Shown here in pieces: positions 1 to 64,000 of a stretch of DNA of 64,000 nucleotides; position 1 is the first letter of the stretch, and every line of letters begins with the position of its first letter. The DNA comes from an uncultured virus (IMG/VR IMGVR_UViG_2627853969_000002) (Duplodnaviria; Heunggongvirae; Uroviricota; Caudoviricetes). The notes under the pieces were generated by a model. That model did not search any database, was not told the origin of the DNA, and saw only the letters and a program-made list of their open reading frames with translations. The position numbers were made by a program, and so were the translations under genes. The stretch lies in the IMG/VR virus record IMGVR_UViG_2627853969_000002. The stretch is one strand, 5' to 3'.

Positions 1-441
1 GTGCGGGCCAGCCTGCGCTATGTCAACGCCAAGGACAGCAAGGCGATGGTGGTCGCGCTCAAGCGCATCTACCAGTCGGCGAACGCCAAGGAAGCGGCGG
101 TGGAACTGGATGCACTGGAGAGTGAATGGGGAGACAAGTACAAGGCCGTGGTGCGGTTGTGGCGCGGCAACTGGGACAACATCATTCCGTTCTTCCAGTT
201 CCTGCCGCAGATCCGCAAGGTGATCTACACCACCAACGCGATCGAGTCGTTGAACATGGTCATGCGTATGTACACCCGCAACCGACGCATCTTCCCGAAC
301 GACGAGGCGGCATTGAAGGCGCTGTTCATGGCGATCCGGGAGGCGTCAAAGAACTGGAAGAGCATCCATCACTGGAAGCCGGCGTTGCAGAGCTTCCCGT
401 TGATGTTCGGCGAGGAACGGGTGCCGCTGGCGGCGCTGTGA
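1..441 (+). CDS. IS256 (Mutator) family transposase, 5'-partial
   Basis: C-terminal motif IRKVIYTTNAIESLN...RRIFPNDEA typical of IS256 transposases. Confidence 0.93.
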   Translation: MRASLRYVNAKDSKAMVVALKRIYQSANAKEAAVELDALESEWGDKYKAVVRLWRGNWDNIIPFFQFLPQIRKVIYTTNAIESLNMVMRMYTRNRRIFPNDEAALKALFMAIREASKNWKSIHHWKPALQSFPLMFGEERVPLAAL

Positions 442-475
442 TGAAAATCGGTTACACAGTTGGCTTGACAGACCC
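1..475 (+). mobile_element. IS256-family element, right end; terminal IR at 450-475
   Basis: GGTTACACAGTTGGCTTGACAGACCC follows the transposase stop; TTACAC...GACA..CC is the IS256-type end pattern. Confidence 0.75.
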
Positions 476-496
476 ACAGAGCCTCTTGAGGAGCGA

Positions 497-522
497 GGTT
501 ACACAGTTCAGTTTACAGACTC
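497..522 (+). repeat. second IS256-type terminal IR (end of an older, related IS)
   Basis: GGTTACACAGTTCAGTTTACAGACTC is a diverged direct copy of 450-475. Confidence 0.65.
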
Positions 523-943
523 ACCCGTGGGGCTTCGACAGTAGTCCTGGCCAGAAAAAGAAAAGAAATGTGGGCAGAAAAGCGAGAATTAAAAATGAAT
601 AAAAATAATAATTATAAACAATCCGAAAGCCTTTATTCTTTAATAAAGGGCCAAGTGCAGATATTATTAAAAATAAAATTCCTGAAATTATCCACAGGAA
701 CATGACATCGAAATGAAAATATCCTAGATTAATATAATCTCCAATAGTACTAAAAAAAAATCCGATGTGCCCAATGCAGCCAAGGCCATAAAGCTGCATT
801 GAAAATGAAACCATCACCCTTAGGCGTCTAAATAAAAAATATAATGGGATAAATATTGTCGCCAAAAAGATGGAGGCGACAATGAATATGTAAAATAATA
901 TTTCCCAACTTGCGCCACCCATTATCATAGAAAATCCCACCAC
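521..943 (-). CDS. cdiI: putative CdiI immunity protein (multi-pass membrane)
   Basis: AT-rich hydrophobic ORF directly downstream of the CdiA-CT; its stop codon overlaps the IS end. Confidence 0.65.
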   Translation of the reverse strand: MVGFSMIMGGASWEILFYIFIVASIFLATIFIPLYFLFRRLRVMVSFSMQLYGLGCIGHIGFFFSTIGDYINLGYFHFDVMFLWIISGILFLIISALGPLLKNKGFRIVYNYYFYSFLILAFLPTFLFFFWPGLLSKPHG

Positions 944-960
944 ATAAAGTTAAGTTAAAA

Positions 961-2204
961 TTACTTCCCGGAATTCCCATTCAAATAAGCATCGCCGCAT
1001 CCTTTCCCATAGCCCATATTCACACAACCCGTATTAACACGATCATTTGGATTTAAAAGATTATCGACGTGACCTGCTTTTTGCATCAAATAGATCGTAG
1101 CTTGAGTCATATCTTTAATGTAATGCTCATGGATAATCTGAAGACTTGGATCAATCTGCTCCCTAACTAGCTGTTTGATACTCCAATCCTTTACATCCAT
1201 TTTATTTCCATTAAAATAAATATCGCTGAAATTGCCATATCCATTAGACATAATTTCATTGCCCGCTGCCGATCGCCACGCACTCATGACATCACTAGCG
1301 CCCCAGTACTTATTCCAACCCGCCAGTAAATCAAAACCTGGGCCACTCAAATTTCCGCGAGATTGACTTTCCGCCGCAGCAAACCATACCGCCCCCGTCT
1401 GTCTCGCCATCGCCCCGAAGAAATCCGCACGCGGCATAATATCATTAATCGCCGCATAGATTTGGCGATCACTGAAAACTAGATCCAATGTACTCTTGCG
1501 TGAATCTTTAATGTCATTATCCATCAGTCGGAATTGAATAGGCTCATCAATAGTCAGAGGCCCCTGCATAAATGAAGGATAAACTTTTTTCCAAGACTCA
1601 TCCCCCACATAAATGAGTGCATCGCGCACACCCTGCTGGCAAGCGCTTCCCGAAGGGTCCTGGGAACATGCCTGCTTTAGTGCGAGGTCGTTACTTTTCG
1701 AGAGGGCAACATACTTCTGCACCACCTCGTCGCATCCCCCAGACGTGGAACATGAGTCTAGCTCACGTTGCAGTTGAGCAATTTGCTGGTGGTTCAAATA
1801 ATTATTCGCCACCTCATTCCCTGCCGTCGCCGCGCCCGATGCACCACCGGCCACAGCACCCGCCGTCGTCGATGCCAGACCCGTCAACGCATCGGCCAAT
1901 GGCCCGGTCACGCCGGCATTGCGTAGCGCCTCGGCCACCGCCGGGGCCGTCAGCGTGCCCGCCGCCGCGCCTGCGGCGCCGCCCACGCCGCCGGTCAATC
2001 CTCCCACCGCCGTATGCGCCAGCACCCGCAGCGTGCCATTGGCGCCCCACTGGCTGTCCAGTTGGTCGGCCTGGGCGAGCAATTGCGCTTTTTGATCCGG
2101 GTCGGTGGTGTTACCGGCTTGCAGCCGCATGGCCGCCGCTTCGTTCGTCTTGTGCTCGGCGTAATCCCCAATCGCCTTACTGGCCTGCTGCCCGAACGTC
2201 GCCA
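961..2204 (-). CDS. cdiA: CdiA / filamentous haemagglutinin C-terminal part with toxin tip (5' end lost in gap)
   Basis: Gly/Ala pre-toxin region (WGANGTLRVLAH), VENN-like EVANNYL, Cys-rich entry domain, then a low-GC CT. Confidence 0.85.
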
Positions 2205-2514
2205 NNNNNNNNNNNNNNNNNNNNNNNNNNNNNNNNNNNNNNNNNNNNNNNNNNNNNNNNNNNNNNNNNNNNNNNNNNNNNNNNNNNNNNNNNNNNNNNN
2301 NNNNGGAGGTGCAAGTTCGAGGTGCTTCATGACGGCTCCGGGGAATAGCAACCGTCGAGGATGGTGCGCCTAAACTTCCGAAGTGGATGGCAACACAGGG
2401 TAATGGCCGACGGTTCGTCGCCCTCGGTGACGCACCTGTAGAAAATTTAGCAACGGCTCAGGTGAGCGATAGGATCATCGCCGCATTAACCAAAAACGGA
2501 ATTAGGTTATCGCC

Positions 2515-2793
2515 ATGACATTTGGCGCTTTCATTCGCAAGAAGCGTAAGGAAAAAGGCATTCAGATGAATGACTTCGCGCGGCAACTTGCGATCTCTCC
2601 CGCTTATTGGTCGCGTATAGAACGCGACATGGAAAAGCCTCCCAAGGACGAACTGATCCAGAAGGCAGCGGACCTCTTGGACTTGAACGCCGACGATGCC
2701 TTCGTGGAAGCCCGTCGTCTTCCGCCCGACATTCGTCACGATGTAGGGAATCTGGTGCGGATGTACCGCAAGCGCCCCAAAAAGGACCAGTAA
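2515..2793 (+). CDS. XRE-family HTH regulator
   Basis: FGAFIRKKRKEKGI...ARQLAISPAYWSRIERD (HTH_3 pattern). Confidence 0.9.
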   Translation: MTFGAFIRKKRKEKGIQMNDFARQLAISPAYWSRIERDMEKPPKDELIQKAADLLDLNADDAFVEARRLPPDIRHDVGNLVRMYRKRPKKDQ

Positions 2794-2916
2794 ATGTCGC
2801 CTGCTGACGGTACACCCGGCCAAGCTCTGGCTGTGATCCCCCCGGTCGCTGAGCGCGACTGCCCCGTGCGGGTGGAGCGAGACGACCTTCTTCATCAGGA
2901 GACCCGAATGCACTGA
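2794..2916 (+). CDS. 40-aa small ORF (not in ORF track)
   Basis: MSPADGTPGQALAVIPPVAERDCPVRVERDDLLHQETRMH; frame and length conserved at 23553-23675. Confidence 0.5.
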   Translation: MSPADGTPGQALAVIPPVAERDCPVRVERDDLLHQETRMH

Positions 2917-3015
2917 CGCGCAGTCGCCATTGTTGTCGACTCCGCAGCGGCATTATTTTCATTTTCAAATTAACAGTTCGCGCAATCGTGTAATTTTCAG
3001 AAATGGATTTTCCCC

Positions 3016-4443
3016 ATGTCAGTAGACCCTTCCATTGATGGACAGCCCCCCATTCCCGCCTCGGAGAACCAGCCTGCCAAGCAGGACCGCAAATGCCAAT
3101 CGGATGATGCAGGTCCGCTCATCCTGCCGGACATGCAGCACTTCGTCACCTTGCTACGCAAGGTCAAGCATCCGTACCAGGCTTTGCTGCTGATCGAGCG
3201 CGCCAGTGACTCCCCATTACCCGAGAGGGAGACGCTGACCGATACGGCCAGCGGACCGTTATCCGTTGAATCGCGCAAGGCGATGTTCCATTGGATCGCA
3301 ACGCTCGACGCCACGGTCCGGCGTCGGATCGAACACGCCGCCGAACGCATCATGCTGCTGGACGATGAGTACGGCGCTCAAGCCGTCCAGTCGCTGCTCG
3401 ACGAACACGACGACGCCGATGTCCTTGGAATGCTCAGCGACCGCCACAGTCGCGCGCTGTACTTGTACCTGTTGCAGGACTTTCTCCCAGACGGGACCAA
3501 GCCTGATCCACGCTTTGAGCAAGCCGAACGCTTGCAGGCGATGCATCGGCAATGGAAGAGCGAGAACTACTCCAGCCACTACCTTGGCCCCAGGGGTGTC
3601 GTGCCGCAGGTCAGCCCTGATGTCGAGGACGCCTTGCGCAGGCGCATCACTGCGCTGTTCCCGCAGGTATCACCCGACCAAATCCTCATCGAGCAATTCA
3701 CCCAGCGCGACCTTGCGCCTACCGCCCCCAGCAGCGGGCAGGATGCAGATAACGCCGACTCCGTCCTCCTGCACACCCTCACCGCCACGTTCAATGGCGC
3801 CACCACCCACTACCAGCAGGTCAAGGACGGCGAGGTGGAAGACCATGAACTACCCGTTGCGATGTCGGCCTGTTTTTCATGGGAGCCACAGACCGGCGCG
3901 CTCAGCGTGCATTGCGAGGATCGCGAAATTCGCCGCGAGTTGGCCACTGTCTTCCGCGATGTGGCCCTCACCTGTAAGGACGGCATTACCGACATCCCCG
4001 TGCGCGAATTCGACATCTTTGGCTTTTCCACACCCCAGATGCTCGCACGCTTGGAACACGAGCGTGTGGCCGGAGTGGAAAAAGTCACGATCCTCCAACT
4101 CAAGGTGGCACACCTGTTCGAGCAGATGACCACCGACGAAGCCAACGAACGCGACATCGCGCAGCACCTGTCCAGCACCCTGCTCATCGGTCGGGATCGG
4201 CGCGACACCCGCAACATTTATGAGGTGGCCAACGACGACTATGGCATCGACGATCTGACCAGGTACACCGTGACACAAGTCAAACTCGTGTTCCGGATGG
4301 CCAAACAGCCACACCGCAAGGCGCATAACCTCGCCGTCCAGATCACCGCACCGAACGGTCTGAACGACAAGAGCAAGACTGAGGACGACCGCAAGCGCGT
4401 CTTGCAGCAGCTTGCTCGCATCGGCGTGCTTCGCGAGGGCTGA
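3016..4443 (+). CDS. prophage hypothetical protein (475 aa)
   Basis: Long ORF with a conserved paralogue at 23775-25196. Confidence 0.85.
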   Translation: MSVDPSIDGQPPIPASENQPAKQDRKCQSDDAGPLILPDMQHFVTLLRKVKHPYQALLLIERASDSPLPERETLTDTASGPLSVESRKAMFHWIATLDATVRRRIEHAAERIMLLDDEYGAQAVQSLLDEHDDADVLGMLSDRHSRALYLYLLQDFLPDGTKPDPRFEQAERLQAMHRQWKSENYSSHYLGPRGVVPQVSPDVEDALRRRITALFPQVSPDQILIEQFTQRDLAPTAPSSGQDADNADSVLLHTLTATFNGATTHYQQVKDGEVEDHELPVAMSACFSWEPQTGALSVHCEDREIRRELATVFRDVALTCKDGITDIPVREFDIFGFSTPQMLARLEHERVAGVEKVTILQLKVAHLFEQMTTDEANERDIAQHLSSTLLIGRDRRDTRNIYEVANDDYGIDDLTRYTVTQVKLVFRMAKQPHRKAHNLAVQITAPNGLNDKSKTEDDRKRVLQQLARIGVLREG

Positions 4444-4456
4444 AGGGGCGCAGGCG

Positions 4457-5392
4457 ATGTCAGCTTACGTGGAGTTTTTCAATGCCCTGGATCGGCTACA
4501 ACGACTTGACGCACCCGTGATGGCCAATACGCTCGGTCGATCCAACGCCGATTTTTTGCATCGGCGCTGGATCACCGAGAGCGGATACCTCACCCACGTG
4601 ATGGTGCCCTTCCTCGACTCGCAACAAGAGGTCGAGATCCAGGCCGACCCGGAGGCGGCGGTCTACCGCTATCGCAGTCCACAGCAGCGTGGCAGGACGA
4701 TCACCAGACCCTTGACGGAGATCGCCCTGTACACGCTGCAGCTGGACGTCTGGCTCGACGATGTGGCCTGGTTGATCGGAATCGAGGAACCTCGGCGCTC
4801 CGCCCGCCGTGTCGGCGTGCCCGATCACCTGTGGCATCTGGGCGATGCACGGATCATCGGCACCGACGAGTTCGTGCCGGTGTTCGTGGCGCGAGCATTC
4901 CAGCGCGCCCCGAAAATCGAGATGGCAACGGCGCTGGCCGATGCCATCTGGCCACGCAGTGGCATCCTATTGGCGCCGCCGCCCTCGCTAACCACCGCGC
5001 TACCACGTGACCACGCCATGCGATCTCTCCACGAATTCGTTCGCGTGGACGACGGAAGGGACGTCTTCGATGCGAGCGCCTTCGACCGCGTCTTGCGCGG
5101 CCATGCCACGCCCACTGAGGGAGCAGAACCGGAGCAGTTCTTACACGGCCAACGCTTGAAGCTTCCCCACTTCGTGACTTGGCGTGAATTGTCCCGCGAG
5201 CGCGCCAAGATCATCAAACACATGTGGGGGACCGACGGTCAGGCCACTCCCGAGATGTCGTGGGCGCAGGTCAACCGCATCGTCAACACCGGCTACCAGT
5301 CCTTCGATGACGCTTTCGGTGGCAAAGCCGAGCGCGAGGACGTGCTATGGCTGGTCAAGCGCGGCAAATACCGCCTGCGGCGCAAACCATAA
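4457..5392 (+). CDS. prophage hypothetical protein, possible C-terminal wHTH
   Basis: ATG at 4457; paralogue at 25210-26145; C-terminus ends in a KRGKYRL wing-like motif. Confidence 0.8.
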   Translation: MSAYVEFFNALDRLQRLDAPVMANTLGRSNADFLHRRWITESGYLTHVMVPFLDSQQEVEIQADPEAAVYRYRSPQQRGRTITRPLTEIALYTLQLDVWLDDVAWLIGIEEPRRSARRVGVPDHLWHLGDARIIGTDEFVPVFVARAFQRAPKIEMATALADAIWPRSGILLAPPPSLTTALPRDHAMRSLHEFVRVDDGRDVFDASAFDRVLRGHATPTEGAEPEQFLHGQRLKLPHFVTWRELSRERAKIIKHMWGTDGQATPEMSWAQVNRIVNTGYQSFDDAFGGKAEREDVLWLVKRGKYRLRRKP

Positions 5393-5563
5393 ACGCGACC
5401 ATAAATCGCTTCATACCTGAACCATCCACCGGTCCCTCGGTGATGCCTTCGATGGCAAGGCCGAGCGTGAGGGCGTGCCCTGGCTGGTCAAGCGCAGCAA
5501 ATACCGGCTGCGGCGCAAAAACCATAAATGCGCCCATAAATCGCGCCATACACGGACCATAAA
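5295..5563 (+). repeat. two tandem ~133-bp units, each with CCATAAA-like mini-repeats
   Basis: Units start at about 5295 and 5428; unit 1 is the 3' end of the upstream gene. Confidence 0.85.
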
Positions 5564-5612
5564 TTCGTGTGGAAACTTCGCTGCGCCCATTTCACCAAAG
5601 AGGCGTATCGAC

Positions 5613-5876
5613 ATGACAACCCGACTTCCCGCCACACAAATCGGTCAACTTTGTGAAAACAAAGATCCCGGTAGCACCACCCGCATCGCCCTTGACGAGA
5701 GCGAACTGGCCGCGCGCTGGGGACTATCCGTCAAGACCTTGCGCCGCTGGCGCCAGGAACAACTCGGCCCGGTCTTCTGCAAGCTCGGAGCGCGCGTCAC
5801 TTACCTGATCTGCGACGTCGAAGCCTTCGAGCAACGCGTCTCGCGCTACTCGACCTTCGCTCGGGCCTATCCGTGA
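5613..5876 (+). CDS. MerR/AlpA-like HTH (excisionase-like) DNA-binding protein
   Basis: LDESELAARWGLSVKTLRRWR...GPVFCKLGARVTY; RBS GAGG upstream. Confidence 0.85.
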   Translation: MTTRLPATQIGQLCENKDPGSTTRIALDESELAARWGLSVKTLRRWRQEQLGPVFCKLGARVTYLICDVEAFEQRVSRYSTFARAYP

Positions 5877-5994
5877 GCAGGACGGCGATGGGCGATCTGA
5901 CATCGCCATCGCTGCGATGTGCGTTCGGTACCGCACACCCCCTGGACCCTGACACGCCGTCCCTTTCCCATCTCTTCGATTCGGAGCGACACGC

Positions 5995-6270
5995 ATGAAC
6001 CTGATCACATCACTGCGCCACAAACTGTCCTACCTCTATGGCGAACACCTTCCTAACGAAATCCACTATCACCGGGCAGATGGGCAACACGTCGTTGTCG
6101 CACTCCAAGACGCCACGGTCGACCAGCTGGCCTTCGCCATCCAGACCATCAATACCGAGTCTGTGGCACTGAGCCGCCATCGCAACGCGTTGGAAGAACT
6201 CCACACCGAGGTACGCAAACGCTCCGCGTGTGGGGCAGACCGCATCGCCGACGTTGCATGGGATAACTGA
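5995..6270 (+). CDS. prophage hypothetical protein
   Basis: RBS GGAG; paralogue at 26887-27162. Confidence 0.75.
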   Translation: MNLITSLRHKLSYLYGEHLPNEIHYHRADGQHVVVALQDATVDQLAFAIQTINTESVALSRHRNALEELHTEVRKRSACGADRIADVAWDN

Positions 6271-6272
6271 AC

Positions 6273-6447
6273 ATGACCCACCCTCATCCCGTCGAGAGCA
6301 TCGAACCCATGGTCGATGCCAAACACGCGGCGGCGGCATTGCGCCTGCCCTACTACTGGTTCTCTGACCAGGCGATGCGCAACAAATACCGGATTCCGCA
6401 CTACCTGCTCGGGGGGCTGGTGCGCTACCGGCTATCGGAACTGTCCG
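6273..6447 (+). CDS. small HTH-like prophage protein (continues at 50639-50805)
   Basis: Paralogue at 27165-27416; cut by the gap. Confidence 0.75.
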
Positions 6448-6547
6448 NNNNNNNNNNNNNNNNNNNNNNNNNNNNNNNNNNNNNNNNNNNNNNNNNNNNN
6501 NNNNNNNNNNNNNNNNNNNNNNNNNNNNNNNNNNNNNNNNNNNNNNN

Positions 6548-6784
6548 TGTCCCTGTCAGATCACTGATCTGCAAATAACTCACTCCATCGCGCTTAAACT
6601 CGTAGATGTGCCACGACGGATCTAGTGATAGATCAGGGGCCTTCGGAGCGCTTTCCCCAAGGCCCGTGGCCACCGAAGGAGTATGGTGACCACTATCCGG
6701 GCAGCAGGCATGCGCGACGTTGGCGCCAGCGAGCAGCCCACCAGCCAACACGATGTTCAACATGGTGCTTGTCTTGATTTCCAT
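6548..6784 (-). CDS. small secreted protein (3'-partial)
   Basis: Signal peptide ending in AHA, followed by CCP...SWHIYEFKRDGVSYLQI. Confidence 0.65.
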
Positions 6785-7318
6785 GAGTTTGCCTTTCCCC
6801 TGAATGGGGAGATTTCGCCTGCATTTCAGGCTTACTCAAGGTACGTGCTGCAACAAGTCACCTGTTGACAAATGAAGCAGACAATCTTGACCAACGGCAA
6901 GGTTTCAACAACAAGTCGCCCCTGAGAGACACCACCCTACAGCCATGCAGCTCAGCCACTTGACGGCAACGCATCACCAATGACGGACCTCGATATGCGC
7001 GATGCACTCAGGGCCGATACGTTAGGTCCGATCTGACGGAGTGTGGCGGAATTTATGAAAATTTCACACTTCAAAAAAGGACGATTTTTGTACCACTCGT
7101 ATCGCATTCTCAGTCGCCTCTGCTAGAGTATGAGAAGAAGCAAACCGATGGCGCGTAAACCCGCATCAACACACGACTCTGCCTCTTGTATGTTCAAGAG
7201 GTCAGCAGAGAACGGAGAGAGAAAAACGGGTAAATGAGCGCCGAAAACGGCACCTGCGGCATGTGCATGCTCAAGAGGCCAATGCGGGAAGCCCCGCCAA
7301 CACTGGGGTTCCGGGCAT

Positions 7319-7348
7319 AAAAAAACCCAACGGAGAACGGTTGGGTTC
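7319..7348 (-). terminator. intrinsic terminator
   Basis: Minus strand AACCCAAC-loop-GTTGGGTT stem running into a T7 tract. Confidence 0.55.
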
Positions 7349-7694
7349 TTGGTGAATGGTGGTGCAGTTGCCGCCCCAACTGCAACCTGTTCTCTCAAAG
7401 CATTGGCATGAATTCGAACTCATGAGCAATATTGAGCGTCGCACACACCAAAGTTGAGCTGCAGTGAACAAGTCAGACCATCAACGCATGACTCAGACCA
7501 ACCAGCCTCCACGATAGCCCAGACGGCTCACAACGGCAAAGACGCGGGTGCCCCCCACCCACGGCCAGAGCTCCGCCCTAGGCTGTGAGCCACCACCATG
7601 CACCGGACTTGACCAGTGCATACTGGCGGCTTCGAGGCTGTTCAACCGTAACCGTCCTCGATAAGATGAGCAGCTTAAGGATGGGGAGCTCACC

Positions 7695-8288
7695 ATGCCG
7701 CTAGGCGTCTTTCCGAAGTTCATCCGGAACAACTATGAACTGCACGAGTGGCGACACGCCACGGCCATCCTCGCGGCGGATTTTCCGAACGAATTGGCCG
7801 ATATGATCGACGTGCTCAACCGCTTTCGGATGCTGCGTAGTTACATCAACAAGGGCGGCGGGCGCAAGTCACAACTGGCAGCGTGGATTGACGAGGAACT
7901 GGCCAATAAAGGGTGGGTAGAGAAGCAGTTTCTCACCCAGATCCGGGTAGATAACCAGACCCATAACTCCCCCACCCACAAGATCGACTGCTACAAGAAC
8001 CGGGTAGCGTTGGAGATCGAGTGGAACAACAAGGATCCGTTCTACGACCGAGATTTGAACAATTTTCGCTTGTTGTTCGACCTGCGTACCGTCAGCGTGG
8101 GCGTGATAATCACGCGTTGCGATGATCTACAGACCATCTTTGAAGACCTTGGACGAGGCGCATCTTACGGCCAGTCGACCACCCACATGAGCAAGTTACT
8201 GCCACGCATTGAGGGCGGCGGCGGCGGCGGCTGCCCTCTGCTCGTAATCGGCATCAAGTCTTCGCTTTATGTGGAGGACGACGAGTAG
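7695..8288 (+). CDS. BglII/BamHI-like type II restriction endonuclease
   Basis: THKIDCYKNRVALEIEWNNKDPFYDRDL (D...ExE catalytic pattern); RBS GGGGAG. Confidence 0.8.
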   Translation: MPLGVFPKFIRNNYELHEWRHATAILAADFPNELADMIDVLNRFRMLRSYINKGGGRKSQLAAWIDEELANKGWVEKQFLTQIRVDNQTHNSPTHKIDCYKNRVALEIEWNNKDPFYDRDLNNFRLLFDLRTVSVGVIITRCDDLQTIFEDLGRGASYGQSTTHMSKLLPRIEGGGGGGCPLLVIGIKSSLYVEDDE

Positions 8289-8928
8289 CCGGCTCTTTGT
8301 GGCTCTGAGAATGGTTAGCGTAAGTATTCCAAGTTGGTGTGTAATCGTCGGACTGGTTGCCCCACACCGTCCAACCCTTGCGTGGGCCACGGGCGAACAT
8401 CTCCAGAAATGGCCCAGGCGAACAAGCTTCAATCAACGGATACTGTTCGTCAGGCTTGCGTGAATGCTCCCGCTTCTGCGAAGCGATGAAGTTTACCTGT
8501 GATCTGCCAGGAGCCAAGGTGCGCGCATTTTTACCACGCACCCCGAACAGGATCAGTTCCGTAGTGTTTCGGAAGTAGAAACCAACACCACGGCCATCCG
8601 GGCCGCCATCCTTGCGCACTTTATGCCAGACCAGGTTGCTCTTGTAGTTGAAGCCCCAGGCTTCCAGCACCTGAATACCTTCAAGCAACAGGGCGTTAGG
8701 TACCCATAGATACAGATGGGCCGTCGCTGCCACCACGTCCGTCACCGGCAACGCCATGATGTCCTCCAAAGTCATCGTGCCATAGCGGCTCAGCCGCTTG
8801 TGTTCGGGTGCCATCTTGCCGGTGCGGTTCTGAAACCGCCACGGTGGGTCAGCCAAGACAGTTCGGAAGTGCTTGCCTTTGGCAATCTGGAGAAGTTCAG
8901 CTGCGGGATCGAGGGGCTTGGGGCTCAC
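8254..8928 (-). CDS. MT-A70 family adenine methyltransferase
   Basis: ADPPW, HLYLWVPN, REHSRKP and LEMFAR motifs; GTG start at 8928 is inferred. Confidence 0.9.
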   Translation of the reverse strand: MSPKPLDPAAELLQIAKGKHFRTVLADPPWRFQNRTGKMAPEHKRLSRYGTMTLEDIMALPVTDVVAATAHLYLWVPNALLLEGIQVLEAWGFNYKSNLVWHKVRKDGGPDGRGVGFYFRNTTELILFGVRGKNARTLAPGRSQVNFIASQKREHSRKPDEQYPLIEACSPGPFLEMFARGPRKGWTVWGNQSDDYTPTWNTYANHSQSHKEPATRRPPHKAKT

Positions 8929-9137
8929 GGATGACCAATGATGAACGATTGAAGGGACGATAGCTGGAAGGCAGCACGCCACCATAGATGGTTCAAACGA
9001 AAAAGCCAATGACGATTTCAGTGGGTCAGTTTGAGGTTGTTGTTGACAACTTGTCGGCTGCATACTGTTCGACATGCTCGTCACTCCCCTTGGCGAACCC
9101 GAGACACTTGACTTCGGAACCCACCCTGCAGCTGTCG

Positions 9138-10061
9138 ATGACCCTGAAATTCAGGCATCCGATCACTGTCTATTCGCTGGTACCCGGTGGCGTCTCGCCA
9201 TTGGCCATGACCAGCGCGGTCATCCACCTGCTCGATCGGAACGTCGTCAGCTGGATCGGCCGGGAGCCTCGCGGCGAACCGGACAGCCCGCGCGACGCTG
9301 CCATGCGCTGGTCGCTGAAGTTCCTGGACAAGCCGACCCAGTCGATCAACCCGCTGCTGTGCGCGTTCGAGGGCAACAAGAGCCGGATCCCGACACTAGA
9401 CGAGTTCAAGGAAGAGTACCTGCGCTCCTGCGAGAAGATCGGCACGTACTTCCGCAGCGCCAGGATCGTCCGGCACCGGGACGAGGACTTCCTGCAGGTC
9501 TACCAGAATGTCGTCGACCTGCAGGCGCGACATCGCGCGGAGGTGGACTTCCTGTGCGAGATCGCCCCCGAGATCGCCGAACGACACCAGCGACGCGAAC
9601 TCGTCGCGATCCGGGACCGTATCCTCGACGCGGCACAACGCAGGTGCCTAGGCGACTCGCTTGTGCTCATTGCCAGCCTTTCCTGCTTATACGAGGGTGC
9701 GACCGAGGCAACCGCGTCGGCGGCCAGGGGTGTCATCAAGCCCCAACCGAGGTATGGTCCCATGGCCGCGCACAATGCGGTGTCGGACGTGCGCGCCGTC
9801 GAGATGCTTGCCGCGGGCGCGCCATTGAGACCGGAAACGCTTGGATTGTGCACAGCGGACCGCCGACTTGCGCAATTCTGGGATGCGCTGGGGATCACGT
9901 CCGGCACCTGGAGCGGCAACAACGCATGTACCGTTAGCCATCGGATGTCTTCGCGGCTGTTCCCGATCCTGACCGATGTCCAATGTCGTGAACTGGTAGC
10001 GATACTCGTTGAGTACGGGTTCGCCGATGCTGGCTCACGGCTGGGTTACTACCCGCGATAA
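9138..10061 (+). CDS. hypothetical protein with PIN-like acidic motifs
   Basis: LLDRNVV, HNAVSD and CTADRRL motifs; start codon uncertain. Confidence 0.65.
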   Translation: MTLKFRHPITVYSLVPGGVSPLAMTSAVIHLLDRNVVSWIGREPRGEPDSPRDAAMRWSLKFLDKPTQSINPLLCAFEGNKSRIPTLDEFKEEYLRSCEKIGTYFRSARIVRHRDEDFLQVYQNVVDLQARHRAEVDFLCEIAPEIAERHQRRELVAIRDRILDAAQRRCLGDSLVLIASLSCLYEGATEATASAARGVIKPQPRYGPMAAHNAVSDVRAVEMLAAGAPLRPETLGLCTADRRLAQFWDALGITSGTWSGNNACTVSHRMSSRLFPILTDVQCRELVAILVEYGFADAGSRLGYYPR

Positions 10062-10070
10062 ATCGATCTA

Positions 10071-10884
10071 GGGCGTGTTAACACATACGCAAGCCGTCGA
10101 CAACGAGCACGAAGCTGAGGAACCCAAGAAACATCACGTCCAACTTTTCGAAGCGGGTGAAGATGCGGCGATAGCCCTTCAAGCGACGGAACAGCCTTTC
10201 GACTTCATTCCTGCGCTTGTACATGGCCCGGTCGTATTCCCACGGTTCGACCCGGTTGGACTTTGGCGGCACCACGGGAATAAAACCCAGGTCCAGGGCG
10301 AGCTGCCGCGTTTCATCGCCTTCGTAGGCACGATCCATCAACAGGTGAACCGGTTGACTGACGGGCCCAAGGTGCTCCAGCAACACGCGTCCTGCAGGCG
10401 CATCGTGTGTGTTGCCCGGTGATAGGCCGAACGTTATGGCTGTCCGAGCATCTGCGGCAACCAGATGAACCTTGGTGTTCCATCCCCCACGGGACTTGCC
10501 GATGGATTGCGGACCGTTTTTTTTAGCGCCCCCGTACCATCCGAATGCACCTTGATGCTGGTGGAGTCCAGTGAAACTGCTTCGATCTTGATCCGTATCA
10601 ACTGGGACTTCTGCAATTCGGCGAACACCCGATCCAGCACACCCGCCTTGGCCCAGCGGTTCATTCGGGTGTAAATGGTGTGCCAATTACCGAAGCGCTT
10701 GGGCAATCCCCGCCATTTGCAACCGTGCTCAGCGACATACAGGATCGCATTGAGTACCTGAAAGTTGGTGATGCTGACATTGCCACGTTGCACCGGAAGA
10801 CAATGCTCAATTATCGTGAATTGCTCGCGCGTGATTTCCATCAGCCCTAGTCTATACGATCACAGCACTAGTGTTAACACACCC
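10071..10884 (-). mobile_element. IS5 family (IS427-like), 814 bp
   Basis: IRs GGGCGTGTTAACAC / GTGTTAACACACCC, flanked by TA on both sides. Confidence 0.9.
10078..10841 (-). CDS. IS5 transposase, orfA/orfB joined by frameshift
   Basis: orfA GCKWRGLP..FGNWHTIY; orfB DRAYE...RNEVERLF; A8 run at 10517-10524 on the minus strand. Confidence 0.9.
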
Positions 10885-10981
10885 TAATCTAATCTTCCTA
10901 AGTTTCCTTATCGCGTGCTTCATGCGCCGCTAGATCTAGAAAAGTGGACAGGCAGTCGATGCAAGAATGCGTAGAGATCAA

Positions 10982-13678
10982 CTAACGCACGGGCTTAAGT
11001 CCCTTTCGAGCCGCGAGGAGGTCGACGTCCTTGGAATTCACCTTGCGCTGAAGATTCTTCAACACCTTGCGCTGGGTTTCTGGCGTCCAGAAGATCCGCA
11101 AATGGCGCCGCGCACGTGTGACAGCAGTATAGAAGATACTGTGTGTCAAGTCGTCTTCGTTTGCGTCGGTCACCACGACCTTCACCGAGTCGTACTCTAA
11201 ACCTTGGGCCTTATGAATCGAGACCGCATAGGCAACCTGGAAGGGCACAACGTTGTGCGGCTTCTCGTCATCTTCGTCACTGGTATCATGGTTGGTCACG
11301 AAAAACCGCACGGTTGAATCGGCGACCCACTCCAGCTCGGTCCCCGCGACGTCGTGGGAGTCTAGCGGACGCTCCACTTGCACGTCGAAGCGTAGCGATT
11401 CTAGACCTTGCTGTATTGCTACGATACGTCCCTTGAGATTGTTGTACAAGATCGGACGAAAGCGTCCAGACTCGTTGAACAGAACTGGGTCACCCACCTT
11501 GTAGGTAGCCTCACGCCAGATCACTGCAGGATTCAGGTTTCCGCCTTGGAGGAAGCGATTGACGTTATTAATTCCGTATAGACCGTCATAATTCAGGCAA
11601 AGGATGATCTCATCATCGCTCGCACGCTCGAACAGGCTCTCGTCAAAAACGCTCGAATAGCCATTCCTGGCAATCACCTCATCGATGTCATCTTCGTTGT
11701 TCCGGATCTTATGCCAGAAGCTCAGCAGCGCCTTACTCTTCGCCCGGAATGGCGTGGTCAGCTCGAAGATCGCGCTCTTAGGCAGGAATTCACGGATGAT
11801 TGAAAACCAGTTGCCAAACTGAATAGACTCGATCTGATAGACGTCACCTACCAGCACTAGCAGCTTGAAAGATGTCTTCCTGAGCACATTCAGCAGATCT
11901 GTATTGCTTACGGTGCTGCACTCATCGATGACCAACAGGTCGTACTCGATATCCGGAGTGGTTCGGCGGATGTGTTTGCTGATCGTTCGAAACGTCGCGT
12001 GCTGGGCATTGACCTTGCGATCAAGGTTATCGATAGCTGGATTGGTATGGGCTAGGAAAAGTTTAGTCTTGTCGTTGAAGTAGTTGGCGATATGGTCAAC
12101 CATGGTCGACTTACCAGTGCCCGCAGCGCCATAGATCAAGGAGACCCTGGAATCGGCAAACAAGCGCTCGAGTGCATCCTTCTTGACCGGGTCATCGACG
12201 TGAGCGGGCGACTGCTGCAGCCACCCCGCCACTGCTTGACTGTAACCGGCTATGCCATCGAGTGCGATCGCTTGCAACTCTGAAACGATGGCAGCCGTCT
12301 CATCCTCGTAGCCGCGAATAAACACGTGGCCTTTGTCCTGCTCGAGTGTCCGATGCCCATGACTGTAGTAGAGGTTGCTGTTAAACACATCAATGAGTGC
12401 AGCGGTATCGCCAAAGTGGTTCAGTTCTTTGGCCGGGGTATAGAGCATTCCGTGCTGTTCGACATTGATGTGCAGTCGACGCGCCAGCATCTCGTGCGGC
12501 CGATCACCGTTCTCTAAGGCTTCGATAAGATCAGCGAAGCGTGGGTTGTGATCGCGAAGCGACGTGCAAAACGGCATGGTCTCAAAAGGGATGCAGCCGA
12601 AACTTGCTCTCAGGTTCGATAGTAGCCAGCACGGCTCTGTCGAGTACTGCGCCCGGATCACCGAATTTTTCAGACGCAGCATCAAATATCGTAGGAGATT
12701 GTGGCCGGCCAGCCGTGCGCGGACAATGCGACGAGCTTCGTCTAGAATCGGATAGATGGCGAGGCGGGTATCAACAGATTTTGGAACGAAGCGAGTGGCT
12801 TGATAGGCATTCTCATCCATGTCCATCAAGTCAAGTAGGTTTCCTGCTGTGTTCGTTAGCCACTGGTTGAGATGACGGAACTCGGCCGAGTTGCCCAACA
12901 CCTCGCTTCGAATGCCCAGCATCTTCCCGAGGTTGGCCAGTTCGCAGGGGCGAATGGATATGTCCCATGAACGGATAAGCGTGATGGGCATCGTCTGGTT
13001 GAGTACGCTGATCGCGTCGCGTTGCAGTACCAAATAAGCGGAGTAGTTATCAGTCAGGTCGATGTCAGTGAACGCAATGATGCGATCAAACTTGCTCACC
13101 CGGTCCACTGCTCGGGAGAAGGTCACCTCGTAGTAGACGCTCCACTCGACGAAGAAGGGGCGGACCTTGTGTATGTAATACCGCGCACCGTGTTCGCGGT
13201 CCATGCGCGTACCGCTAGCTGCCTGGATGCGCTGGGCGATCTTCTGGTGGTACTCCCGCAACGAGGGATCCAAGTCGACAGGAAACGACTCCAAGTTATC
13301 CAGTACGTCCATCGCGCAGGTGACCCTTACCAGGCTTCGCAAACGATACATGTACTCGTAGTACTTGAGCATCAGCCGCTCAGAGGCATCCCCATCGAAT
13401 GTGTAATGCGAGCTACTGGCCCGGAGTAAGCGATGGAAGTCGGCAAGGAATTTTAGCTGCCCCTGACTGCGGATGTACTCCAGCGCTGGCTTGATCGCAT
13501 CAAAACTGAACTCTGCGTCATTAGCGCCTTGATGAAGGCGCACCATGACACCTTCGATCAAGTTGCGCAGCTGCGCCAGTACATTTTGAGACAACAACTG
13601 GCGTTGCTCGCTCAACGCACCAATGTTTTTGCAAATTGCTGTACTAGCGCTTCCTATTTGCTCTTCAACCGTTGCCAT
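10982..13678 (-). CDS. SF1 (RecD-like) helicase with long N-terminal extension
   Basis: GAAGTGKST, VIDECS, LVGDVYQ, SIHKAQGLEYD, YTAVTRAR. Confidence 0.9.
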   Translation of the reverse strand: MATVEEQIGSASTAICKNIGALSEQRQLLSQNVLAQLRNLIEGVMVRLHQGANDAEFSFDAIKPALEYIRSQGQLKFLADFHRLLRASSSHYTFDGDASERLMLKYYEYMYRLRSLVRVTCAMDVLDNLESFPVDLDPSLREYHQKIAQRIQAASGTRMDREHGARYYIHKVRPFFVEWSVYYEVTFSRAVDRVSKFDRIIAFTDIDLTDNYSAYLVLQRDAISVLNQTMPITLIRSWDISIRPCELANLGKMLGIRSEVLGNSAEFRHLNQWLTNTAGNLLDLMDMDENAYQATRFVPKSVDTRLAIYPILDEARRIVRARLAGHNLLRYLMLRLKNSVIRAQYSTEPCWLLSNLRASFGCIPFETMPFCTSLRDHNPRFADLIEALENGDRPHEMLARRLHINVEQHGMLYTPAKELNHFGDTAALIDVFNSNLYYSHGHRTLEQDKGHVFIRGYEDETAAIVSELQAIALDGIAGYSQAVAGWLQQSPAHVDDPVKKDALERLFADSRVSLIYGAAGTGKSTMVDHIANYFNDKTKLFLAHTNPAIDNLDRKVNAQHATFRTISKHIRRTTPDIEYDLLVIDECSTVSNTDLLNVLRKTSFKLLVLVGDVYQIESIQFGNWFSIIREFLPKSAIFELTTPFRAKSKALLSFWHKIRNNEDDIDEVIARNGYSSVFDESLFERASDDEIILCLNYDGLYGINNVNRFLQGGNLNPAVIWREATYKVGDPVLFNESGRFRPILYNNLKGRIVAIQQGLESLRFDVQVERPLDSHDVAGTELEWVADSTVRFFVTNHDTSDEDDEKPHNVVPFQVAYAVSIHKAQGLEYDSVKVVVTDANEDDLTHSIFYTAVTRARRHLRIFWTPETQRKVLKNLQRKVNSKDVDLLAARKGLKPVR

Positions 13679-13747
13679 TTACGGCCCTCGAAATATACAC
13701 GGCAAAATCCATCCGAAACTGCTACAATATAATCCAAACTCACATTC

Positions 13748-13821
13748 TGAACCGCCCCGGCTTTGATGCCCACTTGAAGTTCGTCCAACTTAAGGGGGCA
13801 GTTCAATCCCGGGGCGGTTCA
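13748..13821. mobile_element. 74-bp miniature IS3-family (IS51-group-like) remnant
   Basis: Perfect 13-bp IRs TGAACCGCCCCGG / CCGGGGCGGTTCA with no transposase. Confidence 0.7.
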
Positions 13822-14003
13822 CGCTATTTTAATTGACAGCGGTTATCGCACAAAACCTTGGTGCAATTCTTCGGAAAAAACACTCAGAATAGTCAAACCT
13901 GGCTCGTGATCGCCCCTGCTTACACAGCAGGCATCACTAAACCAACAGGCTGACCGTAGACCCGATCCTATCGCAATCATCAAGCGATTGCAGTGCCATC
14001 GTT

Positions 14004-14321
14004 TCAGCCTTCACCCTCATGGCGTTGTACATAGAAATCTGCCGCCGCCTCGATCAAGTAGGTATAGCGCTTCACCATCCCCTGCCAGGCAAGCGCCTCC
14101 ACTTGGTGTTCGGCGTGGATATCCTCCGGCACCTCGCTGACCTCATCGATCAATTTTGGGACTTCGTGATTCCACCAACGCAGCATCAGGTCTGGCCGCT
14201 GATGCGTGCGAATCAGCGACTCCACCAACGACTGCATCGCCGCAAATTGCCGCACCATGCGGATGCGCTGGCCTTCTAGGAAGTGCGTGCGCTCCTGTTG
14301 CTCGGCCAGCGCCTCTTCCAA
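14004..14321 (-). CDS. hypothetical protein
   Basis: ORF downstream of virD4 on the same strand; start uncertain. Confidence 0.5.
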   Translation of the reverse strand: MEEALAEQQERTHFLEGQRIRMVRQFAAMQSLVESLIRTHQRPDLMLRWWNHEVPKLIDEVSEVPEDIHAEHQVEALAWQGMVKRYTYLIEAAADFYVQRHEGEG

Positions 14322-14375
14322 GGCATCCAGCCGCTGACTGAGGTCAGCAGGCCCTCGACCGAAAATCTCATGCGA

Positions 14376-16070
14376 TTACGCTCCGCCCAGCGCGAGCCGG
14401 GGCACACTCGGCGCCGGCAGCAACAGCTTTTTGAAGTAGCTGTCCTTGTAGTAAAAAATCTTGTTCGCTAGGATCGGATAGCCAATCCCCTCAATGAACA
14501 CGATGGCTTTGTCCGGCGCCAGCCCCTTCACCTCATCCGGATTCATCAGCGGACGCCGATCCAGCACCTCGGTATAGCTGTGGCTGTTGCCTTGACCGTA
14601 GGATTGCGTGCGCTGCCGACGACGCACCGTGGTCTCGCCCAGCATCTTCGAATATTCCTCGGCATCGCGTTGCTCTCGCGGAGTGAACACGATCCGCACG
14701 CCGAGATTGGTGATCAAGCCGCGCGCTGTGTCGGCGCCATAGACCGATTCCAACTGCGCAATCGACTGGATCACGATCACGATACGGATGCCATAGCCGG
14801 CCACCCACCCCACAGCCACCGGGACGATCTCCACCCGGCCCAGCGCCGTGAACTCATCGAGCATGAACATGCACTGGTATTTCAGTTCTGGGTTGTGCTC
14901 GGGCAACTCGCGGCCATTGAGTTTGATCGCCTGCTCAAAGAACAGGTTCAACACGCCTTTGGCTTCGATCAGCTTGGCCGGGCTGACGCCCACGTAGATG
15001 GACTGGATGGTCTTGCGCAACTTGCCCAGGTCGAAATCGTTGTCGCTGGTGGCTGCGTCCACAATCGGGTTGCTGAAAATGTTCAGCGGTGCTAGCGCCG
15101 TTTCGATGGCGGAGGTGAACGTCTCAGGAGCCAGGCCGACCAGGTTGTTCAGACCGGTCCGCGCATGCGTGCCGAGCGTGGGCTGGCTGAGTAGCTCGCC
15201 CAGGTAGTGCTGCATCGACTGACCGGGTTTGAGGTGTGCGCCGGCGAGCAGCCGATAGACGCCCCCAAGTGTGGGCAAGCCCGTTTCAAATCCAGTCTCC
15301 TTCTTGGAAACATAATCGTCAAACAGGCATTCGCAGGCAGCCACAAAGGTCTTGCGGCCCATTGCCGGCCAGAACGGATTCTCGCCGCTCATCTCCTTGT
15401 ACAGCGTGGCGGCGATGGCAACGATGTCGCCGTTACGATGGTTCGGGTCCAGGCGCACATAGCCCAGCGGATTCCAACGGTGCGTACTACCGTCGTCGCT
15501 AAACGGATCGAACAGATACACCTGGCCGTATTTGGCGCGCTGGCCAGCGGTTTTTTCCCATGCCTCGCGCTTGACGTCCAGGATCACCGCCGACTCCAGC
15601 CATGCCAGCAAATTCGGAATGACCACGCTCACGCCCTTGCCGCCACGGGTACTGGCCGCCAACAACAAGTGCTTGGACTGGATGCGGATGAAGCGGCGAC
15701 CGAAGCGGCAGGCAATCAATCCACGCGGATCGTCCTTCAGCACATCGTGCCGGGACAGATCGCCGCTACGCGCCCAGCGCGCATTGCCATACAACTCCCG
15801 CGCCTTCGTCCGCAGCATGGCATACACCATGATGAGGTAGAGCATGACAGGCAAGCCGAAGCCGCAGATACCCGACAGCTTGATTTTCATGGCATACGGA
15901 TGCCACGCGGGTTGATCGACCACCTGCCAATAGCGCCAATAGGTCAGTAGTTGGACCTGTGCGTGTTCTCCGAGCAGAGTCAGCACCAAAAAGCCAGACA
16001 GATACAGCCCAGCGATGGCAACGGGTAGCAACGCGATGACAGCGGTAATGGCTTTGGTACGCGAATTCAT
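14376..16070 (-). CDS. virD4: type IV coupling protein (VirD4/TraG)
   Basis: Two N-terminal TM segments, YGNARWA, ASTRGGKGVSVVIPNLL, LDEFTALG, QSIAQLESVYG. Confidence 0.93.
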   Translation of the reverse strand: MNSRTKAITAVIALLPVAIAGLYLSGFLVLTLLGEHAQVQLLTYWRYWQVVDQPAWHPYAMKIKLSGICGFGLPVMLYLIMVYAMLRTKARELYGNARWARSGDLSRHDVLKDDPRGLIACRFGRRFIRIQSKHLLLAASTRGGKGVSVVIPNLLAWLESAVILDVKREAWEKTAGQRAKYGQVYLFDPFSDDGSTHRWNPLGYVRLDPNHRNGDIVAIAATLYKEMSGENPFWPAMGRKTFVAACECLFDDYVSKKETGFETGLPTLGGVYRLLAGAHLKPGQSMQHYLGELLSQPTLGTHARTGLNNLVGLAPETFTSAIETALAPLNIFSNPIVDAATSDNDFDLGKLRKTIQSIYVGVSPAKLIEAKGVLNLFFEQAIKLNGRELPEHNPELKYQCMFMLDEFTALGRVEIVPVAVGWVAGYGIRIVIVIQSIAQLESVYGADTARGLITNLGVRIVFTPREQRDAEEYSKMLGETTVRRRQRTQSYGQGNSHSYTEVLDRRPLMNPDEVKGLAPDKAIVFIEGIGYPILANKIFYYKDSYFKKLLLPAPSVPRLALGGA

Positions 16071-16173
16071 CGGGGGACTCTTCCTTGGGGAATCGGTAGA
16101 AATCGGGTGTGAGAAATGCGGCTTGGCGCATGCTCGTCCATGCGGTGTTGCCTGTATAGCCTACGATTGCCGC

Positions 16174-18987
16174 TTACAGCTTCATGACCATGCCCTGCCC
16201 TTGCATCTGCGCCGCGCGCTGGGCCTGCATCGCCTGCTCGGCGAGCCGCTGCTGTTCCACGCTCTGCAATTGCTGGCTGGCCTGGGCCACGTCCGGCGCT
16301 TGCGTCAGTTGCGGTGCATTGACCTGCGCCCATAGCTGTCCGTGGGATTTCGCCAGGTAATTCGGCGTCTGAGTCGTATGACCTTGCGGCAGGCCCAGGT
16401 AGATCTTGTCAACTTCGGTATGGCCAAACTTGCGCGTCTCCACGACGACTTGTGCCGCATGGCGGTCCAACTGCTCCGCATCCGGCACGGGACGACCCCA
16501 GCGTTCATGCGCATCGGCGATGGCATCGCGCGCCTGTTCGAACAGCGCATGGCTCGGATGCGCCGGATGGCGCATATCCTCGGGGGTGATCGCCACGGGG
16601 GCGATGGCGCGGCTTGGCGGCGCCGGTGCATGGGTCGCTTCGCGTGCCCGCCAGGTGGCGGCATGCTGCTCGGGCGATTGCGCTAACGCCTGCTGCGGAT
16701 CGATCCGCAGCACCTTGCTTTTCTCGTACACCGAGAAGGGATTTTCGTAGGCCAGCAATTGGCCTTCGTGTTGTTTGAAGCCCTTGATGCTGTGTTCGAA
16801 ATTCTTATCGATGCCCAGGGTATTGGTGAACGCGGCAGCCAGTCGTTCCTGCTGCTCCGGGCCGTAGGGTAATTTGTCACCATTCCTGGGCACGTCGTGG
16901 GACTGCGCGAGGGCGTCCTTGAACAGGGTATAGCGTGGGTGGAGCGGGTGGTCCGGGTGACGGAAGTCTTGGAGATGCTCATCCGAACGCGGTGTGCGCG
17001 TCGGCGGGGTGTACAACATCGCCTCGCCCGCTTGGCGCTGTTCGTGTTGATGCGACCGGGTGTCTTGGCTGTGGCGCTGTTCGTGTTCGCGTTGCTGCGC
17101 ATCCATGGTTTGACGGTGCAACTGGGCATGTTGCTGCGCGAGGCGGTGTTGCTGCTCGCGCGCTGCCTGCGCTTGCTGTTCCTGCTGCTGCAGTTGCGCA
17201 ATGCGGGCCTGTTCCTGCATGTCCACGCTGGCCGGTTTTTCGTGGACCGGGGCGCTGTGAGCGGGTGGCGGCTGTGTCTGCCGGTGTGCTTGCGCCAAGT
17301 GCGCCGCCTGCTGCTGCGCCTGCTGGATGTGTTCCTGGCGCTGCTGGATGGCGTGGTCCTCCTGCAGGCCCGTGTGCCTGTCCATGGCCGGCGGCGGTGT
17401 GGACGCGGCAGCGGATGAGGATGAAGAAGAGGAAGACGTGTCCGCGTTCGTCGCTGTGGGAGGGATGGACGCGGCTGGTACGCTGTGCTGGAACAACTGA
17501 CCCGGATGCGTCAGCGTGTCGTAGGCTTGCCCGGCTGCGTGCTCGACCACGTCGATGCCGGGCGAGACGATGTATTTGATCCCGTCGTATGTTTGCCCAG
17601 CGGCCTGTCCGGCGGATGAATGTGCGGCGGCCTGCGCGCCATGATAGAGATCGACCGCCTGATTCACGACGTTGGCCCCTGCCGCCTGGACATCAGGGTC
17701 GTGGATGACCCGCTGCGCCGCGTCGGCAACATAGTGCGCACTCTGTTCGACGGCGTGCTTGGCCGACTCGAATTGATCGCCGACGAAGTGGCCCAAACCA
17801 TCGGCAGCGCGCCCGTGCAAGTGCGCCGCTAAGCTTGCCGCCTGACCGACCAGCGGTGCCATGGGACTCAAGGCAAGGCCAGCCACACCCGCACGCTGTG
17901 CATCCGAGGCCATGCGCTCGTCCATGTCGTGTACCGCATGGCCCAACGTGCGCGCGGCATCGCCGGTATCGTGCAGACTGCGTGCTGCACTCTGCACATG
18001 CGCGTTATGTTCGATGGCATCGCGCAGCGACGAGTCCCAGTTCAACGCCAGGTATTCGTTCACCTGCCGCTGGATATCCGCTGGCAGGTGGGTTTGGTCA
18101 GGGTGCGCGCGGAGTTGGCGCAGCGCCTGGGACAATTCGGCACGTTCGTGAGCAACCTCCCAGGTGAAATGCTCGAAGGCACTCTGGTGGTCCGTGTAGC
18201 GTTGCGACGCTTCGCTGAAACGCTGCGGGGCCAGGACGTTGTCCGGACTTTGGCTGCCGAAGTGCTGGGCAGCGCCGTGGTCCCCCCATCGCGTTGCTAT
18301 CAGCACATTCGGAGGCGGTGCGCCGACGGGCGCATCCAGATACCGGCCAGCGCGCAGACTCTGCACATCGTCATGACTGGCCAACGACACCATGCTGCCG
18401 ACGTGAGGACTGGCCGCGCTCACCAGATCGTTGGCCATGCGGTAATTGGTGACTTGGCAGCCAGGCTGCGGGGTTCCATCGGTCAGCCCCCTGGCGCCGT
18501 AGGCGTTGTAGGTGGAACCGGCCAGGCCGTATTTGGCCGCCTCGATCTGCGCCAGCGCGCCGCCGAGGGAGTGGCCGGCGACGGTCACGTGGTCTTTGGG
18601 GATACCTCGTGCAGCGGCCTTGGCGAGCATCTGTGCGGTGAACGCATCGGCGGCGGCTTTTTGCGGATTGACGGCGTCGCGCACCATCGTGGCATCGACG
18701 GCGATGTCCTGGAGGGTGGTGAGCGCATGACCCGCTTTTTCCGCCTTTGTCTCGCCGGTAAATAAATCCGTGTCGGTGCCACGGTAGGCGATGATGATGC
18801 GGTGTGGTACTTCCACGCTTCGATACGCTGTTGCGTGGAAACCGGTTATAGGATCGTTCGCGTAGCCGAAGACGGTATAGTCTGTACCTTCTAGAGGTAT
18901 GTGTTTGGGACTGTCGATGTCGCTCAGCGAACGGTTGAAATAAGAATCAATAGCCGCATCGGCGCGTGCTTGATCAGTAGGCTTCAT
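16174..18987 (-). CDS. lipase/phospholipase T4SS effector with two XVIPCD-like C-terminal domains
   Basis: IAYRGT and GHSLGG lipase motifs; HPDHPLH and HPAHPSHALFEQ starts of XVIPCD-like domains; Gln-rich tail. Confidence 0.85.
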   Translation of the reverse strand: MKPTDQARADAAIDSYFNRSLSDIDSPKHIPLEGTDYTVFGYANDPITGFHATAYRSVEVPHRIIIAYRGTDTDLFTGETKAEKAGHALTTLQDIAVDATMVRDAVNPQKAAADAFTAQMLAKAAARGIPKDHVTVAGHSLGGALAQIEAAKYGLAGSTYNAYGARGLTDGTPQPGCQVTNYRMANDLVSAASPHVGSMVSLASHDDVQSLRAGRYLDAPVGAPPPNVLIATRWGDHGAAQHFGSQSPDNVLAPQRFSEASQRYTDHQSAFEHFTWEVAHERAELSQALRQLRAHPDQTHLPADIQRQVNEYLALNWDSSLRDAIEHNAHVQSAARSLHDTGDAARTLGHAVHDMDERMASDAQRAGVAGLALSPMAPLVGQAASLAAHLHGRAADGLGHFVGDQFESAKHAVEQSAHYVADAAQRVIHDPDVQAAGANVVNQAVDLYHGAQAAAHSSAGQAAGQTYDGIKYIVSPGIDVVEHAAGQAYDTLTHPGQLFQHSVPAASIPPTATNADTSSSSSSSSAAASTPPPAMDRHTGLQEDHAIQQRQEHIQQAQQQAAHLAQAHRQTQPPPAHSAPVHEKPASVDMQEQARIAQLQQQEQQAQAAREQQHRLAQQHAQLHRQTMDAQQREHEQRHSQDTRSHQHEQRQAGEAMLYTPPTRTPRSDEHLQDFRHPDHPLHPRYTLFKDALAQSHDVPRNGDKLPYGPEQQERLAAAFTNTLGIDKNFEHSIKGFKQHEGQLLAYENPFSVYEKSKVLRIDPQQALAQSPEQHAATWRAREATHAPAPPSRAIAPVAITPEDMRHPAHPSHALFEQARDAIADAHERWGRPVPDAEQLDRHAAQVVVETRKFGHTEVDKIYLGLPQGHTTQTPNYLAKSHGQLWAQVNAPQLTQAPDVAQASQQLQSVEQQRLAEQAMQAQRAAQMQGQGMVMKL

Positions 18988-19598
18988 TGCTTGGCTTCCT
19001 TGACAGCGATGGTGACTGGGAAGTGAGCATCTGGGTGCTGAATTACCTCATCGTCTTCTCCAGTGAGAGGTTCAGCACCATACTCAACGAGATGCTGATC
19101 CCCATATGAGCTCTTCTTGAAGTAGAAGGTCTGCTTCTTCTGGTCAGCATTCAGAAGCGTATTCAACAGACGCCCCCAACCGAACCTAACTCCCTTGGCA
19201 ATCGCCACAATGCCAGCACCGGTCGCATCCCAGTGGCACACGCCAAGCTTGAAGTAGTCCTCATCCAGCAATGCGTCGCGATAAAAATATCCCTTCCACG
19301 TGTGATCGTCCACCTGTGTCATGGGAACATCGAGCCCAGTACCAGGCACTTGCCGCACACCAACGAACGGCATCATCGGCACGCATTTCGCATTGATGAC
19401 GTCATACCCGATATACGCCTTGATCGAATCCCACGGCCCCGGCGCATGGGAGGTGGCAATCACTTCGTAACGTTTGACCGGGTGCGGATTGAGGTGCCCG
19501 GTGGCGCCGTCATTGCCGACATCGATGCCTTTGGAGCAGCCCGCAGCGGTCAGGGCCAGCGGCATGATGGCGGTGGCGGCCAGGTGGTGCAGTTTCAT
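18984..19598 (-). CDS. lipoprotein, putative cognate immunity protein
   Basis: MKLHHLAATAIMPLALTAAGC lipobox; 4-bp overlap with the effector start. Confidence 0.8.
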   Translation of the reverse strand: MKLHHLAATAIMPLALTAAGCSKGIDVGNDGATGHLNPHPVKRYEVIATSHAPGPWDSIKAYIGYDVINAKCVPMMPFVGVRQVPGTGLDVPMTQVDDHTWKGYFYRDALLDEDYFKLGVCHWDATGAGIVAIAKGVRFGWGRLLNTLLNADQKKQTFYFKKSSYGDQHLVEYGAEPLTGEDDEVIQHPDAHFPVTIAVKEAKQ

Positions 19599-20192
19599 CG
19601 GGTCGTCCTCGGATAGGGGCGCGGCGGATGCGGCTGTCGATTGGGACGGCCACGGCGCGGGTTTGCGCTTGGGTTGCACTGGCAATCCGCCAGGTGGCAG
19701 CGGCCCCAGTTCGGCGCGCACCCGCGCATTGATGATGGCCATATCGCGCAGCAGCTGCAGATCGTGCAGCGGATCGCGCACCTTGAGTTTGCGCGGGCGA
19801 TAGGGATTGTCGCTGTGATCTTCGTGATCGTCGGTGTCCTGGCTCATCGCGCGAGACCTCGGCCTTGGAGAAGGGGGGATGCCATCAGGACGGATCGTAT
19901 TTTCATGCGGTCAGTCCAGATCGGTCGCCCAGGTGCGTGACCGGCACGGCGGTCAGGATAAGCGTGGGCGCGGCATGGGACGGCGTGGCAACAGGAGATC
20001 GCACAGCCATGGTTTCACCTGTGGGAAGGTAGAGAGACAGCCTACTACCCAGGGCGTGATCGCGATAGCGCGGTGCCGGGTTGACGCTGCTCAAGCGCCA
20101 CGCGGGATGAGCGGCCATCATGGCCCCGTGTCCGGCATGCATAGTCTCTCGTGACTGCTAAGCCCTGTATATCAGGAGTCTGGCTGTCGTTT

Positions 20193-20210
20193 TGTAAGAC
20201 TTTTCCTACA
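20193..20210. promoter_or_regulatory. imperfect palindrome TGTAAG-N6-CCTACA
   Basis: Lies upstream of the effector operon; resembles NarL/LuxR (GacA-type) boxes. Confidence 0.3.
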
Positions 20211-20221
20211 GCGCCAGCGGT

Positions 20222-20707
20222 TCAATGGCCTTGTTGGCCTACCGCGATTGCCTCACGTTGCGCCAGCCAAGACGCCGACAGCTTGCCGCGTAGCAATTGA
20301 CTAACGCCCACCTCGAGGTTCCCCGAGACGAGGGCCTCGACCACATCCGGGGCCAGTTGCGCCAGTCGACTCATCCTGCTGGCCTGGCCGAGGTCGATGC
20401 CTTCGGCCTGCGCGATCTCGGTCATGGAATCGAACCGTCCCTGGTCCAGCAAACGTTGCCAATGGTGCGCCAAGCCGAGCGCGCGCATCAACGCGGTGTC
20501 CTGCGGCACCTTGCGCACCGGTCGCTCACGACAGGCCTGCTCGCCGAACTCCTGAGGCGCATCCAGCGGCGTGATGACCTGCTGCTTGCCACCCCTGCGT
20601 ATCAACGTCCAGGGCAGGAAGGTTTCCATCTGCACACCCCCTGCTGGCATCGGGATCTGATACGTCACCGGATCACCTGTGACGCGCACGCGATGTCGTT
20701 TGCTCAT
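20222..20707 (-). CDS. recombinase-associated HTH protein
   Basis: LGLAHHWQRLL...IAQAEG..LAPD; paralogous to 20704-21075. Confidence 0.75.
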   Translation of the reverse strand: MSKRHRVRVTGDPVTYQIPMPAGGVQMETFLPWTLIRRGGKQQVITPLDAPQEFGEQACRERPVRKVPQDTALMRALGLAHHWQRLLDQGRFDSMTEIAQAEGIDLGQASRMSRLAQLAPDVVEALVSGNLEVGVSQLLRGKLSASWLAQREAIAVGQQGH

Positions 20708-21075
20708 CGCAGCTCCTCGAAACTGGCCATGAGCTGACGCTGGGCGTACCAGTCGACCATCAAGCGATTGCGTTGGAACCACATCAGGGTCAACCGCGGT
20801 GGCTGCTTGCCCGCCATGCACTGCTCCACGATGTCAGGGGCCAGCAGCGTCATGCGCAGCGATTCGTTGACCACTGATTGGTCCAGGTCTTCGGCGCGCG
20901 CGATAGCCGATCCGCTCGGCATGGCCCCGATATCCAGCAGGTGCTGCCAGTAGAATGCACGCGCCAGCCCTTCTATCAGCGTGACGTCGTGGACACTGCC
21001 CTGCTCCGCCGCCGCGCGCTGGATACCACGGCGGCTAAATGTCAGCGGTACAAAGGTTTCCATCGATGCGTCCAT
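20704..21075 (-). CDS. recombinase-associated HTH protein
   Basis: LARAFYWQHLL...IARAE..LAPD; overlaps both neighbours. Confidence 0.75.
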   Translation of the reverse strand: MDASMETFVPLTFSRRGIQRAAAEQGSVHDVTLIEGLARAFYWQHLLDIGAMPSGSAIARAEDLDQSVVNESLRMTLLAPDIVEQCMAGKQPPRLTLMWFQRNRLMVDWYAQRQLMASFEELR

Positions 21076-22463
21076 CAAGCCTCGACCTCCAGCAATTCGG
21101 CACCGATGCTGTTGGGTGCAAACTCCTCGATCAACGCACTCCAGCCAATCTCCCGCCACCTCACCTTGATCCCGCGCACCTCGCCGGCATGGACGAGGTC
21201 GATGCGCTCGATCATCAAATTGGCGATACGGTGGCGTTCGACCGGGAACAGTTGATCCCACACCTCGTTGAGCTGCTTCATCGCCATCACGGTGGTGGGC
21301 TCGTCGATCTGGGCACCGGTGTGTTGGATGTGCCGCACTACCGCTGCCACCGACTCCGGGCTGGCCAGCACCGTGCGGATCTGGGCCACCACCGCCGCCT
21401 CAATCTCCGGCGCAGGCAGGCGCTCGCAGCTTTTGCCCGACGCGCCGAACCGTAATTCGGACTTGGACAAGTAGTAGTGGTATTTACGCCCCTGCTTGCA
21501 CGAGTAGGTCGGATACATCCGCTCCCCGGAGGGCGCATACAGCAGGCCGCGTAGCAACGCATCAGTGCGTGACCGGGTCTTGGTCTCCACGGCTCGGCGA
21601 TGCCCGTCCTTGGCCAGCACCTCATGGACCCGCCCCCACAACCCTGGATCGATGATGGCGTCATGCACACCGGTGTACCAACTGCCCTTGTGTGACAACT
21701 CGCCGAGGTAGATGCGGTTGCGCAGCAGTTTGTGCAGGTATTTCTTGTCGATGCGTGCGCCTACCCGCTCCTGCCCCTCTTGCGTCTTCCACGCCTTGGT
21801 GGTGATGCCCTCCTCGGCCAGGTTGGCGGCGATCTGGGTGGGTGAGCCGATGGTCAGCATCTGCGCGAAGATCCGGCGCACCACGGCGGCCTCGGTTTCG
21901 TTGATCACAAGCTTGCGGTGCTCGACGTCGTAACCCAAGGGCGGCACGCCGCCCATCCACATCCCCTTGCGCTTGGAGGCAGCGATCTTGTCGCGGATAC
22001 GCTCGCCGGTGACCTCGCGCTCGAACTGGGCGAAGGACAGCAGGACGTTGAGCATCAGCCGTCCCATCGAGGTGGTCGTATTGAACTGCTGCGTGACCGA
22101 CACGAAGGACACGCCGTGGCGCTCGAACACCTCGACCATCTTGGAGAAGTCGGCCAGGCTGCGCGTCAAACGATCGATCTTGTAGACCACCACAATGTCG
22201 ATCTGACCACGCTCAATGTCGGCTATCAGACGCTTCAGACCCGGTCGATCTGTGTTCCCACCGGAAAACCCAGGATCGTCGTAGTCGTCGGCCACCCGCA
22301 TCCATCCCTCGGCGCGCTGGCTGACCACATAGGCGTGGCCAGCCTCCTTCTGCGCATCGATGGAGTTGAACTCCTGATCCAGACGCTCGTCCGACGAGAC
22401 CCGGCAGTAGACGGCACAACGTTTGCGCGCTTTGGTGGAAGCCATCTGCGTGAGATCGTTCAT
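21075..22463 (-). CDS. large serine recombinase (integrase)
   Basis: YCRVSS catalytic Ser, DRLTRS, FAQFERE, GGVPPLGY recombinase domain. Confidence 0.95.
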   Translation of the reverse strand: MNDLTQMASTKARKRCAVYCRVSSDERLDQEFNSIDAQKEAGHAYVVSQRAEGWMRVADDYDDPGFSGGNTDRPGLKRLIADIERGQIDIVVVYKIDRLTRSLADFSKMVEVFERHGVSFVSVTQQFNTTTSMGRLMLNVLLSFAQFEREVTGERIRDKIAASKRKGMWMGGVPPLGYDVEHRKLVINETEAAVVRRIFAQMLTIGSPTQIAANLAEEGITTKAWKTQEGQERVGARIDKKYLHKLLRNRIYLGELSHKGSWYTGVHDAIIDPGLWGRVHEVLAKDGHRRAVETKTRSRTDALLRGLLYAPSGERMYPTYSCKQGRKYHYYLSKSELRFGASGKSCERLPAPEIEAAVVAQIRTVLASPESVAAVVRHIQHTGAQIDEPTTVMAMKQLNEVWDQLFPVERHRIANLMIERIDLVHAGEVRGIKVRWREIGWSALIEEFAPNSIGAELLEVEA

Positions 22464-22912
22464 CGTGCACCGCCTTTGCCTTTCAGGCCAAAGAACAGCG
22501 GGCCAGACCAATGCGTGCCAGTGATGCGACGGGCAACGGCCGTCAGGCTCTTGAACGTGCTGCCCTCGTACTCGAACAGGCCCTGTGCCGTGACCCGGAC
22601 CGTGTGTTCCCGCTCCCCCCATTCGCGCAGCAACACCGTGCCAGGCGCAAAGGTGATCTCCTCTGCTCGTGCCCGCAGCTTGATCTTGGAGTGCTTGGCA
22701 CCGATGGCCTCCAGGCGCTGGCGCGTGGTGTGGGATAGACCGCCAAAGGCGTGTTCCTGGATCTTGTAGGCGATGCGCGATTCAATGAAGCCACGGTTGG
22801 GGTAACCGGGACGGCTGGTGAAATAGCGATCCCACACCGACCAAAGATCGGCGATAGGCAGACTGGACAGCGCGGCGATCTGGGCAGCGACAGAGGCGTG
22901 TTGGTCGTTCAT
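22460..22912 (-). CDS. DUF2924-like protein
   Basis: PGTVLLREW...FKSLTAVARRITGTHWSGPLFFGL, upstream of the LSR. Confidence 0.85.
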   Translation of the reverse strand: MNDQHASVAAQIAALSSLPIADLWSVWDRYFTSRPGYPNRGFIESRIAYKIQEHAFGGLSHTTRQRLEAIGAKHSKIKLRARAEEITFAPGTVLLREWGEREHTVRVTAQGLFEYEGSTFKSLTAVARRITGTHWSGPLFFGLKGKGGAR

Positions 22913-23100
22913 GAAAACTCCTGCGGATAGGGAGTTGTATAGACGCTCTGGTCGGGCACAAAGCCAAGTCCACTCTCGGCACTGGGTCGCACTTCCGGAC
23001 ACAAAGTACGGACGATTGCCGCTGCAAGGATGGTGGTGATCTCCTGAGCACGCGCGCTGGCGCTCAGCGTCGCAGCAGGTGCAAGTTCGAGGTGCTTCAT
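22909..23100 (-). CDS. small hypothetical protein
   Basis: RBS GGAG; coupled to DUF2924; MKHLELAP start also present in copy A near 2328. Confidence 0.55.
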   Translation of the reverse strand: MKHLELAPAATLSASARAQEITTILAAAIVRTLCPEVRPSAESGLGFVPDQSVYTTPYPQEFS

Positions 23101-23273
23101 GACGGCTCCGGGGAATAGCAACCGTCGAGGATGGTGCGCCCAAACTTCCGAAGTGGATGGCAACACAGGGTAATGCGGCATACTCGATGGCGCGCCTGCA
23201 AAGAGTTAACAACGGCTCAGGTGAGCGGTAGGATCATCTCCGCGTTAACCAAAAACGGAATTAGGTTATCGCC

Positions 23274-23552
23274 ATGACATTTGGCGCATTCATCCGCAAG
23301 AAGCGCAAGGAAAAAGGCATTCAAATGAATGACCTCGCGCGGCAACTTGCGATCTCTCCCGCTTACTGGTCGCGGATCGAACGCGACATGGAAAAGCCGC
23401 CCAAGGACGAACTGATCCAGAAGGCAGCGGACATCTTGGACTTGCACTCCGACGACGCCTTCGTGGAAGCCAGCCGTCTTCCGCCCGACATTCGCAACGA
23501 TGTGGGGAATCTGGTACGGATGTACCGCAAGCGCCGCAAAAAGGACCAGTAA
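23274..23552 (+). CDS. XRE-family HTH regulator
   Basis: Paralogue of 2515-2793. Confidence 0.9.
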   Translation: MTFGAFIRKKRKEKGIQMNDLARQLAISPAYWSRIERDMEKPPKDELIQKAADILDLHSDDAFVEASRLPPDIRNDVGNLVRMYRKRRKKDQ

Positions 23553-23675
23553 GTGTCGCCTGCTGCCGATACGCCAGGCCAAGCGCTGGCGCTGATCACT
23601 GTATCCGATGAACGCGGCTACCCGGTGCGGGTAGAGCGAGACGACTTTCTTCATCAGGAGGCCAGAATGCACTAA
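23553..23675 (+). CDS. 40-aa small ORF (GTG start)
   Basis: Paralogue of 2794-2916 with several synonymous changes. Confidence 0.5.
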   Translation: MSPAADTPGQALALITVSDERGYPVRVERDDFLHQEARMH

Positions 23676-23774
23676 CGCGGCGGCACCCCCGCTGCTGACT
23701 CCGCGCCGGCATTATTTTCACTTTCAAATTAACAGTTCGCGCAATCGTGTAATTTTCAGAAATGGACTTTACCC

Positions 23775-25196
23775 ATGTCAGTAGATCCCTCCATTGATGG
23801 ACAGCACCCCATCCCCCCTTCTGAGAACCAGCCTGCCAAGCAGGATCGCAAATGCCAATCGGATGATGCAGGTCCGCTCATCCTGCCGGACATGCAGCAC
23901 TTCGTTAGCTTATTGCGCAAGGTCAAGCATCCGCGCCAGGCATTACTGCTGATCGAGCGCGCCAGTGACTCCCCATTACCCGAAACGGCGACACTGATCG
24001 ACAGGGGGGCGCTATCGGTTGAATCGCGCAAGGCGATGTTCCATCGGGTCGCAACGCTCGAGGCCACGGTCCGGCGTCGCATCGAACACGCCGCCGAGCG
24101 CATCATGCTGCTGGACGATGAGTACGGCGCTCAAGCCGTCCAGTCGCTGCTCGACGAACACGGCGACGCTGAGGTCCTTGCCATGCCCAGCGACCGCCAC
24201 AGTCGCGCGCTGTACTTGTACCTGTTGCAGGACTTCCTGGCCAACGGAGCCAAGCCTGATCCACGCTTTGACCATGCCGAACGCTTGCAGGCAATGCACC
24301 GGCAATGGAAGAGCGACAACTACTCCAGCCACTACCTTGGCCCCAGGGGCGTCGTGCCGCAGATCGGCCCCGATGTCGAGGACGCCTTGCGCAGGCGCAT
24401 CACCGCGCTGTTCCCGCAGGTGCCGGTCGACCAGATCCTCATCGAGCAATTCACCCAGCGTGATCTTGCGCACGCCGCCCCCAGCAGCGGACAAGATGCA
24501 GATGACGCCGACTCGGTCCTCCTGCACACCCTCACCGCCACGTTCAATGGCACGACCACCCACTACCAGCAGGTCAAGAACGGCGAGGTGGAAGACCATG
24601 AAGTGCCCGTTGCGATGTCGGCCTGTTTTTCATGGGAGCCGCAGACCGGCGCACTCAGCGTGCATTGCGAGGACCGTGAAATTCGCCGCGAGTTAGCCAC
24701 TGTCTTCCGCGATGTTGCGCTCGCCTGCAATGACGGCATTGCCGACATCCCCCTGCGCAAATTCGACATCTTTGGCTTTTCCACGCCCGAGATGCTCGCG
24801 CGCTTGGAACACGAGCGTGTGGCCGGAGTGGAAAAAATCACGATCCTCCAACTCAAGGTCGAGCACCTGTTCGAGCAGATGACGTCCGACGAAGCCAACG
24901 AACGCGACATCGTGCAGCACCTGTCCAGCACACTGCTCATCGGTCGGGATCGGCGCGACACCCGTAACATTTATGAGGTCGCCAACGACGACTACGGCAT
25001 TGACGATCTGACCAGGTACACCGTGACACAAGTCAAACTCGTGTTTCGGATGGCTAAACAGCCGCACCGCAAGGCGCATCACCTCGCCGTCCAGATCACC
25101 GCACCGAACGGTCTGAACGACAAGAGCAAGACCGAGGATGACCGCAAGCGCGTCCTGCAGCAGCTTGCTCGCATCGGCGTGCTTCGCGAGGGTTGA
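23775..25196 (+). CDS. prophage hypothetical protein (473 aa)
   Basis: Paralogue of 3016-4443. Confidence 0.85.
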   Translation: MSVDPSIDGQHPIPPSENQPAKQDRKCQSDDAGPLILPDMQHFVSLLRKVKHPRQALLLIERASDSPLPETATLIDRGALSVESRKAMFHRVATLEATVRRRIEHAAERIMLLDDEYGAQAVQSLLDEHGDAEVLAMPSDRHSRALYLYLLQDFLANGAKPDPRFDHAERLQAMHRQWKSDNYSSHYLGPRGVVPQIGPDVEDALRRRITALFPQVPVDQILIEQFTQRDLAHAAPSSGQDADDADSVLLHTLTATFNGTTTHYQQVKNGEVEDHEVPVAMSACFSWEPQTGALSVHCEDREIRRELATVFRDVALACNDGIADIPLRKFDIFGFSTPEMLARLEHERVAGVEKITILQLKVEHLFEQMTSDEANERDIVQHLSSTLLIGRDRRDTRNIYEVANDDYGIDDLTRYTVTQVKLVFRMAKQPHRKAHHLAVQITAPNGLNDKSKTEDDRKRVLQQLARIGVLREG

Positions 25197-25209
25197 AGGG
25201 ACGCAGGGG

Positions 25210-26145
25210 ATGTCAGCTTACTTGGAGTTTTTCAACACCCTGGATCGGCTGCAACGACTTGACGCACCCGTGATGGCCAAGACGCTCGGTCGATCCAGCG
25301 CCGATTTTTTGCATCGGCGCTGGATCACCGAGAGCGGATACCTCACCCACGTGATGGTGCCGTTCCTCGACTCGCAACAAGAGGTCCAGGTCCAAGCCGA
25401 CCCGGATGCGGCGGTCTACCGGTATCGCAGCCCACAGCAGCGCGGCAGGACGATCACCAGACCCTTGACGGAGATCGCGCTGTACACGCTGCGGTTGGAC
25501 GTATGGCTAGACGATATGGCCTGGTTGATCGGCATCGAGGAACGTCAGCGCTCCACTCACCGTGTCAGCGTGCCCGATCACCTGTGGCATCTGGGCGATG
25601 CACGGATCATGGGCACCGACGATTTCGCACCGGTGTTCGTGGCACGGGCTTTCCAGCGCGCGCCGAAAATCGAGATGGCAACGGCACTGGCCGATGCCAT
25701 CTGGCCACGCAGTGGCGTCCTATTGGCACCGCCGCCCTCGCTGACTGCCGTGCTACCACGTGACCACGCCATGCGGTCTCTCGACGAATTCGTTCGCGTG
25801 GACGAAGGCAGGGACGTCTTCGATACGAGCGCCTTCGACCGCGTCTTGCGTGGTCATCTCGCGTGCGCCGGGGTAACGGAACCGGAGCAGTTCTTACAAG
25901 GCCAACGCCTGAAGCTTCCCCACTTCGTGACCTCGCGTGAATTGTCGCGGGAACGCGCCAAGATCATCAAACACATGTGGGGGACCAACGGCCAGGCCGC
26001 TCCCGAGATGTCCTGGGCGCAGGTCAACCGTATCGCCAACACCGGCTACCAGTCCTTCGATGATGCCTTCGGTGGCAAGGCCATGCGCGAGGACGTGCTC
26101 TGGCTGGTCAAGCGCGGCAAATACCGGCTGCGGCGCAAACCATAA
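25210..26145 (+). CDS. prophage hypothetical protein, possible C-terminal wHTH
   Basis: Paralogue of 4457-5392. Confidence 0.8.
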   Translation: MSAYLEFFNTLDRLQRLDAPVMAKTLGRSSADFLHRRWITESGYLTHVMVPFLDSQQEVQVQADPDAAVYRYRSPQQRGRTITRPLTEIALYTLRLDVWLDDMAWLIGIEERQRSTHRVSVPDHLWHLGDARIMGTDDFAPVFVARAFQRAPKIEMATALADAIWPRSGVLLAPPPSLTAVLPRDHAMRSLDEFVRVDEGRDVFDTSAFDRVLRGHLACAGVTEPEQFLQGQRLKLPHFVTSRELSRERAKIIKHMWGTNGQAAPEMSWAQVNRIANTGYQSFDDAFGGKAMREDVLWLVKRGKYRLRRKP

Positions 26146-26454
26146 ACGCGCCCATAAATCGCGCCATACCTGAACCATCCAACCGTCGTCCCTCGGTGAT
26201 GCCTTCGGTGACAAGGCAGAGCGTGAGGGCTTGCCCTGGCTGTTCAAGCGCAGCAGATACCGGCTGCTGCGCAAAAACCATAAATCCGACCATAAATCGA
26301 ACCATACATGAACCATCCACCAGTCCCTCGGTGATGCCTTCGGTGACAAGGCAGAGCGTGAGGGCGTGCCCTGGCTGATCAAGCGCGGCAGATACCGGTT
26401 ACGGCACAAAAACCATAAATCCGACCATAAATCCGACCATACACGAACCATAAA
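26048..26454 (+). repeat. three tandem ~135-bp units with CCATAAA mini-repeats
   Basis: Units start at about 26048, 26185 and 26319. Confidence 0.85.
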
Positions 26455-26503
26455 TTCGTGTGGAAACTTCGCTGCGCCCATTTCACCCAAGAGGCGCATC
26501 GAC

Positions 26504-26767
26504 ATGCCAACCCGACTTCCCGCCACACAAATCGCTCAACTTTGTGAAAGCAAAGATCCCGGTAGCACCACCCGCATCGCCCTTGACGAGAGCGAACTGG
26601 CCGCGCGCTGGGGACTCTCCGTCAAGACCCTGCGCCGCTGGCGCCAGGAGCAACTCGGCCCGGTCTTCTGCAAGCTCGGAGCGCGCGTCACCTACCTGAT
26701 CTGCGACATCGAAGCCTTCGAGCAACGCGTCTCGCGCTACTCGACCTTCGCTCGGGCATATCCGTGA
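26504..26767 (+). CDS. MerR/AlpA-like HTH (excisionase-like)
   Basis: Paralogue of 5613-5876. Confidence 0.85.
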   Translation: MPTRLPATQIAQLCESKDPGSTTRIALDESELAARWGLSVKTLRRWRQEQLGPVFCKLGARVTYLICDIEAFEQRVSRYSTFARAYP

Positions 26768-26886
26768 GCAAGACGGCGATGCGCGACCAGACACCGGCAT
26801 CGCCGCGATGTGCGTTCGGTACCGCACACCCCCTGGACCCTGACACGCCGTCCCTTTCCCATCCCTTCGATTCGGAGCTAACACGC

Positions 26887-27162
26887 ATGAGCCTGATCAC
26901 ATCACTGCGTCAGAAGCTGTTTTACGTCTACGGCGAACATCTGCCTGAGGAAATCCACTATCACCGGGCAGATGGGCAACACGTCGTTGTCGCACTCCAA
27001 GACGCCACGGTCGACGAACTGGCCTTCGCCATCCAGACCATCAACACCGAGTCTGTGGCACTGAGCCGCCATCGCAACGCGTTGGAAGAACTCCACACCG
27101 AGGTACGCAAACGCGCCGCGTGTGGGGCGGACCGCATCGCCGACGTTGCATGGGATAGCTGA
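26887..27162 (+). CDS. prophage hypothetical protein
   Basis: Paralogue of 5995-6270. Confidence 0.75.
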   Translation: MSLITSLRQKLFYVYGEHLPEEIHYHRADGQHVVVALQDATVDELAFAIQTINTESVALSRHRNALEELHTEVRKRAACGADRIADVAWDS

Positions 27163-27164
27163 AC

Positions 27165-27416
27165 ATGACCCACCCCCATCCCGTCGAGAGCATCGAACCC
27201 ATGGTCGATGCCAAATACGCGGCGGCGGCATTGCGCCTGCCCTACTACTGGTTCTCTGACCAGGCGATGCGCAACAAATACCGGATTCCGCACTATCTGC
27301 TGGGAGGGCTGGTGCGCTACCGCCTCTCAGAACTGTCCGCATGGGCTGCACGCAACACGCTCGTCCAGCGTGGTGACACGCCGAACGTTGGTGACGCAAC
27401 CGAGGGAGCCGAATGA
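27165..27416 (+). CDS. small HTH-like prophage protein
   Basis: IPHYLLGGLVRYRLSEL excisionase-like wing; overlaps the primase start. Confidence 0.75.
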   Translation: MTHPHPVESIEPMVDAKYAAAALRLPYYWFSDQAMRNKYRIPHYLLGGLVRYRLSELSAWAARNTLVQRGDTPNVGDATEGAE

Positions 27417-29677
27417 TGGACTCCAACAAACATCGCAGCAACATCGAACGCCTCGAAATCCGCACAAGCCTGATCGCACGCCTGGAGTCCGTGTTGGCCA
27501 CCATGTTTCCATCGGGCAGCAAGCGCGGTGCAAAGTTCTTCATCGGCGACACGCTGGGCAACGCAGGCGACAGTCTCGAGGTGGTCCTGGCAGGAGACAA
27601 GGCGGGCCTGTGGATTGATCGTGCCACTGGCGAGGGTGGCGATCTCTTTGATCTGATCGCCGCCCACCTTGGTACCGACGTGCATACCGACTTCCCGAAG
27701 GTGCTGGATGAGGCCGCCGATCTACTCGGCCGCGTCCGTTCGGCGCCGGTGCGCAAGGCCAGCAGGCCAGTACCCGTGGCCGATCTCGGCCCCGCTACCG
27801 GCAAGTGGAACTACCTCGATGCCGACGGCAAGTTGATCGCCATCGTCTACCGCTACGACCCGCACGGGCGCAAGAAGCAATACAGGCCGTGGGATGCCAA
27901 GCGCGGCAAGATGACCCCACCCGACCCGCGCCCCCTGTACAACCAGCCGGGATTGGTGACGGCCAGCCAGGTCGTGCTGGTCGAAGGCGAAAAATGCGCG
28001 CAAGCCTTGATCGCCATCGGCGTTGTGGCGACCACCGCCATGAACGGTGCCAACGCCCCGATCAACAAGACCGACTGGTCGCCATTGGCGGGGAAGTCGG
28101 TGCTGATCTGGCCTGACCGCGACAAGCCGGGCTGGGACTACGCGACGCAGGCGGCGCAAGCCATTCTGTCGGCGGGAGCAACCTCCTGCCACATCCTCTA
28201 CCCGCCCGAGAATGCCGTGGCGGGCTGGGATGCGGCTGACGCGGTGGCTGAGGGTTTCGACATCGTCTCCTTCCTGGCACACGGTCCGCGCCTGCAGATG
28301 CACGCCATCGATGATGATGCCGCGCCTGTGGTCAGCAACGATGAATCGGTCTCAGGCACCGAGGATGCGCTGGCGCTGGCCTTTACCCGCCGCTACCACC
28401 GCGATTGGCGCTACGTCGCCATCTGGGGCCGCTGGCTGGTGTGGGACGGACAACGCTGGCGCACCGAGGATACGCTGGCAGCGACCGACCTGATCCGCAG
28501 CGTCTGCCGCCATGCGGCGGTCCACGCCGACAACGCAAAAATCGCCACCAAACTCGCCAGTGCCGGCACGGTCAGCGGTGTCGAACGGCTGGCGCGCGCT
28601 GATCGCCGGCATGCCGCCACCACCTCCGAATGGGACGCCGATCCATGGCTGCTCAATACGCCCGGCGGCGTGGTTGATCTCAGGACAGGCCGACGGCGCA
28701 CGCACGAACGCGCCGACCGGATGACCAAGATCACCACGGCCACGCCTGGCGATGGCTGCCCAATCTGGCAGAAGTTCCTCGCCGAGGTCACCGGCCAGGA
28801 CAACGAACTGCAAGCCTACCTGCAACGGATGGTCGGCTATGCACTCACCGGCTCCACGCAGGAACACGCGCTGTTCTTCCTGTACGGCACCGGTGCGAAC
28901 GGCAAATCGGTGTTCGTCAACACACTGGCCACCATCTTCGGCGACTACGCGGCCAACGCGCCGATGGACACGTTCATGGAGACACGCACCGACCGGCACC
29001 CGACCGACATGGCGGGACTGCGCGGTTCGCGCTTCGTGGCGGCCATCGAAACCGAACAGGGACGCCGCTGGGCCGAGTCGAAGCTGAAAAACCTCACCGG
29101 CGGCGACAAAATCTCCGCACGCTTCATGCGTCAGGACTTCTTTGAGTTCTTCCCACAGTTCAAGCTGTTCGTTGCCGGCAACCACAGGCCCGCCATCCGC
29201 AACATCGATGAAGCAATGAAGCGTCGGCTGCACCTGATCCCGTTCACGATCACCGTGCCAGCCGAGCGCCGCGACAAACATCTCCAAGAAAAGCTGTTGA
29301 ACGAACGCGACGGCATCCTCGGCTGGGCTGTCCAGGGATGCCTGCACTGGCAACGCCTCGGACGCCTCTCGCCACCGCAACAAGTCCTCCAAGCCACCGA
29401 GGAGTATTTCGAGGCCGAGGACGCGCTTGGCCGATGGATCAACGAACGCTGCGTGCGCCATGCCAATGCCAAGTCGCTCACTGCCGAGTTATTCAACGAC
29501 TGGAAGTTGTGGGCCGACGACGCAGGCGAGTTCATCGGCTCGCAGAAGCGCTTCGCTGATCTACTCCTGAACCGTGGTCTGGAGAAGTGGCGCAACTCGA
29601 CGGGCCTGCGTGGCTTCCGTGGCGTGGGTCTCAGGCACCTGCACACCCTCGCTGACACAGCCTACGACAACGGCTGA
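27413..29677 (+). CDS. TOPRIM primase / D5-like SF3 helicase (P4-family)
   Basis: VLVEGEK and WPDRD (TOPRIM); YGTGANGKS; LTGGDKISARFM. Confidence 0.93.
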   Translation: MMDSNKHRSNIERLEIRTSLIARLESVLATMFPSGSKRGAKFFIGDTLGNAGDSLEVVLAGDKAGLWIDRATGEGGDLFDLIAAHLGTDVHTDFPKVLDEAADLLGRVRSAPVRKASRPVPVADLGPATGKWNYLDADGKLIAIVYRYDPHGRKKQYRPWDAKRGKMTPPDPRPLYNQPGLVTASQVVLVEGEKCAQALIAIGVVATTAMNGANAPINKTDWSPLAGKSVLIWPDRDKPGWDYATQAAQAILSAGATSCHILYPPENAVAGWDAADAVAEGFDIVSFLAHGPRLQMHAIDDDAAPVVSNDESVSGTEDALALAFTRRYHRDWRYVAIWGRWLVWDGQRWRTEDTLAATDLIRSVCRHAAVHADNAKIATKLASAGTVSGVERLARADRRHAATTSEWDADPWLLNTPGGVVDLRTGRRRTHERADRMTKITTATPGDGCPIWQKFLAEVTGQDNELQAYLQRMVGYALTGSTQEHALFFLYGTGANGKSVFVNTLATIFGDYAANAPMDTFMETRTDRHPTDMAGLRGSRFVAAIETEQGRRWAESKLKNLTGGDKISARFMRQDFFEFFPQFKLFVAGNHRPAIRNIDEAMKRRLHLIPFTITVPAERRDKHLQEKLLNERDGILGWAVQGCLHWQRLGRLSPPQQVLQATEEYFEAEDALGRWINERCVRHANAKSLTAELFNDWKLWADDAGEFIGSQKRFADLLLNRGLEKWRNSTGLRGFRGVGLRHLHTLADTAYDNG

Positions 29678-29818
29678 ATGCCATTACGACACATCCGACT
29701 GACGCATTTGACGCACTACATCGTAAGTCCTACGCGTGCGTACGCGCGCGCACCTCACGGGGAGTTTCGATGTGACCCGTCCAATCTGTCAGTCGCTCCC
29801 GACTTGGAGCATTTGACG

Positions 29819-30283
29819 ATGAACACGACGATCCTGACCCTGGACCTGGGTACTCACACCGGGTGGGCGCTGCAGCACCTGGACGGCACCATCAACAGCG
29901 GCACCGAACATTTCACCCCGCAGCGGTTCGAAGGCGGCGGCATGCGCTTCCTGCGCTTCAAGCGCTGGCTCAACGAAGTGCTCTCCACATGCAATCACAT
30001 CCACACCGTGTACTTCGAGGAGGTGCGCCGACATGCCGGCGTCGATGCCGCCCATGCCTATGGCGGCTTCATGGGGCATCTGACCGCATGGTGCGAGCAC
30101 CACCAGATCCCCTACCAGGGCGTACCGGTCGGCACGATCAAGAAGCACGCCACCGGCAAGGGCAACGCCAGCAAAGACGACATGATCGCCTCGGCTCGGC
30201 GACGTGGTCATACCCCCATCGATGACAACCAAGCCGATGCACTGGCCCTGCTGCACTGGGTCATCGAGACACAAGGAGTGTGA
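29819..30283 (+). CDS. RuvC-like Holliday junction resolvase
   Basis: ILTLDLGTHTGWA, YFEEV, KKHATGKGNASK, DDNQADA. Confidence 0.8.
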   Translation: MNTTILTLDLGTHTGWALQHLDGTINSGTEHFTPQRFEGGGMRFLRFKRWLNEVLSTCNHIHTVYFEEVRRHAGVDAAHAYGGFMGHLTAWCEHHQIPYQGVPVGTIKKHATGKGNASKDDMIASARRRGHTPIDDNQADALALLHWVIETQGV

Positions 30284-30287
30284 CGTC

Positions 30288-30491
30288 ATGAAAACCCCAA
30301 CCCCGACCTACCGCAGCCCGCTTGGACGTTTCCAGCCAGAGCGCGTGGATGTGGAGACGATCAAACGGCAAGGATGGCGCGACCAAGCCATCTTGGTCAT
30401 CAACGCGCAGGATGAGCGGCTGGATTTCATCGAACGGGAAATCGTGCAGCGCATCGGCGAGCGTCTGTATGGGAGCAAGCGCCATGGTTAA
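30288..30491 (+). CDS. prophage hypothetical protein
   Basis: Fills the operon between the resolvase and the next gene. Confidence 0.65.
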   Translation: MKTPTPTYRSPLGRFQPERVDVETIKRQGWRDQAILVINAQDERLDFIEREIVQRIGERLYGSKRHG

Positions 30492-30912
30492 CCGGCATGC
30501 TCCGTGGACGATCCAGGAGATTGCGCATCGCTTCGAAGAGGCCGCCTCGACGGGGCGTCGACTGCCTTGCGTTCGCACACCCGGCTACTTCAACGCCTGG
30601 CCACACATCCTGCGGCAGCAGTGGGAAGCTTTCGCCACAGAGGATCGACCCTATCGCCCCTTTCCACCGAGCCCGCAGGATATCGACCGCATGCTCGAGA
30701 CGATGCGATGGGTGTTGTGGCTGGAAGTGGAACAACGTCACCTGGTATGGATGCGCGCCAAGCGCTACGGCTGGCGGGACATCACGACCCGCTTCGCCTG
30801 TGATCGCACCACGGCATGGCGACGTTGGCACAAGGCACTGGAGATCGTCGCCGAACAACTCAACCGCGACGGGCTGCGGTTGACTTCCAAAAACGTGGGC
30901 AACCCAGGGTAA
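30484..30912 (+). CDS. DUF6362-like protein with C-terminal HTH (possible late regulator)
   Basis: LVWMRAKRYGWRDITTRFACDRTTAWRRW; last gene before the late region. Confidence 0.7.
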   Translation: MVNRHAPWTIQEIAHRFEEAASTGRRLPCVRTPGYFNAWPHILRQQWEAFATEDRPYRPFPPSPQDIDRMLETMRWVLWLEVEQRHLVWMRAKRYGWRDITTRFACDRTTAWRRWHKALEIVAEQLNRDGLRLTSKNVGNPG

Positions 30913-31071
30913 TGCTTGCGCTGATTGTCCACGCTTTGCCATGCATGTCTGTTTTGACGTCATCGGAGCGTGCAACAACACAGGCCGTCCGGGGGTAGTA
31001 TTTCCGCTACCTTCTGGACAGACCTGTCAGCCACGCCACCCGGCATGGCGATACGGCTGGCCAACACCATC

Positions 31072-31107
31072 AACCCGCGCATGAGGACGACTCATGGCGG
31101 GTTTTTT
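31072..31107 (+). terminator. terminator-like hairpin before the MTase (also near 53443-53478)
   Basis: AACCCGC..CATGAG-loop-CTCATG.GCGGGTT followed by a T-run. Confidence 0.5.
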
Positions 31108-31122
31108 CATTTTCAGGCACCG

Positions 31123-32379
31123 ATGAGCGCACTGCAGATCCACTACCGCCCAGTCGATTCGCTGATTCCCTATGCCCGCAATGCCAAGCAGCATTCGCAG
31201 GCCCAGGTCGCGCAGATCGCCGCCAGCATCCGCGAATTCGGCTGGGGTGCGCCGATCCTGATCGATGGCCAGAACAATGTGATCGCCGGACACGGTCGTC
31301 TGTTGGCGGCCCGTCAGTTGGGCATGGTCGAGGTGCCGGTCGTCCCGTTGGATCACCTGAGCGACACGCAACGCCGCGCGCTGATCCTGGCCGACAACAA
31401 GATCGGCGAGAACGCCGCATGGGATGACAACCTGCTCGGCATCGAATTGTCCGAATTGCAAGACGCCGGCTTCGATCTCGGCCTGACCGGCTTCTCCCCA
31501 GAAGAATGGGAAGCACTGATCGCCGGTGACGACACCACCAAGGACGGGCTCACCAACGAGGACAATGTGCCGGACGCGCCCGAAACTCCGATCTCCAAAG
31601 CAGGCGACGTGTGGCTGCTGGGCGACCACAGACTGCTGTGCGGCGACGCCACCAAGGCGGACGACTACACGCAGCTGCTCGGCGACGAATTGCCCGACAT
31701 GGCCTTCACCGATCCCCCGTACAACGTGAATTACGCCAACACCACCAAGGACAAGGCAAGCAACAAGAGCCGTGCGATCCTGAACGACAACTTGGGCGAA
31801 GGCTTTGGCGGTTTCCTGACCGAGGCATGCTTCAACATCCTGGCCTGCACCAAGGGCGCGGTCTACATCGCTATGAGTTCCAGCGAACTGGATACGCTGC
31901 AGTCGGCTTTCCGTGCCGCTGGCGGTCACTGGTCGACTTTCATCATCTGGGCCAAAAACACCTTCACGATGGGCCGTGCGGATTACCAGCGTCAGTACGA
32001 GCCGATCCTGTACGGCTGGCGCAAGGGCATCGATCATTTTTGGTGCGGTGCCCGCGATCAAGGCGACGTCTGGCAGATCAAGAAACCGCAAAAGAACGAT
32101 CTGCATCCGACCATGAAACCCGTCGAATTGGTCGAGCGTGCCGTGCGCAACAGCAGCAAGACCAAGGACATCGTCCTCGATCCCTTCGGTGGCTCCGGCT
32201 CCACGCTCATCGCCTGCGAAAAGTCCGACCGGCGCGCGCGCTTGATCGAACTTGATCCGAAGTATGTCGACGTGATCGTGCGCCGCTGGCAGGACTACAC
32301 CGGGCAAGCAGCAATACGTGCCAGCGATGGTGTGAAATTCGGTTCAACGCTGGAGGCCGAGCAGCCAGGGATGGTGTAA
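31123..32379 (+). CDS. ParB-N domain + N6/N4 DNA methyltransferase
   Basis: IAGHGRL (ParB); TDPPYN, HPTMKP, LDPFGGSGST (beta-class MTase). Confidence 0.93.
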   Translation: MSALQIHYRPVDSLIPYARNAKQHSQAQVAQIAASIREFGWGAPILIDGQNNVIAGHGRLLAARQLGMVEVPVVPLDHLSDTQRRALILADNKIGENAAWDDNLLGIELSELQDAGFDLGLTGFSPEEWEALIAGDDTTKDGLTNEDNVPDAPETPISKAGDVWLLGDHRLLCGDATKADDYTQLLGDELPDMAFTDPPYNVNYANTTKDKASNKSRAILNDNLGEGFGGFLTEACFNILACTKGAVYIAMSSSELDTLQSAFRAAGGHWSTFIIWAKNTFTMGRADYQRQYEPILYGWRKGIDHFWCGARDQGDVWQIKKPQKNDLHPTMKPVELVERAVRNSSKTKDIVLDPFGGSGSTLIACEKSDRRARLIELDPKYVDVIVRRWQDYTGQAAIRASDGVKFGSTLEAEQPGMV

Positions 32380-32450
32380 ATCCCACTGCCAACCGCGCGA
32401 GTGCGCGGTTGGACTTGTTCAATGAGGGCGTCTATCGCATTGGCGCTGAT

Positions 32451-32669
32451 TCACTCATCCTCCCACACGCATAACGCCTTGTAACCCTCGACGGTGATGA
32501 CCCAGTCCTTGCCGACTCTCGTGATCAGCTTGAGATTCCTGAGGTCCTTGATCATCTGCTCGGGCGAACCGCATCTGACGTTGTCGTGAATCCAAATGAT
32601 TTTGCCCCCGTTGTAATCATGGGCGATGGACAGGATGGCGAGCTGCTCTAGTGTGACGTGAACTTTCAT
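32451..32669 (-). CDS. 72-aa paralogue of the N-terminal domain of the DUF3489 protein
   Basis: AILSIAH..GKIIW..DN..WVITVEGYKAL vs AILAHAH..GKITW..DN..WIITAEGYKAL; RBS GAGG. Confidence 0.65.
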   Translation of the reverse strand: MKVHVTLEQLAILSIAHDYNGGKIIWIHDNVRCGSPEQMIKDLRNLKLITRVGKDWVITVEGYKALCVWEDE

Positions 32670-32830
32670 TTTAGTCGTCCTCGACGTGTTGGTTGGTGCT
32701 TGCATGTACGCTCTAATCACCTAAAAATCCAAGTGGTTTTTGCACATTTTCTGCTTATTTTTTGCTTTCTTCTCGAACAGGCTCCGATGCCCCGCGAAGC
32801 CTTAACGCCCTGCCGTTTTCACCCTCTTTT

Positions 32831-33301
32831 TCATTCGATTCGGTAAATACGCTCACCACCAGGCGCTTTATCCGAGATAATGCTCAAACCAAGCTTTTTC
32901 TTGAATGCGCCGGCAAACGTGCCGCGCACCGTATGTGATTGCCAGCCGGTTTTCTCGCAAATCTGCGCGATGGTGGCGCCTTCAGGGCGCTTGAGCATGG
33001 CGATCACCTGCGCCTGCTTGCTGTTCTCGCGAGTACGTGGCTTGGCTTGTGCGATGACGGCATCTATCTCTTTTTCGCTGATTGGCGCCTTGCGTGGCAA
33101 ACCCAACGCCTTGTAGCCCTCGGCGGTGATGATCCAGACGTTGCGGGCTTGCTTGATAAATGCGCGATTGAAGAGTGATTCGAGCACTTTTTTGCGCGCA
33201 CCACCGTTAAGATTGTCGGGAACCCAAGTGATCTTGCCCTCGGTGTGCTGATGGGCGTGGGCAAGGATGGCGTGCTGGGTTGGTGTGAGCTGGGTGGTCA
33301 T
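32831..33301 (-). CDS. DUF3489 family protein
   Basis: RENSKQAQVIAMLKRPEGATI...GWQSHTVRG. Confidence 0.88.
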   Translation of the reverse strand: MTTQLTPTQHAILAHAHQHTEGKITWVPDNLNGGARKKVLESLFNRAFIKQARNVWIITAEGYKALGLPRKAPISEKEIDAVIAQAKPRTRENSKQAQVIAMLKRPEGATIAQICEKTGWQSHTVRGTFAGAFKKKLGLSIISDKAPGGERIYRIE

Positions 33302-33408
33302 TTGAATCTACCTCGACGTGTTGGTTGGTGGTCGCATGAACGCTCCAATCAAGTAGAAAGCCAAGTAGTTTTTGCAGATTTTTTGCTTCTTTCTTAAACA
33401 GGCCCTCG

Positions 33409-33759
33409 ATGCCCCGCAAAGCCCCCACGCCCTGCCGCCACCCTGGTTGCGGCAAGCTGGTTTCGGATGGTTCTGGTTACTGCCCCGACCATCAACGTGA
33501 CAAGGTGGGATGGCACAAAGATCATCGCAATGCACATCAACGCGGCTACGGCGCGAAGTGGCAGAAACTGCGCGCCGTCGTCATGCACCGCGATCAAGGA
33601 CTGTGCCAACCATGCAAACAATCAGGACGCTTGACGCCGGCCGTGGCGGTGGACCACATCGTCCCAAAGTCACACGGTGGCACTGATCATCCAAACAACT
33701 GCCAGTCGATCTGCCATCGCTGTCACGTACTCAAGACGGCGCAGGAATCGCGTCAGTAA
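33409..33759 (+). CDS. phage HNH endonuclease (terminase cofactor, gp74-like)
   Basis: RGYGAKW, CQPC, VDHIVPK..GG, N..C..CH..KT. Confidence 0.92.
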   Translation: MPRKAPTPCRHPGCGKLVSDGSGYCPDHQRDKVGWHKDHRNAHQRGYGAKWQKLRAVVMHRDQGLCQPCKQSGRLTPAVAVDHIVPKSHGGTDHPNNCQSICHRCHVLKTAQESRQ

Positions 33760-33823
33760 CGCGAAGATGCTGGATGAAGACAATCTGGAAAGATGCACTA
33801 TGACAATGGTCATGGCATGCTCG

Positions 33824-33911
33824 ATTCACTGCCGTGTAGGCAGCTCAGAAAATGCAGCGCCAGGTACTGCGCGACATGGGCCGGTTCACTGCCGTGTAGG
33901 CAGCTCATGCA
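33824..33911 (+). CRISPR. type I-F mini-array: two 28-bp repeats and one 32-bp spacer, no cas genes in window
   Basis: R1 ATTCACTGCCGTGTAGGCAGCTCAGAAA (33824-33851); spacer ATGCAGCGCCAGGTACTGCGCGACATGGGCCG (33852-33883); R2 GTTCACTGCCGTGTAGGCAGCTCATGCA (33884-33911). Confidence 0.9.
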
Positions 33912-33940
33912 ATGTTCGGGGCATCAACCGGACTCGATGC

Positions 33941-34032
33941 TGGGTAGGGGGGTCAAATACTTGCGATGCAATCGCAAAAGACCGCTCGCCCCATCAATTT
34001 TTCGCGCGTGCAAAATGAAAAACTTTTTTTTA
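33941..34032 (+). other. putative cos packaging region
   Basis: GGGTAGGGGGGTCAAAT...GACCGCTCGCCCC...A/T tracts between HNH and terS, where HK97-like cos sites lie. Confidence 0.5.
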
Positions 34033-34171
34033 AACAGATCCGTGTCAGAGCTAAGCGTTGCAAGGGACTACAAGGCGAACTTGGTGCAGATCGGACAGAT
34101 CGATGTGACGCCATGGACTGCGGCAGCTCACGCGGGCATGACCCCAGCCAAACCTGTACAACTGGAACCCT

Positions 34172-34636
34172 ATGCGCGGCCGTAAACCTCTGCCTGTGGC
34201 AATCAAGAAGATCAAAGGTACGCTGCAAAAATGCCGAACCAACACGTATGAGCCCCGTCCCGAGGGTCAGTTGGGTGAACCCCCGGAGTACATGTCTGAC
34301 ATTGCCAAGGAGGCATGGATCTATGCGGTAGAGAACGCACCGCTGGGTTTGTTTTCTTCCCTTGATGCCACGGTACTGGAACGTTGGGCCAATTGCGCAG
34401 GTCTGTACCGCGAGGCGCTGGCCAAGATCAACCGATCTGGTGTCGCCGGCATGATCATCAAAACCCCCAGTGGCATCTTGCGGCGCTCCCCGCTAATGGA
34501 TGTGATCCGAGATCTCGCGTTGGAGATGAAGGGATACGAGTCGGAGATGGGGTTCACTCCTGCATCCCGATCACGCGTCCAGGTCGCGCAGGAGTCGGTC
34601 GATAAGCACGACCCCTGGGCGGACATAGCCGGGTAG
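34172..34636 (+). CDS. terS: terminase small subunit (P27 family)
   Basis: MRGRKPLP..K..KG; EMGFTPASRSR. Confidence 0.9.
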   Translation: MRGRKPLPVAIKKIKGTLQKCRTNTYEPRPEGQLGEPPEYMSDIAKEAWIYAVENAPLGLFSSLDATVLERWANCAGLYREALAKINRSGVAGMIIKTPSGILRRSPLMDVIRDLALEMKGYESEMGFTPASRSRVQVAQESVDKHDPWADIAG

Positions 34637-34787
34637 GTAACGCGATTACCACCACACCCACTACACCACGCTGAGCTACGCCATGTGCAGCCGAGCAGCG
34701 TACGCGTCGGTCAAGCGAGCGCAGCCGTCCTCCTTGCCATTTGGCCGGCCTTGCGTTTGTCCTTCAATCGGTAGCTCTCGCTGCTAA

Positions 34788-37332
34788 CCACAGCACCTGC
34801 CGCTGTCGATGCTAGACCCGTCAACACATCGGCCAGTGGCCCGGTCACGCCAGCATTGCGTAGCGCCTTGGCCACCGCCGGTGCTGTGAGCGTCCCGACT
34901 GTTGCGCCTGCGGCGCCACCCACCCCACAACCGCCCTCCGCAGCGTGCCATTGGTACCCCACTGGCTGTCCAGTTGGTCGGCCTGGGCGATCAATTGCGC
35001 CTTCTGTTCTGGGTCGTTGGTGGTGCCGGCTGTAGCCGCATGGCCGCCGCTTCATTCGTCTTCTGCTCGGCGTAATCGCCAATCGCCTTGCCGGCCTGCT
35101 GCCCTAACGTCGCCATGATTTCGGCACCAACCGTGACTTGCTGTTGCAGTTGCTTCCCTTTCCAGTCCTTGACCAGCCCGTTGCCGCTGTCGCCAGTATG
35201 CACGCCGCGGTCGAGGGCGACCATGGTCTCGGCCACGCTGTACCCGCTCGTGGTTTGCTGCCCCGCCGCATCGGTGATCGTCAGTACGCCGCAGCTTATC
35301 CCGCTGTGGGTGATCGAGGTCTGGCTGCCGCTATTGCTGTCGTGGCCGGCACCTGTTTTTCGCACCCCGCTGTCCTGGGTCTGCCAAGACTAATCGCTGC
35401 CCTGGCTGCTGCTCGCTCCATCGCTTTTACCATTGCTGCCGCCGGCCGCATATCCGCCCGACACGCTGACCCCAGTCGCGCTTTAGTGGCTGGTGTTAGT
35501 GATATCAGCCACCGTCAGCGTGCCGGTGCTCAGTCGGTTGCAGCCCTGGTCTATGGCACCCTGGGTGTTGACGATCACCCCGCCCTTCAGGTCAGTGCTG
35601 CCGTGCACGGTTATGTCGAACCCGCCATCGCCGGCCTGGATGTCGATCCGCTCCGTCACGCTGGCAAAGTCGCCATCGACCTTGGTATGGCTGTAACTGG
35701 CACTGCCCCAATGCCCACGGTGACGCTGCCGCCAGCAGCGGTGTCGTGGCTGGCGTAGTGGCTGGTGTCCTGCTCGCTGTACATGTGCAGGTCCCCGCCA
35801 ACATCCGCCATCACCTTATTCGCCGACAAAACCGCGCCATCCAGCGTGATGTCGTTGCCGCTGATAATCGTGGCGGTGTTGCCTGCGGAGAGATGGCTGT
35901 TGCGTTGGGTCACGTCCGTGCCATCGGCCTTGCCGTGCACGCTGCTGGCGCTGGCGGTCACACCCGCCGCCATGCCGTCCGCGCCATAGCTGATCACCAC
36001 GCCGATCGCCGCGCTGCCACTCTTGCTATGGCTGTGCTGTTCGCTGCTGTCCTGTGCCGACTCCACCGTGATGTAGTGGTCGGCTGCCAACAGCAGGGTG
36101 TTGCACGCCTTGAGGTCGCTGCTGCGGATCAGGAGGTTGCTGTCCTCGCCGCCGCTGGTGGCGATCAGGTTGACGTTGACGCAAGCATGTAGGGTCGAGC
36201 CCTTGCTGATGTCGCTGTGCTGCTCGCTCTGGCTGCGGCTGCGGCTGCCGCCCAAGGTGATGGCGATGTTGAGGCCAGCCACTTGTGCGGCATCCTTGGC
36301 GCTGTTGGCCTAGAGCGCGGCCCAGCGACGCCCCCCCATAAGCGCTGTACGCCGCCGATGCCACGGCCAGCGCCTGCATCCGCGCATCGCCCTTGGCTTG
36401 GCTGCACACCGTGCTGCCGGTGTGGGTCAACGTGTTGCTAGTGGCATCGGTCCTGATCAATTACTTGCCAATGGTGAAATTGGCACCGCCGTCGCCGAAC
36501 ACGCCGTGTTTCGTGCGCTGGCTGTCGTGGTCCTCGCTGTGCGTGTTCTGCGCCGTTTCAAGGATCACCGCCAGCACCACGTCGCCCGCGCCTTGCACTA
36601 TCGTTGTGACATACGTGGTCTCGCTGCTGCGTTGTGGTAGTTGCGCGAGTTGTCGGTGATATCGGTGCTGTGCTCGAGCGTCTGCGTGCCCAGGGTCTGG
36701 TCGTGACCGGCCACCAGTTGGATCACCCCGTCGGTGCCGGCGTTGCGCACCTGCGCGCCCTGCAGAGTCACGTCGCCACCACACACCACCGACAGCATGC
36801 CACTGCCATTGGTGCCGGTGACGTACAAGCCTGCCACGCTTGCGATCTGCGTGGTCGCGTATTGGTGCTCGCCGCCGCATTGATGCTCAACGCATCTACA
36901 GCGCTCACGCTGGCGACCTGGATGCGGATATAGCTGACTGAGGTCAGCGCTACTTGATTGCCGCTGATGCTGTAGCCCAGTTGGTCGATACGACAGGCAT
37001 CCAGGGACACCAACTGACGACCAGCGATGGTGCCGGTGTTGGTCAGCGTGCTGCTCAGCTGCGCATCGACGTTGGCAATAACCCTCCAGGAAGAGAGGCC
37101 CGGTCAGTTGCCCGATCTGCTCGCGCACCAACTTCTGTTCGTAGTAGCCATCGCCCAGGCGTTGTTGCAGGGTGTCGGCGTTGTAGCCCATCTGCCGCAG
37201 TTGCGCGTCCGTACTCAGCAAGACGCGGTAATTGGTGAGGCGTGGATCGGTCTCCACCAGCGCGTGGCCGCCGTAGGGTTGCACGCTGAACAGGCTGGCG
37301 CCGGGCAGCTTCGTGTCCGGGGTGCCAATCAC
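34788..37332 (-). pseudogene. cdiA: decayed cdiA / filamentous haemagglutinin
   Basis: LVETDPR..RLGDGYYEQKLVREQI, haemagglutinin repeats and a pre-toxin region homologous to 1850-2204, split by frameshifts and deletions; no toxin tip. Confidence 0.85.
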
Positions 37333-37574
37333 GTGCGGTCCGGCGATGCGCCCGCCGCTTTCAGCGCCACGCTGCCGCTCACCGTGCCCTGCCAGCTCAT
37401 TGCGCCAATGGCGGCACTCAACATCAGGGTTGGCACACTACTTGGCATGGTACGGCTACGAGGCGGGCAGGCGCAGAACTCTTCACTTGCGCAATGTCAC
37501 TGACGTGCTCAGCATGACTAGCTGATCGTCTGCCAATTCTCAGCGCTACGCCAGGACACTACAACAGTCTTGCA

Positions 37575-38747
37575 TCAACAAAACGGCGGCAGCACCAGCA
37601 CGCCAGGCCGGTCCTCGCCGTCCCACGGGAACGTTGCGTGACGAAGCCGAACACCTTGTACGGGCCGATCGCCTCGTAGGCCCTGCTCGGCCAGTGCAAG
37701 CACACCGAATGCACGTGCACGCTGACGTACGATAGAAGGCTTGAGATCTACGCGGAAGCGCTGATTCAAGTCCTGGATATCCTGATTGGTTTGCAGCCAG
37801 TAGTCGCCGTAGCCGCGATAGTCCTGCGTGACCACGTACTTGCTTATATGGTCGTTTCCCATGGAAGAGTGGTGTAACGCATCGGTCAGCGCAGCCAGCT
37901 TGAAGTCTGCGCTTAGGATCCAAGTGTCTACCGGTCGGCCGTCAACACCGGTGTGGTCAGCACTGATCGCCGCATTCAACAGATGCAAGTCAAATGCTCC
38001 ATTCAAAGCGATTCGGTCAAGTTGCGCATAGGTTTCGGGCCAGCGGTCGTCGCGTTTTCGCTCACGGGCAAAGTTCCTGACGATGTTGCCCTGAACAGCT
38101 TTTATCGGGCTATCGTCTGCGGCCGGTGGAGCAAATATGAACCTCGCAATAGTGATTTCCCGGATCGAGACGATGTCTATCATGCGGTGGTAGAGGCGCA
38201 GGAAGTGTCGAAACTTCGCCAGCGGTGTAGCGGACGAAAGATCGCGCCCCACCACAAGGGCAAGTAGTAGCGCACCAAAGGGAAGAGACACGAGCAACTG
38301 TCGATCAATGTCCAGCTTACTAAAACTGCGGTTCGCCTCGACGACACCTAGCTCGACTGGTATCGGATGTCCTGGACGTGCATCGTTCCACCCCAGACCA
38401 AATTGACGACTAAATTTATCTAGTAATGGGATTCCATCTATTGCTTCCCCTCTCTTCATTTCATCCAAGCCGAACATCGGGCTGAAATAGTAGATCAATC
38501 CCCGCCGGCTGCATTCGAGCAGAAAGTCAATTAAGGGACCAAGCCGCGCACGTGCTTTGCGTGTGCGCAGTTGGTCGTCGCGTCCGACTGCATCGATCAT
38601 GTCGATGATGACATTGCTGTCAGGGATCAACTGTGTATCGACGCCTTTCTTATAGTTTTCCAGAATTCTCTCGAACGTCAGTGCAGGTGACTCACCCGGG
38701 AGGCGTTGCGCTTTAATACAAGCAATATCGCCGAATTTATGGGGCAC
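37575..38747 (-). CDS. hypothetical protein with PIN-like acidic motifs
   Basis: LIPDSNVI, NGAFD and ILSADFKL motifs; lower GC than flanks. Confidence 0.7.
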   Translation of the reverse strand: MPHKFGDIACIKAQRLPGESPALTFERILENYKKGVDTQLIPDSNVIIDMIDAVGRDDQLRTRKARARLGPLIDFLLECSRRGLIYYFSPMFGLDEMKRGEAIDGIPLLDKFSRQFGLGWNDARPGHPIPVELGVVEANRSFSKLDIDRQLLVSLPFGALLLALVVGRDLSSATPLAKFRHFLRLYHRMIDIVSIREITIARFIFAPPAADDSPIKAVQGNIVRNFARERKRDDRWPETYAQLDRIALNGAFDLHLLNAAISADHTGVDGRPVDTWILSADFKLAALTDALHHSSMGNDHISKYVVTQDYRGYGDYWLQTNQDIQDLNQRFRVDLKPSIVRQRARAFGVLALAEQGLRGDRPVQGVRLRHATFPWDGEDRPGVLVLPPFC

Positions 38748-38943
38748 GGAATCTTCCTATGGTTTATCAGGGACTAGCATGCCCCGTTCGGGCATACTCA
38801 TTCCAGTAGCCACGTAGCGCGTCTGATGTCCGGATAGCCCAGCGAGCCAATAGTTAGACCTTCAACGCTGAAACTCAGGCCACAGCCATTAGGGATGTCC
38901 ACCGTCGCACCCTCCTGTTCATGCCCAAACCGTATAGAGGAGG

Positions 38944-39690
38944 TCACGCCAGGGGCGTGCCGTAGGCCAGCGTGTCGCTACTCGGGTAATGGCTGACCGG
39001 GTCGAACACCACCAGGCGCTGGCTGCCGTCCGGCTTGGTCACCAGCACCCCGGTGGTGCTGCCATCCACATGGGCGTAGTTGATCGTCAGCACTCCGCCA
39101 TCGGCTTGGGTCTGTTTGACCACCCGGCCCGTCCAGGTGCCATTGGCGCTCTCGAACTCGTTGAACAGCACCCGCTGCTGTTTGCTGTCGGTGATGGACT
39201 CCAAGCGCGCCTGATAGGGCAGTGTGTCGGCGCCTTCGCGGATCCCAGCGGCCTGGCGGATCTTGTAGTGATAACTGCGCGTACTGCCGTCCGGGCGGGT
39301 CACCTGCGACAGGTAGCCGTCGTCGTTGTAGGCATAGGACCAGGTATTGCCCAGCATATCGCTCAGCGTCTTGATGCGGTTGTTGCCGTCGTAGCCGATG
39401 CTCAGCGAACGCCCGGTGGCCGAGACGATGTGGCTGAGCAGGCCGGCATCGTAGGTGTAGTCCACCCGGTTGCCGAAGCGGTCAATGGTCCACATCAGCT
39501 GGTTGGGGGCATAGTTGTAGAAATACATCATGCTGCCGTCGCGCAGCGTCAGCAGGTAGCCGTGGCCGCGCGGCGTGCCCTGGGTGATGGTTGCACCGGC
39601 ATAACCAGAGACCGAGCCGGTCTGTTGCCATTGCCCAGCTATGTATGAACCGTACACACGTGCAAACGTCACCGGCATGCCGCCGGGCAG
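38944..39690 (-). pseudogene. orphan Rhs core fragment
   Basis: Near-identical to about 46505-47245 of the full rhs; no C-terminal toxin. Confidence 0.85.
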
Positions 39691-39727
39691 CACCATGAGA
39701 CTGCCTACCCCAAGGCACCGTCTACAC

Positions 39728-40117
39728 TTATCCGTCTGCGCCAATCACCAACGCAGCATCATGACTTACAACATTTCCGCGATATTGACGATATTCATCG
39801 TATCTATTCGCCAAAATCCATACAGCCACCACCAATATCCAAAAAAGAACCGACTTCAAAAGTGATATTTTCTTTTTCCTTATAATTATCACCACAAGCC
39901 AAATTGCATTTATTAAACCAAATATAGCAAGAAAAGGAAACGCAGTCATTACCCATATAAATGGATCGCCAGGCCCGCCCCCCAGATAAGAACCACCTGC
40001 AGGAGCCCATATTTTCGAGGCGAAATATAGATAAAAAATTAATCCAATGAAATTGATGGCAACTAATATTTTTAACCTGAAATCATCATTTTTCATAGAA
40101 ATTTTTTCCATCATCAT
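39728..40117 (-). CDS. putative Rhs immunity protein 2 (membrane)
   Basis: AT-rich ORF with about 3 TM segments, directly after orphan CT2. Confidence 0.7.
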   Translation of the reverse strand: MMMEKISMKNDDFRLKILVAINFIGLIFYLYFASKIWAPAGGSYLGGGPGDPFIWVMTAFPFLAIFGLINAIWLVVIIIRKKKISLLKSVLFWILVVAVWILANRYDEYRQYRGNVVSHDAALVIGADG

Positions 40118-40127
40118 AAATTACCCT

Positions 40128-40617
40128 TTACTTCCTACAACCGCAGCCAAGATTGTCATTTTTCGCTGCCTGCCATCCGCTACCCCACCAATCACTCTGG
40201 CTCGCGGCGTTCGAATTGGATGATTTAAAAAACGAATACACGCCACCAATCGCATTCATTTCCGACTCAGAGAATCCAGCCCCATACATATATACACCAA
40301 CACCAAAGTTGGCCGCATTGGTATAAGCAGGATAGAAGTTTTTGCCACTTCTTTGATAATCAAATCGCCCACCCTGCCCAACAGAATCATTCATTGCCCA
40401 TGGATTCAATCCATTATCCTTACCTGCCGCTTGCTCTGCACAAAAGTCGGCCGAAGAAGGCGCATAAAATTCCTGCCCACCAGGAGCGGTATATGACACT
40501 GCTCCTGGTGGAACTCCGTGGACAATATTCAGACCCGGCGGAGAACCTCCCGGTTGCATCCCGCATGAAGCAGGATCATACATGCATTGCGTATCATCCA
40601 TACCCAACGGATCAATT
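40128..40617 (-). pseudogene. orphan Rhs C-terminal toxin 2 (Ntox44-like), cut off by IS5
   Basis: Begins IDPLG; FDYQR...YTNAANFGVGVYMYGAG resembles the Ntox44 pattern. Confidence 0.7.
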
Positions 40618-40621
40618 CTAG

Positions 40622-41782
40622 GGAAGTTCTGATCAACGCGGCCGGAAGATGAATCAAGCCACATCGACTAAACTGAGGGCGCTCAAATCCTCGATTTTTC
40701 GCCGTTTCCGGCGTATTTCAGGCGTATTGCCTGGGTGACAGGCACATCTTCCCTGCGGCAGGCATTAACTCTTTGCGCTTGAGCCACAGATTCGACAGTG
40801 CAAATAGCGTCAGCACCTGTGCGGTGTTCTTCGCCAAACCGCGATAGCGCACCTTGACGTAGCCAAACGGACGCTTGATCACCCGAAACGGGTGTTCCAC
40901 CTTTGCACGCAGGCTGGCCTTGGTATGCTCCCAGCGCTTGGCCGACTTCAGTACGCGCTTGTTCTTGATCTGCTTCAGCTTCGAGGGCTTCTCGGCGATC
41001 AGGTAGCGCAACTTGCGCTTGCGCTTCAGCTCTTCGCGCTTCTCAAGCCCGGTATAGCCGCTGTCTCCGCACACCGTGTCTTCCTTGCCGTGCAGCAGCT
41101 TGTGCGCCTGCGTGATGTCCGCTGCGTTGGCCGCCGTGCATTCCACGTGATGCACCAGGCCCGACTCATCGTCCACCCCGATGTGCGCCTTCATCCCGAA
41201 GTAGTACTGGTTGCCCTTCTTGGTCTGGTGCATGTCCGGATCGCGCTCGCCGTCCTTGTTCTTGGTCGAACTGGGTGCCGCAATGATCGTGGCATCCACG
41301 ATCGTCCCGCCTCTCAGGCTCTGCCCCTTGCGCGACAGGTGCGAATTGATCCGGTTGAACAGTTTGCGCGCCAAATCGTGCCGCTCCAGCAAATGGCGGA
41401 AATTGAGAATCGTGGTCTCATCCGGCACCTCATCCAGACCACCGATCTTCGCGAAACGGCGCATCGACACCGTGTCGTACAAGGCTTCTTCCGCTGACGG
41501 ATCGCTCAAGGCATACCACTGCTGCAAAAAGTGGATGCGCAACATCGTTTCCAACGGATACGGCTGACGCCCCGGCTGCCCCGACTTCGGATAATGCGGC
41601 TCGATCAGCGCCAGCAGACCCTTCCACGGCACCACCCGATCCATCTCCGCCAGGAACATCTCGCGCCGCGTCTGCTTGCGCTTGCCGTTGTACTCCGCGT
41701 CGCCGAAGGAAAGTTGCATCGTGATCGTCCCGCTGTCTCTGTGCGATTGCCGCAGGATCAGGGGGAGTTGTTCAGACATTCC
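40622..41782 (-). mobile_element. IS5 family (IS5 subgroup), 1161 bp
   Basis: IRs GGAAGTTCTGATCAAC / GTTGTTCAGACATTCC; CTAG target duplication at 40618-40621 and 41783-41786. Confidence 0.93.
40718..41719 (-). CDS. IS5 transposase
   Basis: PDETTILNFRH, VDATII, GMKAHIGVD, GDSGY, RAKVEHPF. Confidence 0.95.
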   Translation of the reverse strand: MQLSFGDAEYNGKRKQTRREMFLAEMDRVVPWKGLLALIEPHYPKSGQPGRQPYPLETMLRIHFLQQWYALSDPSAEEALYDTVSMRRFAKIGGLDEVPDETTILNFRHLLERHDLARKLFNRINSHLSRKGQSLRGGTIVDATIIAAPSSTKNKDGERDPDMHQTKKGNQYYFGMKAHIGVDDESGLVHHVECTAANAADITQAHKLLHGKEDTVCGDSGYTGLEKREELKRKRKLRYLIAEKPSKLKQIKNKRVLKSAKRWEHTKASLRAKVEHPFRVIKRPFGYVKVRYRGLAKNTAQVLTLFALSNLWLKRKELMPAAGKMCLSPRQYA

Positions 41783-43791
41783 CTAGTCAAGGGATTACCC
41801 CTAACATAGGCGTAACTATTAGGCCCAGCAGCCAATTGCAGCGGATCCTCGCTGATGAACCGCCCCAACTCCGGCGTGTAATACCGCGCACGGTAGTAAT
41901 ACAATCCACTTTGGTCGTGCTCACGACCGGTGTATTGATACGGGTTGCTGTAACTCGTGCTGCTCTGCGTGGTGGCGCCGTAGGGATCGTAGTCGTAGCG
42001 TTGCACCGCGTTGCCATTCGTATCGGTCAATAGCCGCGTGCTGCCGAGCAAGTCAGTCAGGAAGTAGGTGCGTCCGCCGTTATCGTCGCGCGCGTAGCGT
42101 TCGTCGATGCCCGGGCCGGTCAGGATCGGATTGATCTTTGCTCCTTGCGTTTCCTGCACCGCGTCCACGCCGTCGTACAGATATTGCGTGGTCGCGCCAT
42201 TCTCCGTCCTGGCGCTGCGCCGGCCTAGTGCGTCGTAGCTGTAGCTGGCGATGACGGTCCCGCCTTGGCTGATCTGGCTCAGGTGGTCGCGGTCGTCCCA
42301 GGTGTAGGTTCTGCTGCCATCGCTGAGCAGGTGGCCGTCGGCGTCGTAGCTGCGCGCGTTGCCATTGGCCTGGGTCTGCCGGTTGTTGTCGTCGAAGGCA
42401 TTGCTGGTGCTGGCCGGTGGCAGGGCTTGCGGAGCGTGACTGCCGGTCTGTGCGACCAACTGCCCTCGGCTGTCGTAGCCATAACCCAGGCTGCCTAGCG
42501 CCGTTTGTCCGGTTTTGCCCCAAGCGAGGCCCGTCACTTGGTTGGCGTCGTTGTACACGTACACCGTCTGCACCTGGTTCGACAGCGTCTTGCTGCTCAG
42601 CCGGTTGGCGTTGTCGTAGGCGAAGCTCACCGTGTCGCTGCCCTGGCTGATGCCGGTCAGGCGGTTACCGTCATCATAGGCATAGTTCACCGGCGTCTGC
42701 GTGGCCGCCTGCATGCTGGTCCGCCGACCCACGGCGTCGTAGCCGTACACGATGCTGCCCTGCGGGCCGTTGGCCTGGGTCACCTGGTCGAAGCCGTCGT
42801 AGCTCCAACTCAGCGTGCCCGACAGGCTGTCGGACAGCGCCATCAGCCGGTTGCCGGCGTCGTAGCTGGCCGTCAGCGTGCCGCCAGCGCCGGGTAGCGT
42901 GGCACTGCTTGGGCGGCCCAACGCGTCGTAGCTGTAGGTGGTGGTGCGGTTGCGTCGGTCGGTGTGCGTGGCGACACGGTCCATGCTGTCGTAGGTCCAG
43001 CTCTCCGCCTGGCCCAGCGCGTCGGTGCGGCTGATGCGCCGGTCGCGGGCGTCGTAGGCATAGGTCACCCCCGCACCGTTCGGCAGCAGGATCGCTGACA
43101 CATTGCCGTTGGCATCAAAGCCCGTGGCCACGCTGTTGCCCAGCGGATCGACCGCCTTGGTCTGCCGGCCCAGTGCGTCGTATTCGAAGCGCGAGACGTT
43201 GCCTTGCGCGTCCTGCACGCCGATCAATCGGCCTAGCGCGTCGTAGCGCAATTGCGTCTGCCGGCCCAATGCGTCGGTGATCGCGGTCAGGTCGTCGTTG
43301 CTCCAGGCGAAGCTGCTGGTGTGGCCGAGTGGATCGGTCACGCTCAGGCGTTGCCCGGCGCCGTTGCAGGTCGCGGTGCTGGTCTGGCCCAGCGGCGTGG
43401 TCACCGAAGTCAAGCAGCGGTTCGTGTAGCCGAAGCTGGTGGTGCGGCCCAAGGCATCGGTGATCGAGGCCAGATCGCCATCGGCGGTGTAGCTGACCGT
43501 GGTGGCCCGTGCCTGCGCGGTGCCGGCCAGTTGGGTGATCTGGAGCGGGCGTCCGGCGCTGTCGTAGGCGTACTCGGTACGCCGGCCTAGGGCGTCGGTG
43601 CGGGCCGTGGTCTGGCCGCTGGCGGTACGGGTGTAGAGGATGGTCTGCGCCAGGGGCGTGCCGTAGGCCAGCGTGTCGCTGCTCGGGTAGTGACTGACCG
43701 GGTCGAACACCACCCGGCGCTGGCTGCCGTCCGGCTTGGTCACCAGTACCCCCGTGGTGCTGCCATCCACATGCGCGTAGTTGATAGCCAC
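41783..43791 (-). pseudogene. orphan Rhs core (YD repeats) of module 2
   Basis: Near-duplicate of about 44640-46640; ends at YVRGNPLT at the IS junction. Confidence 0.88.
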
Positions 43792-43806
43792 TGCTCTTAT
43801 CGAGCA

Positions 43807-44166
43807 TCATCCAGGAAAAATTCGCCGAGCCATATGCCTGCACAATAGAGCAGTTACAAACATCGACAGCACAATAAACCACGAAGTGTGGAGCAGGTAG
43901 GAAAAATCAGCGGATGAGCGAATAAAAGCCATCAATACACCAAAAGGCACAGGCATCACAGCCAATGTTCCGGCTGGAGCAAGCACTGGCGAAAATATAA
44001 TAACCCCAATAGCCATAAATAAATAACGCCTATGAAAGATAGACCACTTCACTTGACGAATCGCGTGAGAAATGAAATACAAAATCACGCACCCCATAAT
44101 TAATTCAGCAATATAAATTGATAAAAATAAAAATACCATCGCAGTCATATCAAAGTCCCCTTTCAT
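43807..44166 (-). CDS. putative Rhs immunity protein 1 (membrane)
   Basis: AT-rich hydrophobic ORF 15 bp after the rhs stop. Confidence 0.7.
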   Translation of the reverse strand: MKGDFDMTAMVFLFLSIYIAELIMGCVILYFISHAIRQVKWSIFHRRYLFMAIGVIIFSPVLAPAGTLAVMPVPFGVLMAFIRSSADFSYLLHTSWFIVLSMFVTALLCRHMARRIFPG

Positions 44167-44181
44167 GAGAGCACATATTTT

Positions 44182-47100
44182 CTAGTGAATCCCAGAACCA
44201 GGCGGATCAGCATAAGAAGGTAACGATGGAACCCATTTCGCAGCAATATTACTATCCACCCCTCCCCACAAAGGACTCGCCAATAAATTATTTAAAGTTG
44301 AAAATGCCCCTTCTCCTGTGCCAACAGTATCTATATAAATGGCACCACCATCATCCACCACTACGCTCCTAGTCACTTGACCAGGATACAAAAGATGGTC
44401 AGGAAGGGTTGTATTGGTAATCGATAAATCCATCGAATCAACCCCATGTCGAACGTTACCGAGCCCAGGAATATGCGAAACATCTCCTGAATTAATGGCA
44501 CTATCACCGCTAGAGAAAGGTGCAGGATAACAACGAAGTTGGTTAAACACATTTTGCGGAGTACAGCCATGCTGAGACACGTTGCAAATATAGTCGTGAA
44601 CCGTGTAGCTATGAGGCGATAGCCCTAAAGGATCACTATAACCCAGAGGATTCCCACCAACATATGCATAACTATTCACCCCAGCGGCCAATTGCAGCGG
44701 ATCCTCACTGATGAACCGCCCCAACTCCGGCGTGTAATACCGCGCACGGTAGTAATACAACCCGCTCTGGTCGTGCTCGCGCCCGGTGTATTGATACGGG
44801 TTGCTGTAGCTCGTGCTGCTTTGCGTGGTCGCGCCATACGGATCGTAGTCATAGCGTTGCACCGCGTTGCCGTTCGTATCTGTCAATAGCCGCGTGCTAC
44901 CCAACGCGTCGGTCAGGAAGTAGGTGCGTCCGCCGTTATCGTCGCGCGCATAGCGTTCGTCGATGCCCGGGCCGGTCAAGATCGGGTTGATCGTGCTGCC
45001 TTGCGTTTCCTGCACCGCGTCCACGCCGTCGTACAGATATTGCGTGGTCGCGCCATTCTCCGTCCTGGCGCTGCGTCGGCCCAGAGCATCGTAGCTGTAG
45101 CTGGCGATGACGGTCCCGCCTTGGCTGATCTGGCTCAGGTGGTCGCGGTCGTCCCAGGTGTAGGTTCTGCTGCCATCGCTGAGCAGGTGGCCGTCGGCGT
45201 CGTAGCTGCGGGCGCTGCTGTTGGCCTGGGTCTGCCGGTTGTTGTCGTCGAAACTGTTGTTGGTGCTGGCCGGTGGCAGGGCTTGCGGAGCGTGACTGCC
45301 GGTCTGTGCCACCAGTTGCCCTCGGCTGTCGTAGCCGTAGCCCAGGCTGCCCAGCGCCGTTTGTCCCACCTTGCCCCAAGCGAGGCCCGTCACCTGATTG
45401 GCGTCGTTGTACACGTACACCGTCTGTACCTGGTTCGGTAGCGTCTTGCTGCTCAGGCGATTGGCGCTGTCGTAGGCGAAGCTCACCGTGTCGGTGCCTT
45501 GGGCAATGCTGGTCAGGCGGTCGCCAGCATCATAGGCATAGTTCACCGGCGTCTGCGTGGCCGCCTGCATGCTGGTCCGTCGACCTACGCTGTCGTAGCC
45601 GTACACGACGCTGCCCTGCGGGCCGTTGGCCTGGGTCACCTGATCGAAGCCGTCGTAGCTCCAACTCAGCGTGCCGGACAGGCTGTCGGACAGCACCATA
45701 AGCCGGTTGCCGGCGTCGTAGCTGGCCGTCAAGGTGCCGCCTGCGCCGGGCAGCGTGGCGCTGCTCGGGCGACCCAACGCGTCGTAACTGTAGGTGGTGG
45801 TGCGGTTGCGCCGGTCGGTGTGCGTGGCGACACGGTCCATGCTGTCGTAGGTCCAGCTCTCCGCCTGGCCCAGCGCGTCGGTGCGGCTGATGCGCCGGTC
45901 GCGGGCATCGTAGGCATAGGTGACGCCCGCCCCGTTCGGCAGCAGGATCGCCGACACATTGCCGTTGCCATCGAAGCCCGTTGCCACGCTGTTGCCCAGC
46001 GGATCGACTGCCTTGGTCTGCCGGCCCAGCGCGTCGTATTCGAAGCGGGAGATGTTGCCTTGTGCGTCCTGCGTTGCGATCAAGCGGCCCAGCGCGTCGT
46101 AGCGTAATTGCGTCTGCCGGCCCAGCGCGTCGGTGATCGCGGTCAGGTCGTCGTTGCTCCAGGTGAAGCTGCTGGTGTGGCCCAGTGGGTCGGTCACGCT
46201 CAGGCGCTGTCCGGCACCGTTGCAGGTGGCGGTGCTGGTCTGGCCCAGCGGCGTGGTCACCGAGGTCAGGCAGCGGTTCGTGTAACCGAAGCTGGTGGTG
46301 CGGCCCAAGGCGTCGGTGATTGCGGCCAGGTCGCCATCGGCGGTATAGGCGAGCGTGGTGGTCCGTGCCTGCGCGGTGCCCGCCAATTGCGTGATCTGGA
46401 GCGGGCGTCCGGCGCTGTCGTAGGCGTATTCGGTACGCCGGCCCAGCGCATCGGTGCGCGCGGTGGTCTGGCCGCTGGCCGTGCGGGTGTAGAGGATGGT
46501 CTGCGCCAGGGGCGTGCCGTAGGCCAGCGTGTCGCTGCTCGGGTAGTGGCTGACCGGGTCGAACACCACCCGGCGCTGGCTGCCGTCCGGCTTGGTCACC
46601 AGCACCCCGGTGGTGTTGCCATCCACATGCGCGTAGTTGATCGTCAGCACCCCGCCGTCGACTTGGGTCTGTTTGACTACCCGGCCCGTCCAGGTGCCGT
46701 TGGCGTTCTCGAACTCGTTGAACACCACGCGCTGCTGTTTGCTGTCGGTGATGGACTCCAACCGCGCCTGATAGGGCAGCGTGTCGGCACCTTCGCGGAT
46801 CCCAGCGGCCTGGCGGATCTTGTAGTGATAACTGCGCGTGCTGCCGTCCGGGCGGGTCACCTGCGACAGGTAGCCGTCGTCGTTGTAGGCGTAGGACCAG
46901 GTGTTGCCCAGCGGGTCGCTCAGCGTGGTAATGCGGTTGTTGCCGTCGTAGCCGATGCTCAGCGAACGCCCGGTGGCCGAGACGATGTGGCTGAGCAGGC
47001 CGGCATCGTAGGTATAGTCCACCCGGTTGCCGAAGTGGTCCAGGCTCCACTCCAGCCGATTGGGCGAATACTGGTTGAAATACATCATGCTGCCGTCGCG

Positions 47101-49578
47101 CAGCGTCAGCAGGTAACCGTGACCGCGCGAGGTGCCCTGAGTGATGGTCGCACCGGCATAACCGGAGACCGAACCGGTTTGCTGCCATTGCCCGGCCAAC
47201 CCACTGCCGGACACCCGCGCGAACGTCACCGGCATGCCGCCAGGCAGCACCAGTTGCAGTTGGTTGTAATCGACCGTGGTAGAGCACTGACCGCCGCCAG
47301 GACACCCATGCTGCAAATTGGTCGGCGGCGCGTAGAGCGTGTAGCGAAAATTGGCTGCCGTGCCGATCCCGAAGTCCTGCTTGTTGGGGTCGCCCGGGCG
47401 ATAGGAGCGCGTCACCACCAGCGGCGACAGGCCCGGCACCACCGCGTCGGTCTCGGTATAGGAAAACTCGCCGGTGTACAGGTCGATGGGGTCGCCCGCC
47501 GTCGCGCCACCGCCACCGGCCTCCTTGCCGCAGCCATCGCTGCAGTGCGGCGTGTCTGGATCCGGCGGCGGCTTGCTGCTGTCGATGCTGTAGCTGGCGC
47601 CCATGGTCTTGTACAGCGCCACACCGCCTTCCGGGGCGATGCGCGTGCCGTCGCTGGTCACCCGCCCCTGCCCGTACACCCGCCAGCCATCGGACGGGTC
47701 GTAGATCCAGAAATTGGCCCGCGTGCCGGTAGCCAGCGTGTCGTAGTTCGGGTACAGGATCTTGATTCCCTGCGCCGCCTGCGGCGTCAGCGCCTGCACC
47801 GTGGCTCCGCCCGGTTCCAGGGTGAAGTACATCGGGTAGTTGCTCGCCACCGGGAACGGGGCGCGGTTAACCGGCGTGGGCACGATGGAGAGTTGGTGCA
47901 CCAGCGCGCCTTTGCGGTCGCGGATCACCGTGCCGGCCGGGATATGGATCTGCAGGCCCGGCATATCCGGATGGGTGAGCACCACATCCTGCTTCAGCGG
48001 CGAAGCGATGGCGGTGGTATCGCGGGCGCTGATCCGTGGCAGGTACATCGTGTAGGGCAGCCGGGTGAGCTGCCCGGCCTGCAACTCGACGCCAACCACG
48101 AACTCGCCGTACTGGCGCCCGGCGGCATTGGCCGCGCTGCCATCCACGTACAGTTCCTGGTGGCCGACAGGTAGGCCGGACAGGACGAAGCGACCGCTCG
48201 GATCGGTGTGGGTGATTTGCTTGCCCACGCTGACCGCCACCCCGGCGATGGGCTGGCCGTCCACCAACAGCACCTGGCCGCTGACGCTGGTGCGCTGACT
48301 GGCCATCGCCACCGCCTCCAACGCGCTCAACGCCGGCTGCGCCGGTTGTGCGCCGGGCGCCCGCCAACGCGCATCGGTATTGTCCTGGCCCGGGCGCCAG
48401 GTGCCATCGGCCAGCAGCGCATGCGCGCGGCACGGCAATGGGTGCAATTGGCCGCAGCCCAACAGCGTGGCCGATGGCCGCGCGGCCACGCCAGACGCCT
48501 GCGCGGTGGGCGCCGCCGCGCTCGCGGCGGTCTTCCACTCGATCACCGACAGCGGCAGCGCCGCGCCATCCAGCCCATGTAGGCCGTCCACCATCACCGT
48601 GTAATCCGTGCCGGGGAACAGCAACGCATCGGGTTGCACGAATACCAGGCGCCCGCCTTCGGCCGTCGTCACCCGCGCCTCGACCGGACCCGCCGGCCCC
48701 ATCAGGGCCACGGTGGAACCGTTCACCTCGCTGCCGCGCACCGGGCGGGTGAAACGCAGGGCGATGCGCGTGGCCGGATCGACCTGCGCGTCCTCGTCCT
48801 TCGGCGATGCCGCGGCCACCGCCAGCGGCGTGCCGAACGCCGCGCCCACCGGCCCCGCCGAGGCGAATGCCCCGGTCGCCGGATCGAACACCACATCCTG
48901 CGACGCCGGTTGACCACGGCCATCCGTGCCACCCGACAGGCGCACCTTGCCATCGGCCTGGAGCGTGGCGCTATGCCCCACCCGTGCCGGCATGGTGATC
49001 TGCATGACCTGCTGCGTGCGCGGGTCCCATAGCTGCGCATGATCGGGAGCGCCCTTGCCGCCCGCCACCAGCAGGCGGCCATCGCTCAACACCGTGGTGC
49101 TATGGCCGGCGCGTGGCTGCACGCCGTCCAGCGCCGTCGGCACCCAGCCGTCCTGCTGCGGATCGATCAGCACACCGGTCTTGCGCAGCGCTCCATCCTT
49201 GCCAGCGCCGCCCCACAGCAACACCCGACCATCGGCCAGGCGGGTCAGGCTGGCACCCTGGCGCGGTTCCAGCATCTGCCAGATGCGCAGGGGATGCGGG
49301 CTGTCCGCCGCCGTCAACACCAGCGTTTGGCCGGTGGCCTCCAGCCGCAGCAGCCGACCGCCTTCCAGCACCACGCGCGGCGGCGTGGATGCCATGCCCG
49401 GCCCGGTGGACGCCGACGCCGATGCGGCACGCGGCACACCGGACCCCTGCTGCGCCCAGCCAGCAGGCACGCTCGCCAAGGCCGCGAACATCCCCAGGCC
49501 GATGCTGTAGATCCATCCTTTGCATAACACCTTTGCGGTCTCCATGAGCAGACTCTCGGGTCTAAGGGGGGAAATCAA
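44182..49578 (-). CDS. Rhs/YD-repeat polymorphic toxin with signal peptide, Kelch-like and Ig-like domains
   Basis: Signal peptide; HSTTVLSDGRLLVAGG; GDPIDLYTG; YD repeats; RYYTPELGRFISEDP...GNPLGYSDPLG then low-GC CT; true start may be a few codons downstream. Confidence 0.93.
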   Translation of the reverse strand: MISPLRPESLLMETAKVLCKGWIYSIGLGMFAALASVPAGWAQQGSGVPRAASASASTGPGMASTPPRVVLEGGRLLRLEATGQTLVLTAADSPHPLRIWQMLEPRQGASLTRLADGRVLLWGGAGKDGALRKTGVLIDPQQDGWVPTALDGVQPRAGHSTTVLSDGRLLVAGGKGAPDHAQLWDPRTQQVMQITMPARVGHSATLQADGKVRLSGGTDGRGQPASQDVVFDPATGAFASAGPVGAAFGTPLAVAAASPKDEDAQVDPATRIALRFTRPVRGSEVNGSTVALMGPAGPVEARVTTAEGGRLVFVQPDALLFPGTDYTVMVDGLHGLDGAALPLSVIEWKTAASAAAPTAQASGVAARPSATLLGCGQLHPLPCRAHALLADGTWRPGQDNTDARWRAPGAQPAQPALSALEAVAMASQRTSVSGQVLLVDGQPIAGVAVSVGKQITHTDPSGRFVLSGLPVGHQELYVDGSAANAAGRQYGEFVVGVELQAGQLTRLPYTMYLPRISARDTTAIASPLKQDVVLTHPDMPGLQIHIPAGTVIRDRKGALVHQLSIVPTPVNRAPFPVASNYPMYFTLEPGGATVQALTPQAAQGIKILYPNYDTLATGTRANFWIYDPSDGWRVYGQGRVTSDGTRIAPEGGVALYKTMGASYSIDSSKPPPDPDTPHCSDGCGKEAGGGGATAGDPIDLYTGEFSYTETDAVVPGLSPLVVTRSYRPGDPNKQDFGIGTAANFRYTLYAPPTNLQHGCPGGGQCSTTVDYNQLQLVLPGGMPVTFARVSGSGLAGQWQQTGSVSGYAGATITQGTSRGHGYLLTLRDGSMMYFNQYSPNRLEWSLDHFGNRVDYTYDAGLLSHIVSATGRSLSIGYDGNNRITTLSDPLGNTWSYAYNDDGYLSQVTRPDGSTRSYHYKIRQAAGIREGADTLPYQARLESITDSKQQRVVFNEFENANGTWTGRVVKQTQVDGGVLTINYAHVDGNTTGVLVTKPDGSQRRVVFDPVSHYPSSDTLAYGTPLAQTILYTRTASGQTTARTDALGRRTEYAYDSAGRPLQITQLAGTAQARTTTLAYTADGDLAAITDALGRTTSFGYTNRCLTSVTTPLGQTSTATCNGAGQRLSVTDPLGHTSSFTWSNDDLTAITDALGRQTQLRYDALGRLIATQDAQGNISRFEYDALGRQTKAVDPLGNSVATGFDGNGNVSAILLPNGAGVTYAYDARDRRISRTDALGQAESWTYDSMDRVATHTDRRNRTTTYSYDALGRPSSATLPGAGGTLTASYDAGNRLMVLSDSLSGTLSWSYDGFDQVTQANGPQGSVVYGYDSVGRRTSMQAATQTPVNYAYDAGDRLTSIAQGTDTVSFAYDSANRLSSKTLPNQVQTVYVYNDANQVTGLAWGKVGQTALGSLGYGYDSRGQLVAQTGSHAPQALPPASTNNSFDDNNRQTQANSSARSYDADGHLLSDGSRTYTWDDRDHLSQISQGGTVIASYSYDALGRRSARTENGATTQYLYDGVDAVQETQGSTINPILTGPGIDERYARDDNGGRTYFLTDALGSTRLLTDTNGNAVQRYDYDPYGATTQSSTSYSNPYQYTGREHDQSGLYYYRARYYTPELGRFISEDPLQLAAGVNSYAYVGGNPLGYSDPLGLSPHSYTVHDYICNVSQHGCTPQNVFNQLRCYPAPFSSGDSAINSGDVSHIPGLGNVRHGVDSMDLSITNTTLPDHLLYPGQVTRSVVVDDGGAIYIDTVGTGEGAFSTLNNLLASPLWGGVDSNIAAKWVPSLPSYADPPGSGIH

Positions 49579-49932
49579 TTGTCCGAACCAAGCAAGATCT
49601 GCGCACTCGCCGTCTCGCCGTAGTAAGGATCCATAAACAGTTGATAGGTGCCAGTCAGCGGCAGATTGGACAAGGTCAATGTCCCATCTGTCTGGACCGC
49701 AGTGCTGTTCACTTGCGACCCGTCGGGTGAGTAAACGGTGTAGTAGACGTACGCATTGGCAGGCGTCGTGCTTTGCCCGGAGACGTTGATCGTCAACGCT
49801 TGTCCCGCCGTTCCACTGAAACTTAGTCGGGCATTTTGGCCGCGCCGTGTCAGGCTCATCGCCTTGGCCGTGTTCAACGGCAGGCTGTCAGCGAGATCGG
49901 CAGAGAGCGTGGTGGTGAACTGCATCGTCTGG
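49575..49932 (-). CDS. C-terminal part of a beta-rich repeat protein upstream of rhs
   Basis: FSGTAGQ..TVYSPDG..LPLTGTYQL (PPC-like); cut by the gap. Confidence 0.6.
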
Positions 49933-50032
49933 NNNNNNNNNNNNNNNNNNNNNNNNNNNNNNNNNNNNNNNNNNNNNNNNNNNNNNNNNNNNNNNNNNNN
50001 NNNNNNNNNNNNNNNNNNNNNNNNNNNNNNNN

Positions 50033-50538
50033 CGCTGGCGCGCGGCCACCGTGGCCGCATGGGTCACCCCGGCCACGCTCTCGGCACGGTTGAGCAAGGT
50101 GCCGGCGGCGATGGCGACGTGGTCCCCATACACCCGCCCGGTGCCCACGTTGTCCACGGTCCCCGCTTGCAGTTGGGTCAGCGCGCCGTCGATCAGGCCG
50201 CGATTGGTCAGTTGCCCGCTCGCCTGCACGTGGGTGACGCCCTGGCTGCTCATCTCCCCGCTGGCCGCGTTGTCCACATTGGCGGCAGACACATCCAGAT
50301 TGTTCGCGCGCAGCACGCCTTGGTTGAGCAGATCGCCGTCGGTGTGCACGGACAGATTGCCGTTGGCGATCAGTTGCCCGGTATTGGTCAGGCTCTCGTG
50401 CAGGCTCAGGCCCAGATCGCCCTGGGATTGCACTTGTCCATCGCCGCTGAGCGCGCGCGCGGCCAGGAACTGGTTGCCTTGCGAGCGCAGCATCCCGGCG
50501 GTGTTGGTGACCGCGTCGGCATGGGTGTTCAAGCTGCC
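50033..50538 (-). CDS. internal haemagglutinin-repeat fragment (cdiA/fhaB)
   Basis: LTNTGQLIANG...LTNRGLIDG..VDNVGTGRVYGD; isolated small contig. Confidence 0.85.
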
Positions 50539-50801
50539 NNNNNNNNNNNNNNNNNNNNNNNNNNNNNNNNNNNNNNNNNNNNNNNNNNNNNNNNNNNNNN
50601 NNNNNNNNNNNNNNNNNNNNNNNNNNNNNNNNNNNNNNGGTTCTCTGACCAGGCGATGCGCAACAAATACCGGATTCCGCACTACCTGCTCGGGGGGCTG
50701 GTGCGCTACCGGCTATCGGAACTGTCCGTATGGGCCGCACGCAGCACGCTCGTCCAACGCGGTGACACGCCGAACGTCGGTACTTCGACCGAGGGAGCCA
50801 A

Positions 50802-53066
50802 ATGATGGACTCCAACAAACCTCATAGGGACATCGAACGCGTCGAAATCCGCACCAGCCTGATCGCGCGCCTGGAATCCGTGTTGACCACCGTGTTTCCA
50901 GCAGGCAAGAAGCGCGGCACGACGTTCTTCATCGGCGACACGCGGGGCAATGCCGGCGACAGTCTCGAAGTGGTGCTGGCAGGAGAAAAGGCGGGCCTGT
51001 GGATTGATCGTGCCACTGGCGAGGGCGGGGATTTGTTCGATCTGATCGCCGCCCACCTTGGCGCCGATACTCATACCGACTTCCCCAGGGTGCTCAATGA
51101 GGCCGCCGATCTGCTCGGTCGCGTCCGTTCGGCGCCGGTGCGCAAGGCCCGCAGGCAAGCGTCCGTGGCCGATCTCGGCCCCGCCACCGCGAAGTGGAAC
51201 TACCTCGATGCCGACGGCAAATTGATCGCCATCGTCTACCGCTACGACCCGCACGGGCGCAAGAAGCAGTACCGGCCGTGGGATGCCAAGCGCGGCAAGA
51301 TGACCCCACCCGACCCTCGCCCCCTGTACAACCAGCCGGGGTTGGTGACGGCCAGCCAGGTCGTGCTGGTCGAAGGCGAAAAGTGCGCGCAGGCGTTGAT
51401 CGCCAGCGGCGTTGTGGCGACCACCGCCATGAACGGTGCCAACGCCCCGATCAACAAGACCGATTGGTCGCCATTGGCGGGTAAGTCGGTGCTGATCTGG
51501 CCTGACCGCGACAAGCCGGGCTGGGACTACGCGACGCAGGCCGCGCAAGCCATTCTGTCGGCGGGGGCGACCTCCTGCCACATCCTCTACCCGCCCGAGA
51601 ATGCCGTGGCGGGCTGGGATGCGGCAGACGCCGTGGCCGAGGGGTTCGACATCGTCTCCTTCCTCACGCACGGTCCGCGCCTGCAGATGCACGCCATCGA
51701 TGATGATGCCGCGCCAGTGGTCAGCAACGATGAATCGGTGGCGGGCACCGAGGATGCGTTGGCGCTGGCCTTTACCCGCCGCTACCACCGCGATTGGCGC
51801 TACGTCGCCACCTGGGGCCGGTGGCTGGTGTGGGACGGACAACGCTGGCGCACCGAGGATACGTTGGCAGCAACCGACCTGATCCGCAGCGTCTGCCGCC
51901 ATGCGGCGGTCCACGCCGACAACGCAAAAATCGCCACCAAACTCGCCAGTGCCGGCACGGTCAGCGGTGTCGAACGGCTGGCGCGCGCTGATCGCCGGCA
52001 TGCCGCCACCACCGCCGAATGGGACGCGGACCCGTGGCTGCTCAATACGCCCGGCGGCGTGGTTGATCTCAGGACAGGCCGACGGCGCACGCACGAACGT
52101 GCCGACCGGATCACCAAGATCACCACGGCCACGCCGAGCGATGGCTGCCCGATCTGGCAGAGGTTCCTCGCCGAGATAACAGACCAGGACAACGAACTGC
52201 AAGCCTATCTGCAACGGATGGTCGGCTATGCACTCACCGGCTCCACGCAGGAACACGCGCTGTTCTTCCTGTACGGCACCGGTGCGAACGGGAAATCGGT
52301 ATTCGTCAACACACTGGTCACCATCTTCGGCGACTACGCAGCCAACGCGCCGATGGACACGTTCATGGAGACACGCGCCGACCGGCACCCGACCGACATG
52401 GCGGGACTGCGTGGTTCGCGCTTCGTGGCGGCCATCGAAACCGAACAGGGGCGACGATGGGCCGAGTCGAAGCTGAAAAACCTCACCGGCGGCGACAAAA
52501 TTTCCGCACGCTTCATGCGTCAGGACTTCTTCGAGTTCTTCCCACAGTTCAAGCTTTTCGTCGCAGGCAACCACAGGCCCGCCATCCGCAACATCGATGA
52601 GGCAATGAAACGGCGGCTACACCTGATCCCGTTCACGATCACCGTGCCACCCGAGCGCCGCGACAAACATCTCCAGGAAAAGCTGTTGAACGAGCGCGAC
52701 GGCATCCTTGCCTGGGCCGTCCAAGGATGCCTGTACTGGCAACGCCTCGGACGGCTTGCGCCACCGCAGCAAGTTCTGCAAGCCACCGAGGAGTACTTCG
52801 AGGCAGAGGACGCGCTTGGCCGATGGATCGGCGAACGCTGCGTGCGCCATGTCAATGCCAAGTCGCTCACTGCCGAGTTATTCAACGACTGGAAGTTGTG
52901 GGCCGACGACGCAGGTGAATTCATCGGCTCGCAGAAGCGCTTCGCTGATCTGCTCCTGACCCGTGGTCTGGAGAAGTGGCGCAACTCGACGGGCCTGCGT
53001 GGCTTCCGTGGCGTGGGTCTCAAGCACCTGCACACGCGCGCTGACACCGCCTCCGACAACGACTGA
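50802..53066 (+). CDS. TOPRIM primase / D5-like helicase
   Basis: Paralogue of 27413-29677. Confidence 0.93.
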   Translation: MMDSNKPHRDIERVEIRTSLIARLESVLTTVFPAGKKRGTTFFIGDTRGNAGDSLEVVLAGEKAGLWIDRATGEGGDLFDLIAAHLGADTHTDFPRVLNEAADLLGRVRSAPVRKARRQASVADLGPATAKWNYLDADGKLIAIVYRYDPHGRKKQYRPWDAKRGKMTPPDPRPLYNQPGLVTASQVVLVEGEKCAQALIASGVVATTAMNGANAPINKTDWSPLAGKSVLIWPDRDKPGWDYATQAAQAILSAGATSCHILYPPENAVAGWDAADAVAEGFDIVSFLTHGPRLQMHAIDDDAAPVVSNDESVAGTEDALALAFTRRYHRDWRYVATWGRWLVWDGQRWRTEDTLAATDLIRSVCRHAAVHADNAKIATKLASAGTVSGVERLARADRRHAATTAEWDADPWLLNTPGGVVDLRTGRRRTHERADRITKITTATPSDGCPIWQRFLAEITDQDNELQAYLQRMVGYALTGSTQEHALFFLYGTGANGKSVFVNTLVTIFGDYAANAPMDTFMETRADRHPTDMAGLRGSRFVAAIETEQGRRWAESKLKNLTGGDKISARFMRQDFFEFFPQFKLFVAGNHRPAIRNIDEAMKRRLHLIPFTITVPPERRDKHLQEKLLNERDGILAWAVQGCLYWQRLGRLAPPQQVLQATEEYFEAEDALGRWIGERCVRHVNAKSLTAELFNDWKLWADDAGEFIGSQKRFADLLLTRGLEKWRNSTGLRGFRGVGLKHLHTRADTASDND

Positions 53067-53210
53067 ATGCCATTGCGACACATCCGACTGACGCATTTGA
53101 CGCACTACACCGTAAGTCCTACGCGCGCGTACGCGCGCACACACCTCATGAGGGAGTTTCGATGTGACCCGTCCAATCTGTCAGTCCCTCCCGACTTGGA
53201 GCACTTGACG

Positions 53211-53328
53211 ATGAACACGACGATCCTGGCCCTGGACCTGGGCACTCGCACTGGGTGGGCACTGCAGCACTCGGATGGCACCATCACCAGCGGCACCGAG
53301 CCCTTCACCCCGCAGCGATTCGAAGGCG
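53211..53328 (+). CDS. RuvC-like resolvase (partial)
   Basis: MNTTILALDLGTRTGWA; cut by the gap. Confidence 0.75.
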
Positions 53329-53492
53329 NNNNNNNNNNNNNNNNNNNNNNNNNNNNNNNNNNNNNNNNNNNNNNNNNNNNNNNNNNNNNNNNNNNNNNNN
53401 NNNNNNNNNNNNNNNNNNNNNNNNNNNNGGCCAACCCCATCAACCCGCCCATGAGGACGACTCATGGCGGGTTTTTTCATTTTCAGAACCCG

Positions 53493-54683
53493 ATGAGCGC
53501 ACTGCAACTCCACTACCGTCCGGTCGATTCGCTGATCCCCTATGCCCGCAATGCCAAGCAGCATTCGCAGGCCCAGGTCGCGCAGATCGCCGCCAGCATT
53601 CGCGAGTTCGGCTGGGGCGCGCCGATCCTGATCGATGGCCAGAACAATGTGATCGCCGGACACGGTCGTCTGCTGGCGGCACGTCAGCTGGACATGATCG
53701 AGGTGCCTGTCGTTGCGTTGGATCACTTGAGCGACACGCAACGCCGCGCGCTGATCCTGGCCGACAACAAGATCGGCGAGAACGCCGCCTGGGATGACGC
53801 CCTGCTCGGCATCGAACTGTCCGAACTGCAGGACGCCGGCTTCGATCTCGGCCTGACCGGCTTCTCCCCGGAAGAATGGGAGGCGCTGATCGCCGGGGAC
53901 GACGTCACCAAGGACGGACTCACCGACGAGGACAATGTGCCGGACGTGCCGCAAACCCCCATCTCCCAAGCAGGCGACGTGTGGCTGCTGGGCGATCACA
54001 GACTACTGTGCGGCGATGCCACCAAGGCCGACGACTACACGCAGCTGCTCGGTGACGAATTGCCCGACATGGCCTTCACCGATCCCCCGTACAACGTGAA
54101 TTACGCCAACACCGCCAAGGACAAGGCAAGCAACAAGAACCGTCCGATCCTGAACGACAACTTGGGCGAAGGCTTTGGCGGCTTCCTGACCGAAGCATGC
54201 ATGAACATCCTGGGATGCACCAAGGGTGCGGTCTACATCGCCATGAGTTCCAGCGAACTGGATACGCTGCAGTCGGCCTTCCGTGCCGCTGGCGGCCACT
54301 GGTCGACCTTCATCATCTGGGCCAAGAACACCTTCACGATGGGCCGTGCGGATTACCAGCGTCAGTACGAGCCCATCCTGTACGGCTGGCGCGAGGGCAT
54401 CGATCACTTTTGGTGTGGCGCTCGCGACCAGGGCGACGTCTGGCAGATCAAGAAGCCGCAAAAGAACGATCTGCATCCGACGATGAAGCCGGTCGAATTG
54501 GTCGAGCGCGCCGTGCGCAACAGCAGCAAGACCAAGGACATCGTGCTCGATCCGTTCGGCGGCTCCGGCTCCACGCTCATTGCCTGCGAGAAGTCCGGCA
54601 GGCGCGCACGCGTGATCGAACTTGATCCGAAGTATGTCGACGTGATCGTGCGCCGCTGGCAGGACTACACCGGGCAAGCCGCA
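53493..54683 (+). CDS. ParB-N + DNA methyltransferase (3'-partial)
   Basis: Paralogue of 31123-32379. Confidence 0.92.
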
Positions 54684-54783
54684 NNNNNNNNNNNNNNNNN
54701 NNNNNNNNNNNNNNNNNNNNNNNNNNNNNNNNNNNNNNNNNNNNNNNNNNNNNNNNNNNNNNNNNNNNNNNNNNNNNNNNNNN

Positions 54784-56472
54784 GCCTATCGCTATGCCGA
54801 AGCCGTGGTCGCCGGCGACATCCTGGCCTGCCGCTGGGTGCAACGTGCCTGCCAACGCCAACTGGACGACCTGGCGCGCTACACCGGCAAAGCCAGTCCC
54901 TACCGTTTCAATCCGAAGCTGAAGGACAGCAAGCAAGGTCGCACATTTTTGCCAGCCGACAACCTGTGCGCCTTCATCGAACGGCTGCCGCACGTCAAAG
55001 GTCCACTGGCTGGCGCATCGATCCAGTTGGAACCATGGCAGGTGTTCATCCTCTCCACCGTATTCGGTTGGGTGCGGCCCGATGGCAAGCGACGGTTTCG
55101 TCGCTCCTACATCGAGGTGCCGCGCGGTAATGCCAAGTCCACTCTATCCTCGGCGGTGAGTCTGTACATGCTCACCGCCGATGGCGAGGGCGGCGCCGAG
55201 GTGTACAGCCTGGCCACCACGCGCGACCAGGCGCGCATCGTGTTCGGCGACGCACAGACCATGGCGCGACGCAGCGCCGGGTTCCGCAACCGCTTCTCGG
55301 TAAACGTTGGCGCCCACAACATGCACGTGCTGGCCAGCGGCTCCAAGTTCGAAGCGTTGTCAGCCGAGGGATCGACGCTGGATGGACTCAACATCCACTT
55401 CGGCTGCATCGACGAACTGCATGCCCACAAGACGCGCACGGTCTACGACGTTGTCGAAACCGGCATGGGTAAACGTGACAACTCGCTGCTGTGGGTGATC
55501 ACCACCGCCGGCAGCAACCGCGCCGGCATCTGCTATGAGGTGAGGACCTTCGTTACCAAGCTGCTCGACGGCGTGATCCAGGACGACACCCAGTTCGGGA
55601 TCATCTACGGCCTGGATGAGGGCGATAGCTGGGACACCGAGCAGGCGCTGATCAAGGCCAATCCGAACTGGGGCATCTCGGTACGTCCGGAAGTGCTGGG
55701 ACCGCTGCAGGCCAAGGCCATGCAACTGCCCAGCGCCATCAACAACTTCAAGACCAAGCACCTCAACGAATGGGTCAACGCCCACACCGCGTGGATGGAC
55801 ATGCGCGCCTGGGATGCATGCGCTGACTCTACCCTGGACCTGGATGACTTCGATGGGCAACCATGTTGGATCGGCCTGGATCTGGCCAGCAAGACAGACA
55901 TCGCCGCACTCATGGTGGTGTTCCAACACCCGCACATCGCCGATGCCTACGCGGTATTCGGCAAGTATTACCTGCCCGAGGACACGGTCCAGGCCGCCGG
56001 CAACAGCCAATATCCCGGCTGGATGCGTAGCGGACGGCTGACGGTCACCGTGGGCAATGTGATCGATTTTAGTTGGATCGAGGCGGACCTGACTCAGATG
56101 GCCTCGCGTTTTGAAATCCAGGCCGTGGCCTTCGATCCGTTCCAGGCCACGCAGTTGTCCACGCGGATGCTGGCAGAAGGTCTGCCGATGATCGAAGTGC
56201 GCCCAACGGTACTCAATTTTTCAGAGCCGATGAAAACCCTGGAGGCGCTGGTGCTGCAGAAAAAACTCGTCCATGACGGCGACCCGGTGCTGGCGTGGAT
56301 GGCCAGCAATGTCGTCGCGCACCTGGACGCGAAGGACAACATCTATCCACGTAAGGAGCGACCAGAGAACAAGATCGATGGCATCGTCGCCCTGATCATG
56401 GCGTTCTCGCGCGCGATCAAGCCTGGAGACGGCATCGTCATCGACAGCAGTTACCAATTGATGGTGTTGTGA
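54784..56472 (+). CDS. terL: terminase large subunit (5'-partial)
   Basis: LEPWQ, PRGNAKS Walker A, IDELH, GLDLA, KIDGIVA. Confidence 0.95.
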   Translation, partial: AYRYAEAVVAGDILACRWVQRACQRQLDDLARYTGKASPYRFNPKLKDSKQGRTFLPADNLCAFIERLPHVKGPLAGASIQLEPWQVFILSTVFGWVRPDGKRRFRRSYIEVPRGNAKSTLSSAVSLYMLTADGEGGAEVYSLATTRDQARIVFGDAQTMARRSAGFRNRFSVNVGAHNMHVLASGSKFEALSAEGSTLDGLNIHFGCIDELHAHKTRTVYDVVETGMGKRDNSLLWVITTAGSNRAGICYEVRTFVTKLLDGVIQDDTQFGIIYGLDEGDSWDTEQALIKANPNWGISVRPEVLGPLQAKAMQLPSAINNFKTKHLNEWVNAHTAWMDMRAWDACADSTLDLDDFDGQPCWIGLDLASKTDIAALMVVFQHPHIADAYAVFGKYYLPEDTVQAAGNSQYPGWMRSGRLTVTVGNVIDFSWIEADLTQMASRFEIQAVAFDPFQATQLSTRMLAEGLPMIEVRPTVLNFSEPMKTLEALVLQKKLVHDGDPVLAWMASNVVAHLDAKDNIYPRKERPENKIDGIVALIMAFSRAIKPGDGIVIDSSYQLMVL

Positions 56473-57770
56473 TGGGACGCCTTGCCGATTTTCTCGGCCA
56501 TTTCGGTCGCACGCGCGCTGATGCGAACGACCGCAGCGCATGGGGGTCGTTCTGGTTCGAGCCGGTCACCCTGCGAACCACCAGTGGTGCACGCATCTCG
56601 AGCGAGTCGGCGCTGCGCCTGTCCGCTGTCTATGCCTGCGTGCGTATCCTCGCCGAAAGCATGGCGTCCTTGCCTTTCATCCTGTACCGACCGAACCACA
56701 GCGGCGGCAAGGTGGAGGTGACCGATCACTGGTTGTACCGACTATTCCACATCCGCCCGAATCGGTATCAGAACCCGTTCGAGTGGCGCGAAATGCTCAT
56801 GGGTCACCTGGCGCTGCGTGGCAATGCGTTCTGTCGCATTGTCGGCGATGCGGCAGGCCAGATCACCGATCTCATCCCGATCCACCCGGATCGGGTCAGC
56901 CTGGTGCTCTCCAACACCCAGGCCGATGAATACAGCTACCGCATGATAGACCGCTTCGGCAATCAGACCATTTTGCCGCGCGGCGCTGTCTGGCATCTGC
57001 GGGGGCTGTCCTCCGACGGCATGATCGGCCTGTCGCCTATCGAGATGGCACGCGAGAGTGTTGGCCTGGCGCTCACCGCCCAGGAATACGGCTCACGCTT
57101 TTTTGCCAACGACGCCAAACCCACTGGCGGCTGGATCGAATACCCCGGCACCTTCAAGGACAAACCCGCTCGCGACAACTTCCGAGAGTCTTACCAACAC
57201 GCGCAGGGCGCGATGAACCGCGGCAAGCTGCTGGTCCTAGAAGCTGGGATGAAGTACCACGAGGTCGGCGTGACCAACAAGGAAGCGCAATTTCTGGAAC
57301 TGCGCAAATTTCAGGTCACCGACATTGCACGCTTGTTCCGTGTTCCGCCGCACATGATTGCGGACCTGGATCGGGCAACCAACAACAACATCGAACAGCA
57401 ATCAATCGAGTTCGTCCGCTACACCATGCGTCCCTGGGCCGAGCGTTGGGAAGCCAGCATCCGCGCCGAGCTGATGCTCGATGAGGACAACATGGACTGC
57501 GAATTCGATTTCGCGGCCTTGATGCGCGGTGACGCCAACAGCCGGGCGACTTACTACTCGGCGATGGTCAGCATGGGGGCGCTCACCCGCAATGAGGTCC
57601 GCGTGGCCGAGAACTACGCACCGCTGCCAGGGCTGGACGAGCCCTTGGTGGCGCTCAACATGGGCGCCACCGGTCCCAATCAGCAGCCCACACCGACACA
57701 AGCGCCGCCGGATGACGACAACGCCGAGCCCAGCAAGATCAACGAACAAGACGACGACGATGAAACGTGA
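56472..57770 (+). CDS. portal protein, HK97 family
   Basis: AVYACVRILAE, LALRGNA, GLSPI, QFLELRKF..IARLFRVPP, TRNEVR. Confidence 0.95.
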   Translation: MGRLADFLGHFGRTRADANDRSAWGSFWFEPVTLRTTSGARISSESALRLSAVYACVRILAESMASLPFILYRPNHSGGKVEVTDHWLYRLFHIRPNRYQNPFEWREMLMGHLALRGNAFCRIVGDAAGQITDLIPIHPDRVSLVLSNTQADEYSYRMIDRFGNQTILPRGAVWHLRGLSSDGMIGLSPIEMARESVGLALTAQEYGSRFFANDAKPTGGWIEYPGTFKDKPARDNFRESYQHAQGAMNRGKLLVLEAGMKYHEVGVTNKEAQFLELRKFQVTDIARLFRVPPHMIADLDRATNNNIEQQSIEFVRYTMRPWAERWEASIRAELMLDEDNMDCEFDFAALMRGDANSRATYYSAMVSMGALTRNEVRVAENYAPLPGLDEPLVALNMGATGPNQQPTPTQAPPDDDNAEPSKINEQDDDDET

Positions 57771-58695
57771 CATGCGGGGAGAACTGCTGCTGGCCGAGTT
57801 TCTGACCACCCCCTGGGCCTTGATGCCCGAGCGCCTGCATGCGCTCAGTGCCGTGTTTGACCGTTGGAGCAAGCATGCGCCGGTCGCTGACGACCTCCTC
57901 GAGCGCGTGATGGCAGACCGCCAGGCACGTCAGATCAAACGTCAAAGTGCGCAATCGGTGTCAGGCGATGGCATCGCTGTGCTGCCGCTGTATGGCGTGG
58001 TGACCCAGCGCGGCAACATGGTCGAGGATGTGTCTGGCCCTGGCACCACCAGCACGCAGTTGCTTGGCGCCGCCTTGCGCCAGGCGCTCGCCGATGACAC
58101 GGTCAGTCAGATCCTGATCGACATCGATAGTCCCGGCGGCAGCGTCTACGGTGTTGCCGAACTGGCAGACCAGATTCAGTCGGCGCGCTCGACCAAGCCG
58201 GTCGTGGCAGTGGCCAACAGCCTGGCCGCCAGCGCGGCCTACTGGATCGGCTGCGCCGCTGGGGAGTTCTACGTCACCCCCGGCGGCGAAGTCGGCTCCA
58301 TCGGTGTGTGGCAAGCGCACTTCGACTATTCGCAGGCACTGGCCGCTGACGGCGTCACACCGACCTTGATCTCGGCTGGCAAGTACAAGGTTGAAGGCAA
58401 TCCATACGGACCTCTGGACGAGCAAGCGCTTGGCTTTATGCAATCGCGCGTGGATGACTACTACGGCGCCTTCACCAAAGCCGTCGCCAAGGGGCGTGGC
58501 CAGCCGATTGCCAGCGTGCGCGATGGCATGGGTCAGGGCCGTGTGCTGGGCGCCGACGCGGCGCTGGCGCAAAAGATGGTCGATGGCATCGCGACCTTCG
58601 ATGACGTGATCGCGATGATGCAAAAACGTGGTCGCGCACAGGGCCGCGCCACATCCCGCCTCACCCAAGCCAGGAACACGCTGGCCTTGATGTGA
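57760..58695 (+). CDS. S49 family prohead protease
   Basis: IDSPGG, AASAAYWI, VGSIGV. Confidence 0.92.
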   Translation: MKRDMRGELLLAEFLTTPWALMPERLHALSAVFDRWSKHAPVADDLLERVMADRQARQIKRQSAQSVSGDGIAVLPLYGVVTQRGNMVEDVSGPGTTSTQLLGAALRQALADDTVSQILIDIDSPGGSVYGVAELADQIQSARSTKPVVAVANSLAASAAYWIGCAAGEFYVTPGGEVGSIGVWQAHFDYSQALAADGVTPTLISAGKYKVEGNPYGPLDEQALGFMQSRVDDYYGAFTKAVAKGRGQPIASVRDGMGQGRVLGADAALAQKMVDGIATFDDVIAMMQKRGRAQGRATSRLTQARNTLALM

Positions 58696-58734
58696 CGTAC
58701 CCACTGTCCGGTATCGCCGGTCAGAACCAACGCA

Positions 58735-58767
58735 CAGCCGCTTGAGGGAAGCCTCGGCGGCTTTTTT
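58735..58767 (+). terminator. terminator-like hairpin before the capsid gene
   Basis: AGCCGC.TGAGG-loop-CCTCGGCGGC followed by T6. Confidence 0.45.
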
Positions 58768-58824
58768 ATACCCGCACCGGTGATGCTCACCCGCACGGGT
58801 TTTTTCATTTGGAGAACCCGCAAA

Positions 58825-60210
58825 ATGAGCAAACACCTACGAGAACTCCAGGCCAAGAAGGCCAAGCTCGTCAAGGACGCCCGCGCCTTGACCGAAGGCG
58901 CCGCCGCCGAAAACCGCGATCTGACCGCCGAGGAGGCCAGTCACTTCGACGCACTACGCGCGCAGATCGAAACAGCGTCTGCCGCCATCGACCGGGAGAT
59001 GAGTCTGGTGGCCGAGGAGGCACGCTCGGCCAGCGTCGTGGTGGCGTGGGCATCAAACGGTGCCGCGCCGCCGTCTCCTGCTGCCGTCAGCGTGCCGACA
59101 GGAGCGAGCATCATCAGCGTCAGCGACAACCGAGAACTCGACCCCCGGCGCGGGTTTGCCAGCGTCGGCGAGTTCCTCAAATCCGTGCGACAAGCCGAGA
59201 GCGCACGTCGCTCAGGCGGCCTGGTCGACGAGCGGCTGCTGGTGGGGTCCGGGATCGGCGCCATCGCTCCCGGACTGGCAGCCAATGAATCGGCGGGTGT
59301 GGACGGCGGCTTTGCCATACCGCCGCAGTTTTCCCAGGACATCTTCACCCTCTCGCTCGGCGAGGACGGTCTGCTGCCCATGACCGACAACGTTGAGATC
59401 TCCGGCAACAGCATGTCCTTCCCGAAGGACGAAACCACGCCGTGGGGATCGAACGGCGTGCGCGCCTATTGGCAAGGTGAAGCATCCGTGGCCCAGGCCA
59501 CCAAGCCGCAACTGGGCCTGACCACCCTGCGACTCAAAAAGCTCATGGCCCTGGTGCCGATCACCTCCGAGTTGCTGGAGGACACCAACGCACTCACCTC
59601 CTATCTGCCGCAGCAAATCGCCGAACGCATCCGCTGGAAGACCAACGAGGCCATCCTCAACGGTCAAGGCGATGGCGTTCCACTGGGCGCCTTCCAGTCC
59701 GGCGCGGTGATCACCGTGCCCAAGGAGCAGAATCAGGCCAGCCAGACCTTGTCGCTGGAGAACCTGCTCAACATGCAGTCGCGCTTCATGCCCGGCTCGG
59801 AGAACAGGGGCGTATGGATCATCAACAAGTCGGTCCAGCCCAAGCTCTACGGCATCACCTGGAACGGCATGCCGGCATTCATGCCCATTGGCTACCAGAT
59901 CAACCTCGGCGGCTCACTCACCCAGGTGCAGCGCAATACCTTGCTGGGAATGCCGGTGATCTTCTCCCAGCACCCTGCACCGCTCTCCAGTCAAGGTGAC
60001 GTGCTGCTGGTGGACCTGCGGTACTACCACACGATCACCAAGGCCGGCGGCCTGCAGACCGCCACCAGCATGCATCTGTACTTCGATGCCGATGCGGTGG
60101 CCTTCCGCACGACCTTCCGGATGGATGGGCAAAGCAAGATCGCACAGGCCGTCGCACCCGCGAAGGGTGCGGCCACGCTCTCGCCCTTTGTCCAGCTCGG
60201 CGCGCGCTGA
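58825..60210 (+). CDS. major capsid protein, HK97 fold
   Basis: Coiled-coil delta domain, DGGFAIP, AYWQGE, ITSELLED, TLLGMPV, FRMDG. Confidence 0.93.
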   Translation: MSKHLRELQAKKAKLVKDARALTEGAAAENRDLTAEEASHFDALRAQIETASAAIDREMSLVAEEARSASVVVAWASNGAAPPSPAAVSVPTGASIISVSDNRELDPRRGFASVGEFLKSVRQAESARRSGGLVDERLLVGSGIGAIAPGLAANESAGVDGGFAIPPQFSQDIFTLSLGEDGLLPMTDNVEISGNSMSFPKDETTPWGSNGVRAYWQGEASVAQATKPQLGLTTLRLKKLMALVPITSELLEDTNALTSYLPQQIAERIRWKTNEAILNGQGDGVPLGAFQSGAVITVPKEQNQASQTLSLENLLNMQSRFMPGSENRGVWIINKSVQPKLYGITWNGMPAFMPIGYQINLGGSLTQVQRNTLLGMPVIFSQHPAPLSSQGDVLLVDLRYYHTITKAGGLQTATSMHLYFDADAVAFRTTFRMDGQSKIAQAVAPAKGAATLSPFVQLGAR

Positions 60211-60240
60211 ACCCACATCCCTCACACACAAGGACATTCC

Positions 60241-60696
60241 ATGCACTCTCCCAATACCAAGGGGTCGGAGCAATTGGCCATTGCGGGCAGCACTGGCCCC
60301 GTCAACGCCAATACTGCGCAAACCGACTGGATCGCTGTCAGCAACCTCCATCGCCTGCTGGCATTGATCGTCGTCGGCGCCAACGTGGGCGGCGTGCTGA
60401 ACGCACAGCTGCTGCAAGCACTCGACGCCACAGGCACCAACGCCAAACCAATCACTGCCGCCAACGGCCAGGCCAAAGCGCTGACGCCGATCACCATCGG
60501 CAATGCGGCAAACCTGCAGGCGCTGATCGATTGCTCGGTCGATGAACTCGACACCAACAACGGCTATGCCTTCGTGCAATTGCAAATCGCGCTGTCCTCC
60601 GCCGGCCCCATCGCCGGTTTGCTGTTAGGCATCCATCCACGCTTCGAACCGGCCAGCGATCTCAACGCTGCATCCGTGTTGCAGATCATCGGCTGA
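60241..60696 (+). CDS. virion protein (possible head decoration)
   Basis: Follows the MCP; RBS AAGGA. Confidence 0.7.
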   Translation: MHSPNTKGSEQLAIAGSTGPVNANTAQTDWIAVSNLHRLLALIVVGANVGGVLNAQLLQALDATGTNAKPITAANGQAKALTPITIGNAANLQALIDCSVDELDTNNGYAFVQLQIALSSAGPIAGLLLGIHPRFEPASDLNAASVLQIIG

Positions 60697-60762
60697 TCTT
60701 GGATCTGCCCTCATCCACACCGTTTTCCCCAACCGCTCCACCCTTATCAGAGGAGTTTTTCC

Positions 60763-61365
60763 ATGGACCTGATCCGCTATTTCACCGACTTCTTCCACAT
60801 CAACGGCGCAGGCGTGCAATGCGTCAAGTACGCCAAGGGCCAGACCTACGCTGCCAATGACGAAACCCTCGCTCACGTCGAAGCCGGACACGCTCAGATC
60901 GTGGTGATCGATGTCACCGCCACACGCACCGACACCCCACAGACCGACCAAAGCCCAGCGCAGGAATCGGTGCCGCAGCCCGCCAACGACACCGACACCT
61001 CGGCACAAACAGCCGCAGCAACGCCTGGTCAAGCCACTGACAGTAGCGCCACTGCCGACGGCATTGCTGGTACCGCCGACACGACCGCAGCCAATGACCC
61101 AAGTGCCACAGAGCCCACCTCGGCGACAACGCCGTGTGCTGATTCCACCGCGGTGACGAACCCGACGGCAATCGCCAACACGACGCTCCCGGTTGCAACC
61201 GACACGGCGTGCGTCACCGCCGAGGTGGCAGTGTCTGCACCGGTCAACACGCAGGCCACGGATGCATCAACGAGCGCACCACCGGTCGCTGCAACTGTAC
61301 CGACCGATCTGCCTGCCACCACGCCACCGGATGCCGCTTCGGCAAGCACTGACACCCCAGGCTGA
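60763..61365 (+). CDS. hypothetical protein with Thr/Ala/Pro-rich tail
   Basis: RBS AGGAG; coupled to the next gene. Confidence 0.7.
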   Translation: MDLIRYFTDFFHINGAGVQCVKYAKGQTYAANDETLAHVEAGHAQIVVIDVTATRTDTPQTDQSPAQESVPQPANDTDTSAQTAAATPGQATDSSATADGIAGTADTTAANDPSATEPTSATTPCADSTAVTNPTAIANTTLPVATDTACVTAEVAVSAPVNTQATDASTSAPPVAATVPTDLPATTPPDAASASTDTPG

Positions 61366-62006
61366 TGCCATTCCATCTGGTGGCACCACCGACGGTGGAT
61401 GCTTTCACGGGCATCGCCGAGCCGGTCTCACTGGCGCAAGTCAAACTGCACCTGCGCGTGGACGTCGCTGAGGACGACGCGCTCATCCTGGCACTCATCA
61501 GCAGTGCTAGGCAGATGGCCGAGACACTGACCAACCGTCAACTGCTCTCGGCCACCTGGAATCTGGTGCTGGACGCTTTCCCAGGTCCGAGCCTGATCGG
61601 CGTGCCGGCAGGGACGACTTACTCCATCCCCGAACACGCCATCCTCATTGCGAAGGGGCCGGTGCAAGCCGTGACGTCTATCGTCTACCAAGACATGAAT
61701 CGCAATCTCGTCACGCTCCCACCCACGGACTACGTGGTGACCTCCACCGATGACCTGACACGCATCACACCGATCTTCGGCCAGATCTGGCCACCCACTC
61801 TGCCGCAGATCGGCGCAGTCAATGTCCAGTTCCTTGCCGGCTACGCCGACTCCACCCAGGTGCCAGAAGGCATCAAACACTGGATCAAGTTGCGTGTGGA
61901 CAGCCTCTACAACCAGCGTGGCGAGGTGGCATTTACGCGCGGGAACATGGGCAAGCTGCCCTATGTGGATGCACTGCTGGACCCTTACCGGATTGTCTTG
62001 CTATGA
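61365..62006 (+). CDS. head-tail connector (gp6-like)
   Basis: EPVSLAQVKLHLRVD..EDDALI; LYNQR; LLDPYR. Confidence 0.88.
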   Translation: MPFHLVAPPTVDAFTGIAEPVSLAQVKLHLRVDVAEDDALILALISSARQMAETLTNRQLLSATWNLVLDAFPGPSLIGVPAGTTYSIPEHAILIAKGPVQAVTSIVYQDMNRNLVTLPPTDYVVTSTDDLTRITPIFGQIWPPTLPQIGAVNVQFLAGYADSTQVPEGIKHWIKLRVDSLYNQRGEVAFTRGNMGKLPYVDALLDPYRIVLL

Positions 62007-62392
62007 GTGAAGCCCTCCTGCTCCCCGATACCGGAGAACTCAATCGACGCATCGTGATCTACCGCTGGACGGACGCGCCGAACATCAACTTCAACATCGA
62101 CGCGCTCTTCGATGCGGCGATCAGCCGTTGGGCCAAGGTCGAGCCCATACGCGCAATCGCATCACGCATGGGAGTGACGACCGCCGAAGAACCCACCCAC
62201 TCTTTTTGGGTGCGCTACAGCGCCGAAACGACGGCGGATTTCTTTTCGCAAGACCGCGTCATCGAATACCGACGACGACGCTATCGCATTCTCGATGCGC
62301 AAAATTTCCAGGATGCGGACCTTTTCATCCGCATCACCACCAAGGACCTGGGCGCCATTGATGCGATGGTGCTTGGCGCTCCCATTGCCTGA
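62003..62392 (+). CDS. head closure / head-tail adaptor
   Basis: GELNRRI, WAKVEP, THSFWVRY; gene position. Confidence 0.8.
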   Translation: MSEALLLPDTGELNRRIVIYRWTDAPNINFNIDALFDAAISRWAKVEPIRAIASRMGVTTAEEPTHSFWVRYSAETTADFFSQDRVIEYRRRRYRILDAQNFQDADLFIRITTKDLGAIDAMVLGAPIA

Positions 62393-62400
62393 GAAGGACC

Positions 62401-62838
62401 ATGGAACACGACAGTACCCAGGGACAGGTCGCCGGCATACAGCTGTACGTCGGTTTGAAATTCCATCGCACCATCGACTACGACCGCAAGGCCATGCGCC
62501 GTGCCTTGGTCAAGGGCGCGGCTGTCGTGCGCAAGGAGGCACGCACGCTGGTATCAGCGCGTGTGGTCTCCGAACCTGGTGAGTTCCCCGGCCAAGTGAC
62601 CGGCGCCATGCGTCGGGCGATTGGCGTCATCGGCAAAGGCTCCAAGGGCGGCTGGATCAAGGTGGGCGTGCGCGCCATCCCCGGCAACTTTTATTACCCA
62701 GCCGTGCTGTTCTATGGCAGCACCACGCGCAACATCCGCGCGCGCGGCAACTTCATGACCGCCGCCCTGGCCAATCGCGGCAACCAGATCCGCGAACAAG
62801 TACGTGATGCCCTGCGCCAGGCGCTGCGTCCTCGCTGA
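62401..62838 (+). CDS. HK97 gp10-like tail completion protein
   Basis: PGEFPGQVTGAMRRAI..LFYGS..FM. Confidence 0.75.
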   Translation: MEHDSTQGQVAGIQLYVGLKFHRTIDYDRKAMRRALVKGAAVVRKEARTLVSARVVSEPGEFPGQVTGAMRRAIGVIGKGSKGGWIKVGVRAIPGNFYYPAVLFYGSTTRNIRARGNFMTAALANRGNQIREQVRDALRQALRPR

Positions 62839-62852
62839 GACCCGCAGACACC

Positions 62853-63536
62853 ATGCAGCTCGAACGCATCGTGGCGCAATTGCGCGCGCTGTGTCCATCG
62901 TTGGGTGGCCGGGTGGCCGGCGCTGCCCAATTCAAGCCGGTGCAAGAAGCCACCGCGCTGCCGGTCCCGTGCGCCTTTGTGATCCCGCTGGACGACAGGC
63001 CCGAACCTCCGACGGCCCTCAACGCCGTCGGGCAGGACATGACCGACAGCTTCGGCGTGATCGTGGCACTGGATAACCGGGCCGACGAAAAAGGACAACA
63101 TGCCTGCGACGGTGTGCATGCCATTCGGACCGAAATTTGGCGTGCCCTGCTTGGCTGGGTGCCCGGCCCCGTCAACACCGTCAATCCGGCCACCGACTAC
63201 AACGGTCTCTTCTATGAGGGCGGCAGCCTGCTGGCGATGGATCGCGCTCGACTTTGGTATCAGTTCGAATTCGGCGCGCACATGTGGATTGGTGCCAGCG
63301 ACGGTTGGGAAGCCGGTGCCTTGAGCGCTCTGCCAACCTTCGGCACCGAGAATGCTCAAGGCCAATGGTTACCCGGCTCGGCCGTCAACCTCGAAGTCGA
63401 CGTCGGTACGCCCATCTTCGATCCCACCGCCACCTATCCGGCCAACCCAAACAACGATCTCGCACAGTCCACCGTGCGCGCACCGCGTGAGCACGGGCCG
63501 GATGGGCGCGTGGAATTCAATCTTTCCGTTCCGTGA
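62853..63536 (+). CDS. tail terminator-like protein
   Basis: RVAGAAQF, ALLGW, LWYQFEF; gene position. Confidence 0.7.
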   Translation: MQLERIVAQLRALCPSLGGRVAGAAQFKPVQEATALPVPCAFVIPLDDRPEPPTALNAVGQDMTDSFGVIVALDNRADEKGQHACDGVHAIRTEIWRALLGWVPGPVNTVNPATDYNGLFYEGGSLLAMDRARLWYQFEFGAHMWIGASDGWEAGALSALPTFGTENAQGQWLPGSAVNLEVDVGTPIFDPTATYPANPNNDLAQSTVRAPREHGPDGRVEFNLSVP

Positions 63537-63620
63537 GCGGATCGCACAGGTCCGCAGCGGTGTTCATCAGCGCCCGCCACGACTGCAGGTCGTCGCGGGC
63601 ACTTTGCATTGGAGCCACAC

Positions 63621-63902
63621 ATGTACGCCATTCCCAAACCGGGCCGATCAGTGCCCATACCAGGCACACGCACCCTCCTTCCGGCGACGGGCCAGAACAT
63701 CGGCCCGGTGACCCAATACTGGCAACGCCGACTGCACGACGGCGACATCACGCTGAGCGAAACACCGCCAACGCTCACGTCAGTAGGCGATGCGGCAGAG
63801 AGCGCCGCTACAACGACCACTGCGGCATCGACCAACACTCCACCGCCCCCAACTCCACCGGCCACCGCTGAGGCGGCCAGTGCTTCCCAGAGGACGACAT
63901 GA
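63621..63902 (+). CDS. DUF2635 / Mu gp38-like protein
   Basis: PKPGRSV..LP..YWQRRLHDGDI, directly before the sheath gene. Confidence 0.8.
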   Translation: MYAIPKPGRSVPIPGTRTLLPATGQNIGPVTQYWQRRLHDGDITLSETPPTLTSVGDAAESAATTTTAASTNTPPPPTPPATAEAASASQRTT

Positions 63903-64000
63903 GCGGCATCTCTTTCGAACACATTCCTTCCAACCAGCGGGTGCCGCTGTTCTATGCGGAGATGGACAACAGTCAGGCCAACCTGGGCGGGCAAGCACTC
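63899..64000 (+). CDS. Mu-like tail sheath protein (partial)
   Basis: MSGISFEHIPSNQRVPLFYAEMDNSQAN. Confidence 0.85.
   Translation, partial: MSGISFEHIPSNQRVPLFYAEMDNSQANLGGQAL

Follow-up and report, generated by a model that had tools for sequence, protein, structure and literature searches.

A recurring toxin, immunity and VirD4 cassette of the X. albilineans clade that may act in trans on a chromosomal X-T4SS

In the X-T4SS, the virB operon is headed by a single VirD4 gene, whose product serves about a dozen scattered effectors. The locus described here raises the question of what a VirD4 gene is for when it is unlinked to virB, occurs in many copies and is tied to one effector. It lies in a stretch of 64,000 nucleotides recorded as DNA of an uncultured virus (hereafter the window), in which prophage and Rhs genes are present. 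An earlier note on this DNA had read the locus as a mobile plug-in, carrying its own coupling protein to load its toxin onto a T4SS encoded elsewhere. Our analysis indicates that it is probably an exchangeable toxin and immunity cartridge with a linked coupling protein, which would act in trans on a chromosomal X-T4SS. Its features are as follows.

13969..19860, minus strand: whole cassette, the stretch common to copies in other genomic contexts (blastn against the copies in genomes G002 and G001)
18984..19847, minus strand: candidate immunity gene, ORF of 287 aa, with a lipoprotein-like signal at Met84 (19598)
16174..18987, minus strand: X-Tfe-type effector, 937 aa (Pfam; PDB sequence search; alignment of seven copies)
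16618..16974, minus strand: first XVIPCD-like unit of the effector, degenerate, aa 672-790 (PF20410, E=0.0042, 18.1 bits)
16264..16572, minus strand: second XVIPCD of the effector, aa 806-908 (PF20410, 33.6 bits, E=6.2e-8, cut-off 24.9)
14376..16070, minus strand: VirD4-type coupling protein, 564 aa, intact (Pfam, motifs, AF2 model, dN/dS, tree)
15051..15446, minus strand: putative all-alpha domain of VirD4, aa about 209-340 (in the model, only helices between strands 183-187 and 356-361)
15171-15353, minus strand: hypervariable patch of VirD4, aa about 240-300 (alignment of copies)
14004..14371, minus strand: fourth gene; its product in other copies has 122 aa, and its position 7 nt past VirD4 is conserved

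Judged from its sequence, the cassette is composed of four genes, predicted to encode an immunity protein, a toxin of lipase type whose tail would bind VirD4, the coupling ATPase VirD4 itself and a further small protein. It recurs as a discrete unit in unrelated genomic contexts, and copies at 87-99% identity are found in X. albilineans CFBP2523, Xanthomonas sp. GPE 39 and X. axonopodis pv. vasculorum. In blastn comparisons, copy L026 aligns with the window only at 13986-19859 and copy L027 down to 13969; the lower limit falls at 14002, 13977 and 13986 in L018, L022 and L025, respectively, and the upstream limit at 19859-19860 in L026, L069 and L070. As the earlier note had observed, the lipoprotein, the GHSLGG lipase with XVIPCD-like tail and VirD4 are co-oriented, all being encoded on the minus strand; PF20410 matches the lipase and PF02534 matches VirD4. 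The three-gene operon that it proposed left out the fourth conserved gene at 14004-14371, whose start is damaged in the window, and it also missed the additional, degenerate XVIPCD (aa 672-790) and 83 further codons at the 5' end of the first gene. A promoter scan of 13700-20400 returned 0 sites against 2.3 expected, and the nine terminator-like sites in this interval (4.8 expected) are every one intragenic. Twelve RNA rows from three studies contain 7-25% of the words, and RNA-library contigs of a relative, at 85% or above, covered 30 of 30 bins in each of four runs; given the short contigs, the multi-copy sequence of the relative and possible DNA carry-over, these figures demonstrate neither transcription of the window copy nor an operon.

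The predicted effector begins with a class-3-lipase-like domain (GHSLGG; Lipase_3 at 21.1 bits, just below the cut-off of 22), followed by a helical middle, a polyserine linker with a run of 8 Ser, a Gln/His-rich stretch, two XVIPCD units and a Gln-rich tail. In the PDB sequence search it weakly matched the T6SS lipase effector 7ubz (E=0.095). The degenerate XVIPCD covers positions 1-100 of the 101 in the PF20410 profile and is related to the second one by BLASTP (E=1e-6). After the second XVIPCD the tail runs down to 16177, its last 30 residues being rich in Q, A and M, and such a tail is a named feature of X-T4SS effectors (PMC8740702). The same C-terminal ~400 aa are present in all seven effector copies.

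The stop codon of the first gene overlaps the effector start by 4 nt (18984-18987), an arrangement which the cassette shares with X-T4SS loci, where as a rule the X-Tfi gene lies directly upstream of its effector gene and overlaps it (PMC7777525). Position 19598, where the earlier note had placed the start of this gene, does head a lipoprotein-like signal (..LTAAGC), with a lipobox-like AAGC after a hydrophobic stretch, but it is only Met84 of an ORF opening at 19847. The in-frame 83-codon N-terminal extension (MSQDTDDH...) is present in six of seven copies with dN of 0.014-0.029 against dS of 0.07-0.18, and this conserved extension ahead of Met84 means that the product may instead be a bitopic membrane protein. 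The gene matched no family in Pfam, NCBIfam or PADLOC. Its AF2 model, based on a 9-row alignment, is beta-rich with a pLDDT of 65.7; a Foldseek search of the PDB with the lipoprotein domain found no match at E<=0.001, the top-ranking hit being a weak one to a C2-like domain (E 0.028, TM 0.25).

In the copies with the lipase, the family of the first gene is kept at 46-92% identity, and an unrelated gene stands in its place where the toxin domain differs. L029 carries a Tle1-like toxin domain and an unrelated upstream gene, with the constant effector C-terminus retained. At the level of sequence, these comparisons show that the predicted toxin and immunity part has been exchanged in front of a constant, putative delivery part consisting of the polyserine linker, the two XVIPCDs and VirD4. 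Rhs/CDI polymorphic toxin loci likewise combine a constant delivery part with exchangeable toxin and immunity genes, and contain truncated 'orphan' modules. The cassette resembles them in the orphan pieces arrayed in L070 (a toxin-less XVIPCD ORF and lipase fragments) and in the copies beside Rhs and phage DNA, but its polarity is reversed, with the variable toxin at the N-terminus and immunity upstream, and a separate ATPase gene belongs to its constant portion.

The VirD4 gene of the window matches PF02534 (E=4.9e-94), TraG-D_C (2.7e-28) and TrwB_AAD_bind (9.6e-28), and its product retains GGKGV (residue 143) as Walker A and MFMLDE (residue 401) as Walker B, besides two hydrophobic helices near the N-terminus. 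The AF2 model (pLDDT 87.6) combines two transmembrane helices with a nucleotide-binding domain, and residues 209-340 form an all-alpha block; this architecture is shared with the X-T4SS VirD4 of the same tree group, and the all-alpha region gave no alignment with Cag5 8dol. All ten pairs of copies have dN/dS of 0.06-0.19, indicative of purifying selection. Variable columns number 29 of 65 in the patch versus 48 of 504 in the rest of the protein (Fisher p=2.7e-11). Variation of VirD4 is thus concentrated in the all-alpha, putative XVIPCD-binding domain; in X. citri, it is the all-alpha domain of VirD4 that binds XVIPCD (PMC8740702). Counting against the cartridge reading, the window VirD4 scores ~224 bits, far below the cut-offs of 674-728 of all named NCBIfam T4CP models.

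The earlier note had suggested VirD4 phylogeny as a check, and the result agrees with its reading. In a tree of 77 T4CPs, with only two plasmid T4CPs, three TraG-like rows and three Rickettsiales rows as outsiders, all Xanthomonadales VirD4 proteins form one group of 66 rows (support 96/99) from which the outsiders are excluded. Within it, the clade of the window VirD4 (100/99), which includes one virB-linked member (L107), is sister to the canonical virB-linked clade (95/92). The tree shows that the window VirD4, by its sequence relationships, belongs to the X-T4SS-type group of Xanthomonadales and is separate from the sampled plasmid coupling proteins. Its identity is about 45% to a canonical Xanthomonas VirD4 (P0085) and 42.6% to the best match among at least 5000 plasmid records, which is located in a virB2-to-virB11-virD4 conjugation operon.

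Past the VirD4 stop, the fourth gene is kept at the same distance of 7 nt in L026, L027, L029, L018, L022 and L025. In the window its ATG is out of frame, leaving a 105-aa TTG ORF (14004-14321). Among the copies, dN/dS is 0.13-0.46 in 15 of 15 pairs, which indicates purifying selection. Its 12 homologues are all from Xanthomonas; it has no Pfam family, and the best score of an Atlas search, 0.82, is in the chance range.

With regard to the secretion machine, the earlier note was right that the window holds no VirB or relaxase gene: VirB, Mpf and relaxase families were absent from the 61 window ORFs scanned. It also placed the locus correctly beside a prophage recombinase module, since a serine recombinase gene (21075-22622) and a DUF2924 gene (22460-23212) adjoin the cassette, their DNA being 78% identical to recombinase genes of Acidithiobacillus phage AcaML1. 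Directly downstream lies a candidate defence gene for an 898-aa helicase (10982-13678), which PADLOC PDC-S53 matches from one end to the other (E=0, 1301.7 bits). As a relaxase this helicase was ruled out, relaxase models having matched over its helicase half only and PDC-S53 over its full length.

Linkage of virB and VirD4 within the clade was judged from the two nearest genomes, G001 and G002. G002 contains six complete VirD4 genes and one fragment (aa 1-81), none near its single VirB4/VirB10 cluster, and four of its five XVIPCD matches are followed directly by a cassette VirD4 or the fragment. VirD4, XVIPCD and virB are arranged in the same way in G001, with VirD4 fragments on contigs C13, C30 and others. 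Locating virB, another check that the earlier note had named, supports its reading in these two genomes: the one virB cluster lies elsewhere, and no virD4 adjoins it. Since no virB-linked VirD4 was found in either genome, the cassette VirD4s may be the only coupling proteins of the system. What stands of the plug-in is a discrete recurring unit with an intact VirD4 under selection, no relaxase, and virB located elsewhere in relatives; in these genomes its VirD4s are not extras to a complete system. The VirB machine of the relatives may itself be incomplete, considering that the virB cluster of X. albilineans lacks virB5 (PMC3542200) and that the VirB6-like genes of the relatives lie outside the cluster. 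In X. albilineans JG43, deletion of virB4, virB5, virB8, virB10 or one virD4 left virulence and motility unchanged (PMC11369208); these assays are silent on bacterial killing.

The linkage of VirD4 to a toxin extends beyond this clade. In a survey of 301 genomes, where VirD4 was called unlinked if no VirB4 match lay within 25 kb, 18 unlinked loci were found outside the X. albilineans clade and 16 were examined, G192 and G068 being left out. A toxin-like neighbour stands beside 14 of these 16 VirD4 genes, and Pfam XVIPCD was found in seven of the 16 neighbours. Such pairing also occurs in genera that possess a virB-linked VirD4 besides, and homologous cassettes occur in Xanthomonadales not associated with sugarcane.

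Part of this picture was already in print in 2012. Pieretti et al. described a '5-kb gene cluster' in X. albilineans GPE PC73, with 12 copies and virD4-like genes in five of them (PMC3542200). This cluster is the same as the cassette, having an SHD/GxSxG hydrolase, a polyserine linker and, in some copies, a virD4-like gene, and it likewise occupies many chromosomal places with phage or Rhs neighbours. The same paper reported that the virB cluster is without virD4 and suggested trans-complementation; neither the repeated cluster with its virD4-like genes nor the notion of complementation in trans is therefore new. Its authors treated the cluster proteins as hypothetical, with no conserved domains and no tie to XVIPCD, X-Tfe or immunity. 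What the present analysis adds is the connection to XVIPCD, X-Tfe and immunity, together with the fourth gene, the exchange of the toxin and the variable patch in the all-alpha domain. In the portions of the literature covered by our searches, no link of the 5-kb cluster or X. albilineans to XVIPCD toxins was found, and the term '5-kb gene cluster' appeared only in PMC3542200.

By analogy with the X-T4SS, the cartridge would work as follows. The lipase-type effector would act in the periplasm, and the immunity protein would be membrane-anchored or a lipoprotein. Through its all-alpha domain, the cassette VirD4 would bind the neighbouring XVIPCD in the manner of X. citri VirD4, and it would dock in trans on the chromosomal VirB machine. 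The lipase would then be delivered into rival bacteria, while the upstream gene would protect the cell that makes it. The cassette's constant 3' part and its conserved 5' leader may serve as recombination handles for spreading it and for swapping the toxin. Like the cassette effector, effectors of X. citri and Stenotrophomonas maltophilia carry a C-terminal XVIPCD with a Gln-rich tail and include lipase- or phospholipase-type toxins (PMC8740702 and PMC7777525); unlike them, the cassette has two XVIPCD units in its effector and a fourth gene after VirD4. A channel-less mobile unit with its own coupling protein that borrows a resident T4SS is known from MobB of CloDF13 (MOBC1; PMC7431656), although the substrate there is a plasmid relaxase-DNA complex, whereas the cassette has a chromosomal protein toxin and no relaxase. 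The suggestion in the earlier note that a conjugative system might be the receiving machine found no support.

A further step can be taken tentatively. It is possible, although we consider it rather unlikely, that coupling is dedicated to effectors: the X-T4SS of many Xanthomonadales would be fed by VirD4 paralogues, each inherited with its own toxin and immunity gene and with an all-alpha patch tuned to the neighbouring XVIPCD. The cartridges would then be ready to load without competing for the resident VirD4, and the X. albilineans clade would have lost the machine's own virD4.

Alternatively, the cassette may not be mobile itself, but cargo at the integrase end of prophages or islands, whose constant parts let it multiply through homologous recombination. 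This alternative concerns the spread of the cassette and not its function. It fits the synteny of the window and L027 over 13969-26099, which takes in the cassette and runs to the end of the prophage with the serine recombinase, the position of the L029 cassette after tRNA-Lys and a tyrosine integrase, and the phage or Rhs flanks at nine of the 12 copies in PMC3542200. The cassette showed neither a transposase nor terminal repeats of its own, and dS in the VirD4 patch is 2-3 times that of the rest, which suggests a mosaic origin. Against it, copy L026 lies between housekeeping-type genes with no phage, integrase or other mobile-element gene among the flanking ORFs scanned, the phage collection contained no match to the cassette itself, and a search of the 21.7-kb L029 locus for att sites found no repeat of the 3' part of the tRNA for the tRNA-Lys island, the direct repeats there being short two-copy matches only. 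We regard cargo of this kind as possible, if rather unlikely.

Clearly less probable is that the cassettes are decaying leftovers of duplication, the X-T4SS being dead and the VirD4 copies having no present role in secretion. The many truncated copies (VirD4 fragments in G001 and G002, the pieces in L070), the damaged start of the fourth gene in the window, the missing virB5 together with VirB6-like genes located elsewhere, and the deletions without phenotype would all be expected from decay. Full-length copies, however, are under purifying selection in both VirD4 and the fourth gene, the Walker motifs of VirD4 are intact, and the pairing of unlinked VirD4 with a toxin is also found in genera with a virB-linked VirD4.

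It is very improbable that the locus is the remnant of a deleted conjugative or integrative element, a scenario that the earlier note had named, in which VirD4 would be the surviving coupling protein for DNA transfer and the toxin pair an unrelated neighbour. The Pfam label of VirD4 is indeed that of a conjugative DNA-transfer protein, and integrases lie near some copies (the serine recombinase in the window and L027, a tyrosine integrase in L029 and by the L021 copy). Placement of VirD4 in the X-T4SS-type group, apart from the plasmid T4CPs sampled, counts against such a remnant, as do the absence of relaxase and Mpf genes among the window ORFs scanned, the PDC-S53 identity of the adjoining helicase, the XVIPCD-VirD4 pairing at four of five XVIPCD loci of G002, and the L026 cassette with its flanks free of mobile-element genes among the ORFs scanned. 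Least credible of all is the 2012 proposal (PMC3542200), in which the cluster supplies hydrolases, secreted or attached to the cell, for consuming substrates from sugarcane sap, and the VirD4-like NTPase is the power source. The GxSxG hydrolase and the polyserine linker fit this proposal. Against it, the C-terminus of every copy consists of XVIPCD units with a Gln-rich tail, which characterise antibacterial effectors of the X-T4SS, the overlapping immunity-like gene switches along with the toxin domain, and homologous cassettes exist outside sugarcane-associated Xanthomonadales.

Work on the X-T4SS presumes one VirD4 for all XVIPCD effectors, whereas here one VirB machine faces up to six toxin-tied VirD4 genes. 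The cartridge reading supplies a function for a cluster that is repeated in the genome of a sugarcane pathogen and has gone unexplained since 2012, and a bacterial target, if true, would explain the lack of a plant phenotype in the X. albilineans virB and virD4 mutants. The cassettes also provide natural sets of related all-alpha domain and XVIPCD pairs for work on the recognition code. If the reading holds in this clade and at the 14 of 16 unlinked loci elsewhere, the substrate choice of a secretion system would be modular and horizontally exchangeable.

The minus-strand unit of the window is a cassette of four genes with sharp ends. Similarity among copies ends directly after the fourth gene on one side (window 13969-14002) and at 19859-19860 on the other. 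The three co-oriented genes that the earlier note described near the prophage recombinase match in ORFs and families; its gene set has to be enlarged by the fourth gene. The coupling protein and the effector, which carries the VirD4-binding domain of X-T4SS effectors (XVIPCD), have the following features:

14376-16070, minus strand: VirD4-type type IV coupling protein, 564 aa (PF02534 E=4.9e-94, TraG-D_C 2.7e-28)
16174-18987, minus strand: effector ORF, 937 aa, with GHSLGG (Lipase_3 21.1 bits, cut-off 22)
effector aa 806-908, minus strand: XVIPCD (33.6 bits, cut-off 24.9), with a glutamine-rich tail after it
effector aa 672-790: second, degenerate XVIPCD (PF20410 E=0.0042 over the whole profile; BLASTP against the other unit E=1e-6)

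In all full copies of relatives, the fourth gene is a 122-aa ORF seven bases past the VirD4 stop, and its dN/dS is 0.13-0.46 in 15/15 pairs. Its 12 homologues occur only in Xanthomonas (albilineans, MUS 060, GPE 39, fragariae, and axonopodis pv. vasculorum), and Pfam and Atlas family searches gave no family. The window copy has lost one base, which puts the ATG out of frame and leaves a 105-aa ORF starting with TTG. The first gene, previously read as a lipoprotein gene starting at 19598, does have a lipoprotein-like signal headed by Met84 at that position, but its reading frame is open from 19847, and its stop overlaps the effector start by 4 nt. Since the 83 codons ahead of Met84 are in frame with few amino-acid changes in 6/7 copies, the protein may start at 19847.

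The C-terminal ~400 residues of the effector, comprising a polyserine run, a Gln/His-rich stretch, both XVIPCD units, and the tail, are alike in all seven aligned copies. The N-terminal domain is a class-3 lipase in 4/7, a Tle1-like phospholipase domain at locus L029, and missing at locus L070. Lipase copies retain the lipoprotein family of the window (46-92% identity), and the L029 effector is preceded by a gene unrelated to the first one of the window. Judging from sequence, such a joint change of toxin domain and upstream gene is what toxin-immunity pairs would be expected to show. At L070 (2.072-2.092 Mb of Xanthomonas sp. GPE 39), lipase fragments form an array in which every fragment is accompanied by a lipoprotein gene (46-74% identity to that of the window), and a 441-aa ORF retains the polyserine-to-XVIPCD part only. 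VirD4 is absent from this locus, which resembles a reservoir of orphaned toxin and immunity segments.

The cassette VirD4 contains Walker A (GGKGV at residue 143), Walker B (MFMLDE at 401), and two N-terminal hydrophobic segments. An AlphaFold2 model (41-row alignment, mean pLDDT 87.6) shows a pair of long helices at the N-terminus, a nucleotide-binding domain of alpha/beta type, and a helix-only block at ~209-340, which in the predicted structure is the all-alpha domain. In X. citri, the VirD4 all-alpha domain is bound by XVIPCD (PMC8740702). With dN/dS of 0.06-0.19 in 10/10 pairs of five full copies, the cassette VirD4 is under selection. Its variable columns (77 of 569) are concentrated at aa ~240-300 (29/65 vs 48/504 elsewhere; Fisher p=2.7e-11), inside the modelled all-alpha domain and within a stretch not alignable to Cag5. 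In 9/10 pairs this patch has dN of 0.15-0.26 and dN/dS of 0.18-0.51, compared with dN/dS of 0.06-0.13 for the rest of the protein; it is identical between the window and L026, another locus with a cassette. As dS in the patch is also raised, to 2-3 times that of the rest, a mosaic origin is as likely as diversifying selection.

Outside its clade, the window's VirD4 is closest to chromosomally encoded proteins from Rhodanobacter and Pseudoxanthomonas (62%) and from Frateuria (~51%). Its identity to the canonical Xanthomonas VirD4 is 45%, and the best plasmid VirD4 among at least 5000 records, encoded in a conjugative virB2-to-virB11-virD4 operon, reaches 42.6%. In a tree of 77 rows (IQ-TREE, LG+G4, ultrafast bootstrap/SH-aLRT), all Xanthomonadales VirD4s, including that of the window, fall in one group (96/99), apart from two plasmid, three Rickettsiales, three TraG-like, and three other T4SS-linked rows. 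Within the group, the canonical, virB-linked proteins form one clade (100/100); its sister clade (95/92), with the window's VirD4 (100/99), also includes a single virB-linked protein, from genome G025; and a third clade includes a second VirD4 type of albilineans genomes. Given the few outsiders and the simple model, the root of this group is less sure than its clades. A C-terminal extension brings some VirD4 relatives to 770-920 aa (P0032, P0033, P0037, P0083, and L101:7623-9929).

X. albilineans CFBP2523 has one full copy of the window-type VirD4 (93%) and many partial copies at contig ends, and GPE 39 contains three complete ones (99, 93, and 91%) plus a fragment. Four of the five XVIPCD matches in GPE 39 have a cassette VirD4 or the fragment immediately downstream. 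The single VirB4 and single VirB10 matches of this genome are both in one virB8-9-10-11-1-3-4 cluster, which contains no virD4 and has a 194-aa ORF without family where Pieretti et al. (2012; PMC3542200) place virB7. The arrangement is the same in CFBP2523, and VirB6-like genes are located outside the cluster in both genomes; the VirB machine of these relatives may be incomplete. The virB locus described here is that of these two relatives. GPE 39 also contains three VirD4 genes of the second type, ~40% identical to that of the window (L065, L066, L067); together with L023 of CFBP2523, this type is ~37-41% identical and has no linkage to virB. The genes that follow encode peptidoglycan-binding, GH19, or LprI-like proteins with no Pfam XVIPCD match even at E<=5.

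We searched 301 Xanthomonadales genomes with the VirD4 query P0001 and PF03135, and regarded VirD4 as linked when a VirB4 match was within 25 kb. Among 62 VirD4 rows (64 matches minus two CFBP2523 fragments), 37 were within this distance and 25 beyond; at >=36% identity, 35 were linked and 20 unlinked (2 in CFBP2523, 18 elsewhere). Sixteen of these 18 loci were examined (G192 and G068 left out); two are <7 kb from a contig end and may be linked to virB beyond it. A toxin-like gene adjoins VirD4 in 14/16, with XVIPCD matches per genome (5 to 8 in GPE 39 and CFBP2523) as the only baseline for enrichment:

L100, L102, L104, L137, L138, L139: Tle1-like domain and XVIPCD
L101: XVIPCD alone
L103, L105, L136, L141, L143, L144: peptidoglycan-binding or glucosaminidase protein
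L140: Tle1-like with PG_binding

No toxin-like neighbour was present at L106 and L142. The usual order at other-genus loci is VirD4, small gene, effector, as compared to immunity, effector, VirD4, fourth gene in the albilineans cassette. Two genomes (G282 and G129) contain an X-T4SS-type VirD4 and no VirB4 match at E<=1e-10, and in another (G098) the sole VirD4 is on a different contig from VirB4, adjoining a beta-lactamase-family gene.

The repeat itself was already published in 2012, as a "5-kb gene cluster" with 12 copies in strain GPE PC73 (PMC3542200). A GxSxG hydrolase was reported in every copy, a polyserine linker in nine, and a virD4-like gene in five. The same paper describes a virB cluster without virD4 and virB5, suggests trans-complementation, and proposes that the 5-kb cluster serves in using sap substrates, with no conserved domain reported. 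In the literature searched, which lay outside subscription journals and supplementary files, the cluster is named only there, and passages of PMC6536674 and PMC7777525 contain no link to X-T4SS effectors (X-Tfes). Orphan, additional, second, multiple, or paralogous VirD4 is likewise not mentioned in the literature searched outside subscription journals. In X. albilineans JG43, virB and one virD4 deletions left virulence and motility unchanged, except for virB11 (PMC11369208). Like the possibly incomplete VirB machine of the relatives, this counts against the toxin-delivery working proposed below. Besides the reading as a cartridge of X-Tfe and immunity protein (X-Tfi), new findings here are a fourth gene, the tandem arrangement of XVIPCD units, the patch of variation in the all-alpha domain, and the association, across the order, of virB-unlinked VirD4 genes with toxins.

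As the earlier note had stated, VirB and relaxase are absent from the window: no VirB, Mpf, or relaxase family matched any of 61 ORFs scanned. An 898-aa helicase directly downstream of the cassette was rejected as a relaxase. It matches PADLOC PDC-S53 end to end (E=0) and relaxase models over their helicase part only, and is therefore a candidate defence gene. Other parts of the window contain a small defence islet of lower G+C (0.52-0.54) just outside the cassette (7695-13678), and a minus-strand block of contact-dependent toxin DNA (34700-50060) that interrupts a prophage after the small terminase gene:

7695-8288: BglII-like endonuclease (islet)
8254-9084: MT-A70 / type II methylase (islet)
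10078-10841: IS5-family transposase, two ORFs (islet)
10982-13678: PDC-S53 candidate defence helicase (islet)
21075-23212: prophage serine recombinase and DUF2924 genes, upstream of the cassette
35656-36282, minus strand: haemagglutinin-repeat fragment (toxin block)
38944-39744 and 41758-43791, minus strand: two further Rhs pieces, repeating parts of the 1798-aa Rhs protein at 91-92%
40718-41779, minus strand: IS transposase (toxin block)
44182-49578, minus strand: 1798-aa Rhs protein with N-terminal Kelch/Big_5/CarboxypepD_reg domains

The serine recombinase/DUF2924 pair shows 78% DNA identity to the "site specific recombinase large and small subunit" genes of Acidithiobacillus phage AcaML1, whose host is distant. 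Three related prophage early-region segments are present (2307-6447, 23077-32313, and 50639-54683), with 2307-6447 and 23077-27339 alike at 91-92% and 27250-32313 and 50639-54683 at 93%; only 50639-54683 continues into terminase, portal, protease, and capsid genes.

The window and locus L027 have a prophage end with serine recombinase in common, L029 follows tRNA-Lys and a tyrosine integrase, and an integrase is near L021. L026 is flanked by DUF3348/DUF802 genes on one side and a TonB receptor gene on the other, and none of the ORFs scanned there is a mobile-element gene. A search for a recombinase or terminal repeat of the cassette's own found none, and a phage collection search gave no match to the cassette. 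Most simply, the cassette would spread as a passenger of integrative elements and by homologous recombination between its constant parts. Contigs from RNA libraries of a related organism span the whole cassette (30/30 bins in 4/4 runs) and are uninformative on transcription of the window copy.

In summary, the observation of the earlier note is confirmed and extended. Its idea of a plug-in that brings a coupling protein along is the reading that fits best; of the two receivers then considered, a conjugative system is set aside in favour of the virD4-less X-T4SS of the host. Every step beyond gene content is modelled on X. citri: most probably, the cassette VirD4 would sit in the inner membrane, use its all-alpha domain to bind the XVIPCD of the lipase, and pass the lipase to the chromosomal VirB machine. 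Once in the periplasm of a contacted rival, the lipase would attack that cell's membranes, and the product of the upstream first gene would shield the producer.

Follow-up and report, generated by a model that had tools for sequence, protein, structure and literature searches.

A cas-less type I-F CRISPR mini-array on phage-derived DNA and its sibling arrays at the HNH-terS site of prophages in the Xanthomonas albilineans group

Detailed analysis of a 64,000-nt stretch of viral DNA (IMG/VR record IMGVR_UViG_2627853969_000002; hereafter the window, meaning this stretch at its full length) revealed a real, canonical type I-F CRISPR array, devoid of cas genes, on phage-derived DNA. Comparison with homologous loci identified such arrays as a trait of a family of HK97-like prophages in the Xanthomonas albilineans group, with a fixed site between an HNH endonuclease gene and terS. 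We consider it probable that the window copy is an orphan I-F mini-array yielding a host-processed crRNA, likely with a spacer of ParA/RepA origin, that excludes a competing mobile element, and that its repeat-spacer units arrive by recombination.

Structure of the array and its carrier element

The array consists of two 28-nt repeats on the plus strand, R1 (33824-33851, ATTCACTGCCGTGTAGGCAGCTCAGAAA) and the terminal repeat R2 (33884-33911, GTTCACTGCCGTGTAGGCAGCTCATGCA), separated by a single plus-strand spacer of exactly 32 nt (33852-33883), with a start-to-start repeat spacing of 60 nt. R1 has an A at position 1 and is otherwise equal to the host consensus, whereas R2 follows this consensus over its first 24 nt and has the 3' end TGCA. 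An earlier note on this DNA had described two 28-nt repeats around 32 nt between HNH and terS, with no cas gene in the window, and had restricted the differences between the repeats to base 1 and the last four bases; the sequence agrees on both counts. The 23-nt repeat core occurs twice in the 64-kb window, compared with no match in 100 dinucleotide-preserving shuffles. In the Rfam search, the repeat was assigned to the I-F class (28 nt, with a 5-bp stem and a 5-nt loop). R1 scored 40.1 bits against CRISPR-DR4 (RF01317), above the gathering score of 35, and R2 scored 29.4 bits (E 1.5e-4), falling below the gathering score because of its altered 3' end; RF01317 was the sole Rfam family to pass its gathering score across the 64-kb window. 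The R1 hairpin is present and the R2 hairpin absent in the minimum-energy fold, and the stability of the folded pre-crRNA is at the level of shuffled sequences (z 0.17), as expected for two short hairpins. The Pfam scan of 64 ORFs in the window detected no Cas family, and Pfam, PHROGs and NCBIfam, libraries that may lack the family in question, returned no Acr family for the window.

The upstream neighbour of the array is the HNH endonuclease gene (33409..33759, plus strand; PF01844, E 1.8e-13; phrog_144, E 8.1e-36), and the downstream neighbour is a terS of the P27 family (34172..34636, plus strand; PF05119, E 4.1e-18; phrog_83), with a score of 46.4 bits against TIGR01558 (P27 family; cut-off 45.6). 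The 64-nt stretch from the HNH stop codon to R1 (33760..33823, plus strand) is conserved among siblings and, when seven siblings and the host leader were set side by side, proved unlike the AT-rich leader of the host array; the promoter scan found no consensus sigma-70 promoter in it. Beyond R2 lies a conserved trailer of approximately 110 nt (33912..34022, plus strand), common to all siblings, which may hold a decayed old repeat, packaging signals, or both. A degenerate repeat-like piece inside this trailer (33930-33962), with 61% identity to the repeat unit and located 48 nt past the start of R2, is kept in all siblings and lacks a hairpin; it may be what is left of an earlier terminal repeat whose spacer became shorter. 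Since no reading frame is open through all sibling arrays, the array is not a coding repeat. The ORF spanning it (33793-34185) was rejected as spurious, as it matches no family and stop codons interrupt all six frames in three of the six sibling arrays checked.

According to Pfam and PHROGs assignments, HNH, array and terS are embedded in a phage replication and packaging module, element B. Its genes are listed in the order serine integrase (21075-22622, minus strand), AlpA-like HTH gene, D5_N primase (27413-29677), RuvC-like gene, ParB-methylase (30970-32379) and two phrog_10315/DUF3489 genes, followed by HNH, the array and terS. Homology of element B to complete sibling phages ends at about 34672-34693, just past terS, and no terL, portal, capsid or other virion genes follow terS in this element within the window. 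The designation "prophage B" used in the earlier note is therefore accurate as far as phage-derived DNA is concerned, but not for a whole prophage. To the right of element B we found a stretch 82.5% like window positions 1851-2204, a haemagglutinin-repeat fragment, RHS genes and IS elements, toxin-gene fragments also being present past terS; the same right junction recurs in IMG/VR 2514752017_000003, with 96.8% identity downstream. Element B (21075-34700) is either a prophage that was truncated or a satellite-like element of 13.7 kb with replication genes, HNH and terS retained, and because it is defective, any benefit of the array goes to the cell and not to the phage. In size and gene set, it is as close to a phage satellite as to a prophage that has been cut short.

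Sibling arrays and spacer renewal at the HNH-terS site

Eight distinct arrays were found at the HNH-terS site, that of the window with one spacer and those of seven sibling loci with two to six spacers (up to seven repeats) each. The order of elements in the family is fixed, namely HNH, the conserved stretch of ~64 nt, the array, the conserved trailer of ~110 nt and terS. The siblings are harboured by Xanthomonas albilineans CFBP2523 on contigs C29 (six spacers) and C4 (two spacers, three repeats), by Xanthomonas sp. GPE 39 (four spacers; the same array as in IMG/VR 2636415431_000001), by the IMG/VR records 2514752017_000003 and 2514752017_000004 (two spacers each) and 2627853881_000004 (five spacers, preceded by a degenerate R1 and an insert of 250 nt, in a tandemly duplicated unit), and by the metagenome phage Ga0207791_1000056, whose three-spacer array is also present on a 1.2-kb bioreactor contig. 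The tandem unit of 2627853881_000004 measures 929 nt and comprises the 3' end of HNH, a broken-stem R1, the 250-nt insert and the five-spacer array. The flanks of the window array are 88-91% identical to those of its siblings. In the CFBP2523 C4 and GPE 39 siblings, terS is followed by terL and virion genes; in a 42.5-kb metagenome contig, it runs on into terL-like sequence; and in the CFBP2523 C29 sibling, IS3-family transposase genes lie directly past terS. Among 101 related genomes, HNH with its upstream DNA was found in two, CFBP2523 (two loci) and GPE 39.

Across these eight homologous loci the repeats are constant and the spacers vary. The spacer turnover that the earlier note had proposed for related HNH-terS regions is complete across the family, with 24 unique spacers and a single one common to two arrays, the trailer-end spacer of CFBP2523 C29 and IMG/VR 2514752017_000003, whose other spacers differ. 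The existence of an array family with the same site and different spacers effectively rules out a chance occurrence as well as a chimera formed with a host array. In a post-hoc comparison, the first base was A or T in 22 of the 24 unique phage-array spacers and in 138 of 211 host-array spacers. A 10-repeat array on IMG/VR 2911352100_000004 was set aside, having an AT-rich leader of host type and no HNH-terS context; it probably belongs to the host and was included in a provirus call.

A second array is very probably concealed in the window itself. Prophage A, which starts at about 50.6 kb and carries terL, portal, protease, capsid and tail genes, is interrupted by a 100-N scaffold gap (54684..54783) at the site expected to hold HNH, array and terS, with a ParB-methylase gene before the gap and terL after it. 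Positions 1-369 of CFBP2523 contig C4 are 100% identical to window 54315-54683 and positions 3259-12000 are 98.98% identical to window 54784-63525, while the intervening ~2.9 kb (C4:370-3258) contain two DUF3489-like genes, HNH, the three-repeat, two-spacer I-F array and terS. The suggestion of the earlier note that the equivalent region of copy A falls in this gap is borne out by this near-identical prophage. Paralogous copies of the HNH-array-terS module probably broke the assembly at this point. By the same kind of comparison, a third array-bearing element may lie just upstream of the window, as C29:8088-10291 is 100% identical to window 1-2204 and is situated ~5 kb downstream of the unit composed of HNH, the six-spacer array and terS, which is followed by IS3-type transposase genes.

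Early and replication modules occur in the window in three related copies with 90-93% identity (2307-6447 and 23077-27339; 27250-29936 and 50639-53328; 31059-32313 and 53429-54683). These repeated modules may correspond to the 5-kb gene cluster described in PMC3542200 as present 12 times in X. albilineans and flanked by phage, IS, virD4 and Rhs sequences. Beside the phage modules (7695-19847 and 35656-49578), the window encodes a BglII-type restriction endonuclease, relaxase/helicase-like and VirD4 proteins, a lipase-domain protein that also has an XVIPCD (T4SS effector-type) domain, haemagglutinin-repeat fragments, a large RHS cluster and IS elements.

The edge repeats of the family differ from the internal ones in a consistent manner. 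R1 begins with A in all eight arrays, where the host has G, and the last repeat ends with TGCA, AGCA or AGTA; among 18 internal repeats none has A at base 1, and 16 are identical to the host cas-linked consensus. Lineage variants of R1 and of the last repeat were never propagated inward; among them are a C at the third base of R1 in GPE 39, a C at base 14 in the first and last repeats of the metagenome phage, and a CA loop, seen in three of the last repeats. In the usual course of integration the repeat next to the leader is duplicated, so that R1 variants would be expected to spread. The lack of the R1 A in internal repeats argues against acquisition at the leader end and for import by recombination, and the overall pattern suggests block import by recombination with canonical arrays, or ectopic integration, as the better fit. 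In a small sample of six genomes, none of 22 phage-array spacers was found among 219 host-array spacers, which counts against import from current hosts. One internal repeat of the cas-linked host array of CFBP2523 begins with A, like the phage R1, as a result of either a point mutation or an exchange with a phage array. A more daring and rather doubtful extension is that the edge repeats provide a spacer-capture cassette with its homology arms: whole repeat-spacer blocks would be swapped with host or sibling arrays, and the array would not grow through duplication of R1 by Cas1-Cas2/3. If this were true, phages and their satellite-like derivatives would ferry ready-made immune memory between strains, beside the packaging site.

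Host I-F system, predicted crRNA and spacer origin

Among the genomes compared, that of CFBP2523 is nearest to the window, with 30% of the window's sampled words in common and 98.98-100% identity along prophage A, and by this similarity the window bacterium appears to be Xanthomonas albilineans-like. In CFBP2523, cas1, csy3 and cas6f adjoin a 33-repeat array with the repeat GTTCACTGCCGTGTAGGCAGCTCAGAAA. R1 and R2 are identical to the consensus of this cas-linked array at 27 and 25 of 28 positions, respectively, and the parts of both predicted to remain in the mature crRNA are identical to the host repeat. Cas6f is encoded in five of 22 Xanthomonas species genomes, including both carriers, CFBP2523 and GPE 39. 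The I-F system that the earlier note assumed for the host was found as a full locus, with an identical repeat, in the nearest genomes, and the array probably borrows host Cas proteins. A short I-F array without phage linkage is located next to a purD-like gene at a chromosomal site in both CFBP2523 (C4:94934-95100) and GPE 39 (C1:389973-390237); its first repeat is truncated in the former and altered in the latter, and its last repeat is degenerate. Decayed orphan I-F repeats were also observed in two Cas6f-negative Xanthomonas species genomes, four degenerate copies in one, and one full and one partial copy in the other.

In I-F systems, Cas6f cuts after the hairpin, leaving 8 nt of the upstream repeat as a 5' handle and 20 nt of the downstream repeat as a 3' hairpin. 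The product predicted for the window array is composed of the 8-nt handle CUCAGAAA from R1, the 32-nt spacer and the 20-nt hairpin GUUCACUGCCGUGUAGGCAG from R2, amounting to 60 nt. Both the deviant A of R1 and the TGCA end of R2 lie outside this product, and the claim that a canonical 60-nt crRNA is preserved despite the altered repeat edges holds on sequence, as the handle of R1 and the 20 nt at the start of R2 conform to the canonical sequence. In the proposed mechanism, the region would be transcribed in the lysogen, as RNA contigs of related strains suggest, and host Cas6f, to judge from the canonical repeat sequence, would cut after the CUGCC-loop-GGCAG hairpin of both repeats. The output would be one 60-nt crRNA, indistinguishable from host crRNAs, which would load the host Csy complex and, together with Cas2-3, be aimed at DNA with a matching protospacer beside a CC PAM.

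RNA contigs from runs X11 and X13, both of other strains, contain a repeat, a sibling spacer (that of IMG/VR 2514752017_000004), a second repeat and the trailer. The depth of these array contigs is 154 in X11 and 17.5 in X13, against 4.9 and 2.6 for the HNH contigs, and in run X1 a 999-nt RNA contig passes through HNH and the array; such contigs show neither the ends, the strand nor the true level of a transcript, and RNA libraries can contain DNA. Processing of short arrays in this species has been reported in PMC10810201, according to which four of the five I-F1 arrays in X. albilineans CFBP7063 have two spacers. Arrays 2, 3 and 6 are described there as normally processed, with the 8-nt handle in 2 and 3, and arrays 1 and 5 as giving atypical products (PMC10810201). 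For spacer 1 of array 2, a mean of 30,020 reads is given, and its match in a resident prophage has one mismatch and is flanked by TCC (PMC10810201). The array numbers of CFBP7063 are not mapped onto HNH-terS loci, and these printed processing data are not tied to the locus type of the window. The species is also reported to possess AcrIF that blocks DNA degradation (PMC10810201), which could blunt cleavage.

The origin of the window spacer was sought in several collections. Against phage records nothing convincing was obtained (best 25/28 nt, E 0.08), and the search of 101 related genomes with up to three mismatches gave no matches, as did those of IMG/VR and of JGI metagenomes with any base allowed at every sixth position (0 and 0). 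Among plasmids, only distant repA/parA look-alikes were recovered, and the best of 30 Xanthomonas parA-like loci matched at 22 of 32 positions. The best database matches were to repA/parA genes of alphaproteobacterial plasmids (28/30 nt, antisense). The reverse complement of the spacer translates as AHVAQYLALH, a ParA/RepA-type motif, which aligns with SAHLAQYLALHGY just past the Walker A motif of plasmid RepA. From this resemblance we infer that the spacer most likely derives from the partition ATPase (ParA/RepA-type) gene of an unsampled plasmid or phage-plasmid; with such a plasmid partition-gene origin, the benefit of the array would be to keep a competing mobile element out of the lysogen. 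Inter-phage competition, one of the roles raised in the earlier note, stays a conjecture, as none of these searches gave a protospacer.

Sibling spacers gave a similar result. No protospacer was found for the six-spacer array in 22 Xanthomonas genomes and phage records, for the five-spacer array in phage records, or for single sibling spacers and merged overlapping patterns in CFBP2523, GPE 39, three provirus records, IMG/VR and 151 family genomes. Sets of 55 and later 241 spacers, the latter comprising 22 phage-array and 219 host or other chromosomal-array spacers, had no protospacer in any of the compared loci, and on the window, sibling prophages and proviruses none of the 241 matched at 22 or more positions. 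Two spacer pairs from different arrays overlap on opposite strands, the first at 25 of 27 positions (27-nt alignments with two mismatches) and the second at 24 of 25 (by-eye reading of the printed spacers). In addition, phage-array spacers have 11-13-nt words in common with three host-array spacers, for which a rough estimate puts the chance expectation far below one. The spacers of this family behave like real immune spacers, and several of them aim at common targets.

Alternative explanations and relation to known systems

Several other readings of the window array were weighed against that of an active guide. It is unlikely, in our view, that the array is an inert fossil, once functional on an active phage and now a fitness-neutral passenger on a decayed element. 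Such a fate would accord with the toxin-gene fragments, RHS genes and IS elements that take the place of terL and virion genes after terS in element B, with the IS3-family transposase genes interrupting the CFBP2523 C29 sibling right past terS, with the missing target and with the decayed orphan I-F repeats of Cas6f-negative Xanthomonas species. However, those stretches of the repeats that matter for processing are intact next to flanks with only 88-91% identity to the siblings, sibling arrays are present in RNA contigs, and abundant crRNAs are listed for short arrays of the species in Table S5 of PMC10810201. Quite improbable is a guide that only binds, where a resident Acr blocks degradation by Cas2-3 and not Csy binding, and the crRNA represses transcription of its target. 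Acr proteins blocking degradation have been reported, and targeted prophage genes had lower expression (mean 23 vs 268 TPM) in Table S6 of PMC10810201; against this, the window has neither an Acr recognised by Pfam, PHROGs or NCBIfam nor a spacer target among the records searched.

Still less probable is an RNA anti-CRISPR, acting either as a Racr-like decoy for Cas6f/Cas7f or, in the manner of a Cracr, as a guide silencing the host cas operon or a toxin linked to CRISPR, even though a cas-less repeat unit on phage DNA is what would be seen and I-F examples have been described (PMC10651486; 10.1101/2024.10.29.618823). The window array has two repeats and a canonical 32-nt spacer, whereas the I-F Cracr spacers of the latter source are described as shorter, and spacers vary over the eight sibling arrays, whereas regulatory guides are conserved. 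The decoy proposed in the earlier note is contradicted by these features, the array being no solitary repeat and its full-length spacer being variable between siblings. The note's gene-repressing guide likewise found no support as a cas silencer: 22 spacers compared with the 12-kb I-F cas locus of CFBP2523, used as a stand-in for that of the host, gave no CC-flanked seed match beyond those of shuffled sequences, and the best CC-flanked seed run of the window spacer was 7, a length reached by 96 of 200 shuffles. An assembly artefact, whether through fusion of a host-array fragment to phage DNA or through collapse of a longer array, is barely credible. The assembly behind the window is a draft joined by scaffolding, in which 100 Ns stand at the paralogous site, and no sequencing run searched contained more than 0.10 of the window's words, so that the case rests on comparison; nevertheless, the family-specific edges (the A of R1, the TGCA end, the upstream stretch and the trailer) recur in seven independent siblings from other assemblies, and a 28-nt repeat is shorter than the usual assembly words. 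The orphan mini-array with a host-processed crRNA remains the reading that we prefer.

As such, the array exemplifies a strategy already known from phages; it does not constitute a new system. Virus-borne mini-arrays reportedly go back to original surveys of 2019 and to experiments with the archaeal viruses SPV1 and SPV2. Prophages of Clostridioides difficile have type I-B arrays that need the chromosomal cas genes and differ between related prophages; the window array resembles them in its location inside phage-derived DNA, its reliance on chromosomal cas genes and its variation between relatives, and differs in subtype, host and array position, the C. difficile arrays also being longer. PMC11656645 presents, as an established class, virus-borne mini-arrays that have the same repeats as the host and exploit its Cas proteins. 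Like these, the window array is a cas-less unit on viral DNA, of the one- or two-spacer kind, with host-identical repeats and presumed use of host Cas; unlike them, as the class is partly defined in PMC11656645 by targets in related viruses, it has no target found, leaves the sibling prophages unmatched and carries a plasmid-partition-like spacer, while its siblings reach six spacers and the window copy sits on a defective element. With RacrIF1 and other solitary repeat units (PMC10651486) it shares an I-F repeat on prophage DNA lacking cas genes, but Racrs are characterized there as inhibitors made of single repeat units with no canonical spacer, in contrast to two repeats around a variable 32-nt spacer. 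Viral Cracrs (10.1101/2024.10.29.618823) are also small phage array-like units that load host Cas, with I-F examples; their spacers are described as conserved, shorter and partly complementary to cas-locus promoters, and no such complementarity was found here.

The closest parallel in host and repeat type is provided by the short I-F1 arrays of CFBP7063 (PMC10810201), from the same species group, with two spacers and located away from the cas genes, some of them processed with the 8-nt handle and some with spacers against a resident prophage. The short I-F1 arrays of X. albilineans have been counted, and some shown to be processed, in that work (PMC10810201). In the parts of PMC10810201, PMC3542200 and 10.1101/731166 that could be consulted, we found no statement placing the short I-F arrays of the species in prophages at the HNH-terS site, although one may be in print.

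If our interpretation is correct, several co-resident phage-derived elements would each feed their own set of guides to the host I-F machinery, and part of the CRISPR specificity of the cell would be mobile, travelling with its prophages. The array-bearing site also explains the breaks of draft assemblies at this position in X. albilineans. The family forms a clean natural series, with one fixed locus, one to six spacers and marked edge repeats, and offers a basis for studying spacer renewal in arrays that lack cas genes.
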